Assembly (NCBI GenBank): GCA_964447685.1 | Contig: CAYUTI010000001.1 | Span: forward strand, 267,064 to 331,063 | DNA length: 64,000 nt | DNA from: Candidatus Woesearchaeota archaeon | GTDB lineage: Archaea > Nanobdellota > Nanobdellia > SCGC-AAA011-G17 > CAYUTI01 | Direction of reading: 5' to 3' | Shown: piece by piece, positions 1 to 64,000 of the stretch | Position numbering within the stretch: position 1 is the stretch's first letter | How the letters are laid out: the number at the start of each line of letters is the position of its first letter | Made by a program: the position numbers and the translations under genes | The notes under the pieces: model-generated | What the model saw: only the letters and a program-made list of their open reading frames with translations | Databases searched by the model: none | What the model was told of the DNA's origin: nothing

Positions 1-1
1 A

Positions 2-271
2 TTTGGAGCTACTGAAATTATTCAAGGGGTTTCAAGTAGTGTTTCTTTTGATAATAGTGAAACAGGTTATTTGGCTTTAAAACAAGAGTGGAACTTCCCT
101 GAAAATAAGGAGTTTGCTATTAGGATTACTTACCCTGATAGTGAATATACTTATGAACCTGTTGAGCCTTTCCAGCAAGCCAAAGTTTATGTTAGAGAAT
201 GGAAAGATTGGGAGTTAGATACTAATACTGGTGCGAGAGAGGAGGTTACAATAAATGTTAGAGTCTGGTAA
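2..271 (+). CDS. C-terminal fragment of a gene that starts upstream of the window; hypothetical
   Basis: Frame 2 is open from nt 2 with no stop. The listed ORF 71..271 is only its internal-Met portion. Confidence 0.4.
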   Translation, partial: FGATEIIQGVSSSVSFDNSETGYLALKQEWNFPENKEFAIRITYPDSEYTYEPVEPFQQAKVYVREWKDWELDTNTGAREEVTINVRVW

Positions 272-674
272 TAAAGGTTATTTGAGAACCTTAGAGGCTG
301 TAATCGCAATTATTGTTATATTACTATTTATTTATACTGTTACTCCTCGAAATTCTAATGTTGAAGCAGGAGTTCCTTCTAATGTTCAATCTGCTCAGGA
401 TTTTATCTTTAAAGAATTAAGCTTTAATGAGAGTATTAGGAAATGTGTAGTTCAAACTGTAGTTTCTAATGATTGTCAAGGTTGGGTTAACGAGGTTGTT
501 GAAAATAATTCACCTTTTGGTTATACTTTTGATGTTGTAATTTGTGATAAAACTGCTTGTGTTTCTTCTGAACCACCTTTTGATAAGAATGTTTATATGA
601 GTGATGTTTTTATTAGTTCTAGTTTGGAAGAACAAAATCCAAAAATAATAAGAATTTATATGTGGGAAAGTTAA
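255..674 (+). CDS. putative type IV pilin-like protein with class III signal peptide
   Basis: N-terminus NKG|YLRTLEAVIAIIVILLFIY: a charged segment, then Gly, then a hydrophobic helix with Glu near +5/+6, the prepilin-peptidase type. Confidence 0.4.
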   Translation: MLESGNKGYLRTLEAVIAIIVILLFIYTVTPRNSNVEAGVPSNVQSAQDFIFKELSFNESIRKCVVQTVVSNDCQGWVNEVVENNSPFGYTFDVVICDKTACVSSEPPFDKNVYMSDVFISSSLEEQNPKIIRIYMWES

Positions 675-2467
675 GCTTTAATATTGTATTTCTTTTCTAA
701 GCATTTTACAGCCCTTTCTGGAAGTGTACTAGTTTCTAAAAGTAATTCGTACATCTTTGGTCCTTGTTTAAGAGCTTCACAAGCTAGTCCATGAATCTCA
801 GCCATTGCTTCAACTGCAATTCTATATACAACTTCTTGTTCGTCAGCAGTTCCCATACTCATATCTTTAAGAACATCTAAACCTTCAAGACCTTCTCTTA
901 TTTTTGCTTCTAATACTTGATCATCGCCTTCTGTTTTATATCTTCTAATTGATTCTAGGAAATGATCATCTTGAAGTACAGGATAAATCTTTTCTAATAC
1001 TTGTCTTACTAGTGGTTTTGATTGTGCTGTGATATATTTTATTACATTTGGAGGTATTTCTCTTTCAGATCTGATTATATTACCTTCTTGATCAACTTCT
1101 CTAACTGGAACTCTTTCTCCTTCTCTATAACTCACTTCCCTTTTTTTGTAAGCATGAAGTATTGCTTCTTCTGGGATTATGCTACTTAAGACATTGTGAT
1201 GATCTTCTCCACCAGCTTTTACAATATCGTTTCCTGCTTTGATAAAGTATAATAATGCTTCTAAATGAATATTCCTTCCATCAGTTCCTTTTTCTAGGAA
1301 ACCACATACATAATCTATTACACCACTGATAATGCCTTCTCTTATTTCTGCGGTAGCTTCTTTAACTTCTTTAGTAATATGAGTTGTAATTCTTTCTAAT
1401 GCACTTTCATGATGCGGAATTGTAAGATCTTTCATTGCATTTTGATGTGCATAGAAAACATGCATACCCCTTACTTTTTCACTATCTAGATGACTAGTTA
1501 TTTCTATTTCTTCAGGAATACTATATGTTCTTCTGAATTCTTCTGGATTTTTTGTATAAATAATTATCTTTAATGGTTCGTCTTCTTGACGTGATAGCTC
1601 ATTTGATAAAATTGCTTTTAATCCTGTATGATTTGGCATGAAATAATCAAGATCTGTATCTGCATTCAGTTTATCTGGAGTAAGTCTTGCAAATAATGCA
1701 TTTGTTTCCCTCATTGAGAAATCACCATTGAAACCTTTAATTTCTTCAGTTAATCTTTTTCTTTCTTCTTCTTTATGATAATCTAATATCCTGCTTGAAT
1801 CTAATAATACTTGAATCGCATTCATTCTTGCGCAATTTCTAAGTTTTGCTTCATCGGGAATTACAACAATTCCTTTAACTATTTCTTCCATCTCGTTTAT
1901 TTCTTTTTGATATTTTTTTTGTTCTTCAGGAGTTAATCTTTCTTTAGCAATTTCATAACTTTCTTTTGTAGAATCAATTACTGTTCCAACAAGATTTTCG
2001 TCGATATCAATAGTTCCTTCTTTAACTAGGCCTCTTAATCTCATTAAAAATTCAAAGACGGTATCATTAACTTGGGTACTTAAATAAAGTCCTTTTACTC
2101 TATCTTCAGTTGTTAGATGGGCATCAAATATCTTTTCATTCATATCCCATTCTTGTTCTATCTCTTCTAATGTTCTTAATGTTTTTGTAAGTCTCTCTTT
2201 GTACATAGTTTTTAACCTTTCATCACTTTCTAAAACAGTTTTATAAGCCGCCATTAGTTCATTAACTTCTGGAATATCTTCTTGAGGGGTATCTTGTTGT
2301 AGAATTTCTAGTTCAGCTAATTCTTTTTCACATACTCTATTTCTTTCAGCTTTTGAACTATCTAAAATTTTTCTTTGTTTAAGAATTTGGATAATAACAG
2401 GAATCTGATTAGTTGTATCGTCTAATTTTTGTTCTAATTCTTGGAAAATCTCTTTTGTAGCTTCCAT
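671..2467 (-). CDS. large conserved hypothetical protein (598 aa), divergent from archease
   Basis: Long ORF with uniform codon usage and no motif I can assign. Confidence 0.5.
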   Translation of the reverse strand: MEATKEIFQELEQKLDDTTNQIPVIIQILKQRKILDSSKAERNRVCEKELAELEILQQDTPQEDIPEVNELMAAYKTVLESDERLKTMYKERLTKTLRTLEEIEQEWDMNEKIFDAHLTTEDRVKGLYLSTQVNDTVFEFLMRLRGLVKEGTIDIDENLVGTVIDSTKESYEIAKERLTPEEQKKYQKEINEMEEIVKGIVVIPDEAKLRNCARMNAIQVLLDSSRILDYHKEEERKRLTEEIKGFNGDFSMRETNALFARLTPDKLNADTDLDYFMPNHTGLKAILSNELSRQEDEPLKIIIYTKNPEEFRRTYSIPEEIEITSHLDSEKVRGMHVFYAHQNAMKDLTIPHHESALERITTHITKEVKEATAEIREGIISGVIDYVCGFLEKGTDGRNIHLEALLYFIKAGNDIVKAGGEDHHNVLSSIIPEEAILHAYKKREVSYREGERVPVREVDQEGNIIRSEREIPPNVIKYITAQSKPLVRQVLEKIYPVLQDDHFLESIRRYKTEGDDQVLEAKIREGLEGLDVLKDMSMGTADEQEVVYRIAVEAMAEIHGLACEALKQGPKMYELLLETSTLPERAVKCLEKKYNIKA

Positions 2468-2580
2468 TATGTATCTTTTAGTATATACTTCCCTTTATAA
2501 AGCTTTTGCTTTTTAATTACTCTATAGTAGTTAACTACTATTGGGTTAAGTATTTAAATGCAAGGGTTTTCGGTTATGTT

Positions 2581-2994
2581 ATGACTTATGAAAACTTTGA
2601 GCATAAGGCTGATATTGGTGTTAGAGGTATTGGAAATTCTGTAGAAGAGGCGTTTGAGGAGGCTGGAAAGGCGTTATTCTCTGTAATGGTTGATATTGCT
2701 GCTGTTAAGCCTTCAAATGGGATTAAAATAGAGTGTGGGGCTAGTAATGTTGAAGAATTGTTTGTGGAGTGGTTAAATGCTTTATTGGCTGAAGCTGATA
2801 TCTATGGAATGATGTTTTCTGAGTTTAAGATTGAAGAAATCAAGAATAATAAGATAATTGGAAGTGCTAGAGGTGAAAAATTGAGTAAAGAGAGACATAG
2901 TCCTAAGATTGAAGTTAAAGCTGCTACTTATTCTGGTTTGAAAGTTGTTGAAGAAAATGGTAAGTGGGTTGCTGAGTGTATTGTTGATGTTTAA
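2581..2994 (+). CDS. archease (RtcB activator)
   Basis: MTYENFEHKADIGVRGIG...; FEH(T/K)ADIG is the archease N-terminal signature; ~138 aa from the internal ATG at 2581. Confidence 0.85.
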   Translation: MTYENFEHKADIGVRGIGNSVEEAFEEAGKALFSVMVDIAAVKPSNGIKIECGASNVEELFVEWLNALLAEADIYGMMFSEFKIEEIKNNKIIGSARGEKLSKERHSPKIEVKAATYSGLKVVEENGKWVAECIVDV

Positions 2995-3995
2995 ATTTCT
3001 ACTAATTCATATTCTTTAGAGCCTAAACCAATTTTTTCTGCATAATCTAGAGTATGTTGACCTCTAAAATCGTGTTTAAGTAAGTCCATTGTTGCTTTGT
3101 CTATTGCTACTGGATCTAGTGAAGCTAGAATTCCTAAGTCTGGTAGGAAAGGTTTCATTTCTTTACCTGCACAGTCGCATTGTTTTGTTATATTGAAAAC
3201 ATATTGGATGTAAATATTATTCTTTTTGTGAGAAGCTAAAGCATGTTCTGCTATTTTTTCGTAGAAAGTATTTGGTGTTCTTAATCCTAGCCAGTTTATT
3301 TTTACTGCATTATATGGACAAACTGCAATACATGCTGCACAACCTATACATAATTTGTGATCTATATGAGGAATCTTAGTTATTTTAGTTGCTTTAGTAG
3401 GACAGTGTTTTACACAAGTCATACATTTTTGACATGCTATCGGGTTGATGATTGGTTTTGAATCAGAATGTTGTTCAAGTTTTCCTCCTCTTGATGCGTA
3501 ACCCATTGCTAATTGTTTAATTGCTCCACCAAAACCTGCCATGATATGACCTTTGAAGTGAGAGATAACTATCATCTGTTTGTAGTTTTGAAATTCTTTA
3601 CCTATTTTACAAGTTTTGAAATGTTTTTGATTGATAGGTACTTCTATAAAATCTTCTCCATGTTCACCATCTGCTATGATAATTGGAAGTTGAGTAAAGC
3701 CATGTTTTTTTGCTAGTTTTTTGTGTTTTTCTGCTCTTGTTCTTTCTCCTCTGTACAGTACATTTGTTTCTATATAAGCAGATTTTATTTTATTCTTTTT
3801 AAGAAATTTAATAATGCCTAAAAAGTTTTTAGGTTCTATGAAAGTTTTATTTCCTTTTTCTCCAAAATGAACTTTAAGAGGTATAGTTTCTTCTAGAGGT
3901 AAGTCTTTAGTTATAATCTTTAATAGCTCTTCTGAAGCTTTGTTTATTTCTTCAGTTTCTTTATATGAAGCTATTCTTTTGAAGTATACTTTCAT
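2991..3995 (-). CDS. DUF362 domain protein with 2x[4Fe-4S] ferredoxin motif
   Basis: CQKCMTCVKHCP and CIGCAACIAVCP CxxCxxCxxxCP pairs; N-terminal DUF362-like region. Confidence 0.6.
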   Translation of the reverse strand: MKVYFKRIASYKETEEINKASEELLKIITKDLPLEETIPLKVHFGEKGNKTFIEPKNFLGIIKFLKKNKIKSAYIETNVLYRGERTRAEKHKKLAKKHGFTQLPIIIADGEHGEDFIEVPINQKHFKTCKIGKEFQNYKQMIVISHFKGHIMAGFGGAIKQLAMGYASRGGKLEQHSDSKPIINPIACQKCMTCVKHCPTKATKITKIPHIDHKLCIGCAACIAVCPYNAVKINWLGLRTPNTFYEKIAEHALASHKKNNIYIQYVFNITKQCDCAGKEMKPFLPDLGILASLDPVAIDKATMDLLKHDFRGQHTLDYAEKIGLGSKEYELVEI

Positions 3996-4083
3996 GAGTT
4001 TTTAAATAATTAAATATATATTTAAGATTATTGTTTTATAGTTACGAAATGTTTATAATTGGTGTTTCTTTTAAACTATTAAA

Positions 4084-4320
4084 ATGAAAACTGCAATATT
4101 AATACATCCTCCAGAAGGGGAAAAAACAAGTTGTTATCGTGAAGAGGTCCCTATTTTAGAGGATATATCTGTAGAAGCAATTCTTGAAGGTTTAGGTGCT
4201 CAGGCTCTTGTTCCAAGAGTTCAAGAAAGTGATAATGCTCCTGCTGCTGAATTTGATTATTCTGCTAAGAAAACAAATGGTTCTTTGAAGGCTGGAGTTA
4301 CTTATCTTGTTCTTAAATAA
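4084..4320 (+). CDS. small hypothetical protein
   Basis: 78-aa ORF in a gap between convergent genes. Confidence 0.3.
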   Translation: MKTAILIHPPEGEKTSCYREEVPILEDISVEAILEGLGAQALVPRVQESDNAPAAEFDYSAKKTNGSLKAGVTYLVLK

Positions 4321-4325
4321 ATTTT

Positions 4326-5753
4326 TTATCCTTTTATATTTCCTATAGGTTTCATTCTAACTACTTTTTTAGCTAGTTTTGCTTGATCTATTGAATCTAT
4401 AACATCTGTTACGTCTTTATATGAGCCAGGTGCTTCTTCTGCTAAACCTGGTAAAGAGTGACCTTTAACATAAATACCTTTTTTTTCTAGAGAGGTAACT
4501 ATTTTATCTCCACGCCAAGTTTTTTTAGCTTGAGTTCTTGACATGTTTCTTCCTGCTCCGTGAGCTGCTGAACCAAATGCTTTTTCTTCTCCTTCTTCTG
4601 TTCCTACTAGGATATATGAAGGTGTGCCCATTGTTCCACCGATGATAACTGGTTGACCTACTCCTTGGTAAACTTTTGGTAAGTCTTCTCTGTTTGGTCC
4701 GAAAGCTCTAGTTGCACCTTTTCTATGAACATAAAGTTCTTTCATTTTGTTATCTACTTTGTGTTTTTCTTTTTTTACTGTGTTATGTCCTATATTATAT
4801 AACATATCTAGTTCTGATTCTGGAAAAACTTTTTTGAAAGCTTGTCTTGTGAAGTGAACTATCATCTGTCTGTTTGCGAAAGCATAGTTTATTGCACAGT
4901 TTACTGCTGAGATATATTTTTGACCTTCATCTGATTCTATTGGTGCACAAACTAATTCTCGTTCTCTAATTGGAATATTATATTTTCTTGATGCATCTGC
5001 TAATATTTTTAAGTAATCTGTTCCTATTTGATGACCTAGTGCTCTTGAACCACAATGAATACTAACTATGATTTGGTTTTCTCTTAAATCGAAAGCTTCT
5101 GCTGTTTTTTTGTCAAAGATTTTATCTATTGCTTGGACTTCTAGGTAGTGGTTTCCTGAACCTAAAGTTCCTATTTGTTTTTTCTCTCTTCTAATTGCTA
5201 AATCGCTGACATGTTCTGGAAGTGCTCCATCTACTTTTCCGTTTTCTTCTATAAACTGTAAGTCTTCTTTTTTTCCATAACCATTATTTACTACCCATTC
5301 TGCGCCATCTACTAGAACATCATTAATTTTATTTCCTGGAAGTTCGATTTCTCCTCTAGAACCTAGGCCTGCTGGAACTGTGTTGAATAAAGTATCTACT
5401 AGTTTTTTTATTTTAGATTGAATCATTGGTAGGGTTAAGTTTGTTTTAACTGTTACAACACCACAGTTTACATCAAAACCCACTCCACCTACAGAAACTA
5501 CTCCTTCTTTTGCATCAAAAGCACCTACTCCGCCTATTGGATAACCGTAGCCCCAGTGAGCATCTGGTAATGCGATAGAAGCTTTTTGAATTCCTGGTAA
5601 ACATGCTACGTTTGATACTTGTTCCCAGACCTTTTCGTCCATCTCTTGGATTAAGGTTTTATTTGCAAAGATCTTTCCTGGGACGAGCATATCACCTGTT
5701 TTTGGAATTTCCCATTCGAAATCAGAGTGCTTTTTTAATTTCTTGATTTCCAT
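4326..5753 (-). CDS. rtcB: RNA-splicing ligase RtcB
   Basis: HWGYGYPIGGV, NCGV, GSGNHY and HGAGR metal/GTP-binding motifs; 475 aa, no intein. Confidence 0.95.
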   Translation of the reverse strand: MEIKKLKKHSDFEWEIPKTGDMLVPGKIFANKTLIQEMDEKVWEQVSNVACLPGIQKASIALPDAHWGYGYPIGGVGAFDAKEGVVSVGGVGFDVNCGVVTVKTNLTLPMIQSKIKKLVDTLFNTVPAGLGSRGEIELPGNKINDVLVDGAEWVVNNGYGKKEDLQFIEENGKVDGALPEHVSDLAIRREKKQIGTLGSGNHYLEVQAIDKIFDKKTAEAFDLRENQIIVSIHCGSRALGHQIGTDYLKILADASRKYNIPIRERELVCAPIESDEGQKYISAVNCAINYAFANRQMIVHFTRQAFKKVFPESELDMLYNIGHNTVKKEKHKVDNKMKELYVHRKGATRAFGPNREDLPKVYQGVGQPVIIGGTMGTPSYILVGTEEGEEKAFGSAAHGAGRNMSRTQAKKTWRGDKIVTSLEKKGIYVKGHSLPGLAEEAPGSYKDVTDVIDSIDQAKLAKKVVRMKPIGNIKG

Positions 5754-5872
5754 TAAGTTAAGTTAGGATTTTAGTTATAAAAAGGTTTCTATGTTCTATA
5801 TATTCTACTACCGAAAGCTTTAATAATAAATTAGGGTCATATAAATAGTACTTTAAAAAGGGGATAAAACAC

Positions 5873-6505
5873 ATGGTAAAATTTATGAATTTTTTGAATA
5901 AGTTCATTTCTCAGTTTTTTAAGAAAAAGAAGAATCTGAAGTTGGGATTATATGGTCCTCCTAATGGGGGTAAGAGTACTTTAGCTAATAAAATTTGTAT
6001 GGATTGGTTAGGTCAAGAGATGAGTAAAACAAGTAATATTGCTCATGAGACTAGAGAAGTTAAGATCCAAGAAAAAATAAATATTAAATCTAAAGATGGT
6101 AAAGAATTATCATTTAATATTGTTGATACTCCTGGTATTGCTACTAAAATTGATTATGAAGAGTTCTTGAAACATAGAATGACTAAAAAGGTTGCTAAGC
6201 AAAGAGCTAAAGAAGCAACTAAAGGTGTAATTGATGCTATAAAGTGGTTAGATAATATGGATGCTGTTGTTGTAGTATTAGACAGTACAGAGAATCCTTA
6301 TAATCAAGTAAATGTAACTATTATCGGGAACTTGGCTGCTAGGAATATCCCAGTTTTAATTGCAGCTAATAAAGTTGATTTGAAAAAATCTGATATTAAG
6401 AAGATTGAGAGCGCATTTCCACAATATCCTGTGGTTGGAGTCTCAGCACTAAAAGGAAACAACATTGAAGATTTTTACGACAGTTTATTTAAATTGGTGA
6501 GGTGA
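5873..6505 (+). CDS. small GTPase (MMR_HSR1-like)
   Basis: G1 GPPNGGKST, G3 DTPG, G4 NKVD. Confidence 0.8.
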   Translation: MVKFMNFLNKFISQFFKKKKNLKLGLYGPPNGGKSTLANKICMDWLGQEMSKTSNIAHETREVKIQEKINIKSKDGKELSFNIVDTPGIATKIDYEEFLKHRMTKKVAKQRAKEATKGVIDAIKWLDNMDAVVVVLDSTENPYNQVNVTIIGNLAARNIPVLIAANKVDLKKSDIKKIESAFPQYPVVGVSALKGNNIEDFYDSLFKLVR

Positions 6506-6888
6506 AAATGTTAACATTACAATTTATACCATATGAGGAAATACAAGGATTAGAATCTGAAAAAAGGATTGTTAAAATTCTAGACGTAGTTAAAAACAAT
6601 AAAATAGTTTTGTTGCAAGGTAGACTAAAAAGTGCTGAAGAAACTGAACTTATACAGAGAACGATGGAGAGTATAAATAGTAAATTTAAAGGTATTGAAT
6701 TATGTACTATTTATCCAGAAGCTAAAGATATGCAAACTTTAGAGAAAATAAGAAAGGGTGTTGTTAAAGTTTTATTAGGAAATAGAGAGGGCTTGACTAT
6801 TGTTGGTCCTGCTAGTATTGTTAAGGAAATTAAGAAGAATCCTGGTAAAATTGAATTATTAACTAAAGAAGTGCGTAGGAAGAAATAA
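6502..6888 (+). CDS. DUF2073-like protein
   Basis: Start overlaps the GTPase stop; this is the archaeal GTPase/DUF2073/Zn-ribbon gene order. Confidence 0.45.
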   Translation: MKMLTLQFIPYEEIQGLESEKRIVKILDVVKNNKIVLLQGRLKSAEETELIQRTMESINSKFKGIELCTIYPEAKDMQTLEKIRKGVVKVLLGNREGLTIVGPASIVKEIKKNPGKIELLTKEVRRKK

Positions 6889-7256
6889 TGCCACACCAAT
6901 GTGTAAAATGTAATAAAATATATGAAGATGCTAGTGAAGAGTTATTAAAAGGATGTACGTGTGGCGGTAAATTTTTCTTTTTTGTTAGGAAAAAAGATAT
7001 TGAGGAAGCTCAAAAAATTACTATTAACTTAACTTCTCAAGATAAAGAAGAAATTGAGAAAGATGTTAAAGAGATAATTGGTAAAGAGTTTGATGAGACT
7101 AAACCTGTTATTTTAGATCTTGAGAGTATTCGTGTTCTAAAACCTGGTAAGTATGAATTAGATTTAGTTGAATTGTTCCAGGGGAAACCTTTAGTTTATA
7201 GATTAGAAGATGGTAAGTATTTTATTGATATTGCTGCTAGTCTTGGGAAACATTGA
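6888..7256 (+). CDS. Zn-ribbon protein (DUF2072-like)
   Basis: CVKCN...CTCGGKFF CxxC..CxC ribbon at the N-terminus. Confidence 0.5.
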   Translation: MPHQCVKCNKIYEDASEELLKGCTCGGKFFFFVRKKDIEEAQKITINLTSQDKEEIEKDVKEIIGKEFDETKPVILDLESIRVLKPGKYELDLVELFQGKPLVYRLEDGKYFIDIAASLGKH

Positions 7257-7434
7257 CATAGTTGCTTATATAATCTTGGTCTGGTTTATCTTCAATTTTA
7301 TTTTGGAATCTCCAGTAACCTAGAATTGTTAATCCATGAGAATTTACTTGTTCATCTTCTTTAGATTGAATAAACAGGGGTAATTTTATCATTCTTGTTT
7401 TATCTTCTGAATCTATGTAGTTTATTGTTTGCAT
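7237..7434 (-). CDS. small hypothetical ORF
   Basis: 65-aa ORF in a convergent gap; weak. Confidence 0.2.
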   Translation of the reverse strand: MQTINYIDSEDKTRMIKLPLFIQSKEDEQVNSHGLTILGYWRFQNKIEDKPDQDYISNYVNVSQD

Positions 7435-7469
7435 TTTAATATATATTTTGTAGAATCTATTTAAAAAGA

Positions 7470-9323
7470 TTATGTTTTGAAGAATTCTTTAACTTTGTCT
7501 TCTGGTAAGGCTGTTGTTGTGAAGTGTAGGTCTTTTGGAAAGCATTTTTGGTAGTTTCTCCAGGAATATCTTTCGTCCATAAAAGCTATAACTCCTCTGT
7601 CATCTTTTGATCTTATGCAACGACCTGCATTTTGTAAAGTAGTTATAATTGCTGGATATATATAGCCGTAATCCCAGCCTTTTTGATATTTGTGATCATA
7701 GTATGCTATTAGTTCTTGAGTTTCTAAGTTTGGTTTTGCTAATGGAATGCCTACAACTATTACGCCTTTAAGTAAATCTCCTGGTAGATCAATACCTTCT
7801 GCATAGGAACCTGAACTTACACCTAGTAAAACTGCTCCTGTATTTTTGTAGGTTTTGAATTTTTCAATTAGTTCTTGCTTTTCTTTTTTGTTTAGGTTTG
7901 AATCTTCTAAGAAAGTAGTTTTGTTACACAGGGTTTGGAAGTAGTAGTTTATTTCATCTCTTAATGAGTAAGATGGAAAGAAGATTGCGGAGTTTCCTGG
8001 AATTAAGTTTACTATATTTGCGCAGTGTTTAGCGATTTTTTCATACATTTCTTTTGAACGTTGAGTGTATTTAGTTGAGATGGTGGGTATAATGAAGTTT
8101 AATCTGTTTTCTTTTGGGAAAGGATTATCTAGTTCTAGAGTTTCTGCGTCTTTGAAACCTAGTAAGTCTTCGTAAAGTTCTACTGGTGCTAGAGTTCCTG
8201 ACATTAATATTAAGGAATGAGCTTGTTGAATTAATGGTAGAGTAGCTATTGAAGGATCTAAACATCTGTAGGTTAAAGCTAGGAAGGGTTTTCCGTCTCT
8301 TGTGAAATCTCTGGTTAGTATTCTTGCAAAACCTGTGTCTTGACCTAGCCAGGCTTCTAAGAATGATGATAAGGAAGAGAGATATGATTTCTTTTTTTCT
8401 TCTCTTATTTCGTCTGCTGCTAATTCTAGTTGAGTGGTTAGTTCTTCATAGTCTTTTATTTGTGAGGAGAATTCTGATTTTTTAATTATTCTTTCTGTTT
8501 TGTTAAGTTCTAGTTTTTTTGATAGGTTGTTTAATGTGATGTTTAAGTTTTCTATCTCTGGTTCTAGATCTTCAAAGAAAAAGTTTTTTGCTTCTTTTTT
8601 TGATCTATCTATTAGGAAGGTTGATAGTGTGTGAGTGAATAGATCTCTTGTTTTGTTTGGAATGTTATGGGCTTCATCGAAAATGATAATTGATTGAGGA
8701 AGTTCTTTTTCTGTTTTTTGGAATAGGGTTTCTCTTATTGATGGTGCTAATATATGATAATAGTCTGCTATTATTATTTGTGCTTCTTTTGCTAGTTCAC
8801 ATTGCATTTCAAAAGGACAGACTTTATTTTCTGTGCAGATCTTACAAGTTTCTTCTATTGGGATGGGGTTTTGTTCTTTAAGAATTTCTAGAGTATGCTT
8901 CTTTTTGAATTTGTTTTTTAGATTTTGGAAGTATTCACAAGTTCCTTTTTCTCTGACTTCTTTACAATATTCTCCGAATTCACTTGAAGATAATAAGTCT
9001 GTTCCTGCAACTGGACACATCCATTTTTTACCTATGAAATCGGCTGCTAGAAATCTGGTTTTGTATTTGTTCTTTATTAATTTTAGAGTTTCTATTGCTA
9101 TATGATGTTGAGTATGTCTTGGAGTTATGAAGAAGATTGTTTTTTTGTTATCTATTGCATATTTTAGAGTTGGAGCTATGATTGTTGTTTTACCTATGCC
9201 TGTTGGTGCGTGTGCTAGAAGATGCTTCTTTTTTTTAATTGTTTCTAGTGCTTTTGCTAAAAGAATCTCTTGAGTAGGTCTTATTTCATCGTAAGGGAAA
9301 AGAATTTCCTCTTTTTTGAGCAT
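7470..9323 (-). CDS. xpd: XPD/Rad3-family FeS DNA helicase
   Basis: Walker A AHAPTGIGKTT, DEAH-box FDEAHN, and a four-Cys FeS insertion (CPVAGTD..C..C..C). Confidence 0.8.
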   Translation of the reverse strand: MLKKEEILFPYDEIRPTQEILLAKALETIKKKKHLLAHAPTGIGKTTIIAPTLKYAIDNKKTIFFITPRHTQHHIAIETLKLIKNKYKTRFLAADFIGKKWMCPVAGTDLLSSSEFGEYCKEVREKGTCEYFQNLKNKFKKKHTLEILKEQNPIPIEETCKICTENKVCPFEMQCELAKEAQIIIADYYHILAPSIRETLFQKTEKELPQSIIIFDEAHNIPNKTRDLFTHTLSTFLIDRSKKEAKNFFFEDLEPEIENLNITLNNLSKKLELNKTERIIKKSEFSSQIKDYEELTTQLELAADEIREEKKKSYLSSLSSFLEAWLGQDTGFARILTRDFTRDGKPFLALTYRCLDPSIATLPLIQQAHSLILMSGTLAPVELYEDLLGFKDAETLELDNPFPKENRLNFIIPTISTKYTQRSKEMYEKIAKHCANIVNLIPGNSAIFFPSYSLRDEINYYFQTLCNKTTFLEDSNLNKKEKQELIEKFKTYKNTGAVLLGVSSGSYAEGIDLPGDLLKGVIVVGIPLAKPNLETQELIAYYDHKYQKGWDYGYIYPAIITTLQNAGRCIRSKDDRGVIAFMDERYSWRNYQKCFPKDLHFTTTALPEDKVKEFFKT

Positions 9324-9434
9324 TTAGTTCTTGAGAGTAAAGTAGTATATATAGATTGTTGTAGTTTAGTTTGGTACTATTATATAATGGTAATGAATGG
9401 AAAGATTTAAAAATTATTTTTTTGACTTTTTATT

Positions 9435-9890
9435 ATGACAGTGAGAGGAAACCCTAAGTTTAGGATGAATATACATGAAATGCAAGTTGGAGATAGGGGG
9501 TATACTCTTTGTTGGGCTTTATCTTATGATTTTGATGGAACCCCTTATCTTAATACTCGTTATCCTGTTTATCAAGAACGAAGGGGAACTGTGAAGTTAC
9601 CTATTTTAAGAAAAGGTCCTGGTGATGCTGATTTTATTATAGACATTAGGGATGTGAATTATGTATGGGACAAGCGTGATATGTCTAATTATCCTGATTA
9701 TTTCGTTCGATTGGAGACATCTTTGGACCAAGGAATTGAAGATATTATGATTTCTGAAGAAAATGGTTTATTAGATGAGACTTTTTCTCTTGATAGATTA
9801 ACTAATCAATTAAATAAGGCAGTTGCATCTGAGAATTATGAATTGGCTGCTAAGCTTCGTGATGAGATTAATGAGTTTCTTGGTTTTTAG
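9435..9890 (+). CDS. hypothetical protein with C-terminal UVR (UvrB/C) motif
   Basis: C-terminal LNKAVASENYELAAKLRDEINEF matches the UVR domain pattern. Confidence 0.5.
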   Translation: MTVRGNPKFRMNIHEMQVGDRGYTLCWALSYDFDGTPYLNTRYPVYQERRGTVKLPILRKGPGDADFIIDIRDVNYVWDKRDMSNYPDYFVRLETSLDQGIEDIMISEENGLLDETFSLDRLTNQLNKAVASENYELAAKLRDEINEFLGF

Positions 9891-9925
9891 TAAACTATTT
9901 AAACTATTATATATAGTATAAAACT

Positions 9926-10492
9926 ATGGATGAAAAAGAGAGGTTGAACATAATTGATATTTTAAAGCGTTCTAGAACAGCGCTTATTAAAAAAGATGAT
10001 GCTAAATTAAAAGAATTAAGTAATATGACTATACATAGTTCAAGTATTGAACAGGATTCTGATTATATATTGATAGCAGTGGTTATATATGCTTTACATA
10101 AAATTACTTTAATGAAAGATTATCAGCAGTATAAAGGGTGGGATTTATTCTATGATACTACCTTAGCTAATTTAGAAAAAGCTTGGAAGTTCTTAGAACA
10201 TAAGAATGAGGGTGGATATGAAAGATGTTTAAATAATATCCTTAAAGTAGGTAATAAATTGAGTGGAAACTTAAAAAAGTATGTTAAAGAGGTTATGGAG
10301 AGATCTAAGATATCTAAGGGTTCTAGAGTGTATGAGCATGGTATTAGCTTGGGGAGAAGTGCAGAATTATTAGGTGTTAGTGAGTTTGAATTATTAGAAT
10401 ATGTTGGTAAAACAGGTATTTCTGATGTAAAATTGGCTGAAACTCAGAAAATCTCTGAAAGATTGAATTTTGCAAGGGGTTTATTCAAATGA
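9926..10492 (+). CDS. UPF0175-family antitoxin-like protein with long N-terminal extension
   Basis: C-terminal GISLGRSAELLGVSEFELLEYVGKTGI is the UPF0175 HTH signature; protein is 188 aa versus the usual ~85. Confidence 0.6.
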   Translation: MDEKERLNIIDILKRSRTALIKKDDAKLKELSNMTIHSSSIEQDSDYILIAVVIYALHKITLMKDYQQYKGWDLFYDTTLANLEKAWKFLEHKNEGGYERCLNNILKVGNKLSGNLKKYVKEVMERSKISKGSRVYEHGISLGRSAELLGVSEFELLEYVGKTGISDVKLAETQKISERLNFARGLFK

Positions 10493-11196
10493 AAGCCTTA
10501 GTTTTTGATGCTAGCCCATTAATTACTATAAGTATGAATGGTTTATTAGATACACTTAGATTATTGAAAAAGAGTTATGGTGGAAGATTTTGTATTTCTG
10601 AAGGTATTAAGAAAGAAGTTGTTGATAATCCTATTCATACTAAAAGATTTAAGTTTGAAGCTATCAAAATTATGGATACTATTAAGGATGGTTATTTGGA
10701 AGTTTGTAATAAAAAAGGAATTGATAAGTTGACTAAAGAATTGTTGTGGTTATCTAATCATATTTATCAGGCTAAAGGAAATTGGATTAAAATTTTGCAT
10801 GAGGGAGAGTTAAGTGCTTTGGCTTTATGTTTATATTTGAATGCTGATGCTTATGTGGTTGATGAAAGAACTATGAGAATGTTGATTGAAGATCCTGTAA
10901 ATCTAGCTGAATTGTTAAGTCAAAAATTACATATTAATGTAACTACTAATGAAAAGAATTTAATGAAGTTTCAGGGTATAGTTAAAGATGTTAAAATAAT
11001 TAGAAGTGTTGAGTTAATGACTGTTGCTTTTGAAAAAGGTTTATTAGATAAATATTCTGCTAGAGTTGGTAAGAAATTAGTTGATGTTAATATTAGAAAA
11101 GAATTATTGGATGGAGTTTTGTGGGGATTGAAGTTAAGAGGTTGTAGTATTTCTGTTCAAGAAATTAATCAATTGATGAAGATTGAAGGTTTATAG
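10489..11196 (+). CDS. DUF3368 PIN-like nuclease with C-terminal extension
   Basis: VFDASPLI..HEGELSALALCLYLNADAYVVDERTMR matches the DUF3368 D..GE..A..LA....A.LL.DD..AR pattern; start overlaps the upstream stop. Confidence 0.6.
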   Translation: MKALVFDASPLITISMNGLLDTLRLLKKSYGGRFCISEGIKKEVVDNPIHTKRFKFEAIKIMDTIKDGYLEVCNKKGIDKLTKELLWLSNHIYQAKGNWIKILHEGELSALALCLYLNADAYVVDERTMRMLIEDPVNLAELLSQKLHINVTTNEKNLMKFQGIVKDVKIIRSVELMTVAFEKGLLDKYSARVGKKLVDVNIRKELLDGVLWGLKLRGCSISVQEINQLMKIEGL

Positions 11197-11237
11197 TAAT
11201 ATTTATATAGGGTGTTTTCTTATAGAAATTATTCTAA

Positions 11238-11310
11238 GGGGACGTAGTTTAACCTGGCAGAGCACGTGGCTCCAGACCATGAAATGGGGGTTCAAATCCC
11301 TCCGTCCCCA
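11238..11310 (+). tRNA. tRNA-Trp (CCA)
   Basis: Hand-folded: acceptor GGGGACG/CGTCCCC, anticodon arm CGTGG-CTCCAGA-CCATG, T-arm GGGGG-TTCAAAT-CCCTC; no intron. Confidence 0.8.
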
Positions 11311-11429
11311 TCCTAATTTTTCTTTTGTCCTTAATTTGGGACAAAACTTCTACCGTAAGCTTTATATAGGGTATATAACTCTTGATGAGTAATTACATAT
11401 ATGTATTTACTAGGGAGTTGTCATAAAAA

Positions 11430-13493
11430 ATGGATATGAAGAGACAAATTTTAGGGATTGTTTTGATATTTTTGTTAGGCTTAAGTTTAGTTAACGCTGG
11501 TGTTGGTGTCCTTGATGATGGTGTTAGAATTTCTGAACCAACTGGTTATCAAGCTGCACCTTATGTTTATGAAGAAGGAGATAGTTTTGATGTTTGTTTT
11601 ACATTGAAAAATGAAAACAATTATGTTGCTTTAATCAACCCAACTTTTTATGTTATGAAATTAAATTATGCAGTTACTGGTTTTCCAGTTTATACTGAAG
11701 AACAATTGTTATGGGTTGTTCAAAATTATAATCCTACTCAAACTTTATATCATACTGAAAGTCGATTTATGGGATTAGGTGTTGATCAAACAAAATTAGT
11801 TTGTTTTAGTTATGAATTAGAAGAAGAAGGATATTACCAATTTGATTTGGGAAGAGATGGTAATGATAGTATGTGGGCTGCTGGTTTTATCAGAGTTGTT
11901 GATAATGATTCTGATGATGATGAAATTCCAGATCCTGAAGATAATTGTCCTTTAGTTTACAATCCTAATCAAACTGATAGTGATAATGATGGATTAGGTA
12001 ATGCATGTGATAACTGTGCATTTGACTATAATCCTTCCCAGGAAGATAGAGATGGTGACGGTATTGGGGATGTTTGTGATCCTAATGGTAGCACTGAATG
12101 TGATGATGGGATTGACAATGATGGAGATAACTTAGTAGATATGGATGATCCTGACTGTTCAAGTCCTGAAGATGATGATGAAAGTGGTAATAGTTTACCA
12201 GAGTGTTCAGATAATCTAGATAATGATGGAGATAATTTAATTGATGAATTAGATCCTGGTTGTTATACTAATGGATTCTATAATCCTCTAGATGATGATG
12301 AGAGTAATGATATCCCTGGAAGTTATGAATGTTCAGATCTAGTTGATAACGATGGAGATAACTTAGTAGATATGGATGATCCTGACTGTTCAAGTCCTGA
12401 AGATGATGATGAAAGTGGTAATAGTTTACCAGAGTGTTCAGATAATCTAGATAATGATGGAGATAATTTAATTGATGAATTAGATCCTGGTTGTTATACT
12501 AATGGATTCTATAATCCTTTAGATGATGATGAGAGTAATACCTCTGGTTACCAGTATGAATGTTCCGATTTAGTTGATAACGATGGAGATAATTTAGTTG
12601 ATTGGTATGACCCTGGTTGTTATACTAATGGAATCTATAACCCTTGGGATGATGATGAAACTAATGTTCCTAATGGAGATTATGAATGTTCAGATCAAGT
12701 TGATAACGATGGGGATGGATTAGCTGATGTTTTAGATCCTGGTTGTTGGGATAATGGTGTTTATAATCCTCTAGATGATGATGAGAGCAATGATATTCCT
12801 GGAACTTATGAATGTTCAGATTTAGAAGATAATGACAATGATGGATTTACTGATATGTTAGATCCTGGTTGTGATACACCTTTAGATGATGACGAGACTA
12901 ATGTTCCTAATGGAAATTATGAATGTTCAGATTTAACAGATAATGATGGAGATGACTTAATTGATTGGTTTGATCCTGGTTGTTATACCAATGGATACTA
13001 TAATCCTTGGGATGATGATGAGAGAAATCAAGGTAGTACTAATCCTGAATGTTCTGATGGAAGAGACAATGATGGAGACGGTTTAATTGATATGAAAGAT
13101 CCTGATTGTTTGAATCCTTGGGATGATAGAGAAGAAGGTAACAAAGGTTCTAATGCTGCAAGCCAACCTTGTGCTAAACACAGTTTAAGCATTACTCAAG
13201 TTGTATTGAATGATGACTGGACTGTTATCCAAGCAGGAGATCTTTTAGAAATCTATTCTAGCATTAAGAATGATGGAAGCTTCACTGAAAAGGGTGTTCA
13301 TATTAAAGCTGAAGTTGTTGAGTTAGGTGTTAGTGAAGAAAGTATTAGATTTACTTTAGGACCTAAAGAATCTGATTTCGCTAGTGTTTATTTAGATATT
13401 CCAGCTGATGCTTATGGTGTTTATACCTTAAGATTAGAAGTTGAGAATGACAATACAAAAGACGTACATTATGTTGATTTCGAGGTCTTTTAG
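11430..13493 (+). CDS. secreted Asp/Cys-rich repeat protein (thrombospondin type-3 / MopE-like motifs)
   Basis: Signal peptide; [27 protein letters not shown] (TSP3-like); nine ~38-aa repeats of ECSDxxDNDGDxLxDxxDPGC. Confidence 0.8.
12120..12581 (+). repeat. 2 x 231-bp near-perfect tandem duplication inside the repeat-protein gene
   Basis: 12120-12308 is nearly identical to 12351-12539 (one mismatch seen by eye); downstream copies become degenerate. Confidence 0.85.
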
Positions 13494-13568
13494 GCCTTGA
13501 ATCATGATACCGAAAGGTTTAAATATGGAAAATAACCATTCAATAGTGGTTATTTTATAGTACTATAA

Positions 13569-13573
13569 GGAGG
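13569..13573 (+). promoter_or_regulatory. Shine-Dalgarno GGAGG upstream of candidate S-layer gene
   Basis: aaGGAGGatacgagattaaaATG; A/T-rich tattttatag box further upstream. Confidence 0.5.
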
Positions 13574-13586
13574 ATACGAGATTAAA

Positions 13587-14903
13587 ATGAAAATAGCAAA
13601 ATTTGTTGCTGTATTGGCTGTATTTTTAGTAGCTCTTACTACTTTTGTAAGTGCTGAAAATACTGATTTGTACAGTATTAAACAAGTAAAAGTTGACGGT
13701 ATAACTGTTGACGGAGACGTAGTTGTTTACGCTGAGAGAGGAAGTTCACTTCCTGTTGAAGTAATAATCGAAGGAACTTTAGATTGTCCTGTAGATGAAG
13801 ACTGTTATTCAGAATACGATGCAAGAGTTAAAGCTTGGATTGGTGGTTATGAATACGGTGAAGTTAAAGATGTTACATCTGCTTTTGAAATTGAATCAGG
13901 TGTTACATACAAAAAGACTTTATCTTTAGATTTACCTAATGATATGGATGCTTCTGATGACTATACCTTACACGTTGAAGTTTATGATGACGACAACGAG
14001 TACAGAGAAAGTTACACTTTAAGAGTTCAAGAGACAAGACATCTATTAGCTATCCAAGATGTAATCTTTAGACCAAGTTTAACTGAAATTGATGCTGGTA
14101 GACCTTTGTTTACAACTGTTAGAGTTGAAAACTTAGGAGATAACAAAGAAGAAGACATCAAAGTTACAGTTAAAATTCCTGAATTAGGTCTTGAAACTAG
14201 AGACTATATCGACGAATTAACTGCTGATGAAGACAGAGATGAAGCTGAAGATAATGAGTATGAAGAAGATTCAGCAAGTTCTGATGAACTTTATTTAAGA
14301 ATCCCTGACAATGTTCAAAGTGGTTACTACGATGTTGTTGTTGAAGTTGAATACAACAGAGGTCACGATGTTGTTAGAGCAACCAAATCTCTTTACATAA
14401 ATGGTGTTCAAGCTGAAGAAACACAAAAAACTGTTATCAGTGTTGATGGTGGAGACAAGGAAATCGTTGCTGGTGAAGACGCTACATACAAAGTTATGTT
14501 CGCTAACCTTGGTGACGAAACTAAAATCTACACTGTTGAAGTTACTGGTGCAGGAAGCTGGGCTGACGTTAATGTTGAGCCAAGTTTCGTAGCTGTTAAA
14601 TCTGAATCAACTGGAGAAGCTTATATTACAGTTACTCCAAATGAAGATGCTAAAGCTGGTCAACACATGTTTACTGTTCAGATCTTAGAAGATGGCGATG
14701 TAGTTAAAGAAGTTAACTTAGTTGCTGATGTTGAAGCTAAAGAATCTGGATGGGATATCGCTAAAACAGTATTAGCTGTAGCTTTTATTGTATTATTAAT
14801 TGTATTAATAATCTTAGCTATTGCTTTAGCTGTTAGAGCTGGTAGAAGAGACGACGACGATGAGTTAGAGCCTACTACTGAAGAAGGCCAAACTTATTAC
14901 TAA
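13587..14903 (+). CDS. acidic cell-surface protein with C-terminal TM anchor; candidate S-layer / major envelope protein
   Basis: Signal peptide, C-terminal TM + RRDDDDE tail; codon usage shifts to GAC/TAC/AAC/ATC/GGT/GCT unlike neighbours; strong SD and hairpin-oligoT terminator. Confidence 0.6.
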   Translation: MKIAKFVAVLAVFLVALTTFVSAENTDLYSIKQVKVDGITVDGDVVVYAERGSSLPVEVIIEGTLDCPVDEDCYSEYDARVKAWIGGYEYGEVKDVTSAFEIESGVTYKKTLSLDLPNDMDASDDYTLHVEVYDDDNEYRESYTLRVQETRHLLAIQDVIFRPSLTEIDAGRPLFTTVRVENLGDNKEEDIKVTVKIPELGLETRDYIDELTADEDRDEAEDNEYEEDSASSDELYLRIPDNVQSGYYDVVVEVEYNRGHDVVRATKSLYINGVQAEETQKTVISVDGGDKEIVAGEDATYKVMFANLGDETKIYTVEVTGAGSWADVNVEPSFVAVKSESTGEAYITVTPNEDAKAGQHMFTVQILEDGDVVKEVNLVADVEAKESGWDIAKTVLAVAFIVLLIVLIILAIALAVRAGRRDDDDELEPTTEEGQTYY

Positions 14904-14935
14904 GGAGCTTTATCCTCCTTATTTCTTTTTTTTTA
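14902..14935 (+). terminator. hairpin + oligo-T terminator
   Basis: aaGGAG-cttatc-CTCCTT followed by atttcttttttttt. Confidence 0.55.
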
Positions 14936-14937
14936 AT

Positions 14938-15198
14938 ATGGACAAACAAATTTATTATGATGCCCTAGCTGGAAAACTGGTTTTTGAAAAAATAACTGAA
15001 GAGGAACTTCTAAAAATTGTTAATTATAAACCTGGTAAATCATTCTCAGATGTTAATGAAGCTGTTAAAAGTGGTAAACTTGAAAATACAGGACCTTATG
15101 CTTATAATATCCCTTATATTGCGGGTAAGCTTACTGAAATTGTAGAACTTGATACTACAAAACCATGGAGAGAAGTTATTTTTGGAGTTAAAGATTAA
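14938..15198 (+). CDS. hypothetical protein
   Basis: 86-aa ORF; no recognisable motif. Confidence 0.4.
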   Translation: MDKQIYYDALAGKLVFEKITEEELLKIVNYKPGKSFSDVNEAVKSGKLENTGPYAYNIPYIAGKLTEIVELDTTKPWREVIFGVKD

Positions 15199-15199
15199 A

Positions 15200-15481
15200 A
15201 TGAAAAGATTATTCTTATTGTTTGTTTTATTGTTCTTAGTAGGATGTAGTTCTAGTATTGCTGATGTTAAAGTTGATGAGAATGTTGGTAAATCAGTTGT
15301 TGTTAGTGGTGTTGTTGAAAGCCCTATTAAAATCGGTAAATTATCTGGTTATACTTTAGTTGATGATAGTGGCAGTATAAGAGTTTCTTCTGAAAATCTT
15401 CCTGCAGAAGGTGATTCTGTGAGTGTGAGAGGGGTTTTAATTAAAGATAGTTTGTTGGGTTATTATATTAAAGTTCAATAA
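15200..15481 (+). CDS. putative lipoprotein
   Basis: MKRLFLLFVLLFLVGCSS lipobox-like signal; ATG immediately after the upstream stop. Confidence 0.5.
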   Translation: MKRLFLLFVLLFLVGCSSSIADVKVDENVGKSVVVSGVVESPIKIGKLSGYTLVDDSGSIRVSSENLPAEGDSVSVRGVLIKDSLLGYYIKVQ

Positions 15482-15514
15482 TCTTTAAATAGTTCTTTTT
15501 TTTGATAATTATTT

Positions 15515-15937
15515 ATGTTTGATTTATTTAAACCTAAGGAAGAAAGAAAAGAGTCTATCTATCTGGTTATACCTACTTCTTTTAGAGATAGTGGGATTGG
15601 TAGGAATAGTGCTCTTGAAGAAAAAGCAAGATTAATTGAGGACAATAGTGGAAAAGTTGTTATGGTTGATGATTTTCATCATAGTGTTAGCGAAGGAGAT
15701 TTTAGGTTAGCGAGGGTTTTATATGATCCTAAGGATTTAGAGTGTTTTTATGCTCAATGGTTAAGGGATAAAAGTTTGATTGAAGATAGATTACATTACC
15801 CTGATTTGAGAGGATTGATGATTCAACCAAATGTGAGTGGTGCTTCTTATCAAGGAAAGTTTCAATTAATTCCTACAGAATTTACAAGATTACGTAAATT
15901 TCGTACTGCTGTTGAAGAATTTGCGCCTTTGGTTTAG
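15515..15937 (+). CDS. hypothetical protein
   Basis: 140-aa ORF. Confidence 0.4.
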   Translation: MFDLFKPKEERKESIYLVIPTSFRDSGIGRNSALEEKARLIEDNSGKVVMVDDFHHSVSEGDFRLARVLYDPKDLECFYAQWLRDKSLIEDRLHYPDLRGLMIQPNVSGASYQGKFQLIPTEFTRLRKFRTAVEEFAPLV

Positions 15938-18900
15938 ATTTTTAAACTAACTACTTTAGAGATACCTTGTTGCATTGAAACTCCATATAATAAGTTTGCT
16001 TCTGAGATTAAAGAGTCATTGTGTGAGATAACTATGTACTGTGCTTTGTCAGAGTATTTTGCAATTAGTTTTGATAATAATTCTGAGTTATGTTTATCTA
16101 GAGCTGCATCTACCTCATCTAATAAGTAGAATGGTGCAGGATCTAAGTCTTGAATAGCGAAAATAAATGATAAAGCGGCTAGAGTTTTTTCTCCACCTGA
16201 TAAGGATTTGATGTCCAAGTATTTATTTCCCACTAATTTAACCCTAATATCTACTCCTGCTTCGAAAGGTTCTTCAGGATCTTCTAGTTCTAGAGAAGCT
16301 TCTCCTTTAGTGGATAGTGATGAGAAAATTTCTTTGAAGTTTTTATTTATTACTCTAAAGGTTTTCATGAAGGTTTCCTTTTTCTTTGTTTCTATTTCAT
16401 TCATCATATTTAAAACATCATCTTTTTCTAATCTTAGTTTTTCAGTCTTTTCTAGAATCTTTGAGTATTCTTCATTAACTTTTTCATAGATGTCTAAAGC
16501 TCTTAAGTTTACTGAACCTATCTTTACTAGATCTTGTTCTGCTTCTCTTATTTCTGCTCTTAATTGTTCTGGAGTTACTTTTATTCTTATTTTAGCATCT
16601 TTGAATTCTTCGAATTCTGCATTTAATCCTTCTAATTCAGAAGTCACTTTAGCTTTTTCAATTGATACTGAATTGATTCTGTCTTGTGAGGAGGATAGTC
16701 TTGTATCTTCTTGAATGATGGAGTTTTCTAATTTCTTTATTTCTTCTGCTAACTTGTTACGTTTTTGGAATAGATTTTTGAAATCTTGATGGAATTCTTT
16801 TTCTTTCTTTACTTTTTCTTGTAAAGCTAGTTTTCTCACTTTAGTGGACTCTGTTAATTCTTGTAATTCTTTCTCAAATTGTTCTAGTTCTTGTGAGTGT
16901 TGTTTAATGATTTGAGAAATCTTATTAGTTTCAGGTAGGTGAATACTATTTATTTGAATATCTATATTTTTTATTTCTGAGTTAAGTCTGATTATCTCTT
17001 CTTTAGCGGATTGTTTTTGTGAATCTAATTTGTTAAGTTCTTCATTTAGTTCTGGAGCCTTGATAGCTGTTAATTTCTTGTTAAGCTCTTGTTTTGATTG
17101 CTTGGTTTGGTTAAGTTCTTTTAGTTTTGTGGTTAGTTGTTGTTCTACTTCTTTTAATTGAGTTTTAACTTGAGTTTGTTTTTCTAATAATTGAGCTCTT
17201 TGTTCCCTTTGTTCTTTTGTTTCTGTAGTGATACCTAAATTATTTTCTATCTTTTGGATTTCTCCTTGTAAGGTGTATTTCTTATCTTTGTAATCATAAA
17301 CCTTGTTTTCTAGATCTAGTTTTTTCTTTTCTAAATCATTAATCATTGTTTGTATTTTAGTTACTTCTAACTCTAAGCTGCTTAGATTTGAGCTAAGTTG
17401 TTTTTCTTGGAAACCTAATCCTTGGGTTCTTGCTCTGTAACCACCAACCATTGCTCCGGAAGGTTCTATTAATGTTCCATCTAAAGTAACCATTCTTGCT
17501 CTGCCTATACCAATTTTCCTTGCTGTTTCTAAATTATTAATAATTACAGTAGATCCTAAAACATAAGAGAATACATTCTTGAATTTTTTATCAAATTTAA
17601 CAAGGTTTACTGCTAGATCTACAACCCCTGAGATATTTTTAAGTTGATCTATATTGTCTTGTTCTTTTCTTTCTTTTATTTTGTTTAGAGGTAAGAATGT
17701 AGCTATACCTAGTTTTTGCTCTTTAATTAATTTGATGTATTTTGCTGCTGTTAAATCTGAATTAACTACTATGCTTCTTGTTCTTGAACCTGCTGCTACT
17801 TCTAAAGCTAATGAATATTTAGAGTCTACTTGACCTAGATCAGAAACTAAGCCGAAAACATTATTATCTTTTTGGGATAATATCTTTTGGATTGCTTGAT
17901 TTGCACCCATTGATTCTTTGATACTTATATTCCTTGCTGTACATTTAACAAGTTCTTCGTTTCTTGATTGGTATTTGATTCTTAATGATCCTAATTGTGC
18001 GGAGATTCCTGCTTCTTCATTTTGAGCTTTTGATAAGTTTAAAGCTATTTGTTTGTATTCTTTTCTTAGTGAGTCTAGTTCTTTTACCTTATTTTTGTTT
18101 TTTTCTTCTAGAACTTTTATCTCTTGAAGTTGGTTATCAATATGTTCTATTTTAATTGCTAGTTGATCATGTTCTCTTATAATCTCATGTTTTTTATCTT
18201 GGAGTGTTGAAACATTTTGTTCTAAGTTTGTGATTCGGTTGTCTAGTTCTTCTATTTTTGTTGGAAGATCTGAAATTCCGTGTTTTTCTTTGAATTGTTT
18301 AATCTGAGCGAGAAGAGTTTGTTCTTTTTTTGTAAGGTTTTCTTTGCTTTGTTCTAGAGAAGATTTTTCTTTTTGTAGGTTGGTTATCCTTTTCTCTAAT
18401 TCTTGTTTATCTTTTTCTAAGTTAAGTTTCCTTTGCTTTATTCTCTTTAATTCTGTTTGGCAGGTTTCTAGTCTGTTTTCTTCTTTTAGTAAGTTGGTTC
18501 TTAGTCCTTCAATATCTTTTTGTAATTCTATCTGTTCTTTTTCACCTTTTTCTTCTATTTTTTTATTAATCTTTGTTGAGGATTCTTGTTTTTCTTGGAT
18601 AATCTTTCTTGTTTCTTCTATTCTTTGTTTGATTCCATCTATAATCGACTTTTGTTTGTTATATCTTGATTCTACTTCTTCTAGTTTTAGCTTTTTATCT
18701 TTGATTTGTAAGTGTAAGTAAGTAGCTTTGTTTGATTTGATTGTTCTTTGAATCTCATTGTATCTTAGTGCTTGATCTCTTTCTTTTTTTAGTTCTCTTA
18801 AGTAAGCTTCTCTTTCTGTTAGAATAATATTTGCTTCTGAAAGTTTACCTTCTACCTTTTCAAGTTCTTTTATGGATTGAGCTTTCTTTTCTTCATACAT

Positions 18901-19407
18901 CGATATGCCTGCAATCTCTTCGATAAGTTCTCTTCTCTCTTCAGTTTTCATACCCATGAAGTGAACTATATCTCCTTGTAGAATTATATTATGTCCATCT
19001 GGATCGATTCTTGCTCTTCTTAGAATATCTACTACTTGTTGTCTTGTATATTTTTGATCATTAATATAATATTCAGAAGTTCCTTTTGATTTGATTTTTC
19101 TTGTAATTTTTATTTCTTTTGAGTCTATTGGAAAGGTTTTCTTTTTGTTACTGAAAACTATTGAAGCTTGCGCTTCTTTTGCTGGGCTACCTTTTTTTCC
19201 ACCATTGTAGATTAAGTTTGCTGATTTTTCCGCTCTTAAAGCTTTAGCTGAGGATTTTCCTAGAACGAAACAGATAAGGTCTACTACATTTGACTTTCCT
19301 GAGCCGTTTGGCCCTATTATGCAATTGAAATTATTGCCAAAAGGGATCTCTGTTGGCTTTGCAAATGATTTAAAACCTTTAGCTTGAAGCTTTATTATCT
19401 CACTCAA
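15934..19407 (-). CDS. smc: chromosome segregation protein SMC
   Basis: Walker A GPNGSGKSN, long coiled coils, hinge, signature LSGGEKTLAALSFIFAIQ, Walker B LLDEVDAALD; 1157 aa. Confidence 0.95.
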   Translation of the reverse strand: MSEIIKLQAKGFKSFAKPTEIPFGNNFNCIIGPNGSGKSNVVDLICFVLGKSSAKALRAEKSANLIYNGGKKGSPAKEAQASIVFSNKKKTFPIDSKEIKITRKIKSKGTSEYYINDQKYTRQQVVDILRRARIDPDGHNIILQGDIVHFMGMKTEERRELIEEIAGISMYEEKKAQSIKELEKVEGKLSEANIILTEREAYLRELKKERDQALRYNEIQRTIKSNKATYLHLQIKDKKLKLEEVESRYNKQKSIIDGIKQRIEETRKIIQEKQESSTKINKKIEEKGEKEQIELQKDIEGLRTNLLKEENRLETCQTELKRIKQRKLNLEKDKQELEKRITNLQKEKSSLEQSKENLTKKEQTLLAQIKQFKEKHGISDLPTKIEELDNRITNLEQNVSTLQDKKHEIIREHDQLAIKIEHIDNQLQEIKVLEEKNKNKVKELDSLRKEYKQIALNLSKAQNEEAGISAQLGSLRIKYQSRNEELVKCTARNISIKESMGANQAIQKILSQKDNNVFGLVSDLGQVDSKYSLALEVAAGSRTRSIVVNSDLTAAKYIKLIKEQKLGIATFLPLNKIKERKEQDNIDQLKNISGVVDLAVNLVKFDKKFKNVFSYVLGSTVIINNLETARKIGIGRARMVTLDGTLIEPSGAMVGGYRARTQGLGFQEKQLSSNLSSLELEVTKIQTMINDLEKKKLDLENKVYDYKDKKYTLQGEIQKIENNLGITTETKEQREQRAQLLEKQTQVKTQLKEVEQQLTTKLKELNQTKQSKQELNKKLTAIKAPELNEELNKLDSQKQSAKEEIIRLNSEIKNIDIQINSIHLPETNKISQIIKQHSQELEQFEKELQELTESTKVRKLALQEKVKKEKEFHQDFKNLFQKRNKLAEEIKKLENSIIQEDTRLSSSQDRINSVSIEKAKVTSELEGLNAEFEEFKDAKIRIKVTPEQLRAEIREAEQDLVKIGSVNLRALDIYEKVNEEYSKILEKTEKLRLEKDDVLNMMNEIETKKKETFMKTFRVINKNFKEIFSSLSTKGEASLELEDPEEPFEAGVDIRVKLVGNKYLDIKSLSGGEKTLAALSFIFAIQDLDPAPFYLLDEVDAALDKHNSELLSKLIAKYSDKAQYIVISHNDSLISEANLLYGVSMQQGISKVVSLKI

Positions 19408-19459
19408 TTATTTCACCTCGGTTTTAAGACTAAGTTTTTATTTATATAGTTTATTGTTT

Positions 19460-20116
19460 TTAATAGTCCGTTAATGCTTTTTGTTTCTTTTTCTTTAAAA
19501 CATTTTGATAAGAAGCCCAGGTTTGTCTGAAGATTTCTGGGTGTTTGTCATAGTTTTCTTTTAAGAAGTTTTGTGTTATTTCATTTGCTGGATAACCAGG
19601 TCCGCAGTTACCGTACTTTTCTTGGATTTCTTCCATTCTTTTATCTCTTGTTAATTTAGCTAGAATTGAAGCTGCTGCAACAATTTTGTGATTAAGATCT
19701 GCTTTGTGTTCTGAGATTATTTCTACTTTTTTATTGTTTATTCTTTCTTTTATATATTCTGTGAAAGCTTTTATGTTGTTAGAAGGACAGTCTAATATTA
19801 CTTTTTGAGGTTGTAATTTGTTGATAAGTTCTACTACTTTAAGAGCTTCTAGCCAGTTTAGATTTAAGTCTGAAGAGTTTAGAGTGTCATCTATTTCACT
19901 TGGAGGAATCTCTATGATTTCTATTTTTTCTGCTACTTCTTCTATATGGTCTTTGATGTGTTCTCTTTGTTTTTTGCTTAATAATTTAGAATCTTTAATA
20001 CCATCATGTTCTAGTTTTGGTAAGTCCTCTTCTTTAATTAGAACTCCTGCTATTACTAATGGCCCTATTACCGGACCCCTTCCCGCTTCATCAATGCCTA
20101 GAATCAATTTTTCCAT
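19460..20116 (-). CDS. rnhB: ribonuclease HII
   Basis: LGIDEAGRGPVIGPLVIAGV; start reassigned to MEKLILGIDEA because the longer ORF runs into the adjacent tRNA. Confidence 0.9.
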   Translation of the reverse strand: MEKLILGIDEAGRGPVIGPLVIAGVLIKEEDLPKLEHDGIKDSKLLSKKQREHIKDHIEEVAEKIEIIEIPPSEIDDTLNSSDLNLNWLEALKVVELINKLQPQKVILDCPSNNIKAFTEYIKERINNKKVEIISEHKADLNHKIVAAASILAKLTRDKRMEEIQEKYGNCGPGYPANEITQNFLKENYDKHPEIFRQTWASYQNVLKKKKQKALTDY

Positions 20117-20125
20117 TTTTTTGAA

Positions 20126-20200
20126 TAGCGAAGGGTGGATTTGAACCACCGACCTTTGGGTTATGAGCCCAACGGACACTCCTAGCTGTCCTACTTCGCT
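20126..20200 (-). tRNA. initiator tRNA-Met (CAT)
   Basis: Hand-folded; anticodon loop CTCATAA; A1:U72 pair and three G:C pairs in the anticodon stem (GGG/CCC) typical of archaeal initiators. Confidence 0.75.
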
Positions 20201-20444
20201 AGGATAAATGATTTAGAACTTTGTTTTTAAAGCTTTCGTATGAAGAATTGAAAAAAGAAGAAGGGTTGATAGAATTAAATTCTATGAAATGATTAGAAAA
20301 CTAATTTATTTCTTTTTCTTTGCTTTTGTTTTTGCTTTTTGAGCTGCCATGGCGAATTCACCTCTTTAATTATTAAGTGCAAAGTTATATGCAAACTTAC
20401 TTATCTCATTTTCTGTCTTTCAAAATATATTTTGTAGTATCTAT

Positions 20445-21503
20445 TTATACTAAACTACTTGTAATCAAGAAAGTCATGAATGCTGTATAGAGTATTAAGA
20501 AAAATAAACCTTCTGTTCTTTCTATCTTCCAACCACTTCTAATGAAGATTAATAATAACGCGCTAATGATTATCATGAATGGTGCAGTGATACTGATTGT
20601 TGAAGGTAAAATTATAAGTGGTTTAATCAAACTTGCTATTCCTCCTATGAACAAAATGTTTGCAATGTTAGAACCCAAAATGTTTCCTAAGGCAATGCTA
20701 CCATATCCTTTTTTAGTTGCTGAAAGAGACACGGATAGTTCTGGTAAAGATGTGCCTACAGCAATTAGGCTTATACCTATGATGTTTTCAGATATATTTA
20801 ACAGTTTAGCAAAAAATATCGCTTCTTCAATTAAATAATTTGCACTTAGAACTATAAATCCTCCACTAATAATTAAGATTAGAAAATCTTTAATTAGACT
20901 TTCTTTAAATGCTTCTCTAATCTTCTTTTTTTCTGCTGGAGAAATCTTTTTGTTATTCTTTCTATTGTTAATGCTTATTAATACCTTACTCTTAACTGTT
21001 AATACATACCTGAATTTGAAAAAATAATTAATAAATTCTCTAAAGTATCTTTGGTCTTGTGGATTTAATTCGAATAAGAATATTACATAAGCAATATAGA
21101 CTAGGATCATTAGAATTGCTTCTATTCTTGAAACTAGTCCGTTGTATAAGAAGATATAAAATAAAATAGTGATAAATAACATAATGTATCCATCTCTTTT
21201 TAGAATGCTTTCTTTTGTTTTTATAACGTAGAGAGTTGCTACGAAACCTAAAATTAAACTTATATTAGCTATATTTGAACCAATAATATTTCCTATAATG
21301 ATTCCAGGAGCATCTTTTAAAGATGCAGCTACTGATGAAGCCAATTCTGGTAAAGAGGTTCCTAATGCAACTACTGTTAAACCGATTATAAAATTTGAAA
21401 CACCTAACTTTTTGGATATTGTTGCTGCTACTTTAACGAAATGATCGGAGCTTTTAACTAGGAGTGTTAATGCTATTATAAAAATTAATAATTCTAGGAT
21501 CAT
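20445..21503 (-). CDS. Na+/Ca2+ exchanger (CaCA family, YrbG-like)
   Basis: Duplicated alpha-repeats GNIIGSNIANISLILG and GNILGSNIANILFIGG; multi-TM. Confidence 0.75.
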   Translation of the reverse strand: MILELLIFIIALTLLVKSSDHFVKVAATISKKLGVSNFIIGLTVVALGTSLPELASSVAASLKDAPGIIIGNIIGSNIANISLILGFVATLYVIKTKESILKRDGYIMLFITILFYIFLYNGLVSRIEAILMILVYIAYVIFLFELNPQDQRYFREFINYFFKFRYVLTVKSKVLISINNRKNNKKISPAEKKKIREAFKESLIKDFLILIISGGFIVLSANYLIEEAIFFAKLLNISENIIGISLIAVGTSLPELSVSLSATKKGYGSIALGNILGSNIANILFIGGIASLIKPLIILPSTISITAPFMIIISALLLIFIRSGWKIERTEGLFFLILYTAFMTFLITSSLV

Positions 21504-21835
21504 TTTTTCTTTCTTTTCTTCTTATTATTTTTTTTTGATATTTTTTTAACAATGAAATCTATCTCTGTATCTGTTTTGGTGATTATTATTATTGCTAATA
21601 TTAATAAAATTGTTGCAACTATAGCAGCTAATAATTTATAAAACATTCTTTCTCCCATAGGAACTATAGTTTCTATGAGGCTGTTAATTACATCTCTCCA
21701 CATAAAACCTGTTGCTAAAGTGAATGCACTTATCAACGAAGTTTTAACGATTTTTTTTGGTGTTATTTTTGCTTTTACCATTTTTCTTTTTGTAGATTCT
21801 ACTAAAGAATCCATTAATATGTTTTTCTTTTTCAA
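21500..21835 (-). CDS. small membrane protein with poly-Lys tail
   Basis: One TM segment; KKKRKKK C-terminus; coupled to the CaCA gene. Confidence 0.4.
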   Translation of the reverse strand: MKKKNILMDSLVESTKRKMVKAKITPKKIVKTSLISAFTLATGFMWRDVINSLIETIVPMGERMFYKLLAAIVATILLILAIIIITKTDTEIDFIVKKISKKNNKKKRKKK

Positions 21836-22124
21836 TTACATAATTGCTGATAACTGAACCTAGTAAATATAACATTATTCCTACTCCTAATAATGAATAG
21901 AATGAAGTGAAAATTTTTGTTAGGGGTGTAGTTGGTACAAAATCCCCATAACCAATTGTTGTGAGAGTCATTGTTGAAAAATAAAAGGAATCTAGATAAG
22001 ACCAATTCTCTGCTCCATGGAAGAAGATGGTTCCTAGTGATAATAATAGTATTACTGTTACTGAAGTAGCAATAATCTTATGATTCATTTTATCACATCC
22101 ACTACAACTGCACTTAATGAACAT
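21744..22124 (-). CDS. 2-TM potassium channel (KcsA-like pore)
   Basis: Selectivity filter TLTTIGYGD between two TM helices. Confidence 0.7.
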   Translation of the reverse strand: MFIKCSCSGCDKMNHKIIATSVTVILLLSLGTIFFHGAENWSYLDSFYFSTMTLTTIGYGDFVPTTPLTKIFTSFYSLLGVGIMLYLLGSVISNYVIEKEKHINGFFSRIYKKKNGKSKNNTKKNR

Positions 22125-22531
22125 GGAAATGTAACAATCACTGTTCGTTTAAAAGCTAATAAAAAATCTAGAGTCCATGGCGCTTTTTGTATTAAAGAGA
22201 GTGTTAGAGCTACTACTAGAAATGAAACTACATATGTTGTGATTGTTCTTTTAATGAAATGGTTTATATCTATTTTAACTGAATGTTTGTAATGATTAAA
22301 ATAAATGAACATTGCTATAAACAATATTGAAAGTAACATAAAAATCATTATATTTGTTAAAGGTAAAATATCTCCTAAGTGCCATGTTTCTTCTGTATAT
22401 CCTACTGGGATGGCTAGAATCGCTGCGCCTACAATAATTTGTAAAATATCTTTTGGATGAAAATTTTCTTTTACTGGTTTAATTAGTTCTTTAATTCTTT
22501 CGATCTCCTCTTTTTTAAGATTTTTTGGCAT
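22085..22531 (-). CDS. membrane protein, hypothetical
   Basis: Multi-TM hydropathy. Confidence 0.4.
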   Translation of the reverse strand: MPKNLKKEEIERIKELIKPVKENFHPKDILQIIVGAAILAIPVGYTEETWHLGDILPLTNIMIFMLLSILFIAMFIYFNHYKHSVKIDINHFIKRTITTYVVSFLVVALTLSLIQKAPWTLDFLLAFKRTVIVTFPCSLSAVVVDVIK

Positions 22532-22532
22532 T

Positions 22533-23129
22533 TTATATTATTTCCATTAGGATTAATAGTCCTAATATTAATAAACCTATCGATGCTATTTCTTCTTTGT
22601 ATTTTATTTTTGATATTTTTTCTGATGCATAGATAACTAATAAAATTTCTAGAATTGTTGCTGTTAAGATTCCTGCTATGGTTAAGATTCGATTATTTTC
22701 TAAGAACAATGGAGAGTAGGCTATGATGTCATCAATTACTGTTGCTACAGAAGCAATAAAACCTATTAACAATAAAATTAAACCTCTTTTTTTTGAGGGG
22801 TAATTTTTAATTATTTTTTCTTTTTCTTTTTCTAATTTTTCTACTTTTGCTCTAGGTTTGTGAATTAGTAAATCGAAGTAAATTATTATAGCTAGTGCAA
22901 AAATTAAAGTTGCTGCTATATATCTGTAATATGGGAAGAGTTTAAGAATACTTGAGAAGAAAATTGCTAGGATTATTGCAAGGATAATCGCTAATAAAGT
23001 TCCTATTGAAAAGAAAATTTTTCCTGTTCTTGTTTTTGTGACTGAAGCTAAAATTGGGATATGGGTTATAGTGTCATCTAAACCGGTTATTATTTTTACT
23101 AAGAATCCTAGTATGAAGTATTTTAACAT
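22533..23129 (-). CDS. putative two-repeat cation/metal efflux membrane protein (CadD-like)
   Basis: Two homologous halves, each with an intramembrane Asp motif (GLDDTITHIPILA / ATVIDDIIAYSPLF). Confidence 0.35.
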   Translation of the reverse strand: MLKYFILGFLVKIITGLDDTITHIPILASVTKTRTGKIFFSIGTLLAIILAIILAIFFSSILKLFPYYRYIAATLIFALAIIIYFDLLIHKPRAKVEKLEKEKEKIIKNYPSKKRGLILLLIGFIASVATVIDDIIAYSPLFLENNRILTIAGILTATILEILLVIYASEKISKIKYKEEIASIGLLILGLLILMEII

Positions 23130-23158
23130 CCTTTTTTATTATACTTTTTTCAAAAAAT

Positions 23159-23428
23159 TTATTTTAAGATCTTTTTTGCTAGTTTTTGAGTTGTATCCAT
23201 AGCTATTCTGTTTGTATTGCTTATTGCTTTTATTATTGCTTTTTCAAAATTTGTTGCAGTAACAACTCCTCCCTTGGCTAGTTTTTTTGCTTCTTTAAAA
23301 GTATTGTTAGTTGCTTTTAGTAAAAGGTTTCCACTATAGCCTGTATCTGAAAGAATTCTTTTTACTGTATTAGCTGGAAGTTCAATAATTTTTCCAGCAG
23401 GGGTTTTAACCTTTATTTTTTTTGACAT
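23159..23428 (-). CDS. small basic protein, possible histone-fold/DNA-binding (DUF1931-like)
   Basis: 89 aa, Lys-rich, no TM. Confidence 0.3.
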   Translation of the reverse strand: MSKKIKVKTPAGKIIELPANTVKRILSDTGYSGNLLLKATNNTFKEAKKLAKGGVVTATNFEKAIIKAISNTNRIAMDTTQKLAKKILK

Positions 23429-23523
23429 TATACATGCACCTCCTTTTTATGTTATAATCTATAGATTTAGTTATATAAAAGTTTTTCGTTAGTTTTATTA
23501 AGTTTGTTTGTTTTATTTTTAAT

Positions 23524-24534
23524 ATGATTATTGATGGAAGTTATGGAGAGGGAGGAGGAAGTATTGTTCGGCAAGCTGTAAGTTTAGCTGCTGTTACTGG
23601 AACAGAAATTGAGATTGAGAATATTAGAAAAGGTAGATGTACTTCTGGTTTGAAAGAACAACATTTGCAAGGTGTTCGTGCTGTTGCTTCTTTATGTGAC
23701 GGTTCTTTGGAAGGTGATGTGATTGGAAGTTGTGATATTAAATTTGTGCCTGGTGATAGTTTTAAGAGTTCTTTGAAAGTTAATATTGGAACTGCTGGTT
23801 CTGTTGGTTTGGTTTTGCAAGCTTTGATGTTGCCTTGCTTTTTTAGTTCTAAGAATATTAAGATTGAAATAAAAGGTGGAGGGACTTTAGGTTTACATGC
23901 TCCTAATTTGTTGTATACTTCTTCAGTATTATTACCTCTTATTTCTAAGTTTGGTTATAATGGTTCTGTTGATATTTTGAAACATGGTTTTTATCCGAAA
24001 GGTGGAGCGGATGTTATCTTTAAGAGTAAGCCTTGTTCGGAAGTTAGTAACTTTGAGTGTTTGGAAAAAGGAAAACTTTTAGATGTTAAGGGTTATAGTT
24101 TAAGTTCTGAAGATTTGAAAACAGCTAAAGTTTCTGAAAGAATGAGTTCTGGTGCAAGAGAATCTTTAAATATACCTGAAGTCTCATTTGAGAATCAGTA
24201 TGCTGAGAGTTTAAGTTCTGGTGCAGGGATTTTACTTGTTGGGAGTTTTGAGAATTCTTTAATTAGTTGGGATGCTTTAGGTGAGAAAGGAAAAAGAGCA
24301 GAAGTTGTTGGTTCTGAAGCTGGAAGTGGATTTATTAAACAGATTAGTTCTAGTGGAGTAATTGATGATTATATGGTTGATCAGATTTTATCTTTCTTAG
24401 CGTTTAGTTCTAAGAGTTCTAAGTTTAGAGTAAATTCTGTGAGTGAACATGCTAAAACTAATATGTGGTTGATTAAAAAGTTTTTAGATGTTGATTTTAA
24501 AGTTAGAGGAAATGTTGTGGAGGTTAGAAAATGA
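23524..24534 (+). CDS. rtcA: RNA 3'-terminal phosphate cyclase
   Basis: DGSYGEGGGSIVRQAVSLAAVTG at the N-terminus (the RtcA GEGGGQ loop). Confidence 0.85.
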   Translation: MIIDGSYGEGGGSIVRQAVSLAAVTGTEIEIENIRKGRCTSGLKEQHLQGVRAVASLCDGSLEGDVIGSCDIKFVPGDSFKSSLKVNIGTAGSVGLVLQALMLPCFFSSKNIKIEIKGGGTLGLHAPNLLYTSSVLLPLISKFGYNGSVDILKHGFYPKGGADVIFKSKPCSEVSNFECLEKGKLLDVKGYSLSSEDLKTAKVSERMSSGARESLNIPEVSFENQYAESLSSGAGILLVGSFENSLISWDALGEKGKRAEVVGSEAGSGFIKQISSSGVIDDYMVDQILSFLAFSSKSSKFRVNSVSEHAKTNMWLIKKFLDVDFKVRGNVVEVRK

Positions 24535-24923
24535 GTCACTTAAAAACAAAAATAGCGGAATATGGAATAATAATTAAAGATAATAAATTTTTAATGCTTA
24601 AATTTTCTAAGGAAGCAAATCCTTCTGAGAAGTGGATCTTTCCTGGTGGGAGATTAGATAAAGGTGATAATCCTAAAAAAGCTTTAGTTCGAGAGATTAA
24701 AGAAGAAACCAATTTAGATGTTAAAATTCTTTATCCTTGTGATGTTAGTGTATGGGGAAAAGGAGAAGATCATAGATATGCTGTATTTTTTGTTTGTAAA
24801 TTGAAAAAAGGAGAAGTTAAATTATCTAAAGAACATCAAGATTTTAAGTGGTTTTCTTTTGATGATAAAATAGATTTTCATGATAAGTCTTTTGAAAAAG
24901 TTTTGGAGGTGATTAAAAAATGA
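24531..24923 (+). CDS. Nudix hydrolase
   Basis: Nudix box GGRLDKGDNPKKALVREIKEETNL. Confidence 0.75.
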   Translation: MSHLKTKIAEYGIIIKDNKFLMLKFSKEANPSEKWIFPGGRLDKGDNPKKALVREIKEETNLDVKILYPCDVSVWGKGEDHRYAVFFVCKLKKGEVKLSKEHQDFKWFSFDDKIDFHDKSFEKVLEVIKK

Positions 24924-25135
24924 GTGGACCTGGAGAAGGAAAAAAATTGTTGAAAGGTGTTAAGGTGTATGTGCATGAGAAAGGGAAATCTGGTGCTACT
25001 GTTACTCATATAGATATTGAGGGGGCTAGCATTTCTAAGATTATTAAAGAAGGTGAGACTAGTTTTGTTAAGGGTAAGAAAGGTGGATGTTTTATTGCTT
25101 TGAAGAAGGAAATGATTAAGAGGGCTGAGAAATGA
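24920..25135 (+). CDS. small basic hypothetical protein
   Basis: 71 aa, coupled by start/stop overlap. Confidence 0.4.
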   Translation: MSGPGEGKKLLKGVKVYVHEKGKSGATVTHIDIEGASISKIIKEGETSFVKGKKGGCFIALKKEMIKRAEK

Positions 25136-25362
25136 GTTTGAATCCTTTGGTTGCTAAAGCTCAAGGTTTTGAACAGATGAGCCTACATGAAAGAGGTGGA
25201 TCTTGTAGAAGTAGTATGGAAGATATAGTTAGGAATAATCTTGAGAGGTTGGAAGTTGTTCGTAAGTTTATTGAAGAAGGTCCTTGTGTTGAAGAAGTTA
25301 GTGAGTATAAAGGTAAATTAAATCTTTTGGTTGCTAAGGTTCATGGAAGATATAGACAATAG
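25132..25362 (+). CDS. small hypothetical protein with internal repeat
   Basis: NPLVAKAQG...NLLVAKVHG duplicated segment. Confidence 0.4.
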   Translation: MSLNPLVAKAQGFEQMSLHERGGSCRSSMEDIVRNNLERLEVVRKFIEEGPCVEEVSEYKGKLNLLVAKVHGRYRQ

Positions 25363-25400
25363 AAAGGTTTAAAAGATTAAATTTGTTTTATTTTTATTGT

Positions 25401-25528
25401 GCCGAGGTCGCATAGCCTGGCCATTGCGAAGGATTGCTATAGGCTAAAAAGTCTATTAGATTACCTTTAATGGCTTACAAAGATCCTTTGTCCGTAAGGG
25501 CACGGGGGTTCAAATCCCCCCCTCGGCG
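25401..25528 (+). tRNA. tRNA-Ser (GCU) with 43-nt intron at 37/38
   Basis: Acceptor GCCGAGG/CCTCGGC, discriminator G, long variable arm GTCC-GTAA-GGGC, T-loop TTCAAAT; exon anticodon stem AAGGA/TCCTT; intron 25440-25482. Confidence 0.75.
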
Positions 25529-25540
25529 TTTTTATTATTT

Positions 25541-25813
25541 TTAAGAATAAACTCTTAATCGCTCTTGGATATATTGGGGTAATTGAGAAAAATCAATATT
25601 TTCGTTTATCACTACATCAAACATAGCAATCATAAACTTTGTTAAACCTTCATAAAAATCATTAATTGAACCTGCTGTTAAACATTCCTCTTTATAGATC
25701 ATTCTTATACTTTCTTCCATTGCTTTTAATCTATGTTCATTTATTCCTTTGGCTCTTGCTTCAGCGAACAAATCAGATTCTACTCTTGAGAAATCTTGTA
25801 GTGTGATTAACAT
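25541..25813 (-). CDS. hypothetical protein
   Basis: 90 aa. Confidence 0.4.
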   Translation of the reverse strand: MLITLQDFSRVESDLFAEARAKGINEHRLKAMEESIRMIYKEECLTAGSINDFYEGLTKFMIAMFDVVINENIDFSQLPQYIQERLRVYS

Positions 25814-25817
25814 TTTT

Positions 25818-26192
25818 TCAAAGAACTCTTTTTAGCATTGAATCTGCTGTATCGCTTTCTAAGTAAGCTGTTGAATTAATTTGATAAGCACTTTTAGGAA
25901 TTGTATTTAAAAGACCACTTAGTTTTTCTTTTAATGGGCCTTCAGCTTTATGACCTGCTTTTGTTGAAAACATGATTAATCTTTCATCTTCTGAAACCAT
26001 TTCGTCTATCATTATAATGCCCTGTTCAGGTAATAAATTTTTTTGAGTTGCTTCTTCTAAGGTTTCTTCTATTTGGGTCCTATAACGACCATTTTTTACT
26101 TTAATACTAAGAACTACAGGATTTCCATATTCTGGATCTGAATCTACTATTGCTTGGTCCAGGCATATTCTTAAGTCGTCTATTTTGTTCAT
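25818..26192 (-). CDS. hypothetical protein downstream of the GGDEF gene
   Basis: 124 aa; possibly an alpha/beta regulatory fold. Confidence 0.4.
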   Translation of the reverse strand: MNKIDDLRICLDQAIVDSDPEYGNPVVLSIKVKNGRYRTQIEETLEEATQKNLLPEQGIIMIDEMVSEDERLIMFSTKAGHKAEGPLKEKLSGLLNTIPKSAYQINSTAYLESDTADSMLKRVL

Positions 26193-26266
26193 TTTAACCC
26201 TTAATTTTTAAGTATTTTTGGTTTATAAATCTTTCTAATTGTTATTATTTCTTAGTAGTGGTATTT

Positions 26267-27211
26267 TTAGACAGATTTTACGGTTTGATTTCTACCACTC
26301 TGTTTAGCGGTGTATAATGCTTTGTCTGCTCTTGCTACTAAATCTAGTTTATTTTCTTCTTCTTTAAGCTGAGCAACACCTGCACTGATAGTAATTCTAA
26401 TAGGAATACCTTTATATTCAAAATATTCATTTTCTATTGCTTTTCTTATTTCATCAGTTTCTTTTTGAGCAGTTTCTAAATCTTTTCCTGGGAACAGTAA
26501 TGAAAATTCTTCTCCACCATACCTTCCACTTAATTTTTCTCCAGCTTTCTCTCTGATTATTCTTGATACTTCAGTTAGAACATAGTCACCTCCTAGGTGA
26601 CCAATTCTTTCATTATGATCTCTAAAATGATCAATATCAATCATTGCAAAGGAAAATGATTCATTATATCTATTTGCTGTTCTTACTCTATAGTCTATTG
26701 CTCTTTCTAGAGTTCTTCTATTTTGTAAGCTAGTTAAAGCGTCTATATCACTTAGTTCTTCATTTGCTTTTTTGTTTTTGATCTTTTTTTCTGCTAAAGA
26801 AGCAATCTTTTTAATTAAATGGATTTGTGGACCTATGAAACCTTGTTTATTATAAACAAAGAATACCCCATTTTCAGTAGGAATTGCTAGGTAAGGACCA
26901 TTATGAGTTGTTCTTTGACTTTCATAGGTTGTAGTTATTAACTCTTCTACTCCTTCCAAGGTTTCTGGAGTTTCTTTAATTCTTCCTCTTTCAAGTAATT
27001 CATCTCCTTCAATAATTCTAACAGAACCACCTTCTAATTCATCTCCAAGGTTTCTGAAATATTCTTGAATTGCTCTAAGAGTTTGGTTTGCTAATTCTCC
27101 AACATCATTATAATCATCTAACTCTTCTTGAACTGCACTAATAAAAGAGAGCTCACTAGGCGAAAACTGTCCATATTCTCTTATAAGTTTGTCTAGTGCC
27201 ATTTTATTCAC
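26267..27211 (-). CDS. GGDEF-domain diguanylate cyclase with unknown ~150-aa N-terminal domain
   Basis: Full motif set DALTSLQNRR, FSFAMIDIDHFRDHNERIGH, GGDYVL, GRYGGEEFSLLFPG, ISAGVA, ADKALYTAKQSGRNQ; no RxxD I-site. Confidence 0.85.
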   Translation of the reverse strand: MNKMALDKLIREYGQFSPSELSFISAVQEELDDYNDVGELANQTLRAIQEYFRNLGDELEGGSVRIIEGDELLERGRIKETPETLEGVEELITTTYESQRTTHNGPYLAIPTENGVFFVYNKQGFIGPQIHLIKKIASLAEKKIKNKKANEELSDIDALTSLQNRRTLERAIDYRVRTANRYNESFSFAMIDIDHFRDHNERIGHLGGDYVLTEVSRIIREKAGEKLSGRYGGEEFSLLFPGKDLETAQKETDEIRKAIENEYFEYKGIPIRITISAGVAQLKEEENKLDLVARADKALYTAKQSGRNQTVKSV

Positions 27212-27271
27212 CTATTTTAGTTACTAATAAGTAGTTATTATAGTTTATAAAGGTTTCGGTATGTTAGAACG

Positions 27272-28024
27272 TTACAAAGACCGTTTATATCCTATATTTA
27301 GGCTTTCTAGAAGAGTTTTTACATGTTCTTTGTTAGATCCTAGGCCTTTCCAGTCTAATAAAATGAATTCTGTAGGTTCTTTAGATTTCTGTATACATTG
27401 GTTTAGAAGGTCTTCATTTAAAGCGGGTAAAGAGTGTTTTGCACAGATGTAACTGATTGTATATTCTGTTTCTAAGAGAACATTATTTGCTTTTTGATTA
27501 TAGTGTTGACCACCTAGTAAAAGTATTGATTTGTAGGTTTTATATGGTTTAGAGAGGGTCTCTATTAGGGTTTTAGCTATGATTTTTGCTGGTAATTTGT
27601 CTGTCCATTGGGTTTTTGTAGTGCCTATTTCTATGAATATTACAGGTGTTTCTAAGTAGGGTCCATGATGAACTTGTTCTGTTGTTAATTCGTAGTTTGA
27701 ATCGTTGTTTTTGTTAAGGTTTAAGAAAAGAGTTTTGAAGAATGAGGGGATTGTAGGACAGATTTTTTTTGGTTTTCCGCCGAATTCTGCTTTATCCCAG
27801 TTTCCAGGAATGTGTATAGATAGAGTTTTTCTTTCTTGTTGAGATTGGTGTTTAGTTGCGAAAATTATTAAGTCTGAGTTTAGAGTTTTGTCTATATTTT
27901 CTGCGTAAATAGATTCTTCTACATGGTGGATTGATACATTTTTTGGTAAAGTGAGTTTTTTTAGTTCTTGTTCTATGTTTAAAGAAGCTTTGTCCTGGTT
28001 TGAGATGATAATTGTTGTTTTCAT
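27272..28024 (-). CDS. dtdA: D-aminoacyl-tRNA deacylase, archaeal type (DtdA/DTD2)
   Basis: SIHIPGNWDKAEFGGK, HHGPYLETPVIFIEIG and LLDWKGLG align with the archaeal DTD2 conserved blocks. Confidence 0.7.
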   Translation of the reverse strand: MKTTIIISNQDKASLNIEQELKKLTLPKNVSIHHVEESIYAENIDKTLNSDLIIFATKHQSQQERKTLSIHIPGNWDKAEFGGKPKKICPTIPSFFKTLFLNLNKNNDSNYELTTEQVHHGPYLETPVIFIEIGTTKTQWTDKLPAKIIAKTLIETLSKPYKTYKSILLLGGQHYNQKANNVLLETEYTISYICAKHSLPALNEDLLNQCIQKSKEPTEFILLDWKGLGSNKEHVKTLLESLNIGYKRSL

Positions 28025-28067
28025 TGTTTTGGGAAGGTTTTTATAGGTATATAAGTTTTTTTAATAT

Positions 28068-29522
28068 ATGTTAAAATATGTAATCATAGATTGTTATACG
28101 GATGAACCTGCGGGATTAGGTGTTCCGCCTTACTTAGGAACTTATCCTAGATATCTTTATGGAAAGTATTTTGGGAAGGTTTCTTATTTGACAATTGATG
28201 ATATTCGTTTATGGAAGAAAACTGGTTCTAAAATAAAGAGAGTTAAGATAAGTGGTAAGAGTGATAAGAAGACTTACAATTTATCTAAGAATTATGCTAA
28301 GGTTGAGGGTTTGTTGAGAAAAGCTAAAGTTTTGATTGTTATATTGGGTGTACATACTCCTGGAAAGTATTTGAGTGCTGAACCTGGAACTTTGAAAGAG
28401 ATTAATTCGTTGTTGAAAGATGTTAAGACTAAAAAGGTTTTAACTGGACCTGCTGTTTATGGAACTCAAGTTGAGGGTGGAAAGAAAGTAGAGTTAAGAT
28501 TTGAGGGTTTAGTTGAAGAAGATATGATTGGTAGTTATGATGAGATTAAGAAGTATGCTTTAAAAGGTGTTAATATTTTAGATGAGATTGATGATTTAAG
28601 AATAGTTGAGATTGAAACTTCAAAAGGTTGTTCTCGTAAAAAAGGATGTAGTTTTTGTACTGAGCCTTTGAAAAGTTGTTTAGAAGTTCGTAAGTTAGAT
28701 GATGTTTTAAAAGAAGTTGAAGCTTTGTATAAAAAAGGTGTGAGGTATTTTAGAATTGGTAAGCAAAGTTGTTTTTATTCTTATCCTTGGGCTATTGAGT
28801 TACTTAAAGGAATTCGTGCTAAGTGTCCTGATATAAAAGTTTTACATATTGATAATGTAAACCCAATGATGGTTGTTAGTGATAAAGGTGTTGAAATTAC
28901 TAAAGCTATTGTTAAATATTGTACTTCTGGAAATGTTGCTGCTTTTGGAGTTGAGAGTTTTGATCCTCAAGTTATCTCTGAGAACAATTTAAATTGTGTT
29001 GATGTTGATAAAGTAATTGAAGCTATTAGAATTATTAATAAGTATGGTTCAGAAAGAGGTTCTAATGGTTTGCCTAAGTTTTTACCAGGTATTAATTTAA
29101 TTTTAGGTTTGAAAGGTGAAAGTAAAAAAACTTTAGATTTGAATTTTAAGTATTTGAAAAAGATACTTGATGAAGGTTTGATGATTAGAAGAATTAATAT
29201 TCGTAAAGTTGTTGTTTTTCCTGGAACTGAAATGAGTAAGGTTGGAGATAAGTTTCTTAAACAGAATGGTAAGTATTATTTTGAGTTTAGGAAGAAGCTT
29301 AGAGAAGAGATTGATGCTAAGTTTTTAGAAAGAGTTGTTCCTAAAGGTAATATTCTTAAAAATGTTAGAATGGAAGTTTATGAAGGAAAGAAAACTTTTG
29401 GTAGACAGGTAGGGACATATCCTTTAGTTGTGGGTGTTGAGGGTAGATATGGAATAGGTAAGTTTTATGATGTTGAAGTTGAGGATTATATGCTTAGAAG
29501 TGTGAAAGGGAAAGTTATTTAA
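28068..29522 (+). CDS. radical SAM superfamily protein with YgiQ/UPF0313-like N-terminal domain
   Basis: N-terminus VIIDCYTDEPAGLGVPPYL; Cys cluster CSRKKGCSFC (Cx5Cx2C rather than Cx3Cx2C). Confidence 0.55.
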   Translation: MLKYVIIDCYTDEPAGLGVPPYLGTYPRYLYGKYFGKVSYLTIDDIRLWKKTGSKIKRVKISGKSDKKTYNLSKNYAKVEGLLRKAKVLIVILGVHTPGKYLSAEPGTLKEINSLLKDVKTKKVLTGPAVYGTQVEGGKKVELRFEGLVEEDMIGSYDEIKKYALKGVNILDEIDDLRIVEIETSKGCSRKKGCSFCTEPLKSCLEVRKLDDVLKEVEALYKKGVRYFRIGKQSCFYSYPWAIELLKGIRAKCPDIKVLHIDNVNPMMVVSDKGVEITKAIVKYCTSGNVAAFGVESFDPQVISENNLNCVDVDKVIEAIRIINKYGSERGSNGLPKFLPGINLILGLKGESKKTLDLNFKYLKKILDEGLMIRRINIRKVVVFPGTEMSKVGDKFLKQNGKYYFEFRKKLREEIDAKFLERVVPKGNILKNVRMEVYEGKKTFGRQVGTYPLVVGVEGRYGIGKFYDVEVEDYMLRSVKGKVI

Positions 29523-29562
29523 ATAAGTTTTAATTATAAATAGTAAAAGGAGGGACATTAAA

Positions 29563-29784
29563 ATGACTAATAAAGAAATTCCTACTAAGACAATGGCTAT
29601 TTTGTTAGTATTTACACTAATAGTTGTTATGTCTGGAACTTGGGTTGTTGTAAGTAATGTAAGTCCTGAAGTATCTGCTATTGTAACAGGTTCAGTATTA
29701 GATGGTTCTACTACAGGTTATACTACTACTGATATCCCTGAAGAACCAGAATTAAATGAAACTTTGGAAGAAATTCCTGAATAG
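29563..29784 (+). CDS. small membrane/secreted protein
   Basis: 73 aa, one TM, Thr-rich. Confidence 0.4.
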   Translation: MTNKEIPTKTMAILLVFTLIVVMSGTWVVVSNVSPEVSAIVTGSVLDGSTTGYTTTDIPEEPELNETLEEIPE

Positions 29785-29820
29785 TAAGGCTTAAAAAAGC
29801 CTATTTCCTTTATTTATTCT

Positions 29821-30183
29821 ATGAAAAAACTAGTATTATTTTTAGTTTTAGTGGTATTATTGTCTAATTTTGCTAGTGCTTGGTATTCTTTAAGTTATGA
29901 AGATAGAGCTTATAGAGACCATCTTAGAGAGTATGAACCTGAAAGATATCAAGAAAATTATGGTTATGAGAGAAGTTCAGGTACTTATGGTATTTTTGGG
30001 AGTAGACATAGTACTAGAACAAGTAGTGAATGGAAAAGTGGTTATGTAAGTCCTAATTATAAAAATAGAATCTATGGCTTAAGAGAACCTATTCCTAGAA
30101 AGTATACTTATTCCTGGTATCGTCAAAAAGAGTATGTGCATTGTAGTTTGGATAATGGGAGATATACCTGTCATACTGATTAA
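29821..30183 (+). CDS. small secreted Tyr/Arg/Ser-rich protein
   Basis: Signal peptide; low-complexity mature region. Confidence 0.4.
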   Translation: MKKLVLFLVLVVLLSNFASAWYSLSYEDRAYRDHLREYEPERYQENYGYERSSGTYGIFGSRHSTRTSSEWKSGYVSPNYKNRIYGLREPIPRKYTYSWYRQKEYVHCSLDNGRYTCHTD

Positions 30184-30185
30184 AA

Positions 30186-30905
30186 ATGTTAGCTTTAATT
30201 TCTTTAGGATTATATTCTTTGAAAGATATAAGTATTAGAGGATTGGAGTTAGCTAAAAGTTGTGATAAATTATATTTTGAGAATTATACTTCTTATTTTG
30301 ATTCTTCTTTAGAAGAGATGAAAGAACTGTTTGGTGTTGAGGTTGTTGATATTTCTAGAGAAGAAGTAGAGAGTTCTAAGTTGATTAAGGAAGCTTCTGA
30401 GAGTAAAGTTGGTTTGTTAATCATTGGAGATGCCTTAAGTGCAACTACACATATTAGTTTGGTAAATGATTGTAAAGAGAAAGATATTGAAGTGGTTATT
30501 GTTCATGGTTCCAGTGTGTTTAGTGCTGTTGCTGAAACTGGTTTAAGTTTGTATAATTTTGGAAGAGTGATTAGTATTCCTTTTGATAATGAGTTGTTAA
30601 AGAAACCTTATGAAGATTATTTAGTTAATTTTGAAAAAGGTTTTCATACTTTGTTTTCGTTGGATTTGAAAGATGGCTCTTATATGACAATAAAAGAAGC
30701 TTTAGATTATTTAATTAGAGAAGGATTGAGTAAAGATGTTTTAGTTATTGGTTGTGCTGGGTTGGGTTCGGAGAAACCTGAAATTAAAGTTGGAAAAGTT
30801 TCTGAAGTTCTTGAAATTAGTTTTGAATTGAAACCAAGATGTTTGGTAATTCCCGGTAAATTACAGTTTTATGAAGAGGAAGCTTTGGGAAAGTTTAATA
30901 AATAA
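30186..30905 (+). CDS. dph5: diphthine synthase
   Basis: MLALISLGLYSLKDISIRGLELAKSCDKLYFENYTS is the Dph5 N-terminal tetrapyrrole-methylase signature. Confidence 0.75.
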   Translation: MLALISLGLYSLKDISIRGLELAKSCDKLYFENYTSYFDSSLEEMKELFGVEVVDISREEVESSKLIKEASESKVGLLIIGDALSATTHISLVNDCKEKDIEVVIVHGSSVFSAVAETGLSLYNFGRVISIPFDNELLKKPYEDYLVNFEKGFHTLFSLDLKDGSYMTIKEALDYLIREGLSKDVLVIGCAGLGSEKPEIKVGKVSEVLEISFELKPRCLVIPGKLQFYEEEALGKFNK

Positions 30906-30934
30906 GTTTACATTTTAATATTTAAGAAAAGAGG

Positions 30935-32386
30935 ATGAAAAAGAGGAAATTTAAACATGTTAAGGAGTATAAGGATTTTATTATTCTTATTTGGGTTATT
31001 TTTGGAGTTGGTTTAGTAATCTTTAATTCTAATCTTTCTTTGGAAGATATAACTGGTTTTGTTGTTAGTGGAGATGATTTTGATATCTTTGTTGAGTGTG
31101 TTATTCCTAATCAAAGTGTTGGACATGGAGATAGTGGTTATATTATTAATTTTAGTTATCTTTGGAATGGATTTGAAAATCTTAGTTTAGATGAAAGTAA
31201 ATTTAGAGGACCTAAAACTGATGTTGAACCTATTACAGTATTTGAACCTGGGAAACATTCTTTTTTAGTTGGCGTTCATGCTAATGGAAATTTAAATTGG
31301 GAAGTTGTTATTGAGGAAATTGAAAAGGGTATAACTGTTGGTAAGGATTATGGAACTGTTTGTAATGTTAGTTTAGATTTAGATGAAGATGGATTTTATG
31401 AAGATGATTGTGATGATACTAATGCTTTGATAAATCCTTATGCTTATGAAATTTGTGATGGTTTAGATAATGATTGTAACTTAGATACTTTAGATGGTTC
31501 TTTTGAGAATTGGTATTTTAACACTACTTCTTGTGGGATTGGAGAGTGTTTTGCTATGGGTATTATGGATTGTATAAATGGTAGTTTAGTGAATACTTGT
31601 ACCGTTCTTGATGAATCTGTTGAAGATTGTGATGGTCTTGATAATGATTGTGATGGTTTGATTGATGAGGATTTAACTAGAGAGTGTAGTAATAATTGTA
31701 GTGTTGGTGTTGAGATTTGTTTTGATGCTGAATGGATTAATTGTAGTGCTGAGGCTTGTGTAGAGGTTCCCTTGAATGAAACGATTCCTGAGAATGAAAC
31801 TATTCCTTTGAATGAGACAATACCTGAAAATGAAACCTTGCCTGAGGAAGAAATTGATTTTGGAATTGTTTTATTAAGTCCTGAAAATGAGTTGAGTACT
31901 TATGATAGAGATTTTGAGTTTGAGTATTTAAGTAATGCTAGCAATTGTAGTTTAATTTTAGATGGGATCGAGGTTAATGGTTTCAATTTTAATTTAGGGA
32001 TTGGTAAACATAATTGGAGTGTTAGTTGTTTAGAAAATTCTAGTGAGGTTTGGAGTTTAGTTATTTTAGAGCAAGTTAATACTGGAAGTTCTGGAAGTGG
32101 TTCTAATGGCAAGGATGATAATATAGAAATTGTTCCGGTTCAAGAGGTTGTAGAAGAACCTGAGGAGATTGTTGTTGAACCTTTTGAAGTTGAGACTGGA
32201 GGAAGTAGTAGAATTGTTAGAAATGAAACTATTATTGAAGATGAACCTTCGATTAATCCAATTACGGGTTTTGCTGCTTTGGATATAATGAGTGATCTAA
32301 ATCCTGGTTGGTGGTTGATTTTACTAATAGTTAGTTCTGGATTGGTTTATTATGTTTATAAGAAGAAGTTCTTGAAGAAAAAATGA
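30935..32386 (+). CDS. surface protein with MopE-like CDGxDNDCDG metal-binding motifs, NET tandem repeats and C-terminal TM
   Basis: CDGLDNDCN.. and CDGLDNDCDGLIDED; NETIPENETIPLNETIPENETLPEE; C-terminal TM + KKKFLKKK. Confidence 0.7.
   Translation: MKKRKFKHVKEYKDFIILIWVIFGVGLVIFNSNLSLEDITGFVVSGDDFDIFVECVIPNQSVGHGDSGYIINFSYLWNGFENLSLDESKFRGPKTDVEPITVFEPGKHSFLVGVHANGNLNWEVVIEEIEKGITVGKDYGTVCNVSLDLDEDGFYEDDCDDTNALINPYAYEICDGLDNDCNLDTLDGSFENWYFNTTSCGIGECFAMGIMDCINGSLVNTCTVLDESVEDCDGLDNDCDGLIDEDLTRECSNNCSVGVEICFDAEWINCSAEACVEVPLNETIPENETIPLNETIPENETLPEEEIDFGIVLLSPENELSTYDRDFEFEYLSNASNCSLILDGIEVNGFNFNLGIGKHNWSVSCLENSSEVWSLVILEQVNTGSSGSGSNGKDDNIEIVPVQEVVEEPEEIVVEPFEVETGGSSRIVRNETIIEDEPSINPITGFAALDIMSDLNPGWWLILLIVSSGLVYYVYKKKFLKKK
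31774..31845 (+). repeat. 4 x 18-bp tandem repeat encoding NETIP(E/L)
   Basis: aatgaaacgattcctgag / aatgaaactattcctttg / aatgagacaatacctgaa / aatgaaaccttgcctgag. Confidence 0.7.
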
Positions 32387-32592
32387 GTAGTGTAACTGTT
32401 AAAGTAAAGTGTGGAAAACCCAAGACAAAAATTGTTAAAGAGGGGGAGATAGTTATGTTGGATGTTAAGGCGAGGCCTATTAAGGGAGAGGCTAATCAAG
32501 AGATTGTTAAATTTTTTTCTAAGAAAACTGGTAAAAAGGTTAAAATCATTAAGGGTTTAAAAAGTAGTGTAAAGGTTCTGAAAATAGAGTAA
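32383..32592 (+). CDS. DUF167 (YggU/UPF0235)-like small protein
   Basis: 69 aa, KARPIKGEAN pattern. Confidence 0.45.
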   Translation: MSSVTVKVKCGKPKTKIVKEGEIVMLDVKARPIKGEANQEIVKFFSKKTGKKVKIIKGLKSSVKVLKIE

Positions 32593-32634
32593 GATTTAAA
32601 TAGTTAGATTACACCACAAATGTTAGATTAAAAA

Positions 32635-35600
32635 GTGGTGTATAAACGTTATATTACTGATAAGAATGGAAAAAAGAGAGGACCTTATTATTACAAGAAT
32701 ATTCGGGAGAATGGTAAGGTAAAATCTGTTTATTTAGGTACTAAGAATCCTGAAGATAAAAATGTTTTTAATTATAAACCTATGTTCGTAGTTGCTTTGT
32801 TTTTGATTGGTGTGTTTGGTATTGTTTTTTTGAATTTAGTTTATACTGGTTATTCTGTACATGAGTCTAATTCTTCTAGTACCGATGAGTGGATAATGTT
32901 TGGTAGAACTTTAAATAATACCCGACTTTATCCAGATAATATTAATTTAGCAAATTTTGGACTTTTGTGGACTTCTCCTGCTACTAGTGGTTCAATGGTT
33001 TATACAAGTGCTTCTATTCTTGAAGGAGTTTTATATTATGGAGATACAGGAGGTTATATTCGTGCTATTAATCTGTCTACTGGTGAATCAAGATGGAATT
33101 TTTCTTTAAATTCTACTATTACTTATTCTTCTTCTGCAATTGCGAATAATACTTTATTTATTGGTACAGGAAGTACTAATGAAGAGGGCAGTAAACAACT
33201 TTTTGCTTTAAATATTACGAATGGAACTCGGCTTTGGAATCGATCTCTTGGAAATGCAGTTGGTTCTCCGGTAGTATATAATAATACTGTTTATGTTATG
33301 ACTCAGAATAAGGTTTTTGCATATTCTTTATATGGTGATCACTTGTGGAATCGTAGTGGAAATGGATCAGATATTATTCCATATCCTCCTTCTTTAGCAG
33401 TATATAATAATACTTTGGTAGTTTCTTTAAAAGAAAGCACGAATCATTTTTTACAAGCTTTAAATGCTACTGATGGAACCTTATTCTGGAATTCTCACCT
33501 TCGGGGTAGAACATCAAATCCAGCGATTTATGAAGATGTAGTTTATGTTGGAGGAGGTTTAAATTCTTCTTGGGCAATGGTTACTGCAGTTTGGTTCACT
33601 AACGGAACCCAAAGATGGAATTATACTTTTGATCAGACTTGTTCGATGGTTCGGTCTTCTCCTGCGGTTTCTAATGATAGAGTTTTTGTTGGAGTTACTT
33701 GTCCTCAAGCCTTGGATGATTTTTATGCTTTTAATGCTACAAATGGTTCTGTTATTTGGAGTAAAAACTTGGGTACAAATTTAGTTCCAAGCCCTACTGT
33801 TACAAATAATGGAATTGTTTTTATGGGTTCTGATGACAATAAAGTTTATGCTTTTGATGTTACTAATGGAGATGAACTTTGGATGTATACTACTCCTAAT
33901 CTAATAACTTACTCTTCTCCTACTATTGTTGATGGAAGATTGTATATCGGTTGTGAGAACGGAAATATGTATGCTTTTGCACAAAATGATACTATCGCTC
34001 CTCAAGTTAATCTTCTTACTCCTCTTGATAATCAATCTTATTTTACAAGTGAAGCTACTAGAACACTTACTTTTACTTATAATGTTTCAGATGGAGGTAA
34101 TGATATTGCTAATTGTAGTTTAATTTTGGATGGTGCTGTGTTTAGTACTAATAGTACCATTGTTAAGAGTCAATCTAGTTTGAGTTTTGATGTGGCAATA
34201 CCTTATGGAGATCATACTTGGAATATTAATTGTACAGATTATGGAAATAATGAGGGAACTAATTCTAGTAGAAGTTTGAATTTATTACTTGTTTCTGAAA
34301 ATAACTCTATTAGTGATTGGTTAATGTTTAGAGGAACATTAAATCATACCGGTTATTATCCTGGAACGGTTAATTTGAATAATTTTGGTTTGTTGTGGAA
34401 TTATCCTACTTTTGATGATTTGAGTACTCCTGCATCTTCTCATGCTATTTATTCAAGTCCGGTTGTTTATAATAATACTGTGTTTTTTTCTGCTCAACAT
34501 CAATCCCCACCTATTCATAATCACTATTCTTTAAATGCTACAAATGGAAGCAAGGTTTGGAATTACAGTTATAATATACTTGGTTCTATTGGTGAACCTT
34601 CCAGCCCGGCTATCACTAACCATCTCTTATATGTAGGAAGTAGTATAGGAAATCTTACTTCTATCTGGGTTAATAATGGAACACCAAAATGGAAGGGAAT
34701 AGAGGGAGTTATCCTTTCAAGCCCAGCGATTTATAATAATACTCTTTTTATTGGAGAAGGAACAAATCTTTCTGCATTTAATGCAAGCGACGGTACTTTG
34801 CTCTGGACGCGTTACTCAAATAATTCGAATAATTATGCAACTCCTGCTGTTAGAGATGGTATAGTATATATGGGGGGGTCTAATGGTACTGGAAATCTTG
34901 GTGTATTCTATGCTCTTTGGACTAATAATGGAACTATAAAGTGGAGTAAGAAATTAAATGGAACTTATACATCTAGTCCTACTTTAGTTAATGATCTGCT
35001 TTATATCGGAACTTTGACTAAACAGGTTTATGCCTTAAATACTACTGATGGAGATATTGTTTGGAATTATACTACCGGAGATGTTATTTATTCTTCTCCT
35101 GCTTTTTTTAAAGGTGTGACTTATATTGGAAGTAATGATAATAATCTTTATGCTTTTAATGCTACCAATGGTACTTTAGTATGGAATTATTCTACAGGAG
35201 GAGATGTTTATTCAAGTCCTACAATCACAGAGAATGGTATTTTATTTGTTGGTGGGGCAGATAATAAATTTTATGCTTTTAATGCTACTAATGGAGAAAA
35301 ACTTTGGGAATATACAACAGAAAATCTTATTAGTTATTCTAGTCCTGCTATTGCAAATGGTAGGATTTATATTGGTTGTGTGAATGGAGATATGTATGCT
35401 TTTGCTGCAAGTGCGGATACGGATTATCCAATAGTTACTTTATCAATTCCTACTGCTGGACAGACTTTTTCAGTAGGTTCACAAAATATAAGTATTACTT
35501 TTACCTATAGTGTTTCGGATGTAAGTAATGATATTGCTAATTGTAGTTTGATCATTGATGGCGTTGTTAATTTGACTAATAGCACTATTGTTAAAAGTCA

Positions 35601-36858
35601 AAGCAGTTTATTTTTTAACCAAACTTTTGCTATATCAACAACTCATACTTGGGATGTAAATTGTACAGATTATGGAAATAATGAAGGAAATAGTAGTGGA
35701 CCTAGGAGTTTTAGTATAAATGCTATAACTAGCCCAGGAGGTCCTAGTTCTTCTAGTTCTCCTAGCACTCCCGTTACTCCAGTTACTCCAGTAGTAGTTC
35801 CTGAACCTAAGCCCGAAGTAAAACCTGAATCGGTGATAGAACCAGCACCTCCAGTTACAACTCAAATTTTGAGTAGTGCAGGTAACTCAAGAAGTCAGAT
35901 GAGATCTTGTTTGAAGGAAGCTGATTTTAGTCCTGAAGAAGCGGAGTATATAGTTGATGTGTTAGGTTTAGATTTGTGTGCTTTTAAGAGAGGTAATGTT
36001 GATATTGCTGTTGAGGAGAGATGTGGGGGTATAGAAATTGTTTTAGATTCTAATACAAGAGTATTTAGTTCAATGTTGGATAGTGTCCCTGAATTCTTAG
36101 TGGATTTTAGTGCTAAACAGATTAGTGAAGAATGCCCTTGGTGTAATAATGGTGTTAAGGATTATGATGAAGAAGGAATAGATTGTGGTGAAAGTTGTAA
36201 AGCTTGTGATGTTGTTGAGGAAGTTATTTATGAGTTTGATTATAAAGAAGTGTTGCCTTGGTGGTTGTTGATTCTTGCTTTTGGATTTTTGGTTGTTTTA
36301 TTTTATTTTAGAAATTACTCTAGGATTCATTTTAAATCTTTTACGGTGGTAGGGATTTTAATTGCTTTTGGATTATTTTTAATGAATGGTTCTGGTAAGA
36401 TTACTGGTGCTGCTATAGGTCTTGTTGATACATTAAATAATATCTATATCTTTGTTTTGTTTTGGTTTATTGTTTTTGGATTTTTAGGTTTTTGGATTTA
36501 TAAAAAAATTACTCGTGTTAGGCCTAGTTTGATGAGTGTTGAAAGTTTATTGAAAGATTGTATGGATTTACTGAAAAAAGAGGAATATGGTCATGCTAGA
36601 GAAGTGTTTGATTTAGCAGATAGCAGGTATCATGATTTACGTAAGAGTAACGAAGAAGTTGATAATCTATATAATGAAATTGAATTTTATCTTGAAGTTT
36701 ATGATTTATGTAATCGGATTAAATTGAAGGAAAAAGTTAAAGAAAAAGAATTTGATAAGTTGATTGCTAAGGCTTCTAAAATTAAAGTGAGTTCTAAAGA
36801 TGTTTATGCTGATATGAAATCTAAGTTTGATTCTGCTTTAAGAAGCTTTAAAAGATAA
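32635..36858 (+). CDS. giant (1407 aa) membrane-anchored surface protein: 2 x [PQQ-like beta-propeller + Ig-like module], Pro/Thr linker, Cys knot, 3 C-terminal TMs
   Basis: Repeated PQQ/BamB-like blades (VYVGS.DNKLYAFNATNGxxLWxYTT); duplicated ANCSLIxDG...IVKSQSSL...NCTDYGNNEG modules; dense NxS/T sequons; start is GTG/uncertain. Confidence 0.75.
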   Translation: MVYKRYITDKNGKKRGPYYYKNIRENGKVKSVYLGTKNPEDKNVFNYKPMFVVALFLIGVFGIVFLNLVYTGYSVHESNSSSTDEWIMFGRTLNNTRLYPDNINLANFGLLWTSPATSGSMVYTSASILEGVLYYGDTGGYIRAINLSTGESRWNFSLNSTITYSSSAIANNTLFIGTGSTNEEGSKQLFALNITNGTRLWNRSLGNAVGSPVVYNNTVYVMTQNKVFAYSLYGDHLWNRSGNGSDIIPYPPSLAVYNNTLVVSLKESTNHFLQALNATDGTLFWNSHLRGRTSNPAIYEDVVYVGGGLNSSWAMVTAVWFTNGTQRWNYTFDQTCSMVRSSPAVSNDRVFVGVTCPQALDDFYAFNATNGSVIWSKNLGTNLVPSPTVTNNGIVFMGSDDNKVYAFDVTNGDELWMYTTPNLITYSSPTIVDGRLYIGCENGNMYAFAQNDTIAPQVNLLTPLDNQSYFTSEATRTLTFTYNVSDGGNDIANCSLILDGAVFSTNSTIVKSQSSLSFDVAIPYGDHTWNINCTDYGNNEGTNSSRSLNLLLVSENNSISDWLMFRGTLNHTGYYPGTVNLNNFGLLWNYPTFDDLSTPASSHAIYSSPVVYNNTVFFSAQHQSPPIHNHYSLNATNGSKVWNYSYNILGSIGEPSSPAITNHLLYVGSSIGNLTSIWVNNGTPKWKGIEGVILSSPAIYNNTLFIGEGTNLSAFNASDGTLLWTRYSNNSNNYATPAVRDGIVYMGGSNGTGNLGVFYALWTNNGTIKWSKKLNGTYTSSPTLVNDLLYIGTLTKQVYALNTTDGDIVWNYTTGDVIYSSPAFFKGVTYIGSNDNNLYAFNATNGTLVWNYSTGGDVYSSPTITENGILFVGGADNKFYAFNATNGEKLWEYTTENLISYSSPAIANGRIYIGCVNGDMYAFAASADTDYPIVTLSIPTAGQTFSVGSQNISITFTYSVSDVSNDIANCSLIIDGVVNLTNSTIVKSQSSLFFNQTFAISTTHTWDVNCTDYGNNEGNSSGPRSFSINAITSPGGPSSSSSPSTPVTPVTPVVVPEPKPEVKPESVIEPAPPVTTQILSSAGNSRSQMRSCLKEADFSPEEAEYIVDVLGLDLCAFKRGNVDIAVEERCGGIEIVLDSNTRVFSSMLDSVPEFLVDFSAKQISEECPWCNNGVKDYDEEGIDCGESCKACDVVEEVIYEFDYKEVLPWWLLILAFGFLVVLFYFRNYSRIHFKSFTVVGILIAFGLFLMNGSGKITGAAIGLVDTLNNIYIFVLFWFIVFGFLGFWIYKKITRVRPSLMSVESLLKDCMDLLKKEEYGHAREVFDLADSRYHDLRKSNEEVDNLYNEIEFYLEVYDLCNRIKLKEKVKEKEFDKLIAKASKIKVSSKDVYADMKSKFDSALRSFKR

Positions 36859-37308
36859 AATTGGTTGAATTTTATCTTCTATTACTTCTTTGTTAATTGC
36901 ATTAATTTTTGAATTTAATACATTAAAAGATTTTGTTAGTAAAGTTATATTCCAAGTTGGTTTAGAATTTATTGTTTGTAGGATTATTATTGTTTTTTCT
37001 TCTTGTTCTTCTGGGTGTTTATCTTTGATTAATTCTATTATCTCTTCAGGTGTTGTTTTTATTTCAGTTATATCTAAAGGTTCTAGATCTTTTTGTTCTT
37101 TGCTGAATTGTTTCTCTTCTTTGTAAGCTAGTTTGTTAGCTTTGAAAGAGGTGATTAGTTTTGTAGTTTTTGAGAAGAAATCTAGTTGCCATTCATTGTC
37201 TATTAAAGAACATGAGCATAGGTGGGATTCTTTATTTTCTTTTTTGAAGGTTTTGTAGTCTTCTGATTTATTTAGGTTTTTTAGTTCTCTTTTTAGTTGG
37301 TCTAACAT
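36838..37308 (-). CDS. hypothetical protein
   Basis: 156 aa; coupled to thrS. Confidence 0.4.
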   Translation of the reverse strand: MLDQLKRELKNLNKSEDYKTFKKENKESHLCSCSLIDNEWQLDFFSKTTKLITSFKANKLAYKEEKQFSKEQKDLEPLDITEIKTTPEEIIELIKDKHPEEQEEKTIIILQTINSKPTWNITLLTKSFNVLNSKINAINKEVIEDKIQPILSFKAS

Positions 37309-38984
37309 TTTTTAGTTTCTATTTCTTTAAGTAAGTCTTTAATGAAAGAGTCTAGTTTAACATCAAACTTAACTTTTCCATCTCTATCTCTTACTGCTAA
37401 AGTCTTTTTTTGTTGTTCTTTATCACCTATTGTAACCATATAATTTACTTTTTCTAGTTGAGCATCTCTTACTTTCTTGCCTATTGATTCGGTTCTATCA
37501 TCTAATTCTACTCTGATGTTGTTATTTAATAATTCTTGATGAACTTTTTCTGCGAATTTTATGTTTTTATCATTCATGGTTAGGATTTTAACTTGAACGG
37601 GTGAAAGCCAAAGAGGTAGTTTGCCGTTTAAGTGTTCTAGTAAAATTCCAATAAATCTTTCTAGTGAACCGAAGATAACTCTGTGAAGCATTACTGGTCT
37701 TTGTTTTTTGTCATTTTTATTAGTGTATTCTAGTTCAAATCTTTCAGGCATTGCAAAGTCTAATTGAATTGTTGCACACTGCCAGGTTCTGTTTAAAGAA
37801 TCTTTAATATGGAAATCAATTTTTGGACCGTAAAAAGCTCCATCTCCTTTATTAATTTTGAATTTCATCTTGTTCTTTTTTAGAACTGATTCTAGGATTT
37901 TTTCTGCTTTATCCCAAAGTTTCTCATCTCCTATTCTTTTTTCTGGTCTTGTTGAAAGTTCTACATGATATTCTAATTTGAAGATTTTATAGAATTTGTC
38001 TATTAGTTTCATGATATTATTTATTTCTTGTTCTATTTGGTCTTCTGTACAGAAAATATGAGCATCATCTTGTGTGAATTTTATTACTCTAAATAAACCT
38101 GCTAAAACTCCTGATAGTTCTTGTCTATGTACTTGACCTAGCTCTCCTACTCTTAAAGGTAAATCTTTGTAGGATTTTGGTCTTGATTTGTAAATTAGTA
38201 AATCTCCTGGACAGTTCATAGGTTTAACTGCGAATTCTCTATTTTCATATTGAGTTAAGAATATATTATCTTTATATTTTTCCCAGTGTCCGGAAATAAG
38301 CCAAAGTTTTTTATCTAGGATTTGTGGAGTTGAAACTTCTTTATAACCTGCTTTTCTGTGTTCAGTTCTCCATAGGTTTACTAGTTCATTGTAAATTATT
38401 AATCCTTTGTCATGCCAGAAAACCATTCCTGGTGCTACATCATTGAAACTGAATAAATCTAAATGTTGACCTAGAATTCTGTGATCATTATCTTTTAGTT
38501 TAGAAGTATCTAGTTTTGCCTTTGAGATTTCTTTTAGTAATTGTTTTGGGTCATAAGCTTCTTTAGATTCATCTATTTTTATCTCTCTTGAAAGTTCTGA
38601 TAAAGGATGACCTTTACATGAGATTGTGAAAGCTTTATACCAGCCAAAAGGTGCTCTTGTTACTTTGAAACCTTTTAGTTGTTTTTCTGCTTCTATTAAC
38701 ATGTTTAGTGCAGTACTTGGAGATGATGGTTTATTTGTCAAATGAACATAAGGGTATAGAACAATGTTCTTTGTGTTTACTTTTTTTGCAATGTCTTTTA
38801 TGTTTTTTACTAGTTCTTCTACTGCTTTTTTTGAATTATTTTCATCTCCTTTTTCACCTGCAGTTAGAACTACTAGACATTCTTTTACTTCTATTGGTTC
38901 TTTACTTATTTCTTCAGCATCTTTGATTGCTTTCTTTTTTGCTTCAATCTTTATATAGTCTGAATGTAAAGCTAAGATTTTCAT
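37302..38984 (-). CDS. thrS: threonyl-tRNA synthetase (archaeal type, N-terminal DTD-like editing domain)
   Basis: N-terminus MKILALHSDYIKIEAKKK (archaeal editing domain); class II motifs FRVIKFTQDDAHIF and GPKIDF. Confidence 0.85.
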   Translation of the reverse strand: MKILALHSDYIKIEAKKKAIKDAEEISKEPIEVKECLVVLTAGEKGDENNSKKAVEELVKNIKDIAKKVNTKNIVLYPYVHLTNKPSSPSTALNMLIEAEKQLKGFKVTRAPFGWYKAFTISCKGHPLSELSREIKIDESKEAYDPKQLLKEISKAKLDTSKLKDNDHRILGQHLDLFSFNDVAPGMVFWHDKGLIIYNELVNLWRTEHRKAGYKEVSTPQILDKKLWLISGHWEKYKDNIFLTQYENREFAVKPMNCPGDLLIYKSRPKSYKDLPLRVGELGQVHRQELSGVLAGLFRVIKFTQDDAHIFCTEDQIEQEINNIMKLIDKFYKIFKLEYHVELSTRPEKRIGDEKLWDKAEKILESVLKKNKMKFKINKGDGAFYGPKIDFHIKDSLNRTWQCATIQLDFAMPERFELEYTNKNDKKQRPVMLHRVIFGSLERFIGILLEHLNGKLPLWLSPVQVKILTMNDKNIKFAEKVHQELLNNNIRVELDDRTESIGKKVRDAQLEKVNYMVTIGDKEQQKKTLAVRDRDGKVKFDVKLDSFIKDLLKEIETKKC

Positions 38985-39057
38985 GAGAATAAGTTTTGTT
39001 TTGATGTTTATAAATTTGTCGTTAACTTTATATATAAGTTTTTGATTTTAAATAGTA

Positions 39058-40989
39058 ATGAAAAAGAGGATTTTAGTAGTTTTGATGTTTTTATTAATGG
39101 TAAGTTTAGTTTCAGCTAGTCTTAAGGTAGAAGGCCCTAGCAGAGATACATATAATTATGGCGATGATGTAGCAATAGAAGGTTATGTTTTTAGAGATGA
39201 TGATTTTAATGGTTTCCTTAAATTAAGTTTTTTATGTTCTAATCAAACTTTTCCTTTGGGTGTTGTTAGTCTAAGTTTGGAAGGTGGTGAAAAAAAACAA
39301 TTCCCTGGTGAGATCGCATTGCCTAAACTTTTTATTTCTAGTTCTTTAAGCGGGAGTTGTAATATAAATGTTAAACTTGTTTCTGGTGCAAATGTTGTGG
39401 AAGAAACTAATAGTGGAATGTTCTCGATAAGTAAGAATTTGGAGGGTATTTTTAATCTTGATTCTAGTGTTGTTCAGATTGGAGGTAAAATAGAGTTAGT
39501 AGCTGATATTTCTAAATTAAATGGTATTGGAACTAGCGGTAGTGCAGAAATCTATTTTGAAACTAATGGTACTGAAAAATATTTGGTTGATGTTGTTAGC
39601 TTTGAAGATGGAGATTTAGATTATCAATATATTGTTCCTTCTTATAGTTCTAGTGGGGAGTATACTATTGATCTATTAATAAATGATTATTATGGTAATC
39701 AGCAATATTTTGATGATGTTGCGAATTTTATTTTAATGAGTGAATTAGATCTTGATGTTAATACTAATGTTAAAAGTGTTATGCCTGGAGAAAGTATAGA
39801 GATTTATGGAGAAGTTAAAACTGTATTACAAGAGAAAGTAGATTCAGGTAGTGCTAAAATATCTTTAGATGGAGATAATTTTGTTTGTGAAATTGAAGGT
39901 GGAAGTTTTAGTTATACTTATGAGATTCCTAATAATTTCCCTAGTGGAGAGCATGTTTTTAAAGTAAGTGTTATGGATGAATTAGGTAATAAAGGGAGCG
40001 TAGATGTATCTTTTCAAGTAACCCCTATTGTTACTTCTTTAGGTCTTGAATTAGAGAAGGATTATAATCCCGGTGTTGAGATCAGTTTAATACCTATGAT
40101 TTATGATCAGGCAGGAGAAGTAGTTGAGGGTGAATCAGTTAGTCTTGAGATAATTGATCCTGGTCGAAAAACGGTTTTTAGAGATGTTGTAGATAGTGGA
40201 GATAGTTTAGAAATTGAATTAAGCAGAGATGCAAAACCAGGGGAATATGTAGTTAAGGCTTATGCTTTAGGAGTAAGTAAGGATTTTAAGTTTGGTGTTA
40301 ATGAATTAATGATTATAGGTGTTGAATTAAATAATCAGAGTTTAATTGTTACTAATACTGGAAATGTTAAATATACTAAACCTATTGAGGTTGAATTGAA
40401 TCTTGGAGAGTATACAATTGTTAAAAAGAATAGTTTAGCTCCTGGTGAAGTTTTAGAGATCAGATTGGATGAAGAGGTTCCTAGTGGTATTTATGATGTT
40501 AGAGTTCCTTTAGCTGAGAATGGTGGCGAATTTAGAAGAGTAGTTATTGTTGGTAAAAGTGGGATTAATATCACTTGGATTTATTGGTTATTAGCTATAG
40601 GTGTGATTATTTTATTATATTATTTATTTAAAGGTAAGAAGAGAGAAAGAAAACAAGTTCATTTTAAGAAAAGAAAAGATTTCAAAGAAGGGGAAGAAAT
40701 TAAAAAAGAAAAAGAAAGACGTGAGACTGAAGATGAAAGAGTTAAGAAGTTTAGAAAGAGAATTGCTAATACTTTAAGTGGTAAGAAAAAGAAAAAATTT
40801 AGTTTTGGTGGGAAAAAAGAAGGTGGTTATATTACTATAAAAGTTAAAGATGAAGAAGGTGATTCTATAGGTTCTAATTATAATCATAGTGGTTATAAAG
40901 AAGAGAGAGCTAGTCCTTATCGTTCTACTGAAAATAAAGGAAAAAGTTCTGATGAACCTAGTTCTGGTTTTATGAATATGTTTGGTTAA
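39058..40989 (+). CDS. secreted surface protein with C-terminal TM and Lys/Glu-rich tail
   Basis: Signal peptide, beta-rich Ig/CARDB-like body, TM near aa 510, basic tail. Confidence 0.6.
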   Translation: MKKRILVVLMFLLMVSLVSASLKVEGPSRDTYNYGDDVAIEGYVFRDDDFNGFLKLSFLCSNQTFPLGVVSLSLEGGEKKQFPGEIALPKLFISSSLSGSCNINVKLVSGANVVEETNSGMFSISKNLEGIFNLDSSVVQIGGKIELVADISKLNGIGTSGSAEIYFETNGTEKYLVDVVSFEDGDLDYQYIVPSYSSSGEYTIDLLINDYYGNQQYFDDVANFILMSELDLDVNTNVKSVMPGESIEIYGEVKTVLQEKVDSGSAKISLDGDNFVCEIEGGSFSYTYEIPNNFPSGEHVFKVSVMDELGNKGSVDVSFQVTPIVTSLGLELEKDYNPGVEISLIPMIYDQAGEVVEGESVSLEIIDPGRKTVFRDVVDSGDSLEIELSRDAKPGEYVVKAYALGVSKDFKFGVNELMIIGVELNNQSLIVTNTGNVKYTKPIEVELNLGEYTIVKKNSLAPGEVLEIRLDEEVPSGIYDVRVPLAENGGEFRRVVIVGKSGINITWIYWLLAIGVIILLYYLFKGKKRERKQVHFKKRKDFKEGEEIKKEKERRETEDERVKKFRKRIANTLSGKKKKKFSFGGKKEGGYITIKVKDEEGDSIGSNYNHSGYKEERASPYRSTENKGKSSDEPSSGFMNMFG

Positions 40990-41166
40990 CGATTAGTATT
41001 TATGTTAAACCAAGTGTAAGGCATACAATGTCCTGTTATAATTGTAAATATTAGCAAGGTTGTTACTATGTAAAGCCATGGTGTGTATTTGTAACCTAAG
41101 TAAGCTGTGATAATTGCTAGAATACCTCTTATTATTTTATCTGTAGTTCCGACGTTTTTGATCATT

Positions 41167-41643
41167 TTATCTTCCTCCTTTTATGAAAATGATATCTTTA
41201 TCTTCTTCTATTTGGTTGTAGTCCTTTAATAACTTTTGTATTTCTTTTAGATATTTAGATCTTTTTAAGAAGGAGATTGCAATTTGAGCATTAGGTTTTG
41301 CTACTCTATTTATTTCTTTTATAGCTTGTTTTAGATTTGAGTGGTGGAGAGCTGTTATGCTTATAATTGTATCGAAGGTGTTATCTTTGAAAGGTAAAGA
41401 TTCTGCTTTTGCTAGAACTTTTTTTCCTTTGTATTGTTTAAGTAGTTCTTCTGAAGGATCTAGTGCTATTGCTTCTTTGGAATCTTTTTCAAATGGTTTA
41501 GTGGAAATCCCTGTACCTGCTCCAATGTCTAGAAGTTTTCCATAAGGTTTTTTTAGATGTTGTTTGATTATTTTAACTTTCTTTAGTTGTTCTTCTTTGT
41601 GAAGTTCATTGTAACCTTTGGCTGTTTCGTTGTAGTATTTCAT
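41167..41643 (-). CDS. class I SAM-dependent methyltransferase
   Basis: Motif I LLDIGAGTGISTKPF. Confidence 0.65.
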   Translation of the reverse strand: MKYYNETAKGYNELHKEEQLKKVKIIKQHLKKPYGKLLDIGAGTGISTKPFEKDSKEAIALDPSEELLKQYKGKKVLAKAESLPFKDNTFDTIISITALHHSNLKQAIKEINRVAKPNAQIAISFLKRSKYLKEIQKLLKDYNQIEEDKDIIFIKGGR

Positions 41644-41810
41644 TTTTCGCTTAGATCACATATCTCATTATTGTTTGTATCTTGATATTGTCCACAAGAG
41701 CCAGGGTAGGGATCATTTGTTAAACCTGAAGGACATTCTGTGTTTGTTGTTGTTTCTGTTGAGCATCCGGTTAGTAAAAGCAATATTATTAAAATAATTA
41801 TTAGTTTCAT
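41640..41810 (-). CDS. unannotated 56-aa Cys-containing lipoprotein (below the ORF-track length cutoff)
   Basis: MKLIIILIILLLLTGCS lipobox; mature peptide with 4 Cys; its ATG overlaps the permease TGA and its TGA overlaps the MTase ATG (ATGA twice). Confidence 0.5.
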   Translation of the reverse strand: MKLIIILIILLLLTGCSTETTTNTECPSGLTNDPYPGSCGQYQDTNNNEICDLSEK

Positions 41811-42832
41811 AGTAATACATTGAATAAATAACCTAATAATAAAACTTGTGGTCCTGCTATTATTGGAAGCCAGATAGCAGATTTTCTTCCGATGTTTGAC
41901 CAGATAAGACCTATTTCTGTATAATCTGTTACAACTCCTGCTAGTAAGAAAACAAATGAGTTTCCGAAAGCCCCTGTTTGTTGGAAGATTTCAAAGGCTA
42001 AAGGTGATGAACCTTCTGAACAAACTTCTATTATTGTTGCTAAGATTAGAGTTACAAATAAACCTAAAACTGTGGGCCCCATATATTGATGGAATAAACT
42101 TTCTGAAATAAAGGTTCTTGCTACTGAAGCTAATAAAATACCTATTAAAATCCACCATGTTACCATCTTGTTTAGTTTCCATGCACCTTTAAATAAGCCA
42201 GTAAGATCTTTTTTTAAATTGAAATTGTAAGCTGCCTTTCTTTTTCTGATATCTTTCATGATAGAGAAGTTCTTTTCTAGTTCTATGGTTCTTGATTGTT
42301 CTATAAGTCCTTTTTTATCTAGATATTGGTAGATAAAACCAGTTATTATTGCTATGATTATTGCACCTATTATAATCATCAATGCATTAACTCCGAAGAA
42401 GCTGAATAGTAGTAAGGTTATTGTAAAGTTAGCCCATGGTGATGCTAGTAAAAAAGCTATAACTGCCGGTATAGAAGCTCCTTTTTTGTAAAGTTCTATT
42501 GAGATTGCTAAGATACCATGTGAACAAGCAGACATTATAAAACCTAATAAAACTGCATTTAGGATTGTTGTTTTTTTCTTCTTTGAAAGATATTTTGCTA
42601 TATATTCTTCTGGGACGAAGTAGTCGATAAATCCTCCGATGAAAAATCCTAATAAAACTGCCCACCAAATTATTTTAATATATTCTGTGAAAGCCGCTAG
42701 TAATGGATTCAAGAGGGGGATTAGATAAGATATGGTTAAGATGATTATTGTTAGTATTAACACTTGATAGAATCTTTCTTTGTACCATTTATTTACTTGA
42801 ACAGTACAAGTTGGACATTCCTCTTTTTTCAT
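41807..42832 (-). CDS. DUF318/YraQ-family permease with N-terminal CPTC motif
   Basis: 8-10 TM helices; N-terminal MKKEECPTCTV. Confidence 0.55.
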   Translation of the reverse strand: MKKEECPTCTVQVNKWYKERFYQVLILTIIILTISYLIPLLNPLLAAFTEYIKIIWWAVLLGFFIGGFIDYFVPEEYIAKYLSKKKKTTILNAVLLGFIMSACSHGILAISIELYKKGASIPAVIAFLLASPWANFTITLLLFSFFGVNALMIIIGAIIIAIITGFIYQYLDKKGLIEQSRTIELEKNFSIMKDIRKRKAAYNFNLKKDLTGLFKGAWKLNKMVTWWILIGILLASVARTFISESLFHQYMGPTVLGLFVTLILATIIEVCSEGSSPLAFEIFQQTGAFGNSFVFLLAGVVTDYTEIGLIWSNIGRKSAIWLPIIAGPQVLLLGYLFNVLL

Positions 42833-42878
42833 AGTTATATTAAAGATTAAGTAATATTAAAGGTTTGTGGAGGGAGCT

Positions 42879-43118
42879 TTAAGCTCCACATCCACAGCTT
42901 GAGATTCCACAAGAACCTTTACATTCTTGGTTGCAGGTTGCTGCACCGCAGGTACTTGCACATCCACATCCTTCAATACCACAGTTACCCCCACATTCTC
43001 CGTTACATGTGCTTTCTCCGCAGGTTGCTGCTGTTTCTTGTGAAGAAGCTGAGGCATAGATTGCTCCTCCTACCAATAGTACAGCGATTGCCATTACTGC
43101 TAAAGTTGTTTTTCTCAT
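42879..43118 (-). CDS. secreted Cys-rich repeat peptide (signal peptide + 2 x 24-aa [Cx4Cx3Cx3Cx4CxC] units)
   Basis: MRKTTLAVMAIAVLLVGGAIYASA signal; TCGESTCNGECGGNCGIEGCGCAS / TCGAATCNQECKGSCGISSCGCGA internal duplication; GC-richer codons. Confidence 0.6.
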   Translation of the reverse strand: MRKTTLAVMAIAVLLVGGAIYASASSQETAATCGESTCNGECGGNCGIEGCGCASTCGAATCNQECKGSCGISSCGCGA

Positions 43119-43273
43119 ATAGTTTACCTCCTATTGTTTTATAATTAGTAGAACTAGATATGATATATATTTAAGGGCTGAAACTGATGCAAGAAAAAGG
43201 GGTTTATTGCTTGAATTTGTTGAGTAGACCGTTTATAGTTAAATATTTAAAGAGTTAGAGTTAGCTTTTTGTT

Positions 43274-43480
43274 ATGGTAATAAAAATAGACTATAAAAAA
43301 TGTTGTTGGAAAGATGGTAAGTGTACTTCTTGTTGTTGTGGTGGAAAGTGTGAAGGTTGTGTTGAAGCTTGTCCAGTTGGTGCATTGACTAGAGGTAAGT
43401 TAGTTGAAGTAGATGCTGAGAAGTGTATTAATTGTGGTGCTTGTATTAGTGCTTGTAAGCATGAAGCTATTAAACTTTAA
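43274..43480 (+). CDS. small 2x[4Fe-4S]-type ferredoxin with extra N-terminal Cys cluster
   Basis: CEGCVEACP and CINCGACISAC ferredoxin motifs, preceded by KKCCWKDGKCTSCCCGGKC. Confidence 0.7.
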   Translation: MVIKIDYKKCCWKDGKCTSCCCGGKCEGCVEACPVGALTRGKLVEVDAEKCINCGACISACKHEAIKL

Positions 43481-43985
43481 TCTTAAGAAATACTTGTTTT
43501 GTTTTTCCTTTTTGTTTTCTTGTAATTAATCCTTTTTTCTCTAGGTTGTCTAGAACTATACTAAGTTTAGATTTGTGTAAACCTGTTCTTAGTCTTAGAG
43601 TTTGTTGAGTTATGCCATCTTGTTCTTTGATGGCTTGAATAACTTTCTTTTCATATTCATCTAAACCTTTTTGTAGGATTTCAAATCTTTCTTCTTCTAA
43701 ATTAAGTTGTTTTTGTTTTTCTAGAGTTGAAACTATTTCTTTTTGTGATTTTTCAAAGAATATTAAGTAAATACCTAGAGCTGCTAATGCACTAATTAAT
43801 GCTATACCTGCATAAGTTGGCCAAGGGGTTTGTACTTCGTGAGGACAGACTCCACCTTCTTCCATTTCAGTACATGAACATGCTGTTGCTGTTTGTTGGT
43901 TTAATGCTTTATTAAATGAGAAAATTAAACATCCTAGTAAGATACAGATTACAATTAAAATTATTCCTAGTTTTTTGTTTTCCAT
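43470..43985 (-). CDS. membrane-anchored wHTH (MarR-like) regulator with extracytoplasmic CxC..CPH loop
   Basis: Two TMs flanking ACSCTEMEEGGVCPHE; C-terminal winged helix GITQQTLRLRTGLHKSKLSIVLDNLEKKGLITRK. Confidence 0.55.
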   Translation of the reverse strand: MENKKLGIILIVICILLGCLIFSFNKALNQQTATACSCTEMEEGGVCPHEVQTPWPTYAGIALISALAALGIYLIFFEKSQKEIVSTLEKQKQLNLEEERFEILQKGLDEYEKKVIQAIKEQDGITQQTLRLRTGLHKSKLSIVLDNLEKKGLITRKQKGKTKQVFLKIKV

Positions 43986-43987
43986 CT

Positions 43988-44506
43988 TTAAACGAAACTA
44001 CCTAGTAAGTCTCCTACTATATGAGTTATTATTATTACTATAATTGCGATTATTAAATGTTCTGAAACTGCAATCCAGGATCTTTTTTCTGTTTTATACA
44101 TTTTGTAACTTGTTAAGGCGATTAAAGATAACCCCCAAATGATGCTTACCCAAATAGCTATAATTAAATTGAAAATAAAAAGAGGTATTAAGAAGGTTAA
44201 AGCGAAAATGAATTTGAAAATGAATGTTGATATTGTTGCTTCCCAAACGGTTTTATGTTTATGTTTCTTTTCAAACTCTTCTGAAATATGAATGCCTAAA
44301 GCATCTGATAGCGCATCTGCAATTGCTATTGTTAGAATACCTGTGATAACTATTAGTTTTGATCCGGTAGAAGAATTTAAACCCACCATTAACCCTAAAG
44401 TTGTTATGATACCTGATGTTAATCCGAATGATAACCCCTTTTTATATGATTCTTTCATGATTTTGTTTTTATCTTTTAATTTAAATAGTTTACTGATTTT
44501 CTTCAA
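43988..44506 (-). CDS. VIT1/CCC1-family (DUF125) putative Fe/Mn transporter, short form
   Basis: GLSFGLTSGIITTLGLMVGL plus three further TMs. Confidence 0.5.
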   Translation of the reverse strand: MKKISKLFKLKDKNKIMKESYKKGLSFGLTSGIITTLGLMVGLNSSTGSKLIVITGILTIAIADALSDALGIHISEEFEKKHKHKTVWEATISTFIFKFIFALTFLIPLFIFNLIIAIWVSIIWGLSLIALTSYKMYKTEKRSWIAVSEHLIIAIIVIIITHIVGDLLGSFV

Positions 44507-45467
44507 ATAAATATTTTGGAAGATAAGATCTTTTGTAGTAAGTGTAAAAATCTATCATATTAAACGTTTCTAGAATTTCTTTATAATTTTCTCTAATCTC
44601 TGTTATTATTTTTCTTATTTTTGTTTTGTTCATTGATTCAATATCTAGCTCCATATCCCAATCGCCTACTGTCTTATTGATTTGAACTATTTCTGTATTT
44701 TTTAATAAAAATTTAGTGAATTCTGCTTCTTTTTCTAAATCTAGATTGTGTAATTTTAGTAAAATTCTAACTTTGTGGATGTCTAATTTATTCGTGTTTA
44801 TTATTCTTTTGAAACCTTTAATTATATTCTTTTTCATTAGTTGGTTTAAGGTTGTCTTAGCTGTTTTAATGTTTAAGTCTGTTTCTTTTGCTAGATCTGT
44901 TAATCTCATATTTGGATTTTTTAGTAGACTCTTAATTATTTTTAGCTCATTGTTTGATAGGGTTTCTGGTTCTCTATCTCCTCCGAATAAGGTTTCTGGA
45001 TATTTTTTATCTAGATTTTTTGTGAGATAATCTCTTGGAGTTAAGTAAGTAACTAAATTCAATATAATTTTATAATCTTTTAAAGTTGGAATGGATGTTA
45101 CTAACTTTTTAAGTTCTTTGTTAAACTTTGATGGGTTTGGAGAAGCGAATTCTATAGCTAAATCAAATTCTCCTTCTAGTTCATAGATTGAAAGGATGAA
45201 AGGATTGTCTCTAAGTTCTTTAATTATCTTTGACCTGTCTTTTTCACTAATATATGCATTCCTAAAATAGACTCTAAATAAAATTAATCTGAAATAGGAG
45301 TATTCGAAAATGCAAAAAGGTTCTTTAAGTATATCTTCCTTTTGAAGTGTAGAAATTGAGTATTTTAACCTTTGAGGACTTTTCTTAAGGATTTTAGAGA
45401 TTTCTTTTAGTGATAATCTACTGTTTTCTGATGTTAAATATAAGAGGTTATAGTCTATTTTTCCCAT
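44490..45467 (-). CDS. tandem-HTH (Lrp/AsnC-like N-domains) transcriptional regulator
   Basis: Two HTH units: NLLYLTSENSRLSLKEISKIL.. and ELKIIKSLLKNPNMRLTDLAKETDL... Confidence 0.5.
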   Translation of the reverse strand: MGKIDYNLLYLTSENSRLSLKEISKILKKSPQRLKYSISTLQKEDILKEPFCIFEYSYFRLILFRVYFRNAYISEKDRSKIIKELRDNPFILSIYELEGEFDLAIEFASPNPSKFNKELKKLVTSIPTLKDYKIILNLVTYLTPRDYLTKNLDKKYPETLFGGDREPETLSNNELKIIKSLLKNPNMRLTDLAKETDLNIKTAKTTLNQLMKKNIIKGFKRIINTNKLDIHKVRILLKLHNLDLEKEAEFTKFLLKNTEIVQINKTVGDWDMELDIESMNKTKIRKIITEIRENYKEILETFNMIDFYTYYKRSYLPKYLFEENQ

Positions 45468-45588
45468 TTTTAGATATATATTTTTATTAATTAATAAACT
45501 TTTCTATTTTTTTGGATAAAAATAAAAAAAAGGTTAAGATAAATTATAAATACAAGTATTTTAATTAATAAAGATAGGAGTTAATAAA

Positions 45589-46507
45589 ATGGATGAAAAA
45601 ATAATGATGTCTTATTTGTGTAAGATTTTAAATAGAGTAGAGGCTTGGTTAACTAGCGGTGTTCCGCCATTTCCTCCAGATGATGTTTATTCATGGGGTT
45701 ATGTTGGGAGCTCAAGTTTAGATAATAAAGTTTCAGTTGATTTAATCAAAAGAGAGGCAGGTCTTCCTGGTTTAGTGAGATATGATACACCAAGATCTTT
45801 TTGATTGGTCAACAGATTATCATGTAGATGTTAATTTAGCTAGAGTTATGCCTTTAAAATTAGATGAAGAAGTAAAGGATGAAGAGGGCGAAGTTGTTCC
45901 TCAAGGATCCGATACCTGTTCTAGGGCTAATGCATTATTGGTTATTGCTGATGGTTGCACTCTTGTAGATAAACTTAGAGCAGATGGAATTATTGAAGGA
46001 CCTATAATTGGACCTTATGAAATTCCTGATAAGCAAGCTTATTTTTCATTTTTGAATCAGAATAGTCATAATGATGGAGTTTATGTTTGTGATGGTGATA
46101 ATAGAAGAATGTGGAGAGTTCCTGAATTAGGTAATTCATTCCCTAGTTTAAAACATAAATTTAATGGAGAGTTTCCTTATCATTTAGTGGCTCCTGATGA
46201 TTTTATTGATCCAAAAGGCGGATTTGATGCAACTAGATTAGGGACTAAAACAAGATTGTTTTTTAAGATACCTCATGCTTATGAAGGAGTTCATACATAT
46301 ATTGTAAAGAAAAGCAGATATGGTAGAACTGAATTAGGTCCAGTATTACATGCTACTAATCAAGGGTTAGTTGAATCAATGTTTTTTGATCCTACGGAAG
46401 AGGGTGTTTCTTCTGTACACAGAAAATATGAACAAATTGGATTGGGTGTAGTAAAAAAAGAAGAATATTCTGTTAAAATTCCAGTATGTGAAATGGCCTG
46501 TGCATGA
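45589..46507 (+). pseudogene. conserved hypothetical gene interrupted by a +1 frameshift at a T5 run (~45797-45801), or sequencing error
   Basis: ORFs 45589..45804 (frame 1) and 45782..46507 (frame 2) overlap by 23 nt across ccaagatcttttt; joining gives ~310 aa. Confidence 0.45.
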
Positions 46508-46542
46508 AAAGCTTTATATTGCTGAATTAGTTTGATTTCTTT

Positions 46543-47163
46543 ATGGATGAAATTGCAATTTTCTCTAATGAAACTAATTATTATTATAAGTTTGTTAATA
46601 CCAAAGATTGGCCTACTATTAAAATATCTGGAACACCCATGCATAGATATACAAAGCTTTCTCCTAAAGAAGATACTATCTCTAAAATTAATGAGATTAA
46701 ACCTGTTAAAGGAAAAGTTTTAGACACTTGTTGTGGATTAGGTTATACTGCAATAATGGCTGCTAAAGATGCTGAAGTGGTTTATACTTTTGAATGGGAT
46801 GATAACATGATCTATATGTGTGAACAAAATCCCTTTTCTAAGGAATTGTTTAAAGCTAAGAATATTAAATTAGTTAGAGAAGATGTAGCTGATGGTATTA
46901 AGAAATTCCAAAATGATTTCTTTGATCGGATTGTTCATGATCCACCTACATTTAAGATGTCACCTGAATTGTATTCTTCTAGATTCTATGCTGAGCTTTA
47001 TAGAGTCTTGAAGAGAGGCGGTAAGTTGTATCATTATCTTCCTGCTCCTCAAAAAACTAAAGGTAAGAATTTTTATATTAATGCGGTTAAAAGATTGAAA
47101 GAAGCAGGTTTTAAGAATGTTGAATATCATCCAGAAAGTTCTGGTGCAGTTGCTGTTAAATAA
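46543..47163 (+). CDS. SAM-dependent amino-methyltransferase (DPPY-like motif IV)
   Basis: Motif I VLDTCCGLGYT; motif IV VHDPPTF. Confidence 0.55.
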   Translation: MDEIAIFSNETNYYYKFVNTKDWPTIKISGTPMHRYTKLSPKEDTISKINEIKPVKGKVLDTCCGLGYTAIMAAKDAEVVYTFEWDDNMIYMCEQNPFSKELFKAKNIKLVREDVADGIKKFQNDFFDRIVHDPPTFKMSPELYSSRFYAELYRVLKRGGKLYHYLPAPQKTKGKNFYINAVKRLKEAGFKNVEYHPESSGAVAVK

Positions 47164-47734
47164 GTTTCTTAATTATTTCTTTTATATCTAATTTGTTTTC
47201 TTCGGCTTCTATTTTCTTTAGTTCTGATTTTGTTGCAGGATTTTTTGGTAGGAATGGGCAGGTGTGTTGGTCTTGAATTGAAATGTCAAAGGTTCCTATT
47301 TTCTTCGCTATTGTGATTGCTTCTTCTTTGTCGTAAGCTAGTAAAGGTCTTAGTACTGTCAATTTGGTTGCTTGATCTAAAACTGTTAAGTTATCTAGGG
47401 TTTGTGAAGCTACTTGACCTAGTGATTCTCCTGTTAGAATATATTTTGCTTTGTGTTTTTTTGCTAAGGCTTCTGCGATTCTGTACATCATTCTTTTGCA
47501 AAGAATGCAGGTGTATTTTGGGTTAGTATGTTTTTTTATTTCTTGTAAAGGAATTGTTTGATCTATTATAATTAGTTTTGAATCTTTGTTTATTTTGTTT
47601 TTTAGTGTTTCTATCTTTTTATTATTGTTTGATGTTGAGAAGTGTAAGAAGATTAGTTCTAGTTTGTTTTTCATTAAGTGTGAAGCTACTGGTGAGTCTA
47701 TGCCTGTTGAAAGTAAAACTATTGCTTTTTCCAT
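47156..47734 (-). CDS. ThiI-like PP-loop ATP pyrophosphatase (no THUMP domain)
   Basis: PP-loop LLSTGIDSPVAS (SGGxDS-like); CILCKRMMYRIAEALA matches the ThiI C-terminal block. Confidence 0.55.
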   Translation of the reverse strand: MEKAIVLLSTGIDSPVASHLMKNKLELIFLHFSTSNNNKKIETLKNKINKDSKLIIIDQTIPLQEIKKHTNPKYTCILCKRMMYRIAEALAKKHKAKYILTGESLGQVASQTLDNLTVLDQATKLTVLRPLLAYDKEEAITIAKKIGTFDISIQDQHTCPFLPKNPATKSELKKIEAEENKLDIKEIIKKLI

Positions 47735-48381
47735 TTTATCCTTTCTAGAGTGTTATTTTTTAGGTTTAATCTTAGAATATCTTTTTCTATATTTTGTTTG
47801 GTTAGGATTTTAATTGCTTCTGAAACTTGTAGAGATGAAGCTATACTTGCGGTTGGCGAAATAATTCCTGTCTTTTGAGGATGTAAAGGTGTTTTATTTA
47901 GTAAGTTTGAAATGTCTTCGTTGATTACTGTTTTTAGAATGATTAAGTAACCTGTTGCTGCAGTGAAGATCCAAGGAATGTTGTTTGTTTTGCAATAATC
48001 ATTAATTACTTTTCTTGCTTCTTGGTTATCTGTGCAATCTAGAATTAGGTCTGAATTGTAGAGTAATTGAGTATTAGTTTGATTTAGTTTTTCATTTTTA
48101 ATGTTTATTTTAATATTTTTATTTATTTTTTTTAAATGAGTTTTTAGAGCATTTACTTTTAGTTTTTTAACATCTTTTTCTTCATACAACCTTTGCCTAT
48201 GTAGATTTTTTAATTCTACTTTATCTTGATCAATAATTGTTAGTTCTTTTATTCCTGCTCTTGTTAAGAGTTCTGCTGAGTTTGTTCCTAAGGCACCTGC
48301 TCCAACTATAGTTACTTTAGAAGATTCTATTAGAGATTGTGCTTTTTTTCCTATTAGATTTGTTTGAGTAATGTAACGCAT
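47719..48381 (-). CDS. E1-like ThiF/MoeB/UbaA-family adenylyltransferase
   Basis: Nucleotide-binding VTIVGAGALGTNSAELLTRAGI..IIDQDKVELKNLHRQ. Confidence 0.75.
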   Translation of the reverse strand: MRYITQTNLIGKKAQSLIESSKVTIVGAGALGTNSAELLTRAGIKELTIIDQDKVELKNLHRQRLYEEKDVKKLKVNALKTHLKKINKNIKINIKNEKLNQTNTQLLYNSDLILDCTDNQEARKVINDYCKTNNIPWIFTAATGYLIILKTVINEDISNLLNKTPLHPQKTGIISPTASIASSLQVSEAIKILTKQNIEKDILRLNLKNNTLERIKWKKQ

Positions 48382-48413
48382 ATTTTCTAGAAGATATTTC
48401 TAGTTTTTAAGGT

Positions 48414-49013
48414 TTACTCTAAGATAGGAACTTCATAATTTAGGAAACATAATGCAACTAAAGCTGTTCCGTGTTTCTTTGTTGGTGTGAAACTCTTGAT
48501 CATTAACTTTTTATCTTTAAGTTCAAACCTTTCAGAATAACCATTGGTGTATAATTCATTTAAACTTGCATTTAATGATTCTTTAACAAATGCTTCTGTA
48601 TCATTACCATTGTATTCGCATACTAATCCACCATATTTTTTCTTTGTTTTTTTATCATATAACCAACCAAAAATTATTCCTGCTGTTGCACGTTCACCTT
48701 TTTTAGAATTTGCGCAAGCGGTGATAGTTTCCATTACTGCACCGTGTGTTAAGGAATTAATTAGAGTAGGTGTCTTTTTAATTTCTCTTGCGATACCAGG
48801 TAAAATTGAAGAATATGTCATGATGTTACATCTTTCAATGCCTGCATCACATAAAGCTAGATGATATGAACCTGCATGGACTGTTATGTCACTCTCGCCC
48901 ATACCAGTGGTTATAAAGAAGTCTTTAGGTACCCTGTTGCCTACCAATATTTTTTTTGGTATCTTGATTTGATTTTCATAACTCATCTTCACCTTTGTGT
49001 GCTTGATATGCAC
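48414..49013 (-). CDS. pdaD: pyruvoyl-dependent arginine decarboxylase
   Basis: TTGMGESDITVHAGSYHLALCDAGIERCNIMTYSSILP matches the PvlArgDC conserved core. Confidence 0.6.
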   Translation of the reverse strand: MHIKHTKVKMSYENQIKIPKKILVGNRVPKDFFITTGMGESDITVHAGSYHLALCDAGIERCNIMTYSSILPGIAREIKKTPTLINSLTHGAVMETITACANSKKGERATAGIIFGWLYDKKTKKKYGGLVCEYNGNDTEAFVKESLNASLNELYTNGYSERFELKDKKLMIKSFTPTKKHGTALVALCFLNYEVPILE

Positions 49014-49135
49014 TTAATTATTGAATCTAATTTTTTATTTATTTGGGTTTATAAAGCTTTTTATTGCTGTTTTAAGAGGTTTTTAGAAGTTAGTTTCGAA
49101 AAGTTTATATATAAGTATTAACTATTGTTAACACT

Positions 49136-49489
49136 ATGCATTCATTACCTCAAGAGATCGAAGTTTGGTATGTAATCCCTGCTATTCGTAGAGAGTTTGT
49201 TAAAGAGATGAAGAGTAAAGGATTGAATCAAAGTGAGATTGCTGTTAAATTAGGTTTGACAAGAGCTGCTGTTTCGCAATATGTTTCTGGTAAGAGAGGT
49301 AGTGAAGTTAAGTTTAGTAAAGATGTTAAAGAAGAGATTTCAAAAGCTGTTGTTGGTTTGATGGAAGGTCGTGAACCAGTAAGTGCTATTCAGAGAGTTT
49401 TAAATTTTATTAAGAAGAAAGGATGTTTATGTGATATTCATAAAAAATTAGATAAAAATGTTTGTAATTGTGGAGGTTGTTGCAAATGA
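49136..49489 (+). CDS. HTH regulator with C-terminal Cys cluster, upstream of iscS
   Basis: HTH LNQSEIAVKLGLTRAAVSQYVSGKRG; C-terminal CLCD..CNCGGCC. Confidence 0.5.
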   Translation: MHSLPQEIEVWYVIPAIRREFVKEMKSKGLNQSEIAVKLGLTRAAVSQYVSGKRGSEVKFSKDVKEEISKAVVGLMEGREPVSAIQRVLNFIKKKGCLCDIHKKLDKNVCNCGGCCK

Positions 49490-50634
49490 AAATGATATAT
49501 TTAGATAATGGGGCTACTACAATGTTAGATCCAAAAGTTGTTAAGACTATGGAACCTTATTTTAATCTTAAGTATGGAAATGCTTCTTCAACTCATGCTT
49601 TAGGTCGTGAAGCTAAGATGGCTTTGAATGATGCTCGACATGTTATTGCTAAATCTATTAAAGCTAAAGATGAAGAGATTATATTTACTTCTGGTGGAAC
49701 TGAATCAAATAACTTGGCTATTAAGGGTTTGGCTTTTAATCGAGGTAATGGTCATATTATAACTACTAAGATTGAACATGATTGTGTTTTGAATTCTTGT
49801 AAGTGGTTAGAGAAGAGAGGATTTTCTGTAACCTATTTGGATGTTGATAAAGAAGGTTTTATTAGTGTTGATTCTTTAAAGAATGCTATTCGTGAAGATA
49901 CTTTTTTGTTTTCTGTGATTCATGGTAATAATGAGATTGGAACTATTCAAAATCTTAAAGAGTTAGCTAAAGTTTGTCATGATCATGGTGTGTTAATTCA
50001 TACTGATGCTTGTCAGAGTTATACTAAAACTGAATTGAATGTTAAGAAGCAAGGTTTGGATTTAGTTACTTTGAATGCTCATAAGATTCATGGGCCTAAA
50101 GGAGTTGGTGCACTTTATGTTAGACATGGTGTGAAGTTAGAACCTTTGGCACATGGTGGTGGACATGAAAGAGGTCTTCGAAATGGTACTGAGAATGTTC
50201 CTGGAATTGTCGGATTTGCAATGGCTGTTAAGTTAGCTATGAAAGGAAAACATGTTAGAAGTATGACTAAATTAAGAGATGAATTGATTTCTGGAATATT
50301 AAAAATTCCTGGAGTTAGATTGAATGGTCCTAGAAAAGAAAGATTATGTAATAATGTTAATGTTAGTTTTAAGAACATTGAGGGTGAGGCTATTGGTGGT
50401 TATTTAGATGTTAATGGTATTTGTAGTTCTACTGGTAGTGCTTGTAGTTCACATTCATTAGAAGCAAGTCATGTTTTGAAAGCTATTGGCCTTTCAGATA
50501 TTGATGCACATGGTTCCTTAAGATTGACTTTGAGTAGATTTACAACTGAAGCTGAGATTAGAAAGTGTTTAGAGGTTTTGCCTGGTATTATTAGTAAGTT
50601 GCGGAAGATGAGTCCATATAAAGGAGGTCTTTAA
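49486..50634 (+). CDS. iscS: cysteine desulfurase IscS/NifS
   Basis: SGGTESNNLAIKG; PLP-Lys HKIHGPKG; active-site SSGSACSS. Confidence 0.9.
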   Translation: MKMIYLDNGATTMLDPKVVKTMEPYFNLKYGNASSTHALGREAKMALNDARHVIAKSIKAKDEEIIFTSGGTESNNLAIKGLAFNRGNGHIITTKIEHDCVLNSCKWLEKRGFSVTYLDVDKEGFISVDSLKNAIREDTFLFSVIHGNNEIGTIQNLKELAKVCHDHGVLIHTDACQSYTKTELNVKKQGLDLVTLNAHKIHGPKGVGALYVRHGVKLEPLAHGGGHERGLRNGTENVPGIVGFAMAVKLAMKGKHVRSMTKLRDELISGILKIPGVRLNGPRKERLCNNVNVSFKNIEGEAIGGYLDVNGICSSTGSACSSHSLEASHVLKAIGLSDIDAHGSLRLTLSRFTTEAEIRKCLEVLPGIISKLRKMSPYKGGL

Positions 50635-52152
50635 ATGTATACTGAAAAAGTTATGAAATATTTTAAGCATCCTAAGAATATGGGTGTTATTAAGAATGCT
50701 GATGCAGTTGGTCAGGTTGGAAATCCTACTTGTTTATTACCTGAAGAAATTATCCATAAAAATCCTGAAATTGTGCATATTAATAAAATTTCTAAAGATG
50801 ATAAAGTTTTAACTCATACTGGAGATTATAAAAAAGTTATTGCTATTTCTTGTAATCCTTATAAAGGAGATATTATTAGATTAAAAAATAAACTTGGAAA
50901 AATTTCCTTTACCCCAGAACATTTGGTTTATGCTATTAAAGTTCCCAAACATGATAAATTTTTAAGATCGAAGAATAAGAAAATGTTAGTGCCTGCTTGG
51001 TATCATGCAGATCAATTGGAGGTAGGAGATATTTCTTTATATCCTATCCATAAAAATGAAAAAGATATTGAATCTTTGAAGATTGATATACCCGAACTTG
51101 AATGGGATTATAGAAGTAAAGAAATCCCTGATGAAATCCCCGTTAATGATGATTTATTGAGATTGTTTGGTTATTTTTTATCTGAAGGAAATGTTCAAGA
51201 CAAACCATGTAAAACATATATCTCTTTTTCATTAAATATTGCGGAAACAGATATCGTTGAAGATATTAGAAAAATATGTCAAAATCTTTTTAATTTGTCA
51301 GTTAAAGTTAAAAATTTTCCTAAAAGGAATACAGTTATTGTTTATTTGTATAATGCAAGAATCGCAAGATTTTTTAAAAAAATTATGAGTAATGGGGCTA
51401 AAAATAAAAAAATTCCTGCTTTTGTAATGTATCTTCCAAAAGAAAAACAAAAATCATTGATTTTTGGACTTTGGAAAGGGGATGGTTATGTTAATCTTGA
51501 GAGGGATGGACCGAGAGCAGGTTATTCTACAATATCTTATCAACTTGCGCAACAATTAAAAATTTTGTTAATAAGACAAAAAATTTTACCTTCTATTTAT
51601 GAAGAGGATGAAAAAAACATTAGAGGTGTTAATCATAAAAAAAATTATAGGCTTCATGTTGGTCAAAGAGAATCTTTGATTAATCTTTGTAAAATTTTGA
51701 ATATTAATTATGAACCTAAAATTTATAAATCAATTAAATCTTGGTTTGATAATAATTTTCTTTATATCCCCATTACGAAAAAAGATTCTTTTTATTATGA
51801 AGGGAATGTACATAATTTAGAGGTTATTGATTCACATTCTTTTGTTTCAGGTGCTTTTTGTTTGCATAATTGTGGTGATGTAATGAAGATTTATTTAAAA
51901 ATTGGTAAGGATTCTAAAGGTAGAGAGGTGATTAAGGATTGTAAATTTGAAACCTTGGGATGTATTGCTGCAATCGCTACAAGTTCTATTACTACTGAAT
52001 TAGCCAAAGGGAAGACTCTTGATGAAGCTATGAAAATTGATAAGAAAAAAGTAGCTGATTCTTTAGGGGGGTTGCCTGCTGCTAAATTTCATTGTTCTAT
52101 TTTAGCTGTTGATGCTTTGAAGAAGGCTATTGAGAATTATCGGAAGAAATAG
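50635..52152 (+). CDS. iscU: FeS scaffold IscU interrupted by a 380-aa intein
   Basis: Exteins MYTEK..VGQVGNPT and CGDVMKIY..LGCIAAIA..KFHCSILAVDAL rejoin as the IscU GNP(T)CGDVM core. Confidence 0.85.
   Translation: MYTEKVMKYFKHPKNMGVIKNADAVGQVGNPTCLLPEEIIHKNPEIVHINKISKDDKVLTHTGDYKKVIAISCNPYKGDIIRLKNKLGKISFTPEHLVYAIKVPKHDKFLRSKNKKMLVPAWYHADQLEVGDISLYPIHKNEKDIESLKIDIPELEWDYRSKEIPDEIPVNDDLLRLFGYFLSEGNVQDKPCKTYISFSLNIAETDIVEDIRKICQNLFNLSVKVKNFPKRNTVIVYLYNARIARFFKKIMSNGAKNKKIPAFVMYLPKEKQKSLIFGLWKGDGYVNLERDGPRAGYSTISYQLAQQLKILLIRQKILPSIYEEDEKNIRGVNHKKNYRLHVGQRESLINLCKILNINYEPKIYKSIKSWFDNNFLYIPITKKDSFYYEGNVHNLEVIDSHSFVSGAFCLHNCGDVMKIYLKIGKDSKGREVIKDCKFETLGCIAAIATSSITTELAKGKTLDEAMKIDKKKVADSLGGLPAAKFHCSILAVDALKKAIENYRKK
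50731..51870 (+). mobile_element. LAGLIDADG homing-endonuclease intein in iscU
   Basis: Starts with Cys (CLLPEE..), ends ..CLHN followed by extein Cys; two LAGLIDADG blocks (LLRLFGYFLSEGN, LIFGLWKGDGYV). Confidence 0.8.
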
Positions 52153-52215
52153 TTACTACTTTGTGATAATTAATAATCGAAAGATTTAAATATTAGAAAA
52201 TTAATGGCATTTTAA

Positions 52216-52707
52216 ATGTTGGATATTAAGATGACTGAAAACTATGAATCTGAGAGAAAAAGAAAATTTTACAAATTTTATAATGTTTCTAATACGATTT
52301 GTGGAACTCTTATACTTGCTGCTGTTGGTAGTTTATTTGCTCTTATGGGTTACGCAATGATTTATGATGATATTTTAGTAAATAAATCAAATAAAAAAGC
52401 AGGAGTTGAATCAAGAATAAAACTTAATGAAATTGTAACTATTGGAACATCTAGATTTGGATGTGTAAGATTATATGATTTTGATGGTGATAACCAAGTT
52501 GACGGATTTAGAAAATTTGATAATTCTGATTCACCAAATGTTTTAGAGTATATTGCTGAAGGTTTTACACAAGAAGATGCTGAACAAGCTAGAACAAATA
52601 TAATTGAAGGTTATACTCAAGTTATGTCTGATGATTTAAGATCTAGATTATCTGAATCTTATGTTTCAATTAAAGAAGCTAATGAAATGCTTTTAAGAGG
52701 AGAATAA
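52216..52707 (+). CDS. hypothetical protein with N-terminal TM
   Basis: 163 aa; first of three tightly spaced unknown genes. Confidence 0.45.
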   Translation: MLDIKMTENYESERKRKFYKFYNVSNTICGTLILAAVGSLFALMGYAMIYDDILVNKSNKKAGVESRIKLNEIVTIGTSRFGCVRLYDFDGDNQVDGFRKFDNSDSPNVLEYIAEGFTQEDAEQARTNIIEGYTQVMSDDLRSRLSESYVSIKEANEMLLRGE

Positions 52708-52708
52708 A

Positions 52709-53260
52709 ATGGCATTAGAAGAAAAAAACCCTTCTATCTTTGATAGATTACTTGATAAATCTAGAAGAATGAATTTATTGGAAGGTTTACCAACAGATCC
52801 TAAGTTCTCAAAACCATTTAAAGGTTTAGATGGTAAATGGTATTCTTCTTTACAAGCTTCTGCTGAAGCTGATAATGCGTTTATGATTGCTAAATTAGAA
52901 TCTATTAAACTTATAGATTATGAAACTTCTAATCCACAAAAGCCATTTTTAGAAAAGAAAACAAAAGAAAATATTACTTATTTTAATCATAAATCATTAG
53001 ATCCTGTAGCATCATTTAGAAAAGAGTTATTCCCTGAGGATTTTGCTCGAGTACCAAAACAATCTTCTCAAATATTAGATTATGTAACAGCAAACCGGTC
53101 TTTAGAACTTGCAAGACAAGCAAATGAGTTAAGATTACAAGCAAGTTGTGCTTTTTTAAAAGGAGAAGCTGAGACTTTAGAGGCTAAAGCTGAAAAACTT
53201 GAAAGACAAAGGACTAAATTAATTTTAGGAATGTCTGAAGATACACCTTTTAATTATTAA
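52709..53260 (+). CDS. hypothetical protein
   Basis: 183 aa; 1-nt gap to the upstream gene. Confidence 0.45.
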   Translation: MALEEKNPSIFDRLLDKSRRMNLLEGLPTDPKFSKPFKGLDGKWYSSLQASAEADNAFMIAKLESIKLIDYETSNPQKPFLEKKTKENITYFNHKSLDPVASFRKELFPEDFARVPKQSSQILDYVTANRSLELARQANELRLQASCAFLKGEAETLEAKAEKLERQRTKLILGMSEDTPFNY

Positions 53261-53261
53261 A

Positions 53262-53828
53262 ATGACACAATACCCAGTAGTAAAAACTAAAAAAGAAATT
53301 TGGGTTTTTAACCCTAAGAGTAAACGTAGTTTAAAATTAGCGAGTTTGGACTCTACATTTTTTGATATGTATGTTTCTAATAGTGGTATTTTTCATGCTG
53401 TGGAATCTTTTAATTATAATCAAAAATCTGTAGAGGGGATAACTGTAAGGTTCCCTGCTAATTATGTAACTATTTTAGATTCTATTTCTGGTGGAAGTGT
53501 TAAAACTGTATATCCAGAAGGGCAATTAGAATTACCTTTTGAAGATAGACTTGTAGATCTTGAGTTCTCTTTTTTTAGAGATGGAAATAGTTTGTGTTAT
53601 CGACTTAATGGTAATGAAGCTACTTTGTTTGATAAATTAAATGGTCATGTTAACCCTAAATGCGAGGTAGTTGTAGAAGGGAATAAGATATATGTTGATG
53701 GTAGAAAAGCAGCTACTACTCAATTTGATATTTCTCATTGGGGCTTAATTAATGAGAGAAGTTTTTCTAAGTTAGCTAAAAGAAAAAATGAAAACCTTTA
53801 TAGTAAAATTAAATCTTTACATTCCTAA
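53262..53828 (+). CDS. hypothetical protein
   Basis: 188 aa; 1-nt gap to the upstream gene. Confidence 0.45.
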   Translation: MTQYPVVKTKKEIWVFNPKSKRSLKLASLDSTFFDMYVSNSGIFHAVESFNYNQKSVEGITVRFPANYVTILDSISGGSVKTVYPEGQLELPFEDRLVDLEFSFFRDGNSLCYRLNGNEATLFDKLNGHVNPKCEVVVEGNKIYVDGRKAATTQFDISHWGLINERSFSKLAKRKNENLYSKIKSLHS

Positions 53829-54023
53829 GAATTTTAACAATTCAAACACTAAGAAAGCTGGCCAAACTAATGCTTTTAGAACACCTAAAACTCCTATCCA
53901 GAAACTTGGTGCTGTTGAGATATAATAAACTGCTGCGCCTATAAAACCTAATCCATAAATCATTCCAGTATTGCAACAATTACTTTTAATATTGCAATTG
54001 CATTTCTCTTTTATCTTTTTCAT
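53817..54023 (-). CDS. small membrane protein with N-terminal Cys cluster
   Basis: CNCNIKSNCCNTG then two TMs. Confidence 0.35.
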   Translation of the reverse strand: MKKIKEKCNCNIKSNCCNTGMIYGLGFIGAAVYYISTAPSFWIGVLGVLKALVWPAFLVFELLKFLGM

Positions 54024-54235
54024 GGGTTCTTGTAGATATAAATAATATATCCAATAATTGCTACTGATAGGAATACAAATAAAGTTAGTAAGAAACTAGA
54101 ATTTCCACTAAAATCCATAGTTGCGTTACCTGTTATGTTATTATTGTTTATGTGTGTTCCTATGATCACAAGAGAACCTAAAAAGATTATTGCTGAGAAA
54201 ACAATATCAATTCTCTTTTTTTTAAGTGCATCCAT
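54020..54235 (-). CDS. small membrane protein
   Basis: 71 aa, two TMs. Confidence 0.35.
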   Translation of the reverse strand: MDALKKKRIDIVFSAIIFLGSLVIIGTHINNNNITGNATMDFSGNSSFLLTLFVFLSVAIIGYIIYIYKNP

Positions 54236-54267
54236 GGTTTTTTGAATGTTTTCATTCTTTATAAATT

Positions 54268-55188
54268 TTACTTTAATTCTTTTAAAATATTACAAGCTTG
54301 ACAAATGTCTTGAGAAGAAGGTTCTTTACATTTTTTACAGGTTTTAATCTTAGAATCATTAGTTTTGTAATGGTTTTTAAGTAATGGAAGTATTTCTAGG
54401 AAAGAATTAATAACTGCATGTTTAGATCCTGGATGTTTTTGATTGTAATCATTTAATAAATTTCTTACATCATCTCTTAAAGCTTCTTCTGAATAGGGAC
54501 ATTCTGTGAATTCATGTAATAAGTTGTTTAAGAAAGCATAGGTCATTATTTCTTTTTCTGTTAGTAGATAGAAAGGTTTTATTCTTGGGATGAATTTTTT
54601 ATCTTTAATTACCCCTGTTAATGGTCCTAGTCTTGCTTGGGTTTCCATAGAGTTTCTGAATTGATTCATAAGAATAGATTGAGCTTCATCATCTAAGTTG
54701 TGGCCTGTTGCTATTTTATTTACTTTTAATTTTCTAGCATATTTATTTAGAAGGTATTTTCTTAAAACCCCGCAGATTGTACAAGGGTGTTGAGGAAGTT
54801 TTTTCTTTCTTGCTATTTTAATCATTTCATCTAGAGTTAAGCCAAATTCTTTTTTGAATGAAACTATAGTTAGATTTTTACTTAAAGTTTTAAGATGTTG
54901 AATGTTTAAGTCTCTGTAAGGTTTTATTCCTTCATCAATTACTATAATCTCTAATTCTAAATTTCTGGTATTTTCTGAGAGTTTACTTAAGAAAAATAGT
55001 AAAGCATTAGAATCTTTTCCGCCTGAGCAGGCTACAGCTATCCTATCTTTTTTATCTAAGAGATTGTAAGCTTTAATTGTTCTTTTAGCTTTTTTCTCGA
55101 AGTATCTTATGAAGCAAGCCTTACATAATTGTACTTCTGAATTTGGTAATCTAATTACTGGGGCTGTTTTACATAATTTACACGGCAT
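54268..55188 (-). CDS. ncsA: tRNA 2-thiolation PP-loop ATPase (NcsA/Ncs6/TtcA family)
   Basis: PP-loop ACSGGKDS; N- and C-terminal CxxC..CxxC zinc fingers (CKLCK..CKAC; CKKCK..CQAC). Confidence 0.7.
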   Translation of the reverse strand: MPCKLCKTAPVIRLPNSEVQLCKACFIRYFEKKAKRTIKAYNLLDKKDRIAVACSGGKDSNALLFFLSKLSENTRNLELEIIVIDEGIKPYRDLNIQHLKTLSKNLTIVSFKKEFGLTLDEMIKIARKKKLPQHPCTICGVLRKYLLNKYARKLKVNKIATGHNLDDEAQSILMNQFRNSMETQARLGPLTGVIKDKKFIPRIKPFYLLTEKEIMTYAFLNNLLHEFTECPYSEEALRDDVRNLLNDYNQKHPGSKHAVINSFLEILPLLKNHYKTNDSKIKTCKKCKEPSSQDICQACNILKELK

Positions 55189-55386
55189 TTATCCTCCGGA
55201 GATTACAGAGAGAAGTCTAATTTTATCTTTAGGTTGAAGTTTAGTTGCCTCTGTGATTAATTCATTGTTTCTTGTTATTATTACTGTTTCTGAGTTGATA
55301 GCTAACTGACTAAGTAAGTCTGGAATATCCTTTGCTTCAAGCTTTTTTGTTTGATTATCTCTTTCTATGAATACTTCTATCTGCAT
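55189..55386 (-). CDS. ubiquitin-like small archaeal modifier / sulfur carrier (ThiS/MoaD fold) with C-terminal Gly-Gly
   Basis: 65 aa ending ..LLSVISGG; sits immediately upstream of ncsA. Confidence 0.6.
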   Translation of the reverse strand: MQIEVFIERDNQTKKLEAKDIPDLLSQLAINSETVIITRNNELITEATKLQPKDKIRLLSVISGG

Positions 55387-55419
55387 AGATTACTAGTCTT
55401 GCTGGTGCTTTATAAATAT

Positions 55420-55746
55420 TTAGTTTTCAATGTTTTTGATGAATCCAAAATTATGTTGGAATTCATCAACTATCTGAGGTGATCTTGTATTTAACCAGTC
55501 ATGGACGTATTCAATGTAACAGTACGAACAAAAGTTCATATGATTACCACAAATTACACATGTGTTGGTTTTGCCGTATGCCATTGTTTTGAACTCTCTA
55601 GTTCTCTTCCTTAGTTCACTTAAGAGACGTCTGTCTTTGTCATTTAGCCAGTACTCCATTTCTCTAGCTAAACAATCTGGGCATATTGGATTGGTGATAG
55701 CTTCACCACATGCCATACATAGTTTTTCTGGTTTTATATTTTTCAT
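55420..55746 (-). CDS. double zinc-ribbon protein
   Basis: CMACGE..CPDC and CVICGN..CSYC. Confidence 0.45.
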   Translation of the reverse strand: MKNIKPEKLCMACGEAITNPICPDCLAREMEYWLNDKDRRLLSELRKRTREFKTMAYGKTNTCVICGNHMNFCSYCYIEYVHDWLNTRSPQIVDEFQHNFGFIKNIEN

Positions 55747-55973
55747 TTTAGATACCTCTTGATTATGAGAAATTCTTTTGGTGCGTCGTTAAGTTTTCTT
55801 AGAATTTGATTATATCTTAACGCGCACAGGATTATTCGGTTTTCTTGCCTGTTGCGCAATAGACTGGTCTGCCTAGAATAAAGTGATTACATAATCTTAA
55901 TAGACCAGTATTTATCATATTAAGTATAATGTTAAGTAAATATTTAAAGATATGTATACTAGAGAATATAAGT

Positions 55974-56447
55974 CTATAATTCTGTTTCGTTTGGAGTTTC
56001 TTCTAAGATCTCTGGTTCTTCTTCAATAGGTTCTGTTTCTTCTTTGATCTCTTCTATCTCTTCAACAGTTTCTAATTTGTTCATTAAATAGAATACTTCT
56101 TCAAGGTCTACTGCTTGATTAAAAAAGTATTTTCCATCTTTTGTCATGTAAGCTGTTGTTTTTTGAGTTACATCCCTAGTGGTTACAGAAAGATATAATT
56201 CATATAAACCGTCTGTTTCAATTACTTTATCTACTGTTACACTTATATGTGCAGTATTTTCTTTTGTTAAACTTAAAAAGTCTGTAGCCCTTTGTTTTGC
56301 TTCTTCTGGAGTAAGGTTTCTTTTGCTTAAATCAATACTTCCGTTTGAATAGAATGAGAAAACTAGTAATATTAATAGGATTAGACTGATTATTTTCCAA
56401 GTATAGGTTTTAGCTAGTCTTTTTCTTTTTAATTTACTTATCTCCAT
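55974..56447 (-). CDS. membrane-anchored protein with acidic C-terminal tail
   Basis: N-terminal TM; EEIEEIKEETEPIEEEPE tail. Confidence 0.45.
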   Translation of the reverse strand: MEISKLKRKRLAKTYTWKIISLILLILLVFSFYSNGSIDLSKRNLTPEEAKQRATDFLSLTKENTAHISVTVDKVIETDGLYELYLSVTTRDVTQKTTAYMTKDGKYFFNQAVDLEEVFYLMNKLETVEEIEEIKEETEPIEEEPEILEETPNETEL

Positions 56448-56556
56448 AAGTACTTTTGATTAATCTGTTCTTTTTAAGTGTTTTTAATGAGTAATAGTTA
56501 TTTTAGAATGTGTATATTATTGTTGTTAAATACTTAAATAAATTAGTGAGTGATTA

Positions 56557-57273
56557 TTGGATATGAAAACATTCGATATTGTTTTGTTATTTTTACTTGT
56601 TTTTCTAGCTGGAATTATCGTAGGTTTAGAGTTTATTCCTAGGGGGAACGTTCAGGAGAATGTTATTCTAAGCGATATCAATGAAAAAGTAAGTGTTTAT
56701 TCCCCTGCTTTATCTGGAGAAGAGGGAGTAATTGTTGAAATTGTGGTATATGTTAAGGAGGGTTCTGGTAAGATTCTTGTTGATGTTGACGATGTTTTAT
56801 CTGATCTTTATATTCAAGAGAGTGCTCGTTTAGCTGCTAAGGCTGCTTCGCATTTAGCTAATATTAGTCTTGATAATAAGGATATAATCTATTCGGTTAA
56901 GGCAAAGACTGGTGTTATTGAGGGACCTAGTGCTGGTGCAACTATGGCTCTTGGAACTTATGCTTTATTGACTGGGAAACAGATTAAAAGGGATGTTATG
57001 ATGACTGGAGCGGTTTTAGAGAATGGAAAGATTACAGCTGTTGGGGGTGTTGTTGAAAAGGCACAAGCTGCTAAAGATTTTAATGTTACTAAGTTTATAG
57101 TTGCTAAGGGTTTAGGTTATGAAGTTGAGAAATATAATAGAGTTGAAGCCTGTAAAGGAATAGTTTGTAGAATTGTTTATAGGCCTGTAATTAAGAGTTT
57201 TGGGGATGATATTGGTATACAAGTAATAGAGGTAGATACCTTGGAAGAAGCTGCTGAGGTGTATTTGGAATGA
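56557..57273 (+). CDS. membrane-anchored Lon-like (S16) protease domain protein
   Basis: N-terminal TM; catalytic-Ser block EGPSAGATMALG and Lys block GGVVEKAQAAK match the Lon C-terminal Ser-Lys dyad. Confidence 0.7.
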   Translation: MDMKTFDIVLLFLLVFLAGIIVGLEFIPRGNVQENVILSDINEKVSVYSPALSGEEGVIVEIVVYVKEGSGKILVDVDDVLSDLYIQESARLAAKAASHLANISLDNKDIIYSVKAKTGVIEGPSAGATMALGTYALLTGKQIKRDVMMTGAVLENGKITAVGGVVEKAQAAKDFNVTKFIVAKGLGYEVEKYNRVEACKGIVCRIVYRPVIKSFGDDIGIQVIEVDTLEEAAEVYLE

Positions 57274-57800
57274 GAAAAAAACATAAGAGGATCTTTGTTA
57301 TATTGTGTTTTGTATTATTATTAAGTTTGTTGATTAATGCTTATCTTGTTTATAGATATGTTGAAATTCCTGAACCGGTGGAAGAGATTTCTTTGGAAGA
57401 TGTGGACCTGCTTGGTTTGGTTAAAGTTTCTTATAATGTGAGTGATGATGGTTTGATTCGTCTTGTTCATGATTGTGAGGAATTAACTGCACAAACTAGT
57501 GAAGTGCAGGCTATTTCTATTAATGAAGGAATACAGAAAACTCATTTAAATAGACCTTGGTCACATGATTTGATATCTGATATCTTGAATTATTATGAAA
57601 TAAATGTATTGTTTGTTAGAATTACTGAAATAAATTATGGTTGGTATTATTCTGATTTGGTTCTTGAGAAAGATGGTTTTGTGTTGAGTGTTGATTGTAA
57701 GCCAAGTGATGCTATGGCTGTTGCTGTTAGATTTAATGCTCCAATCTATGTTAGTTCTGAATTATTTGAGAAGTATGGTGTAAATATCTGTGATGATTAA
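57270..57800 (+). CDS. membrane-anchored DUF151 (bifunctional-nuclease domain) protein
   Basis: N-terminal TM; NRPWSHDLISDIL matches the DUF151 RPxTHDL motif; ATGA overlap with the Lon-like gene. Confidence 0.55.
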   Translation: MRKKHKRIFVILCFVLLLSLLINAYLVYRYVEIPEPVEEISLEDVDLLGLVKVSYNVSDDGLIRLVHDCEELTAQTSEVQAISINEGIQKTHLNRPWSHDLISDILNYYEINVLFVRITEINYGWYYSDLVLEKDGFVLSVDCKPSDAMAVAVRFNAPIYVSSELFEKYGVNICDD

Positions 57801-58366
57801 TAGTTCTGCCATAACCAAGGTTTATTTTTTCTAGCTTCTAAGAAATATCTTTTGAAATTTTTACCTAATAACTCAGCATCTCTCCCAGGGTCATAACTTG
57901 GGTAGATATCTTCTCTAAACCCTTCGTCTTGGATTCTTGCTCTAAAAATATTTGTTAAATCTTCGTCAACTAAAACATCAATTCCTCTTTGGTGTGCTCT
58001 CTCTGCTAATTTTTCTACACAATCCCATATATGAAAACCTGCAACTCTTAGATGGTCTATATCTCCAAGTTGATCTAATATAAAATCTTGGTTTGGATAG
58101 GGATATTCCCCGTTAACTTGAGTAGTGTGTTCATTAAAACTTAATCCAACTCTTATTATTCTATCTTTTTTATATATTCTAATCATATCAGAAATTGAAT
58201 GGTCATCAAAAAGTGCGAAGTTGACTTGAAAACCCTTTTTCCTATATCTTAGATCTATACACCTATTTAATTTTCCTTTGTATTCTTCTTTAAATTTTTT
58301 TGATCTATGTTTTAAATCAAAATCAAAGTATTCAGGTATTGGGTATAAATAAATCAATTGGTCCAT
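57797..58366 (-). CDS. isochorismatase-like cysteine hydrolase (tentative)
   Basis: RVAGFHIWDCVEKLAERAHQRGIDVLVDED resembles the isochorismatase catalytic-Cys block. Confidence 0.4.
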   Translation of the reverse strand: MDQLIYLYPIPEYFDFDLKHRSKKFKEEYKGKLNRCIDLRYRKKGFQVNFALFDDHSISDMIRIYKKDRIIRVGLSFNEHTTQVNGEYPYPNQDFILDQLGDIDHLRVAGFHIWDCVEKLAERAHQRGIDVLVDEDLTNIFRARIQDEGFREDIYPSYDPGRDAELLGKNFKRYFLEARKNKPWLWQNY

Positions 58367-58518
58367 TTTAGTTTAAACCTAGGAGAAAGCCCCACGAAGG
58401 AGCTTCTTCCCAGGAAAAAAGAGGTGATAAGGAAAAATGTTATTAAACTACTATTTAAAGGTTTCTGTTAGGAACCATTCTTGAGTAGGAACAGGGAATT
58501 ATATACAAAAGAATATAA

Positions 58519-59268
58519 ATGAGTTGTTTTTCTTATGTTTTTGTAATGGAAGATAAGATTTATGATATGTTAATGAGAGAGGATGAAATTACTTGGCAAA
58601 CCATTTTGCAAGATTTAGTAAAGTCTGAAGAGATGAATCCTTGGGATATTGATATAGGAGTTTTGGCTAAAAGATATATTGAAACTATCAAAAAGATGCA
58701 AGAGATGAATTTTTTTATATCTGGTAAGGTAATCTTGGCTAGTTCTATTTTATTAAAAATTAAATCTGATAAATTAATTGGTGAGGATATAGCTGGTTTT
58801 GATAATCTACTTTATGGAAATGAAGAAGAGATTGAGGATTTGGATGATTTTGTTCAGGAAGAAAGACCTGTGTTTAATGTTCCTGGTTTAGCTATTAAAA
58901 GTCCACAGAAAAGAAAGAGAAAAGTTAGTATTCAAGATTTGATTAGTGCATTACAGAAAGCTTTGGATGTTGATAAGCGTAAGAAGTTAAGAAGATTAGA
59001 AGAAGAAGCTTATGAAGCACCTAGGCCTCCAGAGAAAAAAGTTGATGTTGGTCAGTTGATTAAGGATGTTTATTCTAGAGTCTTAGGATTTTTTACTCGT
59101 AAAGAAAAAGTTAACTTTACTAAGTTAGTTGGTGAGAATGCAACTCGTGATGATAGGATTTATACTATTATTCCTCTTTTACATTTACGAAATAATGATC
59201 AAATTGAGTTAGAACAAGCAGAACATTTTGGTGAGATTGAAATTTTGAGACCTGCTACTGAAGAATAA
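58519..59268 (+). CDS. scpA: segregation and condensation protein A (kleisin)
   Basis: N-terminal block EEMNPWDIDIGVLAKRYIETIKKMQEMNF..SGKVILASSILLKIKS is ScpA-like; start may be the internal MEDKIY. Confidence 0.65.
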   Translation: MSCFSYVFVMEDKIYDMLMREDEITWQTILQDLVKSEEMNPWDIDIGVLAKRYIETIKKMQEMNFFISGKVILASSILLKIKSDKLIGEDIAGFDNLLYGNEEEIEDLDDFVQEERPVFNVPGLAIKSPQKRKRKVSIQDLISALQKALDVDKRKKLRRLEEEAYEAPRPPEKKVDVGQLIKDVYSRVLGFFTRKEKVNFTKLVGENATRDDRIYTIIPLLHLRNNDQIELEQAEHFGEIEILRPATEE

Positions 59269-59303
59269 TAATTTATTTAAATCTTAAAGTCTATTTATTT
59301 GTT

Positions 59304-59720
59304 ATGGGAAACGCAATTATGCCTCCGAGAGATCCTGAATTAGAAGACAGCATGCTAAGATGGAGATATTTTTATAAAAAGGTTAAAGAAGGGAATAAAG
59401 AATCCATTGATTTAGTTCTTAGAGCTTTAAATTTTTCAGAAAATCTAAAAGATGCGCTTCCTTTATTTATAGAAGAAGATGAGGTTTCTAGTTTGGATAT
59501 ATTTGATTGTTTTATGGATTATTATGCGCATTCTGGTAGAGAAAGAGGTAAGGAAACATGGAATTTTCATGGTGATCTTGTAAGATATCTTCGAAGATTA
59601 AGAGATAATGAACCTTTATATCTGTTGTCTGAAGAAGAACAAAAAATTGGTTATGGTTTTGTTGAGGCACTTAAAACTTCTCCTCTTGAAGGGAGATTAT
59701 GTTCCTTGATGCTTTTTTGA
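59304..59720 (+). CDS. hypothetical protein
   Basis: 138 aa. Confidence 0.4.
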   Translation: MGNAIMPPRDPELEDSMLRWRYFYKKVKEGNKESIDLVLRALNFSENLKDALPLFIEEDEVSSLDIFDCFMDYYAHSGRERGKETWNFHGDLVRYLRRLRDNEPLYLLSEEEQKIGYGFVEALKTSPLEGRLCSLMLF

Positions 59721-59755
59721 ATAAAGTTTATAAAGGTTTATTTGTTAATTAGTTT

Positions 59756-60442
59756 ATGCTTGATTTATTGAAGAAAGATTTTGAGAAGTTAGCTAATAAA
59801 GAGAAAGCTTTAATTCTTTCTAGATTTTTTAAGACTGGTCCTGGAGAGTATGGAGAAGGTGATGTGTTTTTGGGTGTGGTTGTTCCTTCGCAAAGAAAGT
59901 TAGCTAAGAAGTATAAGGATTTGTCGTTAGATGAAATACAATCTTTGTTGGATTCTAATATTCATGAGTATAGGTTAACTGCACTTTTTATATTAGTTGA
60001 TCAGTATTCTAAGAGTAAAGATAAGAGGTATGTTGATTTTTATTTAAAGAATACTTCTAAGATAAATAATTGGGATTTGGTTGATTTATCTGCGTATAAG
60101 ATATTAGGTGATTATTTATTTGATAAGGATAAAGATGTTTTGTATAGCTTGGTTAATTCTTCTAATTTATGGGAAAGAAGGATTGCTATTTTATCTTGTT
60201 TTTATTTTATTAAGGAGGATAAATTTGAAGATGCTTTGAAGATTTCTAAAATTCTTTTACATGATAAACATGATTTGATTCATAAAGCTGTAGGTTGGAT
60301 GTTACGTGAGATTGGGAAGAGGGATGTTAAGATTGAAGAAGAGTTTCTTAATAAATATTATAAAGAGATGCCTCGAACTATGTTAAGGTATTCTATTGAG
60401 AAGTTTTCTAGAGAAAAAAGAGATTTTTATATGAAAGGATAG
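59756..60442 (+). CDS. DNA alkylation repair protein (AlkD/AlkC-like HEAT repeat)
   Basis: FFKTGPGEYGEGDVFLGVVVPSQRKLAKKY. Confidence 0.65.
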   Translation: MLDLLKKDFEKLANKEKALILSRFFKTGPGEYGEGDVFLGVVVPSQRKLAKKYKDLSLDEIQSLLDSNIHEYRLTALFILVDQYSKSKDKRYVDFYLKNTSKINNWDLVDLSAYKILGDYLFDKDKDVLYSLVNSSNLWERRIAILSCFYFIKEDKFEDALKISKILLHDKHDLIHKAVGWMLREIGKRDVKIEEEFLNKYYKEMPRTMLRYSIEKFSREKRDFYMKG

Positions 60443-60495
60443 TTGTTTTGGAGTATAATAATGTTTTTAAAGTTCATTTGGTCTTTAATTTTTAG

Positions 60496-61023
60496 ATGGT
60501 CGTGAACTTCAGTACGATTTCTGAAGAGGAAAGAAAATGGAATATCATGAGTTTATGGAATATTTGGATACTATTGAAAAAAAAAAATAATACAATTGAA
60601 GAAGTAATGACTAAGAAATTTATGGAGTATGTTTATGTAGCTCGAATTCCTAAACCAAGAGAATCTCCTGGATTGGGTTTAGTTTCTTATGTTCGCCTTT
60701 TCAATGCTTGTTTGAATTTTATTAAGAATGGTGGAAAAATTCCTGAAAGATCTAAATTGGAAGAAAGTGTTGAAAGTATTCTTGAATCTGCACATAAAGA
60801 ATCTTTAGGGAAGAGGTCTTGTTCTCTTGATGAAACTCAAAAATATCCTCCTGAGAATGGAGAACCTTTCTATGATGAAGTAGATTTCCCTGAGGGAGGT
60901 ATTATTTTGGATGAGGATGATGAAGATATTTATTATGGAGATGAAATTACACCTGAAGAAGTAGATAAATTGGATCTAAGTAGTTATTTTAATCCTGCTG
61001 ATGATGAAGCTGAAATATGGTGA
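60496..61023 (+). CDS. hypothetical acidic protein
   Basis: 175 aa, Asp/Glu-rich C-terminus. Confidence 0.4.
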   Translation: MVVNFSTISEEERKWNIMSLWNIWILLKKKNNTIEEVMTKKFMEYVYVARIPKPRESPGLGLVSYVRLFNACLNFIKNGGKIPERSKLEESVESILESAHKESLGKRSCSLDETQKYPPENGEPFYDEVDFPEGGIILDEDDEDIYYGDEITPEEVDKLDLSSYFNPADDEAEIW

Positions 61024-62286
61024 TTAATTCTTAAGTTTTTCAATTACTTTTTCTACTGGTAATTTAAACTCTTCACCTGTGTTCATATTTCTTAGAGTTA
61101 GTTTGTTATTAGAAAGTTCTTGTTGACCTATGAATAATACATAAGGAATTTCTAGTTTGTTTGCGTAATCTAGGTTTTTTGAAATACCTTTTTCATTAAG
61201 ATCTATTTCTGTTTTAATATTATTTTCTCTTAATTGTTGTGCTATCTTTATAGATTCTTTTTGAGTTTTGATTGGGATGATGTAAATTTCTGAAACTGTT
61301 TTTCTTGATTTTCTTTCTATGTTAGTTGCAATTGCTGATAAACCAAATGAGATTCCAACTGCAGGATATTCTTCTTTTGAACCTAAGTATTCTTGAATCA
61401 TTTTGTCGTATCTTCCACCTGCTGCTATTGCTGAAGTGAAAGTGGAGTTTTTTAGAAAGACTTCAAAAACTGGTCCAGTGTAGTAAGCTAAACCTCTTGC
61501 TAGAGAAGGTGTTACTTTTATGAACTTTTCAGAAGTTAGTTTTGTGATTTGTTTTAATTCTTCTATGCCTTCATTAGGTCCTAAAACTTTTTCTAGTTCT
61601 TGTAAAATTTCTTTGTTTGAACCTTTGATTTTGATAATTTTAGTTATTTTATTTATTTGAGCATCTGTTAAACCTTTTTCTTTTAGTTCTTTTGTTACAC
61701 CTTGTAAACCTACTTTTTTTAGTTTGTCGATTGATAAGATTGCAGGTATTTTCTTTTTTTCATCTACTTTTGCATAAGTTAATATTGCATCTAGGATTTT
61801 TCTAGAGTTAAGTTCTATTTCTACTGAAAGTTTTAGTTTTTTGAAAGCATCTACTGCTAAGTTTAATAGCTCTACTTCTGCTAGCATATTCTTAGAACCT
61901 ACTATGTCTACATCACATTGCCAGAATTGTCTGGATCTTCCTAGTTTGATTGGGCCATCTCTGAATACTGGGCCTGTGGCATATCTTTTGAAAGGCATTT
62001 TTACAGTTGGGTTCATGCCTATAAATCTTGAAAATGGAACTGTTAAGTCATATCTTAGAGCTAGTTTTCTTTTACCTTGATCTATTAGTTTGAAAGTTTC
62101 ATTTAGGATTTCTTCTCCACCCGCATATTTTGCTGATAGGATATCAAATCTTTCTAAGATAGGTGTTTCTAGAGGTGAGAAACCATATAGTTCGAATGTT
62201 TCTGTTAGAATGTTTAATAATTCGTTCTGTAAGATCTTTTGTTCTGGTGCTAAATCTTCTGTACCTTTTGGAAGTTCTAATTTCAT
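61024..62286 (-). CDS. hisS: histidyl-tRNA synthetase
   Basis: Class II motifs RYDLTVPFSRF, FKRYATGPVFRDGP, GRSRQFWQCDVDIVG; C-terminal anticodon-binding domain. Confidence 0.9.
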   Translation of the reverse strand: MKLELPKGTEDLAPEQKILQNELLNILTETFELYGFSPLETPILERFDILSAKYAGGEEILNETFKLIDQGKRKLALRYDLTVPFSRFIGMNPTVKMPFKRYATGPVFRDGPIKLGRSRQFWQCDVDIVGSKNMLAEVELLNLAVDAFKKLKLSVEIELNSRKILDAILTYAKVDEKKKIPAILSIDKLKKVGLQGVTKELKEKGLTDAQINKITKIIKIKGSNKEILQELEKVLGPNEGIEELKQITKLTSEKFIKVTPSLARGLAYYTGPVFEVFLKNSTFTSAIAAGGRYDKMIQEYLGSKEEYPAVGISFGLSAIATNIERKSRKTVSEIYIIPIKTQKESIKIAQQLRENNIKTEIDLNEKGISKNLDYANKLEIPYVLFIGQQELSNNKLTLRNMNTGEEFKLPVEKVIEKLKN

Positions 62287-62311
62287 TTTTTTTCACCTCT
62301 TATTGAAAAAG

Positions 62312-62384
62312 GGCAAGCGGCGAGAGTCGAACTCGCGTTGCAAGATCCACAGTCTTGAGTAATAGCCGTTATACCACGCCTGCC
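62312..62384 (-). tRNA. tRNA-His (GUG) with genome-encoded G-1
   Basis: Hand-folded; anticodon loop CTGTGGA, T-loop TTCGACT, discriminator C73 opposite the extra 5' G (G-1 at 62384). Confidence 0.75.
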
Positions 62385-62662
62385 ATAGATATTTCTAGAA
62401 ACTAATTGTTTATAAAGTTTTTTAAGAAAGTAAGAACTATTTCTAACAATGAATACAACCAGTGCACTGCACCTTAGCCTCAATTGTAGTTTTCATATTA
62501 AATAAGGAGGTTTTGAAGTATTTAAGAGTTTTGGTTAAGTATGTAGATTACAAGGTTGTTTTTATTCTGAAGGAATTTATCAAGCACCTGAGCCTGTTGA
62601 TTTTTCTAAAATTTTACCACATATTGATTGGGAAGGAACTAAACATAGAAGGATGAGATAAT

Positions 62663-63439
62663 TTAAAATCCTAATTTTTTTAACAATTTAATCATGAACT
62701 TTTGCTTAGGTTTATCAGCTTCTGGATCATATTGTTGATTTATTAAGTCTGCTGCTAGTTTTTTGTAAGCGATTGCAGAATGAGAATATGGATGAGAATA
62801 AACTACAGGATCTTTTGCTGCTTGAGATTCTTTAATTGCTTTGTCTTCTGGGATGATTCCAATGACTGGTTTTTCTAAGAGTAGTTCAATATTTCTGATT
62901 GACATTTCTGTTTTAAGATTTGATTTCTTAGTTACAACTACACCTAAAACTTTTTTCTTATAATCTTCTACAACTTTTATTGTTTTAAGAGCATCAGTTA
63001 CTGCAGCGAGTTCTGGATTTGTTATAATTAAAACCTCTTCTGAAGGTTGTAAAGCTGAAAAAGCTTCTCTACCTAAACCTGCTGCACAATCTATTATTAC
63101 AAAATCAGTATATCCTTTAAGTTTTCTAATATGGTTATTAAGTTTTGTTGAGTCTGTTAATCTTAAATCTTCTACAGACAAACTTGCAGGAATAATTTTG
63201 GTACCTGTTGGGTGTTCATATATTGCTTCACCTATTGAATGTTTTCCTTGAAGAACATGATGTAAATGGATTGGAACAACTGGTGCACCTAAATGAACAC
63301 CTACATTTGGAGTTGTTAGATTACCATCGATAATTGTTGTGTCACGACCAAAATAAGTTAAAGCAGAAGCGATATTTATTGCAGATGTAGTTTTCCCTAC
63401 TCCCCCCTTTCCCCCAGACACCAGGATGAATCTCGTCAT
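62663..63439 (-). CDS. minD: MinD/ParA-family ATPase (archaeal MinD)
   Basis: Deviant Walker A VSGGKGGVGKTT. Confidence 0.85.
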   Translation of the reverse strand: MTRFILVSGGKGGVGKTTSAINIASALTYFGRDTTIIDGNLTTPNVGVHLGAPVVPIHLHHVLQGKHSIGEAIYEHPTGTKIIPASLSVEDLRLTDSTKLNNHIRKLKGYTDFVIIDCAAGLGREAFSALQPSEEVLIITNPELAAVTDALKTIKVVEDYKKKVLGVVVTKKSNLKTEMSIRNIELLLEKPVIGIIPEDKAIKESQAAKDPVVYSHPYSHSAIAYKKLAADLINQQYDPEADKPKQKFMIKLLKKLGF

Positions 63440-63879
63440 GGCTTTACTTCTCCCCCTATATAAGCCTCAATGAACATTACAAAAGCAATTGTTTTTTCAT
63501 AAAACTCATGAATTGTTGGGATATCTATTTCTATAAATTTTGTGATTAATGTTACATTTTTTCTATATTCTTCTTTTTTTTCATAGTTTTCTGTTTTATC
63601 TACTCTTTTAAGTAGCCTGTAGAATTCAATGAAATCTTTCATATCTGTTGATTTTTTGAAAATTTCAGCTAGTAAGTCTGCTTTTTCTTGTTGAGTTTTA
63701 GGAATCTGTTTTACTTTTGAATTTTCTAGAGCTAAATCAATAGACATTTCAATTGCAGAAATCAATCTTTTGATAATATTCTTTATAACATCAACTGTTC
63801 TAGTGTATTTTAAAGTAACATAAATTAAGTGATCGGCTCTTTTAAGCTCTCCTCTTGGGGTATTATCATCCTGAATCAT
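63436..63879 (-). CDS. hypothetical protein co-transcribed upstream of minD
   Basis: 147 aa; its stop overlaps the minD start. Confidence 0.4.
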   Translation of the reverse strand: MIQDDNTPRGELKRADHLIYVTLKYTRTVDVIKNIIKRLISAIEMSIDLALENSKVKQIPKTQQEKADLLAEIFKKSTDMKDFIEFYRLLKRVDKTENYEKKEEYRKNVTLITKFIEIDIPTIHEFYEKTIAFVMFIEAYIGGEVKP

Positions 63880-64000
63880 TTTGGAATTATTTTAGCTATC
63901 TTTTCAACGAATAATTTAGATTGGAATAAATAGTTTTTAAGCTTTTCTATTGTTAAAGTTTCCATTCGGTAGTTTGGTGAGCAGATTATATACTTATCTT

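Follow-up and report, generated by a model that had tools for sequence, protein, structure and literature searches.

A secreted protein with thrombospondin type-3 and NF033662 acidic disulfide repeats, encoded beside a membrane-anchored partner in a Woesearchaeota archaeon

The gene described here occupies positions 11430–13493 on the plus strand of the window, the whole 64,000-nucleotide stretch of DNA that was analysed; coordinates below are positions in the window, and the features of this locus are all on the plus strand. It starts with ATG and encodes 687 amino acids. The product is secreted to the cell surface of a DPANN-type archaeon, a placement taken from the organism names of homologues. 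It is built of four parts in the order Ig-like head, two thrombospondin type-3 (T3) repeats, nine NF033662 units and a CARDB-like C-terminal domain, and its mature form has a mass of about 73 kDa and a pI of about 4.05. Residues 1–23 (11430–11498, ending SLVNA/G) form a signal peptide by sequence inspection, in which we recognized by eye a K/R n-region, a 15-residue hydrophobic core and a small-x-small motif preceding G24. The secreted, cell-surface context proposed in the initial annotation is supported. The protein is a singleton, also at 90% identity, in a collection of 5.8 billion proteins, and no other protein in the collections searched joins this rare N-terminal domain to two T3 repeats, nine units and a CARDB-like tail.

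The neighbouring gene (13587–14903), identified by Pfam and a homologue search, encodes a 438-residue protein that we refer to as the partner. About 60 nt 5′ of the ATG of the repeat gene lies a TATA-box-like sequence, TTTATATAGGG (11362–11372, by sequence inspection), a putative promoter element; the same 11-mer is found again before the tRNA-Trp at 11203. A σ70 promoter scan gave background level, and σ70 is irrelevant to an archaeon. A terminator-like hairpin with a T-run is present 3′ of the partner gene (14901–14931) and none was detected after the repeat gene, which is only suggestive of co-transcription of the two, as the scan used a bacterial-type consensus. The hairpin between the genes (13529–13556) is not significant (z = −1.4).

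The N-terminal head (residues 24–159; 11499–11906) is an Ig-like β-sandwich, as judged from AlphaFold2 and Foldseek, with a GYYQxD...GFIRV signature and a cysteine pair, C56/C125. It is predicted with confidence (pLDDT 91, pTM 0.84), and Foldseek relates it to generic Fn3/CARDB-like sandwiches with a TM of about 0.6. Sequence relatives are rare: an exhaustive HMMER search of 1.84 billion representatives returned only 15 proteins at E ≤ 1e-3, and a word-indexed search with this domain alone returned zero matches. The C-terminal domain (residues 581–687; 13170–13490), assigned by AlphaFold2, Foldseek and hhalign and proposed here as a docking domain, is likewise a predicted β-sandwich (pLDDT about 81–93). 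Its best Foldseek match is the CARDB domain of PF1109 from Pyrococcus furiosus (2kl6, the top hit at E 6e-6, and 3idu, of which chain B reaches TM 0.69; TM 0.67–0.69 on the target), a likeness of predicted fold. Pfam CARDB (PF07705) does not match residues 581–687, and NPCBM_assoc does so weakly, below its cutoff (E 0.015).

Between the two sandwiches, residues 158–218 (11901–12083) contain two T3 repeats, detected by phmmer against the PDB and by Pfam PF02412. The alignments span 60 residues in COMP (3fby, E 2.4e-26) and TSP-2 (1yo8, E 5.3e-26); 2rhp is matched at about 5e-26 and TSP-1 (1ux6) at E 4e-9. The segment aligns at full length with two consecutive repeats of these proteins, including the pattern DNCPxxxNPxQxDxDxDGxGDxCD; the 25-residue motif first noticed is at residues 172–196. 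When residues 158–243 were excised, Pfam TSP_3 scored 27.6 bits (E 2.3e-6) against a cutoff of 25, so the T3 repeat noted in the initial annotation is genuine. Searched with the full-length protein, Pfam reported neither TSP_3, probably because of composition filters, nor the repeats that follow, so that for this protein one has to rely on excised segments or on NCBIfam. Animal thrombospondins differ in having a longer T3 array; here there are two repeats, with neither an EGF domain nor the C-terminal lectin-like globe. By analogy with these proteins, the T3 segment is predicted to bind Ca2+.

The largest part of the protein is the array of nine units, U1–U9 (residues 223–580; 12096–13169). 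Each begins with EC, and their lengths are 35, 42, 35, 42, 42, 42, 37, 42 and 41 residues; the nine acidic Asp/Cys units of the initial annotation are thereby confirmed. NCBIfam places them in NF033662 (E 6.6e-50, 166.5 bits against a curated cutoff of 41, in nine stretches). The unit core reads E-C-x-D-x-x-D-N-D-G-D-x-L-x-D-x-x-D-P-[GD]-C and is followed by P-x-D-D-D-E; every unit has E1, C2, D4, D7, N8, D9, D11, D15, D18, P19 and C21, and six of the nine carry a 5-residue insertion, Y-x-N-G-x-Y-N, after the second cysteine. Asp and Glu make up 32% of the repeat region, which has a net charge of about −130. The name of NF033662 speaks of a double disulfide; the units here have two cysteines each, as do those of the top-scoring relatives P0002 and P0016, and relatives with the same two-Cys units score 119–321 bits. 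The DxDxDGxxD calcium logic is common to the units and the T3 repeats, but the units are a separate, shorter, single-disulfide variant to which Pfam TSP_3 is blind.

More than 2741 proteins carry this repeat at E ≤ 1e-5. The same two-Cys unit, C-x-D-G-x-D-N-D-G-D-G-x-x-D-x-x-D-P-G-C...D-D-D-E, occurs in tandem in Woesearchaeota, Nanoarchaeota, Myxococcota and Planctomycetota, and across thousands of proteins the NF033662-type repeat is joined to many unrelated heads (PKD, peptidases, lectin-like domains). Our literature search found no publication on the family and no experiment or structure for any member.

A profile of the nine units, searched against the PDB, retrieved the teneurin C-rich domains as its sole matches (7plp, E 1e-4). 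The 21-residue core aligns with teneurin without gaps, with 11–14 of 20 residues identical, and the Ten4 21-mer in turn scores 28.4 bits (E 1e-6) on NF033662. In the 1.5 Å structure of Ten4, three Ca2+ ions are bound by D840, D843, N844, D845, D847, D851, D854, D856 and E835, and C838–C857 is a disulfide (PMC9058538). The match between the units and this domain (Ten4 834–871, PDB 7plp) covers seven Ca2+-ligand positions and the disulfide: the equivalents of D840, D843, N844, D845, D847, D851 and D854 and both cysteines are invariant in nine of nine units, so that variation is confined to one of the eight ligand side chains in the alignment. This one, equivalent to D856, is kept in three units and is Gly in six, and E835 has no aligned equivalent; a third Ca2+ site per unit is for these reasons doubtful. 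The two systems also differ. Teneurin has a single copy of the domain with six cysteines in three disulfides (1–3, 2–5, 4–6; PMC9058538) and a conotoxin-like C-terminal half, whereas the present protein has nine tandem copies with two cysteines each. The units lack counterparts of C852, C858, C863 and C869, and have M, E, W or V at the C852 position. A paper on bacterial teneurins (PMC13018210) is silent on the C-rich domain, and a preprint on cysteine-rich repeats and HGT (10.64898/2026.06.07.730663) was set aside for its different Cys pattern.

The nine units probably bind Ca2+. As the AlphaFold2 model of U8–U9 is of low confidence (pLDDT 40–60), the case for Ca2+ binding and for rigidity rests on the 21-residue teneurin alignment and on the T3 analogy. 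Each unit would be a short loop shut by the C2–C21 disulfide, in which Asp and Asn side chains would wrap two, possibly three, Ca2+ ions; such a loop is modelled on the T3 'wire' of thrombospondins and on that half of the teneurin C-rich domain to which the units are homologous. Outside the cell, the Ca2+-loaded segment of 420 residues and net charge −130 would become a stiff, protease-resistant spacer.

The 687-residue protein lacks an anchor of its own. The 438-residue partner has a signal peptide, CARDB/NEW3-like domains with Pfam matches to NPCBM_assoc and FixG_C, a C-terminal transmembrane helix and an acidic tail ending in GQTYY. Its homologues number more than 415, with lengths of 408–453 residues, and where the source names the organism they belong to Woesearchaeota, Nanoarchaeia/Nanoarchaeota or an unspecified archaeon. 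The C-terminal domain of the repeat protein is related to the second domain of the partner (hhalign 98.8%, E 4e-17), and the pattern AGxxL...NxG...ELG...IPxxAxxGxY is common to residues 581–687 and the archaeal NEW3/NPCBM_assoc partner protein.

This pairing recurs at other loci. A repeat gene adjoins a partner gene in L003 (partner 32% identical, E 2e-45) and in L014 (partner 44%, E 3e-111), and at the latter an SMC gene on the minus strand comes next after the partner, as it does in the window. At L015 and L016 the gene preceding the partner encodes a quite different head on the same C-terminal domain, and the repeats are absent. Variable secreted proteins ending in a CARDB-like domain lie upstream at these four other loci, making five of the seven loci examined when the window is included; in L017 and L018 the partner is present without such an upstream gene. 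Compared with known CARDB/NEW3 systems, the domain here is always C-terminal, in variable secreted proteins that adjoin the partner gene.

Adjacency and domain homology suggest that the C-terminal CARDB-like domain docks onto, or co-assembles with, the downstream membrane-anchored partner, in which case the head would be projected away from the cell. Against docking stand the wide occurrence of CARDB-like domains among surface proteins of archaea and the loci L017 and L018, where the partner has no upstream gene of this type. We slightly favour, as the best reading of the locus, a Ca2+-stiffened spacer that carries an Ig-like head on the cell surface, is docked to the partner and has its array remodelled by recombination. 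The protein may take part in host interaction, and DPANN archaea are generally regarded as episymbionts. Against this background the repeats could themselves be adhesive, with Ca2+-loaded acidic loops binding S-layer glycans or proteins of the host and the Ig-like ends in lesser roles, a proposal modelled on Ca2+-dependent adhesins. It draws on the occurrence of T3 repeats and of the teneurin C-rich domain in adhesion molecules, on the many unrelated heads to which the repeat is joined, and on the episymbiotic habit ascribed to the group. However, at L015 and L016 the gene in the corresponding position encodes a protein without these repeats, as would be expected of a spacer or scaffold more than of an indispensable binding element, and we regard adhesive repeats as rather unlikely.

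The array contains two nearly identical tandem blocks. Tandem Repeats Finder (TRF) reports a period of 231, 2.2 copies and 92% matches over 12112–12615, and 12120–12350 differs from 12351–12581 at 17 of 231 positions. The likeness is concentrated in a 189-bp tract, of which copy 1 (12120–12308) comprises the tail of U1 and the body of U2, and copy 2 (12351–12539) the tail of U3 and the body of U4. It consists of 168 bp of exact identity (12120–12287 and 12351–12518), a single synonymous mismatch at 12288 (CTA/TTA, both Leu) and a further 20 bp, in agreement with the near-identical blocks first noticed at these positions. The 168-bp pair is the sole exact direct repeat of at least 30 bp in the 64-kb window. 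Immediately past the tract, a 15-nt linker patch encoding DIPGS (12309–12323) is unrelated to its counterpart encoding TSGYQ (12540–12554), with 1 of 15 positions identical, and identity then resumes at 41 of 45.

The two copies could in principle have been created by the assembly, if a repeat was resolved wrongly or two strain variants were merged into a chimera. The sequence is a metagenome-assembled contig of 408 kb, an exact repeat of 168–189 bp exceeds the usual short-read k-mers, and the collections searched gave no second assembly of the gene. The copies nevertheless have distinct left flanks (the heads of U1 and U3) and right flanks (DIPGS and TSGYQ) as well as an internal mismatch, and any path through all four junctions would have to traverse the common tract two or more times. 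The reading frame is uninterrupted, and near-identical blocks of the same sort are present in independent assemblies of related genes. We consider an artefact improbable.

The 189-bp tract arose instead when two-unit blocks lying 231 bp from each other recently underwent homologous exchange. The initial annotation had inferred a recent duplication. Recent recombination did make about 190 bp identical, but gene conversion between two existing two-unit blocks fits the sharp edges equally well as duplication. The sequence gives no preference between unequal crossing-over and gene conversion, either of which may have operated; in a comparison of head and tail mismatch counts, 1 difference in 189 nt against 2 in 39 nt gave a Fisher p of 0.08. 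Exchanges of this kind have made the entire array a mosaic. At the DNA level U1 and U3 are 91% identical and U2 and U4 88%, against 54–81% for the remaining pairs. U3 is a hybrid whose head resembles that of U5 (4 of 45 mismatched) and whose tail equals that of U1; the tail of U2 matches that of U6 (3 of 42 mismatched), and the tail of U5 resembles that of U7. L003 (291 nt, 98%) and L014 (114 nt, 91%) likewise have internal blocks that are nearly identical, as does P0002 at the protein level. Repeat turnover is typical of the family, since all three genes examined at the DNA level contain such blocks.

The exchange bears on a further proposal, that the gene is a phase- or size-variable contingency locus in which the number of repeats shifts frequently within a population, so that host interaction is evaded or retargeted. 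RecA/RadA-mediated slippage acts on long tandem repeats of near-perfect identity, and unit number does differ between orthologues: the positional orthologue has six units where the present protein has nine, and a PKD domain in place of the T3 repeats. Repeat-number variation, as initially proposed, thus holds between orthologues, whereas its within-population part carries no support. No second copy of the gene was found in any collection by exact-protein lookup, clustering or scans of genome and metagenome contigs; the contig scans returned repeat-level relatives only, at 29–66% identity, apart from one 39-residue segment at 90%. The tract itself is present in two copies only. Phase variation, also suggested at first, has no support. 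A period of 231, or 3 × 77, keeps every change in frame, so that expression cannot flip on and off, TRF detected the long-period array alone, with no microsatellite inside the gene or ahead of it, and there is neither an invertible promoter nor any pair of inverted repeats bracketing the promoter. A contingency gene is very improbable on these grounds. The exchanges make the length of the spacer and the order of its units change fast from one lineage to another, with no on/off switching of expression.

More broadly, and more tentatively, the docked-spacer reading may extend to a two-gene surface module of Woesearchaeota/Nanoarchaeia DPANN. An anchored protein of about 430 residues ending in GQTYY would receive a hypervariable upstream protein, plugged in by a constant CARDB-like domain, and heads and spacers (NF033662, PKD, cadherin-like, T3) would be swapped and resized by recombination to retarget host attachment. 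As a side implication, the half of the teneurin C-rich domain of metazoans that binds Ca2+ would be one captured unit of a prokaryotic repeat family. We regard this extended scheme as possible but doubtful. The partner pairing and the common CARDB-like domain do provide a testable idea for how DPANN archaea display fast-evolving surface proteins. The 687-residue protein is a further example within an already known repeat kind, and neither main point is strongly surprising to a specialist. The teneurin C-rich structure gives a large uncharacterised prokaryotic family (more than 2700 proteins at E ≤ 1e-5) its first structural template, which predicts the Ca2+-binding residues of NF033662 repeats.

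The acidity of the array (32% Asp and Glu, net charge about −130) and a Na+/Ca2+ exchanger gene 7 kb away might point to a bulk cation buffer or a mineral-nucleating surface protein with no spacer or adhesive role, but this is highly improbable, as the strictly conserved ligand positions and disulfide imply defined sites rather than diffuse charge, and a protein with a folded domain at either end and a conserved gene partner looks architectural in role.

Equally hard to sustain is a MopE-like protein that binds or scavenges copper or another transition metal. The units had initially been likened to the MopE motif, and the teneurin core has been aligned to that motif in the literature (PMC3278476). 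Cu-binding_MopE (PF11617) and the present units have the skeleton C-x-D-G-x-D-N-D-x-D-G-x-x-D-E/D in common, and both occur in secreted Cys-rich proteins. The likeness stays at the level of the motif, in which MopE has Cys in DNDCDG and the units have Gly: DND[GN]D is found in nine of nine units and DNDCD in none. PF11617 gave no match at E ≤ 0.1 with the full-length protein and none at E ≤ 10 with excised repeat segments, while a second protein of the window, at 30935, served as a positive control (E 1.5e-10); membership of the MopE family was rejected on this basis. Conversely, a MopE-motif protein (L017) has no NF033662 match. The ligand set of the units is all-oxygen (Asp, Asn and backbone), as is typical of Ca2+, with no His or Met in the units. 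The protein should be annotated as a thrombospondin type-3/NF033662 acidic disulfide repeat protein in place of 'hypothetical', and the labels copper-binding and phase-variable should be avoided. Of the related CDGxDNDCDG motifs reported elsewhere in the window, the stretch at 36133–36207 (CPWCNNGVKDYDEEGIDCGESCKAC) follows another pattern, and those of the 30935 protein (31454–31672) are real, with CDGLDNDCNLD at 31454–31486 and CDGLDNDCDGLIDED at 31628–31672.

The repeat gene is an open reading frame of 687 aa with an ATG start (11430..13493, +), and its translation bears out the initial description of a secreted protein with nine Asp/Cys units. The N-terminus reads as a typical Sec signal peptide with cleavage before G, and there are nine consecutive units, each starting with EC (U1, 12096-12200; U2, 12201-12326; U3, 12327-12431; U4, 12432-12557; U5, 12558-12683; U6, 12684-12809; U7, 12810-12920; U8, 12921-13046; and U9, 13047-13169; all +). 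A 420-residue region of the protein is 32% Asp+Glu and carries a net charge of about -130. The protein has 25 cysteines: C56/C125, four in the thrombospondin type-3 (T3) segment, 18 in the units, and C581.

Pfam returned no relevant match to the whole repeat protein. When aa 158-243 are excised, however, they score 27.6 bits on TSP_3, slightly over the gathering score of 25, and in phmmer searches of PDB sequences aa 158-218 match the type-3 repeats of COMP (3fby, E 2.4e-26) as well as TSP-2 (1yo8, 2rhp) and TSP-1 (1ux6), in 60-residue alignments. The earlier call of a thrombospondin type-3 segment is therefore sound. U1-U9 match the NCBIfam model NF033662 (acidic double-disulfide repeat-containing protein) over nine stretches; the score of 166.5 bits exceeds the curated cutoff, 41 bits, and relatives built from the same kind of two-Cys unit reach 119-321 bits. 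U1-U9 thus belong to this curated family as ordinary members. The MopE motif (PF11617) is not found in excised repeat segments even at E<=10, and the MopE-motif protein of a related genome (L017) has no NF033662 match. The MopE resemblance noted in the initial annotation is real at the level of a superfamily motif, given that an alignment of the teneurin core with this motif was already published by Tucker et al. (PMC3278476), but membership of U1-U9 in the MopE family is ruled out, as they match NF033662 instead and have no MopE match at E<=10. NF033662-type repeats occur in >2741 proteins at E<=1e-5, from Woesearchaeota, Nanoarchaeota, Myxococcota, Planctomycetota and others, with the units joined to many different domains; our literature search found no publication on the family. 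The repeat protein is thus a correctly observed, ordinary feature, a fresh member of the known NF033662 and thrombospondin T3 families, and we regard this family assignment as practically certain.

When all PDB sequences were searched with a profile built from U1-U9, the only match was the teneurin C-rich domain (7plp, E 1e-4; also teneurin-2, -3 and -m), and the unit C-x-D-x-x-D-N-D-G-D-x-L-x-D-x-x-D-P-x-C aligns to the teneurin core without gaps. The teneurin structure hence provides a template that predicts the Ca2+ ligands of the units, one of two points at which our analysis adds value. In the 1.5 Å structure of Ten4, three Ca2+ are held by E835, D840, D843, N844, D845, D847, D851, D854, and D856, with three backbone carbonyls as further ligands; the C838-C857 disulfide holds the Ca2+-binding part together, two of the three sites are likened to those of thrombospondin T3, and calcium makes the protein more stable (PMC9058538). 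Without exception, the nine units of the repeat protein retain both cysteines and the counterparts of D840, D843, N844, D845, D847, D851, and D854. D856 has a counterpart in only three of the nine, and the units have neither C852 nor the teneurin domain's C-terminal half. By this comparison, each unit would form a single-disulfide loop binding two T3-type Ca2+, a third being uncertain, and the 420-residue acidic region would be disordered without Ca2+ and turn into a stiff rod outside the cell. AlphaFold2 gave no regular secondary structure and low pLDDT for U8-U9, a prediction that is compatible with this idea and proves nothing. We lean slightly towards the combined mechanistic reading of the repeat protein. 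The prokaryotic NF033662 model in turn matches a 21-mer of human Ten4 (28.4 bits, E 1e-6). In the proposal of Tucker et al. (PMC3278476), the teneurin C-rich domain comes from diatoms or algae, and Meijer et al. found no whole-domain fold like it (PMC9058538); a prokaryotic repeat origin seems worth considering.

The N-terminal domain (aa 24-159; signature GYYQxD...GFIRV) is rare: of 1.84 billion representatives searched, only 15 proteins contain it. AlphaFold2, run with a small alignment, predicts a confident β-sandwich (pLDDT 91, pTM 0.84), and the resemblance of this model to generic Fn3/CARDB-like domains (TM about 0.6) gives no functional clue. The C-terminal domain (aa 581-687) is also a predicted β-sandwich (pLDDT about 81-93), with the CARDB domain of Pyrococcus PF1109 as its top structural match. 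We recognised neither a transmembrane segment nor a sorting signal in the C-terminal sequence of the repeat protein.

The product of the next gene (13587-14903, +), here called the partner, is a 438-aa surface protein. It begins with a signal peptide, contains Ig domains of the NEW3/FixG_C type, and closes with a TM helix followed by an acidic tail whose last residues are GQTYY. It has >415 homologues of very uniform length (408-453 aa). Those with a named organism come from Woesearchaeota, Nanoarchaeia/Nanoarchaeota or an unspecified archaeon, and the organism of the window therefore belongs among the DPANN archaea. Across this family (the partner and the homologues P0136-P0254), the acidic tail after the TM helix ends in a conserved (G)QTYY or SYY, sometimes with a YYYPKY extension; this ending may serve in sorting or in interactions on the cytoplasmic side.

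The gene pair recurs in other genomes. In Woesearchaeota Bin_534 (L003), the gene ahead of a partner homologue (32% identity, E 2e-45) encodes a 1040-aa NF033662/PKD protein. In locus L014 the order is as in the window: the 688-aa P0047, the partner (44% identity, E 3e-111), and an opposite-strand SMC gene. The rare N-terminal domain (34% over 137 aa) and the C-terminal domain of the repeat protein are both found in P0047, which has a PKD domain in place of the T3 repeats and six units rather than nine; it is the positional orthologue, with a remodelled middle. The upstream slot of L015 and L016 holds PKD/cadherin-like proteins of 800 and 826 aa that have no acidic units, yet carry the same C-terminal domain, and L017 and L018 have no such upstream gene next to the partner. 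Compared as a profile, the five C-terminal domains align with domain 2 in the partner family with 98.8% probability (E 4e-17). This recurrent pair with a shared CARDB-like domain is the second point of added value. Adjacency and homology suggest the hypothesis that the C-terminal domain would attach these variable upstream proteins to the partner or its lattice; we hold docking to the partner to be somewhat improbable. C581 (nt 13170-13172), at the start of the C-terminal domain, is unpaired once the other cysteines are assigned and could possibly form an intermolecular disulfide; a Cys lies near the equivalent place in the L003 and L016 proteins, and not in P0047. Downstream of the partner in L017 (6855-8888) and L018 (6491-8494), two Nanoarchaeia genomes, is a Cys-rich protein of ~670 aa with three CDxKDNDCDGLIDE MopE-type motifs and, in its N-terminal domain, GCYQLDW, reminiscent of the GYYQxD of aa 24-159.

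Tandem Repeats Finder reports a period of 231 nt (2.2 copies, 12112-12615) and, downstream, weaker periods of 126, 111, and 237 nt. Positions 12120-12287 and 12351-12518 are identical over 168 bp, the sole exact direct repeat of >=30 bp within the 64-kb window, and the tract reaches 12308 (189 bp) when a lone synonymous mismatch at 12288 (CTA/TTA) is counted. The near-identical tandem blocks of ~190 bp with a single mismatch had accordingly been reported accurately. DNA identity is 91% for U1/U3 and 88% for U2/U4, and 54-81% for the remaining unit pairs. Both tract edges are sharp. At the left edge the heads of U1 and U3 differ at 11 of 45 nt, and the U3 head is nearest that of U5 (4/45); at the right edge a 15-nt linker is wholly different between the copies (DIPGS vs TSGYQ). 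Among the tails, U2 matches U6 (3 mismatches/42) and U5 matches U7 (5/42). A single unequal crossover joining U1 to the forerunner of U5 would yield a hybrid U3 and a duplicated U2, but a second event is required to swap one linker. Gene conversion of ~190 bp between pre-existing two-unit blocks accounts for both edges in one event, but the high similarity of the U3 and U5 heads must then come from older relatedness. Mismatch counts do not discriminate between the two (Fisher p = 0.08); under either, the array is a mosaic from repeated homologous exchange. An assembly artefact is a very unlikely source of the tract: the frame is intact, and because the copies are flanked differently on either side and contain an internal mismatch, a path through all junctions crosses the shared tract at least twice. 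Exact-protein lookup, the protein cluster, and genome and metagenome contigs yielded no second assembly of the gene.

Repeated blocks are also present in L003 (291 nt, 98% identity, copies 717 nt apart), in L014 (114-nt units at 91%), and in the NF033662 relative P0002, in which two near-identical unit types alternate. Recent homogenisation is therefore a property of the family and not special to the repeat gene, which shows the usual concerted evolution of such arrays. The suggestion of a phase-variable gene finds no sign of an on/off switch: the period is a multiple of three, Tandem Repeats Finder detected no short tandem repeats inside or before the gene, and no inverted repeats bracket its promoter. 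In principle, the gene could still vary in size among members of a population.

TATA-like boxes precede both the repeat gene and the partner gene, and a terminator-like hairpin with a T-run lies downstream of the partner gene, with none after the repeat gene. The 93-nt spacer between the genes contains a 12-bp A/U-rich hairpin followed by UUUUAU (13529-13556, +), which could be a weak terminator or 5'-UTR element; its folding energy is not unusual (z = -1.4). A tRNA-Trp (CCA) gene (11238-11310, +) is located upstream of the repeat gene at a distance of 120 nt; the element TTTATATAGGG precedes both genes (at 11203 and 11362). The stretch from the TATA-like box to the ATG includes a 24-nt palindrome, AGTAATTACATATATGTATTTACT (11388-11411).

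The window has a GC content of 31% and is archaeal in content (RtcB, an XPD-type helicase, SMC, and ThrRS with the archaea-specific editing domain). The initial annotation placed related CDGxDNDCDG motifs in two other surface proteins. This holds for the 483-aa membrane-anchored protein at 30935-32386 (+; PF11617 E 1.5e-10), with two true MopE-type CDGLDNDC motifs (31454-31486 and 31628-31672), but not at 36.1 kb, where the 1407-aa protein with two PQQ/BamB-like β-propellers (32635-36858, +) has a Cys motif of another pattern, CPWCNNGVKDYDEEGIDCGESCKAC (36133-36207). The former also has a short tandem repeat, (I)PxNET, in which N-glycosylation sequons abound, and the latter many N-x-S/T sequons and several C-terminal TM helices. 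A 313-aa protein of this DPANN-type archaeal genome (26267-27211, -) has a full GGDEF diguanylate-cyclase domain (E 2e-34); c-di-GMP signalling is rarely reported in archaea. A Na+/Ca2+ exchanger family protein (20445-21503, -; PF01699 E 7e-60) is encoded 7 kb from the repeat gene, a proximity to a predicted Ca2+-binding surface protein that is probably coincidental. In a 505-aa NifU_N/IscU-like protein (50635-52152, +), a LAGLIDADG_3 homing-endonuclease domain (aa 272-353) splits the NifU domain in two, probably as an intein within IscU.

What the first reader, a model, noticed from the sequence alone, without database searches (positions are those of the whole stretch)
25541..27211. Canonical GGDEF diguanylate cyclase in an apparently archaeal genome
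The 314-aa protein has every hallmark of an active diguanylate cyclase (DxLTxLxNRR, DIDHF..ND, GGDYVL, RYGGEEF, ISAGVA, ADxALYxAKxxGRN). It lacks the RxxD I-site and has an unassignable ~150-aa N-terminal domain. GGDEF domains are essentially absent from archaea, while the surrounding genes (Dph5, DtdA, intron-containing tRNA, RtcB/archease, SAMP/NcsA) are archaeal. Either this is a rare archaeal c-di-GMP (or other cyclic dinucleotide) signalling enzyme, possibly acquired from a bacterial host or neighbour, or it makes a different nucleotide second messenger. Two small unknown genes lie immediately downstream on the same strand.
Basis: partly seen in the sequence, partly recalled or inferred. 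Interest (0 to 1): 0.75.

Follow-up and report, generated by a model that had tools for sequence, protein, structure and literature searches.

The report
Bacterial-type c-di-GMP synthase in DPANN archaeon
A small symbiotic-type (DPANN) archaeon carries, firmly embedded in its own chromosome and behind an archaeal-style promoter, an intact copy of the bacterial enzyme that makes the signalling molecule cyclic di-GMP. This matters because the molecule has never been detected in any archaeon.

Summary
ORF 26267..27202 (-) encodes a 311-aa protein. Its C-terminal half is a textbook GGDEF domain (Pfam 2e-34, TIGR00254 2e-41, 47 solved cyclases hit). All residues reported as essential are present: PleD D327, N335, D344, R366, GGEEF, K442 and R446. 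It has Asp, not the Hypr Ser, at the base-specificity position, so c-di-GMP is predicted. It lacks the RxxD I-site and carries an unusual K332R change.

The contig is archaeal, Woesearchaeota-like DPANN. Chimerism is very unlikely: an independent assembly is 100% identical across both junctions, composition and codon usage are native, and there is a TATA box plus SD.

The 148-aa N-terminal region and the two downstream genes have no detectable homologue anywhere. Four relatives lack the cassette at this syntenic slot. No EAL, HD-GYP, PilZ or riboswitch partner is in the 64 kb.

Verdict: a genuine, anciently acquired, probably active archaeal diguanylate cyclase. It is a new member of a known kind and of moderate interest.

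The parts
26267..27202 (-). GGDEF protein gene, 311 aa from ATG 27202 (stop codon 26267-26269).
   Evidence: ORF. 100% identical to P0001 (311 aa; NCBI and Logan; longest contig 408,148 nt). SD/start reasoning from the sequence.
26834..27202 (-). Orphan N-terminal region (residues 1-123), predicted mixed alpha/beta. Presumed sensor or dimerisation module.
   Evidence: No Pfam hit even at E<=10. An exhaustive phmmer of residues 1-148 against 1.84 billion representatives found only itself plus one spurious repeat protein. hhalign against GAF and PAS profiles was no better than shuffled controls. AF2 pLDDT was about 40-50.
26744..26833 (-). Long helix (about residues 124-153, IHLIKKIASLAEKKIKNKKANEELSDI) joining the N-terminal region to the GGDEF domain. 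Inferred coiled-coil 'stalk'.
   Evidence: Helix 124-148 in the AF2 model (low confidence). NCBIfam DgcA, DgcR and DgcS models align from residues 125-128 onward. The stalk role is inference from known cyclases.
26270..26743 (-). GGDEF catalytic domain (residues 154-311). D189 and E231 bind metal; N197 and D206 bind guanine; R227; GGEEF 229-233 (nt 26504-26518); K300 and R304 bind phosphate; R194 replaces PleD K332; no RxxD.
   Evidence: HMM hits. (alignment with PleD, whose sequence and numbering were verified). (motif statistics). (model matches 3ign at TM 0.70, rmsd 2.9 A). Residue roles from PMC7288161.
27244..27251 (-). TTTATAAA TATA-box-like element 42 nt upstream of the GGDEF start codon.
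   Evidence: Sequence. WTTATAWA occurs in the 80 nt upstream of 20 of 75 genes, about 7-fold above the window-wide density. The same motif block is repeated upstream of the 124-aa gene (repeat D1).
27209..27212 (-). GGTG Shine-Dalgarno-like element 6 nt before ATG 27202.
   Evidence: Sequence. Neighbouring genes show GGAGG/GGAGGTG at the same distance (output).
26222..26229 (-). Second TTTATAAA TATA-box-like element, 30 nt upstream of the 124-aa gene.
25818..26192 (-). 124-aa ORFan immediately downstream (74-nt gap, own TATA box). Function unknown.
   Evidence: ORF. Singleton cluster. No Pfam, NCBIfam or PADLOC hit. No homologue in 5.8 billion proteins at the word-index sensitivity. Native codon usage. 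AF2 pLDDT 58 and no significant fold match, best E=0.009 and TM 0.41.
25541..25813 (-). 90-aa ORFan starting 4 nt after the 124-aa gene's stop. Function unknown.
   Evidence: Native codon usage.
25400..25529 (+). Intron-containing tRNA with a long variable arm, convergent with the cassette and ending 11 nt from the 90-aa gene's stop. An archaeal anchor.
   Evidence: ARAGORN -i finds a tRNA with a 43-nt intron and labels it Phe(aaa). My own reading is Ser(GCU) with the intron at 37/38, based on the class II arm, G73 and the loop TTGCTA.
27272..28024 (-). Archaeal-type D-aminoacyl-tRNA deacylase (DtdA), 69 nt upstream on the same strand. It gives the taxonomic anchor.
   Evidence: PF04414 E=2.5e-57. 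Among named hits above 35% identity, every one is Woesearchaeota, Nanoarchaeia or Pacearchaeota (one weaker named hit is Thermoplasmatales); best identity overall is 54%.

Best explanation
The gene is a genuine chromosomal gene of an uncultured DPANN (Woesearchaeota-like) archaeon. It encodes a cytoplasmic sensor-type diguanylate cyclase.

Proposed mechanism:
- Two copies pair through the long helix at residues ~124-153 and the lineage-specific N-terminal domain (inferred).
- Each GGDEF domain binds one GTP-Mg2+. D189 and E231 hold the metals, N197 and D206 read the guanine, and R227, K300 and R304 hold the phosphates. These assignments come from alignment with PleD.
- The dimer condenses two GTP into c-di-GMP (inferred; not assayed).
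- With no RxxD I-site, the enzyme would not be product-inhibited. Its output would be set by the unknown signal acting on the N-terminal domain and by transcription from its own TATA-box promoter.

The domain came from bacteria, but long ago. It is at most 46% identical to any bacterial sequence, is fully ameliorated, and has archaeal expression signals.

The downstream targets are unknown. The two adjacent ORFans are the only positional candidates.
For: GGDEF domain identity:
- Pfam E=2e-34 and TIGR00254 E=1.6e-41.
- 47 solved DGCs are hit.
- All of the top 50 Foldseek PDB hits are GGDEF domains.

Catalytic and specificity residues:
- They are conserved in the alignment with PleD. My PleD sequence was verified at about 99% identity (one mismatch in the displayed chains), with a 1-residue offset in 1w25 numbering.
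- Residue roles follow PMC7288161.
- Asp at the D344 position, as in all 118 scorable sequences of the top 120, argues for GTP.

Archaeal host:
- DtdA next door: every named hit above 35% identity is Woesearchaeota, Nanoarchaeia or Pacearchaeota.
- Dph5 lies 3 kb away.
- Further markers: archease plus RtcB, MinD_arch, NcsA, SMC_prok_A, ThrRS with the archaeal editing domain, PvlArgDC, and OapB/OapC.
- An intron-containing tRNA lies 11 nt from the cassette.

Not a chimera:
- An independent Logan assembly of SRR14492172 is 100% identical over 3,094 nt, spanning DtdA-GGDEF-p124-p90-tRNA-p76-p71-NUDIX.
- GC is flat across the region.
- Tetranucleotide distance is at the 24th percentile of window segments, and synonymous-codon fit is among the best in the window.

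Archaeal expression signals: TTTATAAA and GGTG upstream of the start.

Syntenic backbone: the order ThrRS-Dph5-DtdA-NUDIX is shared with a relative.
Against: - No enzymatic data exist.
- Lys332 (PleD numbering) is Arg here, which is the only such case among 118 scorable top-120 sequences. PMC7288161 says this residue contacts phosphate through its main chain, so the change is probably tolerated, but that is untested.
- No EAL, HD-GYP, PilZ or c-di-GMP riboswitch is present in the 64-kb window. The other ~344 kb of the contig and the rest of the genome could not be examined.
- The gene is absent from the same slot in four relatives and has no orthologue in any database searched. It is therefore not a conserved archaeal trait.
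- c-di-GMP has never been detected in an archaeon (PMC10249747).
- The dimerisation and sensor role of the N-terminal region is pure inference, because the structure models are poor.
Confidence: 0.65

Rival explanations
1. The GGDEF domain is intact in sequence but does not work as a c-di-GMP synthase in this organism. It might be a GTP- or nucleotide-binding sensor or scaffold. It might have altered chemistry or product because of the K332R change and the shortened loop before GGEEF. Or it might be an evolutionary leftover without partners.
For: R replaces the otherwise invariant Lys in 1 of 118 scorable top-120 sequences. There is a one-residue deletion in the I-site loop. No degrading enzyme or receptor was found in 64 kb. 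The gene is a singleton with no orthologues.
Against: Every residue reported as essential is present: D327, N335, D344, GGEEF, K442 and R446 (PMC7288161). Degenerate, non-catalytic GGDEFs normally lose these. The ORF is intact with native codon usage and its own promoter, which suggests maintenance by selection. Asp at the D344 position argues against Hypr-type cGAMP synthesis.
Confidence: 0.17
2. The three genes form a horizontally mobile cargo or defence cassette. In this reading, a cyclic-dinucleotide synthase plus two small effector or regulator proteins was inserted next to a tRNA gene, rather than being a housekeeping signalling enzyme.
For: The cassette fills a slot between DtdA and a tRNA/NUDIX block that holds different genes in each of four relatives. 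All three proteins are lineage-specific. A tRNA gene abuts it. A 13/15-nt repeat flanks it at 25475-25489 and 27272-27286.
Against: There is no integrase, transposase or other mobility gene nearby. No PADLOC defence model hits any of the three proteins. The flanking repeat is short, AT-rich, lies in the tRNA intron/anticodon stem rather than the 3' end, and is within chance. Composition is fully native. The relatives are so distant (DtdA about 50% identical) that variable gene content is expected anyway.
Confidence: 0.1
3. Assembly chimera or bacterial contamination: the GGDEF segment is bacterial DNA mis-joined into an archaeal contig.
For: Historically this is the default suspicion for bacterial-type signalling genes in archaeal MAGs (PMC5847659; PMC10086821). 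All near homologues of the domain are bacterial.
Against: A second, independent assembly reproduces both junctions at 100% identity. GC, tetranucleotide and codon usage are indistinguishable from the flanking archaeal genes. An archaeal TATA box and SD lie directly upstream. An intron-containing tRNA is 11 nt from one end and archaeal DtdA 69 nt from the other. No bacterial sequence is more than 46% identical, so no plausible contaminant exists.
Confidence: 0.03

Closest known systems
Bacterial GGDEF diguanylate cyclases (PleD, WspR, DgcZ; closest solved: 3IGN, Marinobacter GGDEF domain)
   Same: The full-length GGDEF domain has all substrate-, metal- and phosphate-binding residues and a GGEEF A-site. 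It has the common sensor-stalk-GGDEF layout.
   Different: The host is an archaeon. There is no RxxD I-site (present in 92 of 111 scorable sequences among the top 120). Arg replaces PleD K332. The N-terminal domain has no detectable homologue. Identity to any bacterial domain is at most 46%.
GAF-GGDEF and PAS-GGDEF one-component sensors
   Same: Overall size and layout are similar. By eye, residues 103-148 (YLAIPTENGVFFVYNKQGF...IKKIASLAEKKI) resemble the last strands and helix of a GAF domain, and hhalign chose exactly that register.
   Different: The similarity is not significant: probability 0.4, the same as shuffled controls. There is no Pfam hit at E<=10. Membership of GAF or PAS is therefore not established.
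Hypr GGDEF (GacA-type cGAMP synthases)
   Same: Same domain family.
   Different: The Hypr signature, Ser in place of PleD D344, is absent; this protein has Asp (PMC7288161).
Previously noted archaeal GGDEF hits: Methanocella arvoryzae CAJ37382; REC-(inactive)GGDEF of 'Ca. Micrarchaeum acidiphilum'; more than 300 BLAST hits in Asgard and DPANN MAGs
   Same: A GGDEF domain in an archaeal, including DPANN, genome (PMC5847659; PMC8646023).
   Different: Those reports are lists with an explicit contamination caveat, and the Micrarchaeum domain is described as inactivated. Here the domain is active-type and the archaeal context is verified. I could not compare sequences with those proteins because they were not retrievable with these tools.

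Membership tests
GGDEF domain family (PF00990 / TIGR00254) | Profile-HMM score above the curated cut-off over the whole domain | tested here: met
   PF00990 119.1 bits against 23.8, profile positions 2-161 of 161. TIGR00254 141.8 bits against 37.4.
GGDEF domain family (PF00990 / TIGR00254) | GGDEF palm-like fold | tested here: met
   Even a low-confidence single-sequence model (domain pLDDT about 55-78) superposes on 3ign at TM 0.70 and rmsd 2.9 A. All top 50 PDB hits are GGDEF domains. The caveat is model quality.
Catalytically competent diguanylate cyclase | GG(D/E)EF A-site motif preceded by Arg (PleD R366) | tested here: met
   R227-Y-G-G-E-E-F233.
Catalytically competent diguanylate cyclase | Metal-binding Asp (PleD D327) and Glu (E370) | tested here: met
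   D189 and E231 are aligned and invariant. Roles from PMC7288161.
Catalytically competent diguanylate cyclase | Guanine-recognising Asn and Asp (PleD N335, D344) | tested here: met
   N197 and D206.
Catalytically competent diguanylate cyclase | Phosphate-binding Lys and Arg (PleD K442, R446) | tested here: met
   K300 and R304 in ADKALYTAKQSGRN.
Catalytically competent diguanylate cyclase | Lys after DxDxF (PleD K332) | tested here: inconclusive
   It is Arg (R194) here, against Lys in 117 of 118 scorable sequences in the top 120. PMC7288161 attributes the K332 contact to the main chain, so the effect is unclear.
Catalytically competent diguanylate cyclase | Homodimerisation and c-di-GMP production from GTP | not testable with these tools
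   This needs purified protein. Only a putative stalk helix is seen.
Product-inhibited DGCs (I-site class) | RxxD five residues upstream of GG(D/E)EF | tested here: not met
   The aligned residues are G-E-K-gap, and secondary-site R390 is Glu.
Hypr GGDEF (cGAMP synthases) | Ser at the PleD D344 position | tested here: not met
   Asp206.
Complete c-di-GMP signalling module | An EAL or HD-GYP phosphodiesterase and a receptor (PilZ, MshEN, riboswitch) in the same genome | tested here: inconclusive
   None was found among the ORFs of the 64-kb window scanned with Pfam or NCBIfam, and there is no Rfam riboswitch. The remaining ~344 kb of the contig and the rest of the genome were not available.
Archaeal (DPANN) genomic origin of the locus | Flanking genes, RNA genes and expression signals of archaeal type; no compositional break; junctions reproducible | tested here: met
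Known anti-phage defence systems (PADLOC-DB 2.0) | Any of the three cassette proteins matching a defence-system model | tested here: not met
   No hit at E<=0.01.

The most novel reading that the evidence does not exclude
This is the synthase of a working c-di-GMP pathway in a DPANN archaeon. Its input domain and output components are all new to science: a fold-unknown N-terminal sensor, and non-PilZ, non-EAL partners that may include the two adjacent ORFans. If so, c-di-GMP signalling would exist in Archaea in a form that domain censuses cannot see. It might be used to control attachment to, or interaction with, the host cell.
Probability: 0.2. Interest if true: 0.8.

Novelty: new member of a known kind. 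Interest (0 to 1): 0.5.

Why it matters
Reviews still state that c-di-GMP and its enzymes are essentially bacterial, and that GGDEF hits in archaeal MAGs need confirmation that they are not contamination (PMC5847659, PMC10086821, PMC10249747).

This locus is a clean, checkable case. It carries an active-type GGDEF gene on a 408-kb archaeal contig, between an archaeal DtdA and an intron-containing tRNA. It has archaeal promoter elements and native composition, and an independent assembly reproduces it.

The locus gives a concrete protein to express and assay, so the question 'can an archaeon make c-di-GMP?' becomes directly testable. It also shows that bacterial second-messenger enzymes can be domesticated by DPANN archaea.

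It does not by itself show a pathway. No partner genes were seen, and the gene is a lineage-specific singleton.

Tried and rejected
1. N-terminal domain assignment. All of the following failed or were not significant: Pfam at E<=10; exhaustive phmmer over 1.84 billion representatives (whose only hit P0237 is an unrelated tandem-repeat protein); hhalign against GAF and PAS profiles built from hits (no better than shuffles); single-sequence AF2 (pLDDT about 40-50). A GAF-like C-terminal half remains only a visual hint.

2. Function of the 124-aa and 90-aa ORFans. A concatenated homologue search found only the 124-aa protein itself. Pfam, NCBIfam and PADLOC found nothing. The AF2 model has pLDDT 58. 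Foldseek against PDB gave nothing below E=0.009, only generic ferredoxin-like alpha+beta resemblance. Same-sized ORFs near DtdA in relatives (L085 90 and 76 aa; L086 124 aa) proved unrelated.

3. Donor lineage. Cloacimonadota give the best tblastn scores. But a BLOSUM62-NJ tree places the query on a long branch (0.31 against a median of 0.087) with unrelated proteobacterial sequences, so no donor can be named.

4. Looking for other archaeal examples among near hits. The contexts of P0024 and P0029 are bacterial.

5. Orthologues at the syntenic slot in four DtdA-anchored relatives: none.

6. Integration scars: only a 13/15-nt repeat, judged to be chance.

7. Naming the source organism. The GTDB-representative scan did not return the source genome. 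Cluster look-ups carry no names. The NCBI record is not in the contig index. The SRA run is not mentioned in the paper library.

8. My first structure job was submitted without an alignment, which wasted one of the two jobs for the N-terminal question.
Full report
**What is there.**
On the minus strand, three ORFs fill 25541..27211:
- a 314-aa ORF (GTG 27211, stop 26267);
- a 124-aa ORF (25818..26192) after a 74-nt gap;
- a 90-aa ORF (25541..25813) starting 4 nt after the 124-aa gene's stop.

The sequence upstream of the first ORF reads ...CCTTTATAAACTATAATAACTACTTATTAGTAACTAAAATAGGTGAATAAAATG. The GTG is part of a GGTG Shine-Dalgarno-like element, 6 nt before an ATG at 27202. Neighbouring genes carry GGAGG or GGAGGTG at the same distance. 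The database protein P0001 is the 311-aa ATG form. I therefore take 27202 as the start and number residues from it.

**The GGDEF domain is real and of the active type.**
- Pfam PF00990 matches end to end (E=2.1e-34) and NCBIfam TIGR00254 at 1.6e-41.
- 47 distinct solved diguanylate cyclases match at E<=1e-10, the best being 3ign at 4e-32.
- Even a poor single-sequence AlphaFold model finds only GGDEF domains among its top 50 PDB matches. For 3ign the TM-score is 0.70 and the rmsd 2.9 A.

I checked my recollection of the PleD sequence against the PDB. It was about 99% identical, with one mismatch in the displayed chains, and 1w25 indices are UniProt numbering minus 1. I then aligned it with the query. 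The mapping, with residue roles from the review PMC7288161, is:

| PleD residue | This protein | Role |
|---|---|---|
| D327 | D189 | metal |
| K332 | R194 | phosphate contact |
| N335 | N197 | guanine |
| D344 | D206 | guanine |
| R366 | R227 | precedes the A-site |
| GGEEF 368-372 | GGEEF 229-233 | A-site |
| K442, R446 | K300, R304 | phosphates |

The residues that review lists as essential (D327, N335, D344) and the A-site are all present. Three features stand out.
- The base-specificity position is Asp, not the Ser of Hypr cGAMP synthases. c-di-GMP is therefore the predicted product.
- The RxxD I-site is absent: the aligned residues are G-E-K plus a one-residue deletion. The motif is present in 92 of 111 scorable sequences among the top 120.
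- Arg stands where 117 of 118 scorable top-120 sequences have Lys. The review attributes the K332 contact to the main chain, so I regard this as probably tolerated but untested.

**The contig is archaeal and the gene belongs to it.**
The gene 69 nt upstream on the same strand is an archaeal-type DtdA (PF04414, 2.5e-57). Among its named homologues above 35% identity, every one is Woesearchaeota, Nanoarchaeia or Pacearchaeota; a single weaker named hit is Thermoplasmatales. The best identity overall is 54%.

An intron-containing tRNA with a long variable arm lies convergent with the cassette, ending 11 nt from the 90-aa gene's stop (ARAGORN -i). The program labels it Phe(aaa). I read it as Ser(GCU) with a 43-nt intron at 37/38.

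Other archaeal markers in the window are:
- Dph5;
- archease plus RtcB, and a GTPase followed by OapB and OapC;
- SMC_prok_A and ThrRS with the archaeal editing domain;
- MinD_arch, NcsA and an intein-containing NifU/IscU;
- RNase HII, ThiI and ThiF, and pyruvoyl-dependent arginine decarboxylase.

All window proteins tested are singletons at 90% identity, on one 408,148-nt NCBI contig. The organism is therefore a poorly sampled DPANN lineage.

**Chimerism or contamination is very unlikely.**
- GC is flat at 0.31-0.33 through the region.
- The tetranucleotide distance of 25541..27211 from the window mean sits at the 24th percentile of equal-sized segments. Synonymous codon choice in the GGDEF gene fits the window's other genes as well as ThrRS or HisRS do.
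- An independent Logan assembly of run SRR14492172 gives a 3,094-nt contig that is 100% identical to window 24633..27726. It crosses both junctions: DtdA|GGDEF, and 90-aa gene|tRNA|76-aa|71-aa|NUDIX.
- TTTATAAA boxes lie 42 nt before the GGDEF start and 30 nt before the 124-aa start. The two upstream regions are 71% identical over 34 nt. This motif class is about 7-fold enriched upstream of genes in the window.
- No bacterial sequence is more than 46% identical, and then only over the domain, so there is no candidate contaminant.

**Origin.**
All close relatives of the domain are bacterial. Cloacimonadota score best. However, a distance tree puts the query on a long isolated branch without stable neighbours.

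The backbone order ThrRS - Dph5 - DtdA - NUDIX is shared with a relative whose DtdA is 50% identical, and that relative has different genes in the DtdA-NUDIX slot. Three further relatives also lack a GGDEF downstream of DtdA.

The simplest reading is an old bacterial-to-archaeal transfer into a variable slot, followed by complete amelioration and acquisition of archaeal expression signals. There is no integrase and no PADLOC hit, and only a chance-level flanking repeat. I therefore give a mobile or defence cassette low weight.

**The unknown parts.**
Residues 1-148 have no detectable homologue:
- nothing in Pfam even at E<=10;
- only itself and a spurious repeat protein among 1.84 billion representatives;
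- no significant profile match to GAF or PAS domains.

The predicted secondary structure is three helices, a short strand, two helices, a beta-hairpin and a long helix running into the GGDEF domain (low confidence). By analogy with known cyclases, I infer a small sensor or dimerisation module plus a coiled-coil stalk. This is inference only.

The 124-aa and 90-aa proteins are ORFans with native codon usage. The 124-aa model is weak and matches nothing significantly.

**Partners.**
No EAL, HD-GYP or PilZ domain was found among the window ORFs scanned with Pfam or NCBIfam. Rfam finds no c-di-GMP riboswitch.

**Comparison with what is known.**
- Galperin et al. 2018 (PMC5847659) knew one archaeal GGDEF (Methanocella arvoryzae) and an inactivated REC-GGDEF in 'Ca. 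Micrarchaeum'. They warned about contamination.
- Braun et al. 2021 (PMC8646023) mention more than 300 BLAST hits in archaea, many from Asgard and DPANN MAGs.
- Romling 2022 (PMC10086821) says such hits 'need to be confirmed in archaeal contigs'.
- The 2023 review PMC10249747 states that c-di-GMP has not been detected in any archaeon.

The existence of such hits is therefore known. What this locus adds is a validated, active-type example with a new N-terminal domain. I file it as a new member of a known kind.

**Verdict.**
- Best explanation (0.65): a genuine DPANN archaeal, I-site-less, probably active diguanylate cyclase of old bacterial origin, with an unknown input signal and unknown outputs.
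- Rivals: intact but not a c-di-GMP synthase in vivo (0.17); mobile or defence cargo (0.10); chimera (0.03).
- Interest: 0.5.

Noticed in passing
window 25400-25529 (+): Intron-containing tRNA missed by default ARAGORN and by Rfam at gathering threshold. ARAGORN -i calls it Phe(aaa) with a 43-nt intron. The long variable arm, G73 discriminator and loop TTGCTA suggest tRNA-Ser(GCU) with a canonical 37/38 intron instead.
   Followed up: partly
window 5873-7256 (+): A GTPase (MMR_HSR1) followed by OapB and OapC, the archaeal 'origin-associated protein' families. A replication origin or orc1/cdc6 gene may lie nearby.
   Followed up: no
window 50635-52152 (+): A 505-aa NifU/IscU-type Fe-S scaffold. 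The scaffold domain occupies only residues ~384-505, and residues ~155-413 match intein regions of unrelated intein-containing proteins. This looks like an intein-bearing IscU, next to a NifS/IscS cysteine desulfurase (49468-50634).
   Followed up: no
window 28068-29522 (+): A 484-aa ORF transcribed divergently from DtdA. It has no Pfam hit and only weak NCBIfam matches to B12-binding/radical-SAM methyltransferase and methylthiotransferase models. It may be a divergent radical-SAM enzyme.
   Followed up: partly
window 11430-14903 (+): A 687-aa protein with six 'acidic double-disulfide' repeats, followed by a 438-aa protein matching the PACE-CTERM putative S-layer model. These are likely cell-surface proteins of the DPANN cell.
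   Followed up: no
window 32635-36858 (+): A 1,407-aa protein made of PQQ/BamB-like beta-propeller repeats. It is unusually large for a small genome and is probably an extracellular or adhesion protein.
   Followed up: no
window 27139-27171 (-); protein P0029 residues 20-30: The N-terminal peptide SPSELSFISAV of the archaeal GGDEF protein resembles TPTELAFISAV near the N-terminus of a bacterial GGDEF protein from a hydrothermal-vent metagenome. It is too short to be significant and was not recovered by the exhaustive N-terminal search.
   Followed up: partly
window 25475-25489 and 27272-27286: A 15-nt direct repeat (13/15 identical) brackets the three-gene cassette. One copy lies in the tRNA intron/anticodon-stem region and the other at the DtdA stop codon. 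It is probably chance in AT-rich DNA.
   Followed up: partly
window 25138-25166 and 25318-25346 (+): An internal 29-nt repeat (83% identical) within the 76-aa ORFan 25132-25362, encoding LNPLVAKAQG and LNLLVAKVHG at the two ends of the protein.
   Followed up: no
window 4326-5753 (-): The RtcB scores best against the 'intein-containing RtcB' NCBIfam model, but only through that model's extein parts (model positions 578-961). The gene itself appears to lack an intein.
   Followed up: no

What the first reader, a model, noticed from the sequence alone, without database searches (positions are those of the whole stretch)
32635..36858. 1407-aa double-module PQQ beta-propeller surface protein with unusual topology
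Architecture: basic cytoplasmic N-tail, TM, [PQQ/BamB-like beta-propeller + Ig-like module] x 2, Pro/Thr linker, Cys-knot (ECPWCNNG..CGESCKAC), three TMs, coiled-coil cytoplasmic tail. The two Ig-like modules (about 33967-34275 and 35392-35710) are clearly duplicated (ANCSLIxDG..IVKSQSSL..NCTDYGNNEG). N-glycosylation sequons are extremely dense. Giant surface proteins are proposed host-attachment factors in episymbiotic DPANN. The annotated start is GTG, so the true N-terminus is uncertain.
Basis: partly seen in the sequence, partly recalled or inferred. Interest (0 to 1): 0.55.

Follow-up and report, generated by a model that had tools for sequence, protein, structure and literature searches.

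The report
Doubly anchored DPANN propeller surface protein
This gene encodes a real, heavily sugar-coated cell-surface protein of a tiny DPANN-type archaeon, made of two copies of a propeller-plus-Ig binding unit and held in the membrane at both ends by two recurrent but undescribed anchor modules; the protein class is ordinary, the anchors are the new part.

Summary
ORF 32635-36858 (+) encodes 1407 aa. It contains two PQQ/BamB-type beta-propellers (Pfam E 1e-70), each followed by a Cys-pair Ig-like domain. The whole unit is tandemly duplicated (41% identity, E 2e-93). The ectodomain carries 54 N-glycosylation sequons against about 24 expected.

The GTG start is correct. The first 36 residues are a conserved basic motif, M-VYKKYIxxxGKxxGPYYYKxIRxxNGKVKSxYLG. 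It sits at the very start of ORFs in 15 metagenomic loci, is followed there by a single TM and varied exported domains, and often uses TTG or GTG starts.

The C-terminus is also a recurrent cassette: a small beta domain, a CPWC...DCGxSCxxC module, one or three TMs, and a helical tail. Its relatives are in Woesearchaeota, Pacearchaeota and Nanoarchaeia genomes.

"Cys-knot" and "coiled coil" are unverified labels. The protein is neither BamB nor a PQQ dehydrogenase.

Best reading: a non-catalytic, N-glycosylated adhesin or envelope protein with both ends in the cytoplasm. The protein is a new variant of a known kind. The two anchor modules have no Pfam model above cut-off and no solved structure, and they are the interesting part. 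The host-attachment role is plausible but untested.

The parts
32595..32602 (+). TATA-box-like TTTAAATA, about 40 nt upstream of the GTG start
   Evidence: Sequence read. The same box and spacing (-39) are conserved in the syntenic relative L002. TTTA(A/T)ATA lies 29-32 nt upstream of many first genes in the window. Promoter function is inferred.
32635..36858 (+). Complete CDS, 1407 aa, GTG start, TAA stop
   Evidence: An identical protein is encoded in an independent Logan assembly.
32635..32742 (+). N-terminal conserved basic module (aa 1-36, MVYKRYITDKNGKKRGPYYYKNIRENGKVKSVYLG), cytoplasmic
   Evidence: 76% identical to P0270. In the syntenic L002, 7 codons differ synonymously and the replacements are conservative. 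The same motif sits at residues 1-36 of ORFs in 15 metagenome loci. Relatives show only weak similarity to DUF6788 and DUF1678.
32785..32841 (+). TM1 (aa 51-69), a signal anchor or the h-region of a very long signal peptide
   Evidence: Kyte-Doolittle (KD) hydropathy peak of 2.84. 13 K+R lie before it and none in the 15 aa after it. Homologous N-modules are followed by one TM at aa 47-90.
32887..33975 (+). Beta-propeller 1 (about aa 85-447), PQQ_2 / Beta-prop_ACSF4 type, probably 8 blades
   Evidence: Seven xNxxxGxxxW blade motifs plus an N-terminal closing strand. PDB sequence matches to Cake8-10, 3hxj and BamB.
33985..34296 (+). Ig-like module 1 (aa 451-554) with Cys pair C494/C533
34312..35409 (+). 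Beta-propeller 2 (about aa 560-925)
35413..35730 (+). Ig-like module 2 (aa 927-1032) with Cys pair C970/C1010
   Evidence: 53% identical to module 1.
35731..35859 (+). Pro/Ser/Thr/Val-rich linker (aa 1033-1075)
   Evidence: Read directly from the sequence.
35911..36129 (+). Juxtamembrane domain (aa 1093-1165): one helix plus a four-strand beta meander, with near-invariant Cys1130 (..RCGGIEI..)
   Evidence: Conserved in P0131, P0132, P0134, P0138, P0188 and others. AF2 secondary structure at pLDDT about 55-65.
36130..36213 (+). Cys-rich module ECPWCNNGVKDYDEEGIDCGESCKAC (aa 1166-1193)
   Evidence: Invariant C, W, C, Y, D, E, D, C, G, S, C, C columns in alignment A1. 98 of the top 150 hits carry the motif. 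It occurs as 22-27-aa tandem repeats in Bacteroidota proteins. No Pfam hit and no PDB sequence match.
36250..36504 (+). Three C-terminal TM helices (aa 1206-1224, 1238-1255, 1270-1290)
   Evidence: The same three-TM arrangement follows the Cys module in 11 other representative proteins.
36505..36855 (+). Cytoplasmic all-helical tail (aa 1291-1407) with a conserved two-helix motif (..LLKDCMDLLKKEEYGHAREVFDLADSRYHDL..)
   Evidence: AF2 helices at pLDDT 70-85. The motif is aligned across 13 proteins. No significant family or PDB match.

Best explanation
The gene encodes a non-catalytic, heavily N-glycosylated cell-surface binding protein, either an adhesin or an envelope-associated protein. The host is a DPANN-type archaeon, probably of the Woesearchaeota/Pacearchaeota lineage.

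Proposed mechanism, step by step:
1. Translation starts at GTG 32635 on a near-leaderless transcript.
2. The conserved basic 36-aa N-module stays in the cytoplasm.
3. TM1 inserts as a signal anchor, and about 1130 residues are exported.
4. The exported part consists of two tandem [eight-bladed PQQ-like propeller + Cys-pair Ig-like domain] units on a Pro/Thr stalk. The propeller faces act as ligand-binding platforms. The conserved NxS/T sites in every blade are glycosylated.
5. The chain returns to the membrane through a lineage-typical C-terminal cassette: beta domain, CPWC Cys module, three TMs and a helical cytoplasmic tail.
6. Both termini therefore lie in the cytoplasm and the ectodomain forms a large tethered loop.

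Shown here: the domain identities, the duplication, the sequon excess, the start codon, the recurrence of both end modules, and charge and hydropathy consistent with this topology.

Inferred: glycosylation itself, non-cleavage of TM1, the ligand, and any role in host attachment.
For: - The propellers score far above the Pfam cut-offs. The nearest solved natural relative is an archaeal PQQ-repeat propeller, 3hxj, followed by BamB. Dehydrogenases are remote, at 1e-8 to 1e-10.
- NCBIfam dehydrogenase and BamB models score far below their cut-offs.
- The propeller-plus-Ig unit is duplicated.
- The Ig fold is supported by profile matches.
- Sequons are about 7 SD above shuffles and sit in the conserved blade motif 'ALNATNGxxxWNYT', which is shared by archaeal homologues.
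- The N-module is conserved at the ORF start in 15 loci. It sits in front of one TM and varied exported domains: LamG, subtilase, lipocalin-like and MopE.
- Complete relatives L012 and L013 have no other TM, so their N-terminal TM is the only possible anchor.
- The C-terminal cassette recurs in DPANN MAGs.
- The positive-inside tally fits N-in/C-in, and the only sequon in the TM region that could be used (N1251) lies on the predicted outer side.
- The literature describes DPANN surface proteins with 13-52 N-glycosylation sites, Ig folds and C-terminal TMs, PQQ-like propellers in giant nanohaloarchaeal ectoproteins, and propeller surface proteins proposed for cell-cell contact in ARMAN.
Against: - No ligand, partner or expression data exist.
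- No full-length orthologue was found; the best other hits are 24-39% identical and cover the propellers only. Conservation of the whole architecture is therefore unknown.
- No signal-peptidase or topology predictor was available, so TM1 could be cleaved after ..TGYS.
- The AF2 model of the C-terminal cassette is of low to moderate confidence (mean pLDDT 63; the Cys module is about 40).
- The combination of the N-module with the C-cassette was seen only in this protein.
Confidence: 0.55

Rival explanations
1. The domains are the same, but the protein is singly anchored. The N-module plus TM1 is an unusually long, conserved, cleavable signal peptide, comparable to the extended signal peptides of very large bacterial exoproteins. 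The mature protein would then be held only by the C-terminal cassette.
For: - Most proteins carrying the C-terminal cassette start with ordinary short signal peptides.
- The residues after TM1 (..TGYS/VHE) have small side chains at -3 and -1.
- The N-module precedes many unrelated exported domains, as a targeting signal would.
- Nanobdella authors also suspect that the N-terminal TMs of surface proteins are cleaved.
Against: - A folded-looking, strongly conserved 36-aa module plus a 10-50-aa spacer is far longer than any known archaeal signal-peptide n-region.
- Complete relatives (L012, L013) have no other anchor.
- Stand-alone small versions of the module exist (P0270; L006 772-987), which argues for a function of its own.
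Confidence: 0.3
2. It is mainly a structural envelope or S-layer-associated scaffold protein of the archaeon's own surface, not a host-binding adhesin.
For: - Archaeal S-layer and sheath proteins are N-glycosylated, beta-rich and often contain propeller, PKD or Ig domains.
- The double anchor and the Pro/Thr stalk would suit a spacer or pillar.
- Several neighbouring genes also encode anchored Ig-domain proteins.
Against: - There is no full-length orthologue. Major S-layer proteins are usually conserved within a lineage and highly expressed, and expression could not be checked here.
- The three-TM cassette with a long cytoplasmic tail is more elaborate than a simple pillar anchor.
Confidence: 0.25
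3. It is an outside-in receptor or tether. Ligand binding by the propellers is transmitted through the three-TM bundle to the conserved helical tail and/or the basic N-module, which recruit cytoplasmic partners.
For: - Conserved cytoplasmic modules lie at both ends.
- In L006 a stand-alone copy of the N-module is encoded immediately upstream of, and translationally coupled to, a giant surface-protein gene. This is a fusion-versus-separate pattern that hints at a functional partnership.
Against: - No recognisable signalling domain is present. The tail matches nothing significantly.
- The L006 similarity is weak: E 0.004 in a very small database.
Confidence: 0.1
4. It is a redox-active surface quinoprotein, either a PQQ-dependent dehydrogenase or an electron conduit like the proposed SqpA of Methanothrix.
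For: - Pfam PQQ-family names match.
- Aromatic content is high: F+W+Y is 12.7%, an argument used for SqpA.
Against: - The PQQ-dehydrogenase subfamily models score 102 and 52 bits against cut-offs of 480 and 833.
- The best structural-sequence relatives are non-enzymatic propellers.
- The SqpA role is itself described as speculative by its authors.
- No pqq genes were seen among the window ORFs scanned.
Confidence: 0.04

Closest known systems
Archaeal 'PQQ-binding-like / BamB-annotated' beta-propeller cell-surface proteins (Bathyarchaeia, Methanomicrobia, Altiarchaeales; solved example PDB 3hxj; Methanothrix SqpA)
   Same: Same propeller family. Same blade motif with embedded sequons (..YALNATNGxxxWNYT..). 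Propellers often occur in multiple copies together with Ig, PKD or CARDB-type domains and a membrane anchor.
   Different: Identity is only 24-39% and is restricted to the propellers. None of the retrieved proteins has the N-module or the CPWC/three-TM cassette together with propellers.
[quoted passage not shown]
   Same: Same lifestyle context, dense sequons, Ig-like domains, propellers, membrane anchoring and a proposed role in cell-cell contact.
   Different: Those descriptions mention a plain signal peptide and a single C-terminal TM. Here there is a conserved cytoplasmic N-module plus a three-TM cassette with a long tail. The nanohaloarchaeal proteins are 6-7 times longer.
BamB (YfgL) of the bacterial BAM complex
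   Same: Eight-bladed PQQ_2-type propeller fold. BamB models give the strongest NCBIfam hits.
   Different: Scores are below the equivalog cut-offs (223 against 285; 180 against 423). The host is an archaeon with no outer membrane. The protein is 1407 aa, duplicated and glycosylation-rich, whereas BamB is a lipoprotein of about 390 aa.
Bacterial Ig-like domains Big_7 / Big_13 (for example SiiE BIg domains in 2yn3, and 9kvu)
   Same: Profile-level sequence similarity and the D-x-x-x-P...P start, and the ..G-x-Y-x-W-x-V-x-C-x-D-x-x-x-N.. end, typical of these domains.
   Different: There is an added conserved Cys pair. The target's two copies fall just under the Pfam cut-off on their own.
Extended signal peptide region (ESPR) of large autotransporters and YSIRK-type signal peptides of Gram-positive surface proteins (comparison from my own knowledge, as an analogy only)
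   Same: A conserved sequence block placed in front of the hydrophobic export segment, specifically on large surface proteins.
   Different: There is no sequence relationship: no Pfam hit to either at E<=10. The host domain of life is different. The module here is longer, is separated from the TM by a spacer, and also exists as a stand-alone small protein.

Membership tests
PQQ-like beta-propeller repeat superfamily (Pfam PQQ_2 PF13360, Beta-prop_ACSF4 PF13570) | Profile match above the curated gathering score | tested here: met
   241.3 bits against 133, and 235.6 bits against 27.6, with multiple stretches in both halves.
PQQ-like beta-propeller repeat superfamily (Pfam PQQ_2 PF13360, Beta-prop_ACSF4 PF13570) | Eight four-stranded blades closing a ring | tested here: inconclusive
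   Each propeller has seven GxxxW blade motifs plus an N-terminal FGLLW strand within about 365 aa, and nine DNA-level blade repeats were found. No confident 3D model of the propellers was made.
BamB (TIGR03300 / NF008351 equivalogs) | Score at or above the equivalog cut-off | tested here: not met
   223.1 against 285.2, and 179.7 against 423.
BamB (TIGR03300 / NF008351 equivalogs) | Lipoprotein partner of BamA in a diderm bacterium | tested here: not met
   The context is archaeal: ThrRS with an archaea-specific editing domain is next door. There is no lipobox; the N-terminus is a basic module plus a TM.
PQQ-dependent dehydrogenases (TIGR03075, TIGR03074) | Subfamily model score at or above the cut-off | tested here: not met
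   102.4 against 480, and 52.5 against 832.7.
PQQ-dependent dehydrogenases (TIGR03075, TIGR03074) | PQQ- and Ca-binding and catalytic residues | not tested
   No residue-level alignment to a dehydrogenase was made. PDB dehydrogenases match only one or two blades, at 1e-8 to 1e-10.
Bacterial Ig-like domain Big_7 / Big_13 | Profile match | tested here: inconclusive
   The target's own modules score 21.6 and 20.1 bits against a cut-off of 24.1. The family profile matches solved BIg domains at 8e-8 and 1.2e-7. 11 of 25 members match Big_7 and 8 of 25 match Big_13.
DUF6788 (PF20586) | Profile match at or above the gathering score (27.2 bits) | tested here: not met
   The target's N-tail gives no hit at E<=10. 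Two relatives score 13.7 and 15.1 bits over about 28 residues. P0270 has only a precomputed 'weak' hit.
N-terminal 'VYKKYI..GPYYY..R..GKVKS.YLG' leader module of exported DPANN-type proteins (defined here) | Motif at residues 1-36 of the ORF, followed by a hydrophilic spacer, one TM and a long exported region | tested here: met
   The target and 12 of 15 metagenome loci show this layout. Start codons are TTG, GTG or ATG.
C-terminal CPWC anchoring cassette (defined here) | Beta juxtamembrane domain with a conserved Cys, C-P-W-C-x13-D-C-G-x-S-C-x2-C, then one or three TMs and a helical tail with the conserved ..A..xY..I...Y..L.. motif | tested here: met
   194 hits at E<1e-3. Of the 98 hits carrying the strict motif, 54 have the motif plus one TM and 11 have the motif plus three TMs and a tail. 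The columns listed are invariant.
Cystine knot | Six Cys forming three disulfides with a threaded topology | not testable with these tools
   The core unit has 4 Cys, and the DPANN form has 5 plus one conserved upstream Cys. No solved homologue was found. AF2 confidence is about 40 in this region.
Coiled coil | Long uninterrupted heptad-repeat helices that pair | tested here: inconclusive
   AF2 gives four helices separated by breaks, at pLDDT 70-85. No heptad analysis was run. The weak, non-significant fold and profile matches are to TPR and MIT-type helical hairpins.
ESPR / YSIRK signal-peptide motifs | Match to the Pfam models for these motifs | tested here: not met
   No hit at E<=10 for the N-terminal 82 aa or for the relatives.

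The most novel reading that the evidence does not exclude
The conserved 36-aa basic N-module is a previously undescribed, lineage-specific export or sorting handle for large DPANN exoproteins. It would be an archaeal counterpart in role, not in sequence, of ESPR or YSIRK leaders. It can also act in trans as a small stand-alone protein. In this protein it works together with the CPWC/three-TM/helical-tail cassette to form a two-ended transmembrane tether. That tether would couple a glycosylated propeller ectodomain to cytoplasmic partners at the symbiont-host contact.
Probability: 0.15. Interest if true: 0.7.

Novelty: new variant of a known kind. Interest (0 to 1): 0.4.

Why it matters
How DPANN archaea attach to and exchange material with their hosts is an open question, and their surface proteins are the prime suspects. 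This protein itself belongs to a common class: glycosylated propeller/Ig ectoproteins.

The analysis nevertheless isolates two short, recurrent and uncurated modules that define how such proteins are exported and held in the membrane:
- an N-terminal basic leader found in front of many different exported domains;
- a C-terminal Cys-rich/three-TM/helical-tail cassette.

Both give simple sequence handles for cataloguing the DPANN surface proteome. Both are also concrete targets for testing export, sorting and possible outside-in coupling. In addition, the leader explains why many of these genes carry non-ATG starts that annotation pipelines may truncate.

Tried and rejected
- Full-length homologue search. 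It returned only the protein itself plus propeller-only relatives, and no orthologue.
- Profile search with the C-terminal alignment in the word-indexed database. It gave 4 hits and was uninformative.
- Naming the organism from cluster members. No names were returned. The window's genome was not among the GTDB representatives scanned.
- AF2 of the C-terminal region from a single sequence (pLDDT 53), and from a 10-sequence alignment (pLDDT 63, with the Cys module unresolved). A Foldseek search of that model gave nothing below E 0.33. The scattered MIT, TPR and ESCRT-III-like helical matches were treated as noise.
- The idea that the tail is a MIT or TPR domain. It was tested with a 13-sequence profile against PDB and Pfam; the best E was 0.011, so the idea was rejected as unsupported.
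- A combined alignment for one model of module 2 plus the C-terminus. It misaligned the C-terminal fragments and was abandoned.
- A PDB sequence search with the Cys-module profile. No real match.
- Recent duplication or gene conversion between the two modules. Same-codon use at identical residues is 0.39-0.77, against 0.58 expected from codon usage, which is not clearly elevated. The duplication is probably old, and the better-conserved last blades and Ig domain reflect constraint.
- Sigma-70 promoter and terminator scan. Counts were at or below shuffles and the scan is irrelevant for an archaeon.
- Paralogues of the target in the window. None was found by BLASTP. Only the neighbour at 30935-32386 shares one Ig module.

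Full report
**1. Observation**

The window holds an uninterrupted ORF at 32635-36858 on the + strand. It encodes 1407 aa and starts with GTG-GTG directly after an in-frame TAA. An independent Logan assembly of run SRR14492172 encodes exactly the same protein, so the reading frame, including the N-terminal part, is not an artefact of one assembly.

The surroundings are archaeal and AT-rich:
- GC is about 30% across the window.
- The convergent downstream neighbour is a threonyl-tRNA synthetase with the archaea-specific editing domain.
- RtcB, RNA cyclase and HisRS lie elsewhere in the window.

**2. Ectodomain**

*Propellers.* Pfam gives very strong propeller matches: Beta-prop_ACSF4 at 2.3e-71 and PQQ_2 at 8e-70, in several stretches over both halves. 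NCBIfam's BamB equivalogs and PQQ-dehydrogenase subfamilies also match, but all far below their curated cut-offs. Against PDB sequences the best natural match is the archaeal PQQ-repeat propeller 3hxj, together with the designer 'Cake' propellers. BamB follows. True quinoprotein dehydrogenases match only one or two blades. The propellers therefore belong to the PQQ_2/BamB-type fold family, but the protein is neither BamB nor a dehydrogenase.

*Duplication.* Residues 92-550 align with 568-1028 at 41% identity (E 2e-93). The whole propeller-plus-Ig unit is therefore duplicated. The copies are 1425-1431 nt apart. Their last two blades and Ig part are the most similar, at 75-90% DNA identity in short stretches. 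Same-codon use at identical residues is not clearly above what codon bias gives, so this looks like constraint rather than recent conversion. Each propeller shows seven GxxxW blade motifs plus an N-terminal closing strand. That fits eight blades, although no propeller model was made.

On their own they fall just under the Big_7 threshold. An iterative local HMM search found the same module 45 times in 23 related proteins. A 25-member profile of these matches solved bacterial Ig domains at about 1e-7. 11 of 25 members match Big_7 and 8 of 25 match Big_13. The Ig call stands, with an added conserved Cys pair.

*Sequons.* There are 56 sequons, of which 54 lie in the predicted exported part, against 24.0 +/- 4.2 in shuffles. 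Many sit in the conserved blade motif (..ALNATNGxxxWNYT..) that archaeal homologues share. The excess is therefore a family trait.

**3. Start codon and N-terminus**

The word-indexed search with aa 1-50 found one relative, P0270, at 76% identity. Its contig (L002) is syntenic with the window. It has the same end of the upstream DUF167 gene, the same TTTAAATA box at the same distance, and the same AAAAAGTGGTGTATAAA start region. In codons 1-45 there are 7 synonymous differences, including CGT/AGA, CGG/AGA and TCT/AGT. Most of the 11 replacements are conservative. The stretch is therefore under protein-level selection.

A metagenome scan with an alignment of three N-tails returned 15 loci. In 12 of them the motif (M)-V-Y-K-K-Y-I-x3-G-K-x2-G-P-Y-Y-Y-K-x-I-R-x2-N-G-K-V-K-S-x-Y-L-G begins within one to three residues of the ORF start. 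It is followed by a hydrophilic spacer, one TM at residues 47-90 and a long exported region. The start codons are TTG, GTG or ATG.

The exported domains differ between loci: LamG, subtilase, lipocalin-like/CrtC, the MopE motif, or nothing recognisable. Two complete members have no other TM.

The module is thus a general N-terminal leader of exported proteins in these organisms, and the GTG at 32635 is the real start. It has no Pfam family at threshold. Relatives give only weak partial hits to DUF6788 and DUF1678.

Stand-alone small versions also exist: P0270 at 57 aa, and L006 772-987 at 71 aa. In L006, a Nanoarchaeia MAG, the small gene lies between a cassette-bearing membrane protein and a giant surface-protein gene whose Shine-Dalgarno site (AAGGAGG) and TTG start overlap its end. 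This fused-versus-separate pattern hints at a functional link, but it rests on a weak match.

**4. C-terminus**

An exhaustive phmmer search with aa 1075-1407 gave 194 hits.
- *Cys module.* The Cys-rich stretch ECPWCNNGVKDYDEEGIDCGESCKAC is a widespread small module. In Bacteroidota T9SS proteins its 4-Cys core repeats up to 32 times with a 22-27-aa period.
- *DPANN form.* In DPANN-type proteins a 5-Cys 'CPWC' form sits once, 10-40 residues before the membrane. It is preceded by a small domain with a near-invariant Cys.
- *TM arrangements.* Among 98 hits with the strict motif, 54 continue with one TM. 11 continue, like the target, with three TMs and a 90-285-aa tail.
- *Tail.* The tail carries a conserved two-helix motif.
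- *Taxonomy.* In GTDB representative genomes the relatives are Woesearchaeota (4), Pacearchaeota (2), Nanoarchaeia (1) and unclassified archaea (2). They mostly have ordinary signal peptides at the N-terminus.
- *Structure.* No Pfam model and no PDB sequence matches the Cys module, the juxtamembrane domain or the tail. AF2 with ten sequences gives a helix plus a four-strand meander, an unresolved Cys module, three TM helices and four tail helices (mean pLDDT 63). Foldseek finds nothing significant.

'Cys-knot' and 'coiled coil' are therefore unverified labels. A metal-binding knuckle (CPxC ... CxxC) is as plausible as disulfides.

**5. Topology**

Hydropathy gives four segments. Charges are distributed as follows:
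- 13 K+R before TM1;
- none just after TM1;
- an acidic stretch before TM2;
- 3 K+R in the TM2-TM3 loop;
- none in the TM3-TM4 loop;
- 4 K+R just after TM4.

This fits an N-in/C-in topology with the 1130-residue ectodomain as a loop between TM1 and TM2. Whether TM1 is cleaved could not be tested.

**6. Interpretation**

The protein is a modular surface glycoprotein assembled from parts that each recur in DPANN-type archaea. The propeller-Ig ectodomain belongs to a very common archaeal class. The literature already describes DPANN surface proteins with dense N-glycosylation sites, Ig folds, propellers and membrane anchors, and proposes roles in host contact.

The most likely function is non-catalytic binding at the cell surface. 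A structural envelope role and a receptor-like role are alternatives. A quinoprotein redox role, as speculated for Methanothrix SqpA, is unlikely given the model scores.

In my sample this was the only protein that combines the N-terminal leader with the C-terminal cassette. Those two uncurated modules are the more novel result.

**7. Verdict**

The protein is a new variant of a known kind and of moderate interest.

Noticed in passing
window 50635-52152 (+): A 505-aa NifU_N/IscU-type protein whose NifU domain is split by a LAGLIDADG_3 homing-endonuclease domain (aa 272-353), so it appears to be an intein-containing IscU. It lies next to a class-V aminotransferase (IscS-like) at 49468-50634.
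   Followed up: no
window 26267-27211 (-): A 314-aa protein with a strong GGDEF diguanylate-cyclase domain (2.1e-34) in what appears to be a DPANN-type archaeal genome. Cyclic-di-GMP signalling is unusual in archaea.
   Followed up: no
window 11430-13493 (+): A 687-aa secreted protein built from about nine tandem Cys/Asp-rich repeats (ECSDxxDNDGDxLxDxxDPxC...DDDE). It has no Pfam match at 1e-5.
   Followed up: no
window 30935-32386 (+) and 39058-40989 (+): Both large neighbours are also anchored surface proteins. The 483-aa one has an N-terminal TM, a MopE metal-binding motif, 18 sequons, one copy of the same Cys-pair Ig module (NASNCSLILDG...HNWSVSC) and a C-terminal TM. The 643-aa one has a signal peptide, MG2/Big_13 Ig-like domains, a C-terminal TM and a Lys-rich tail. 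Together with the target they form a small cluster of surface-protein genes.
   Followed up: partly
L006 772-987 and 989-6163 (Nanoarchaeia MAG JAWABC010000039): A stand-alone 71-aa copy of the N-terminal module is encoded directly after a CPWC-cassette membrane protein. It lies directly before, and is translationally coupled to, a surface-protein gene of at least 1725 aa with the same Ig module and beta-helix repeats.
   Followed up: partly
P0121, P0122, P0126 (hits): The 4-Cys core of the Cys module (C-x-[DN]-G-[IV]-[QK]-[ND]-x2-E-x-G-[IV]-D-C-G-G-x-C-x2-C) forms perfect 22-27-aa tandem arrays, up to 32 copies, in proteins with T9SS sorting domains. No Pfam model matched these arrays.
   Followed up: partly
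window-wide; for example upstream of 15515, 39058, 49136 and 52216: Many first genes have TTTA(A/T)ATA 29-32 nt before the start codon and no Shine-Dalgarno motif, which suggests mostly leaderless transcripts. The target's box lies 9 nt further upstream, and that spacing is conserved in L002.
   Followed up: partly
window 36838-37308 (-): A 156-aa ORF with no family match converges on the target and overlaps its last 21 nt.
   Followed up: no
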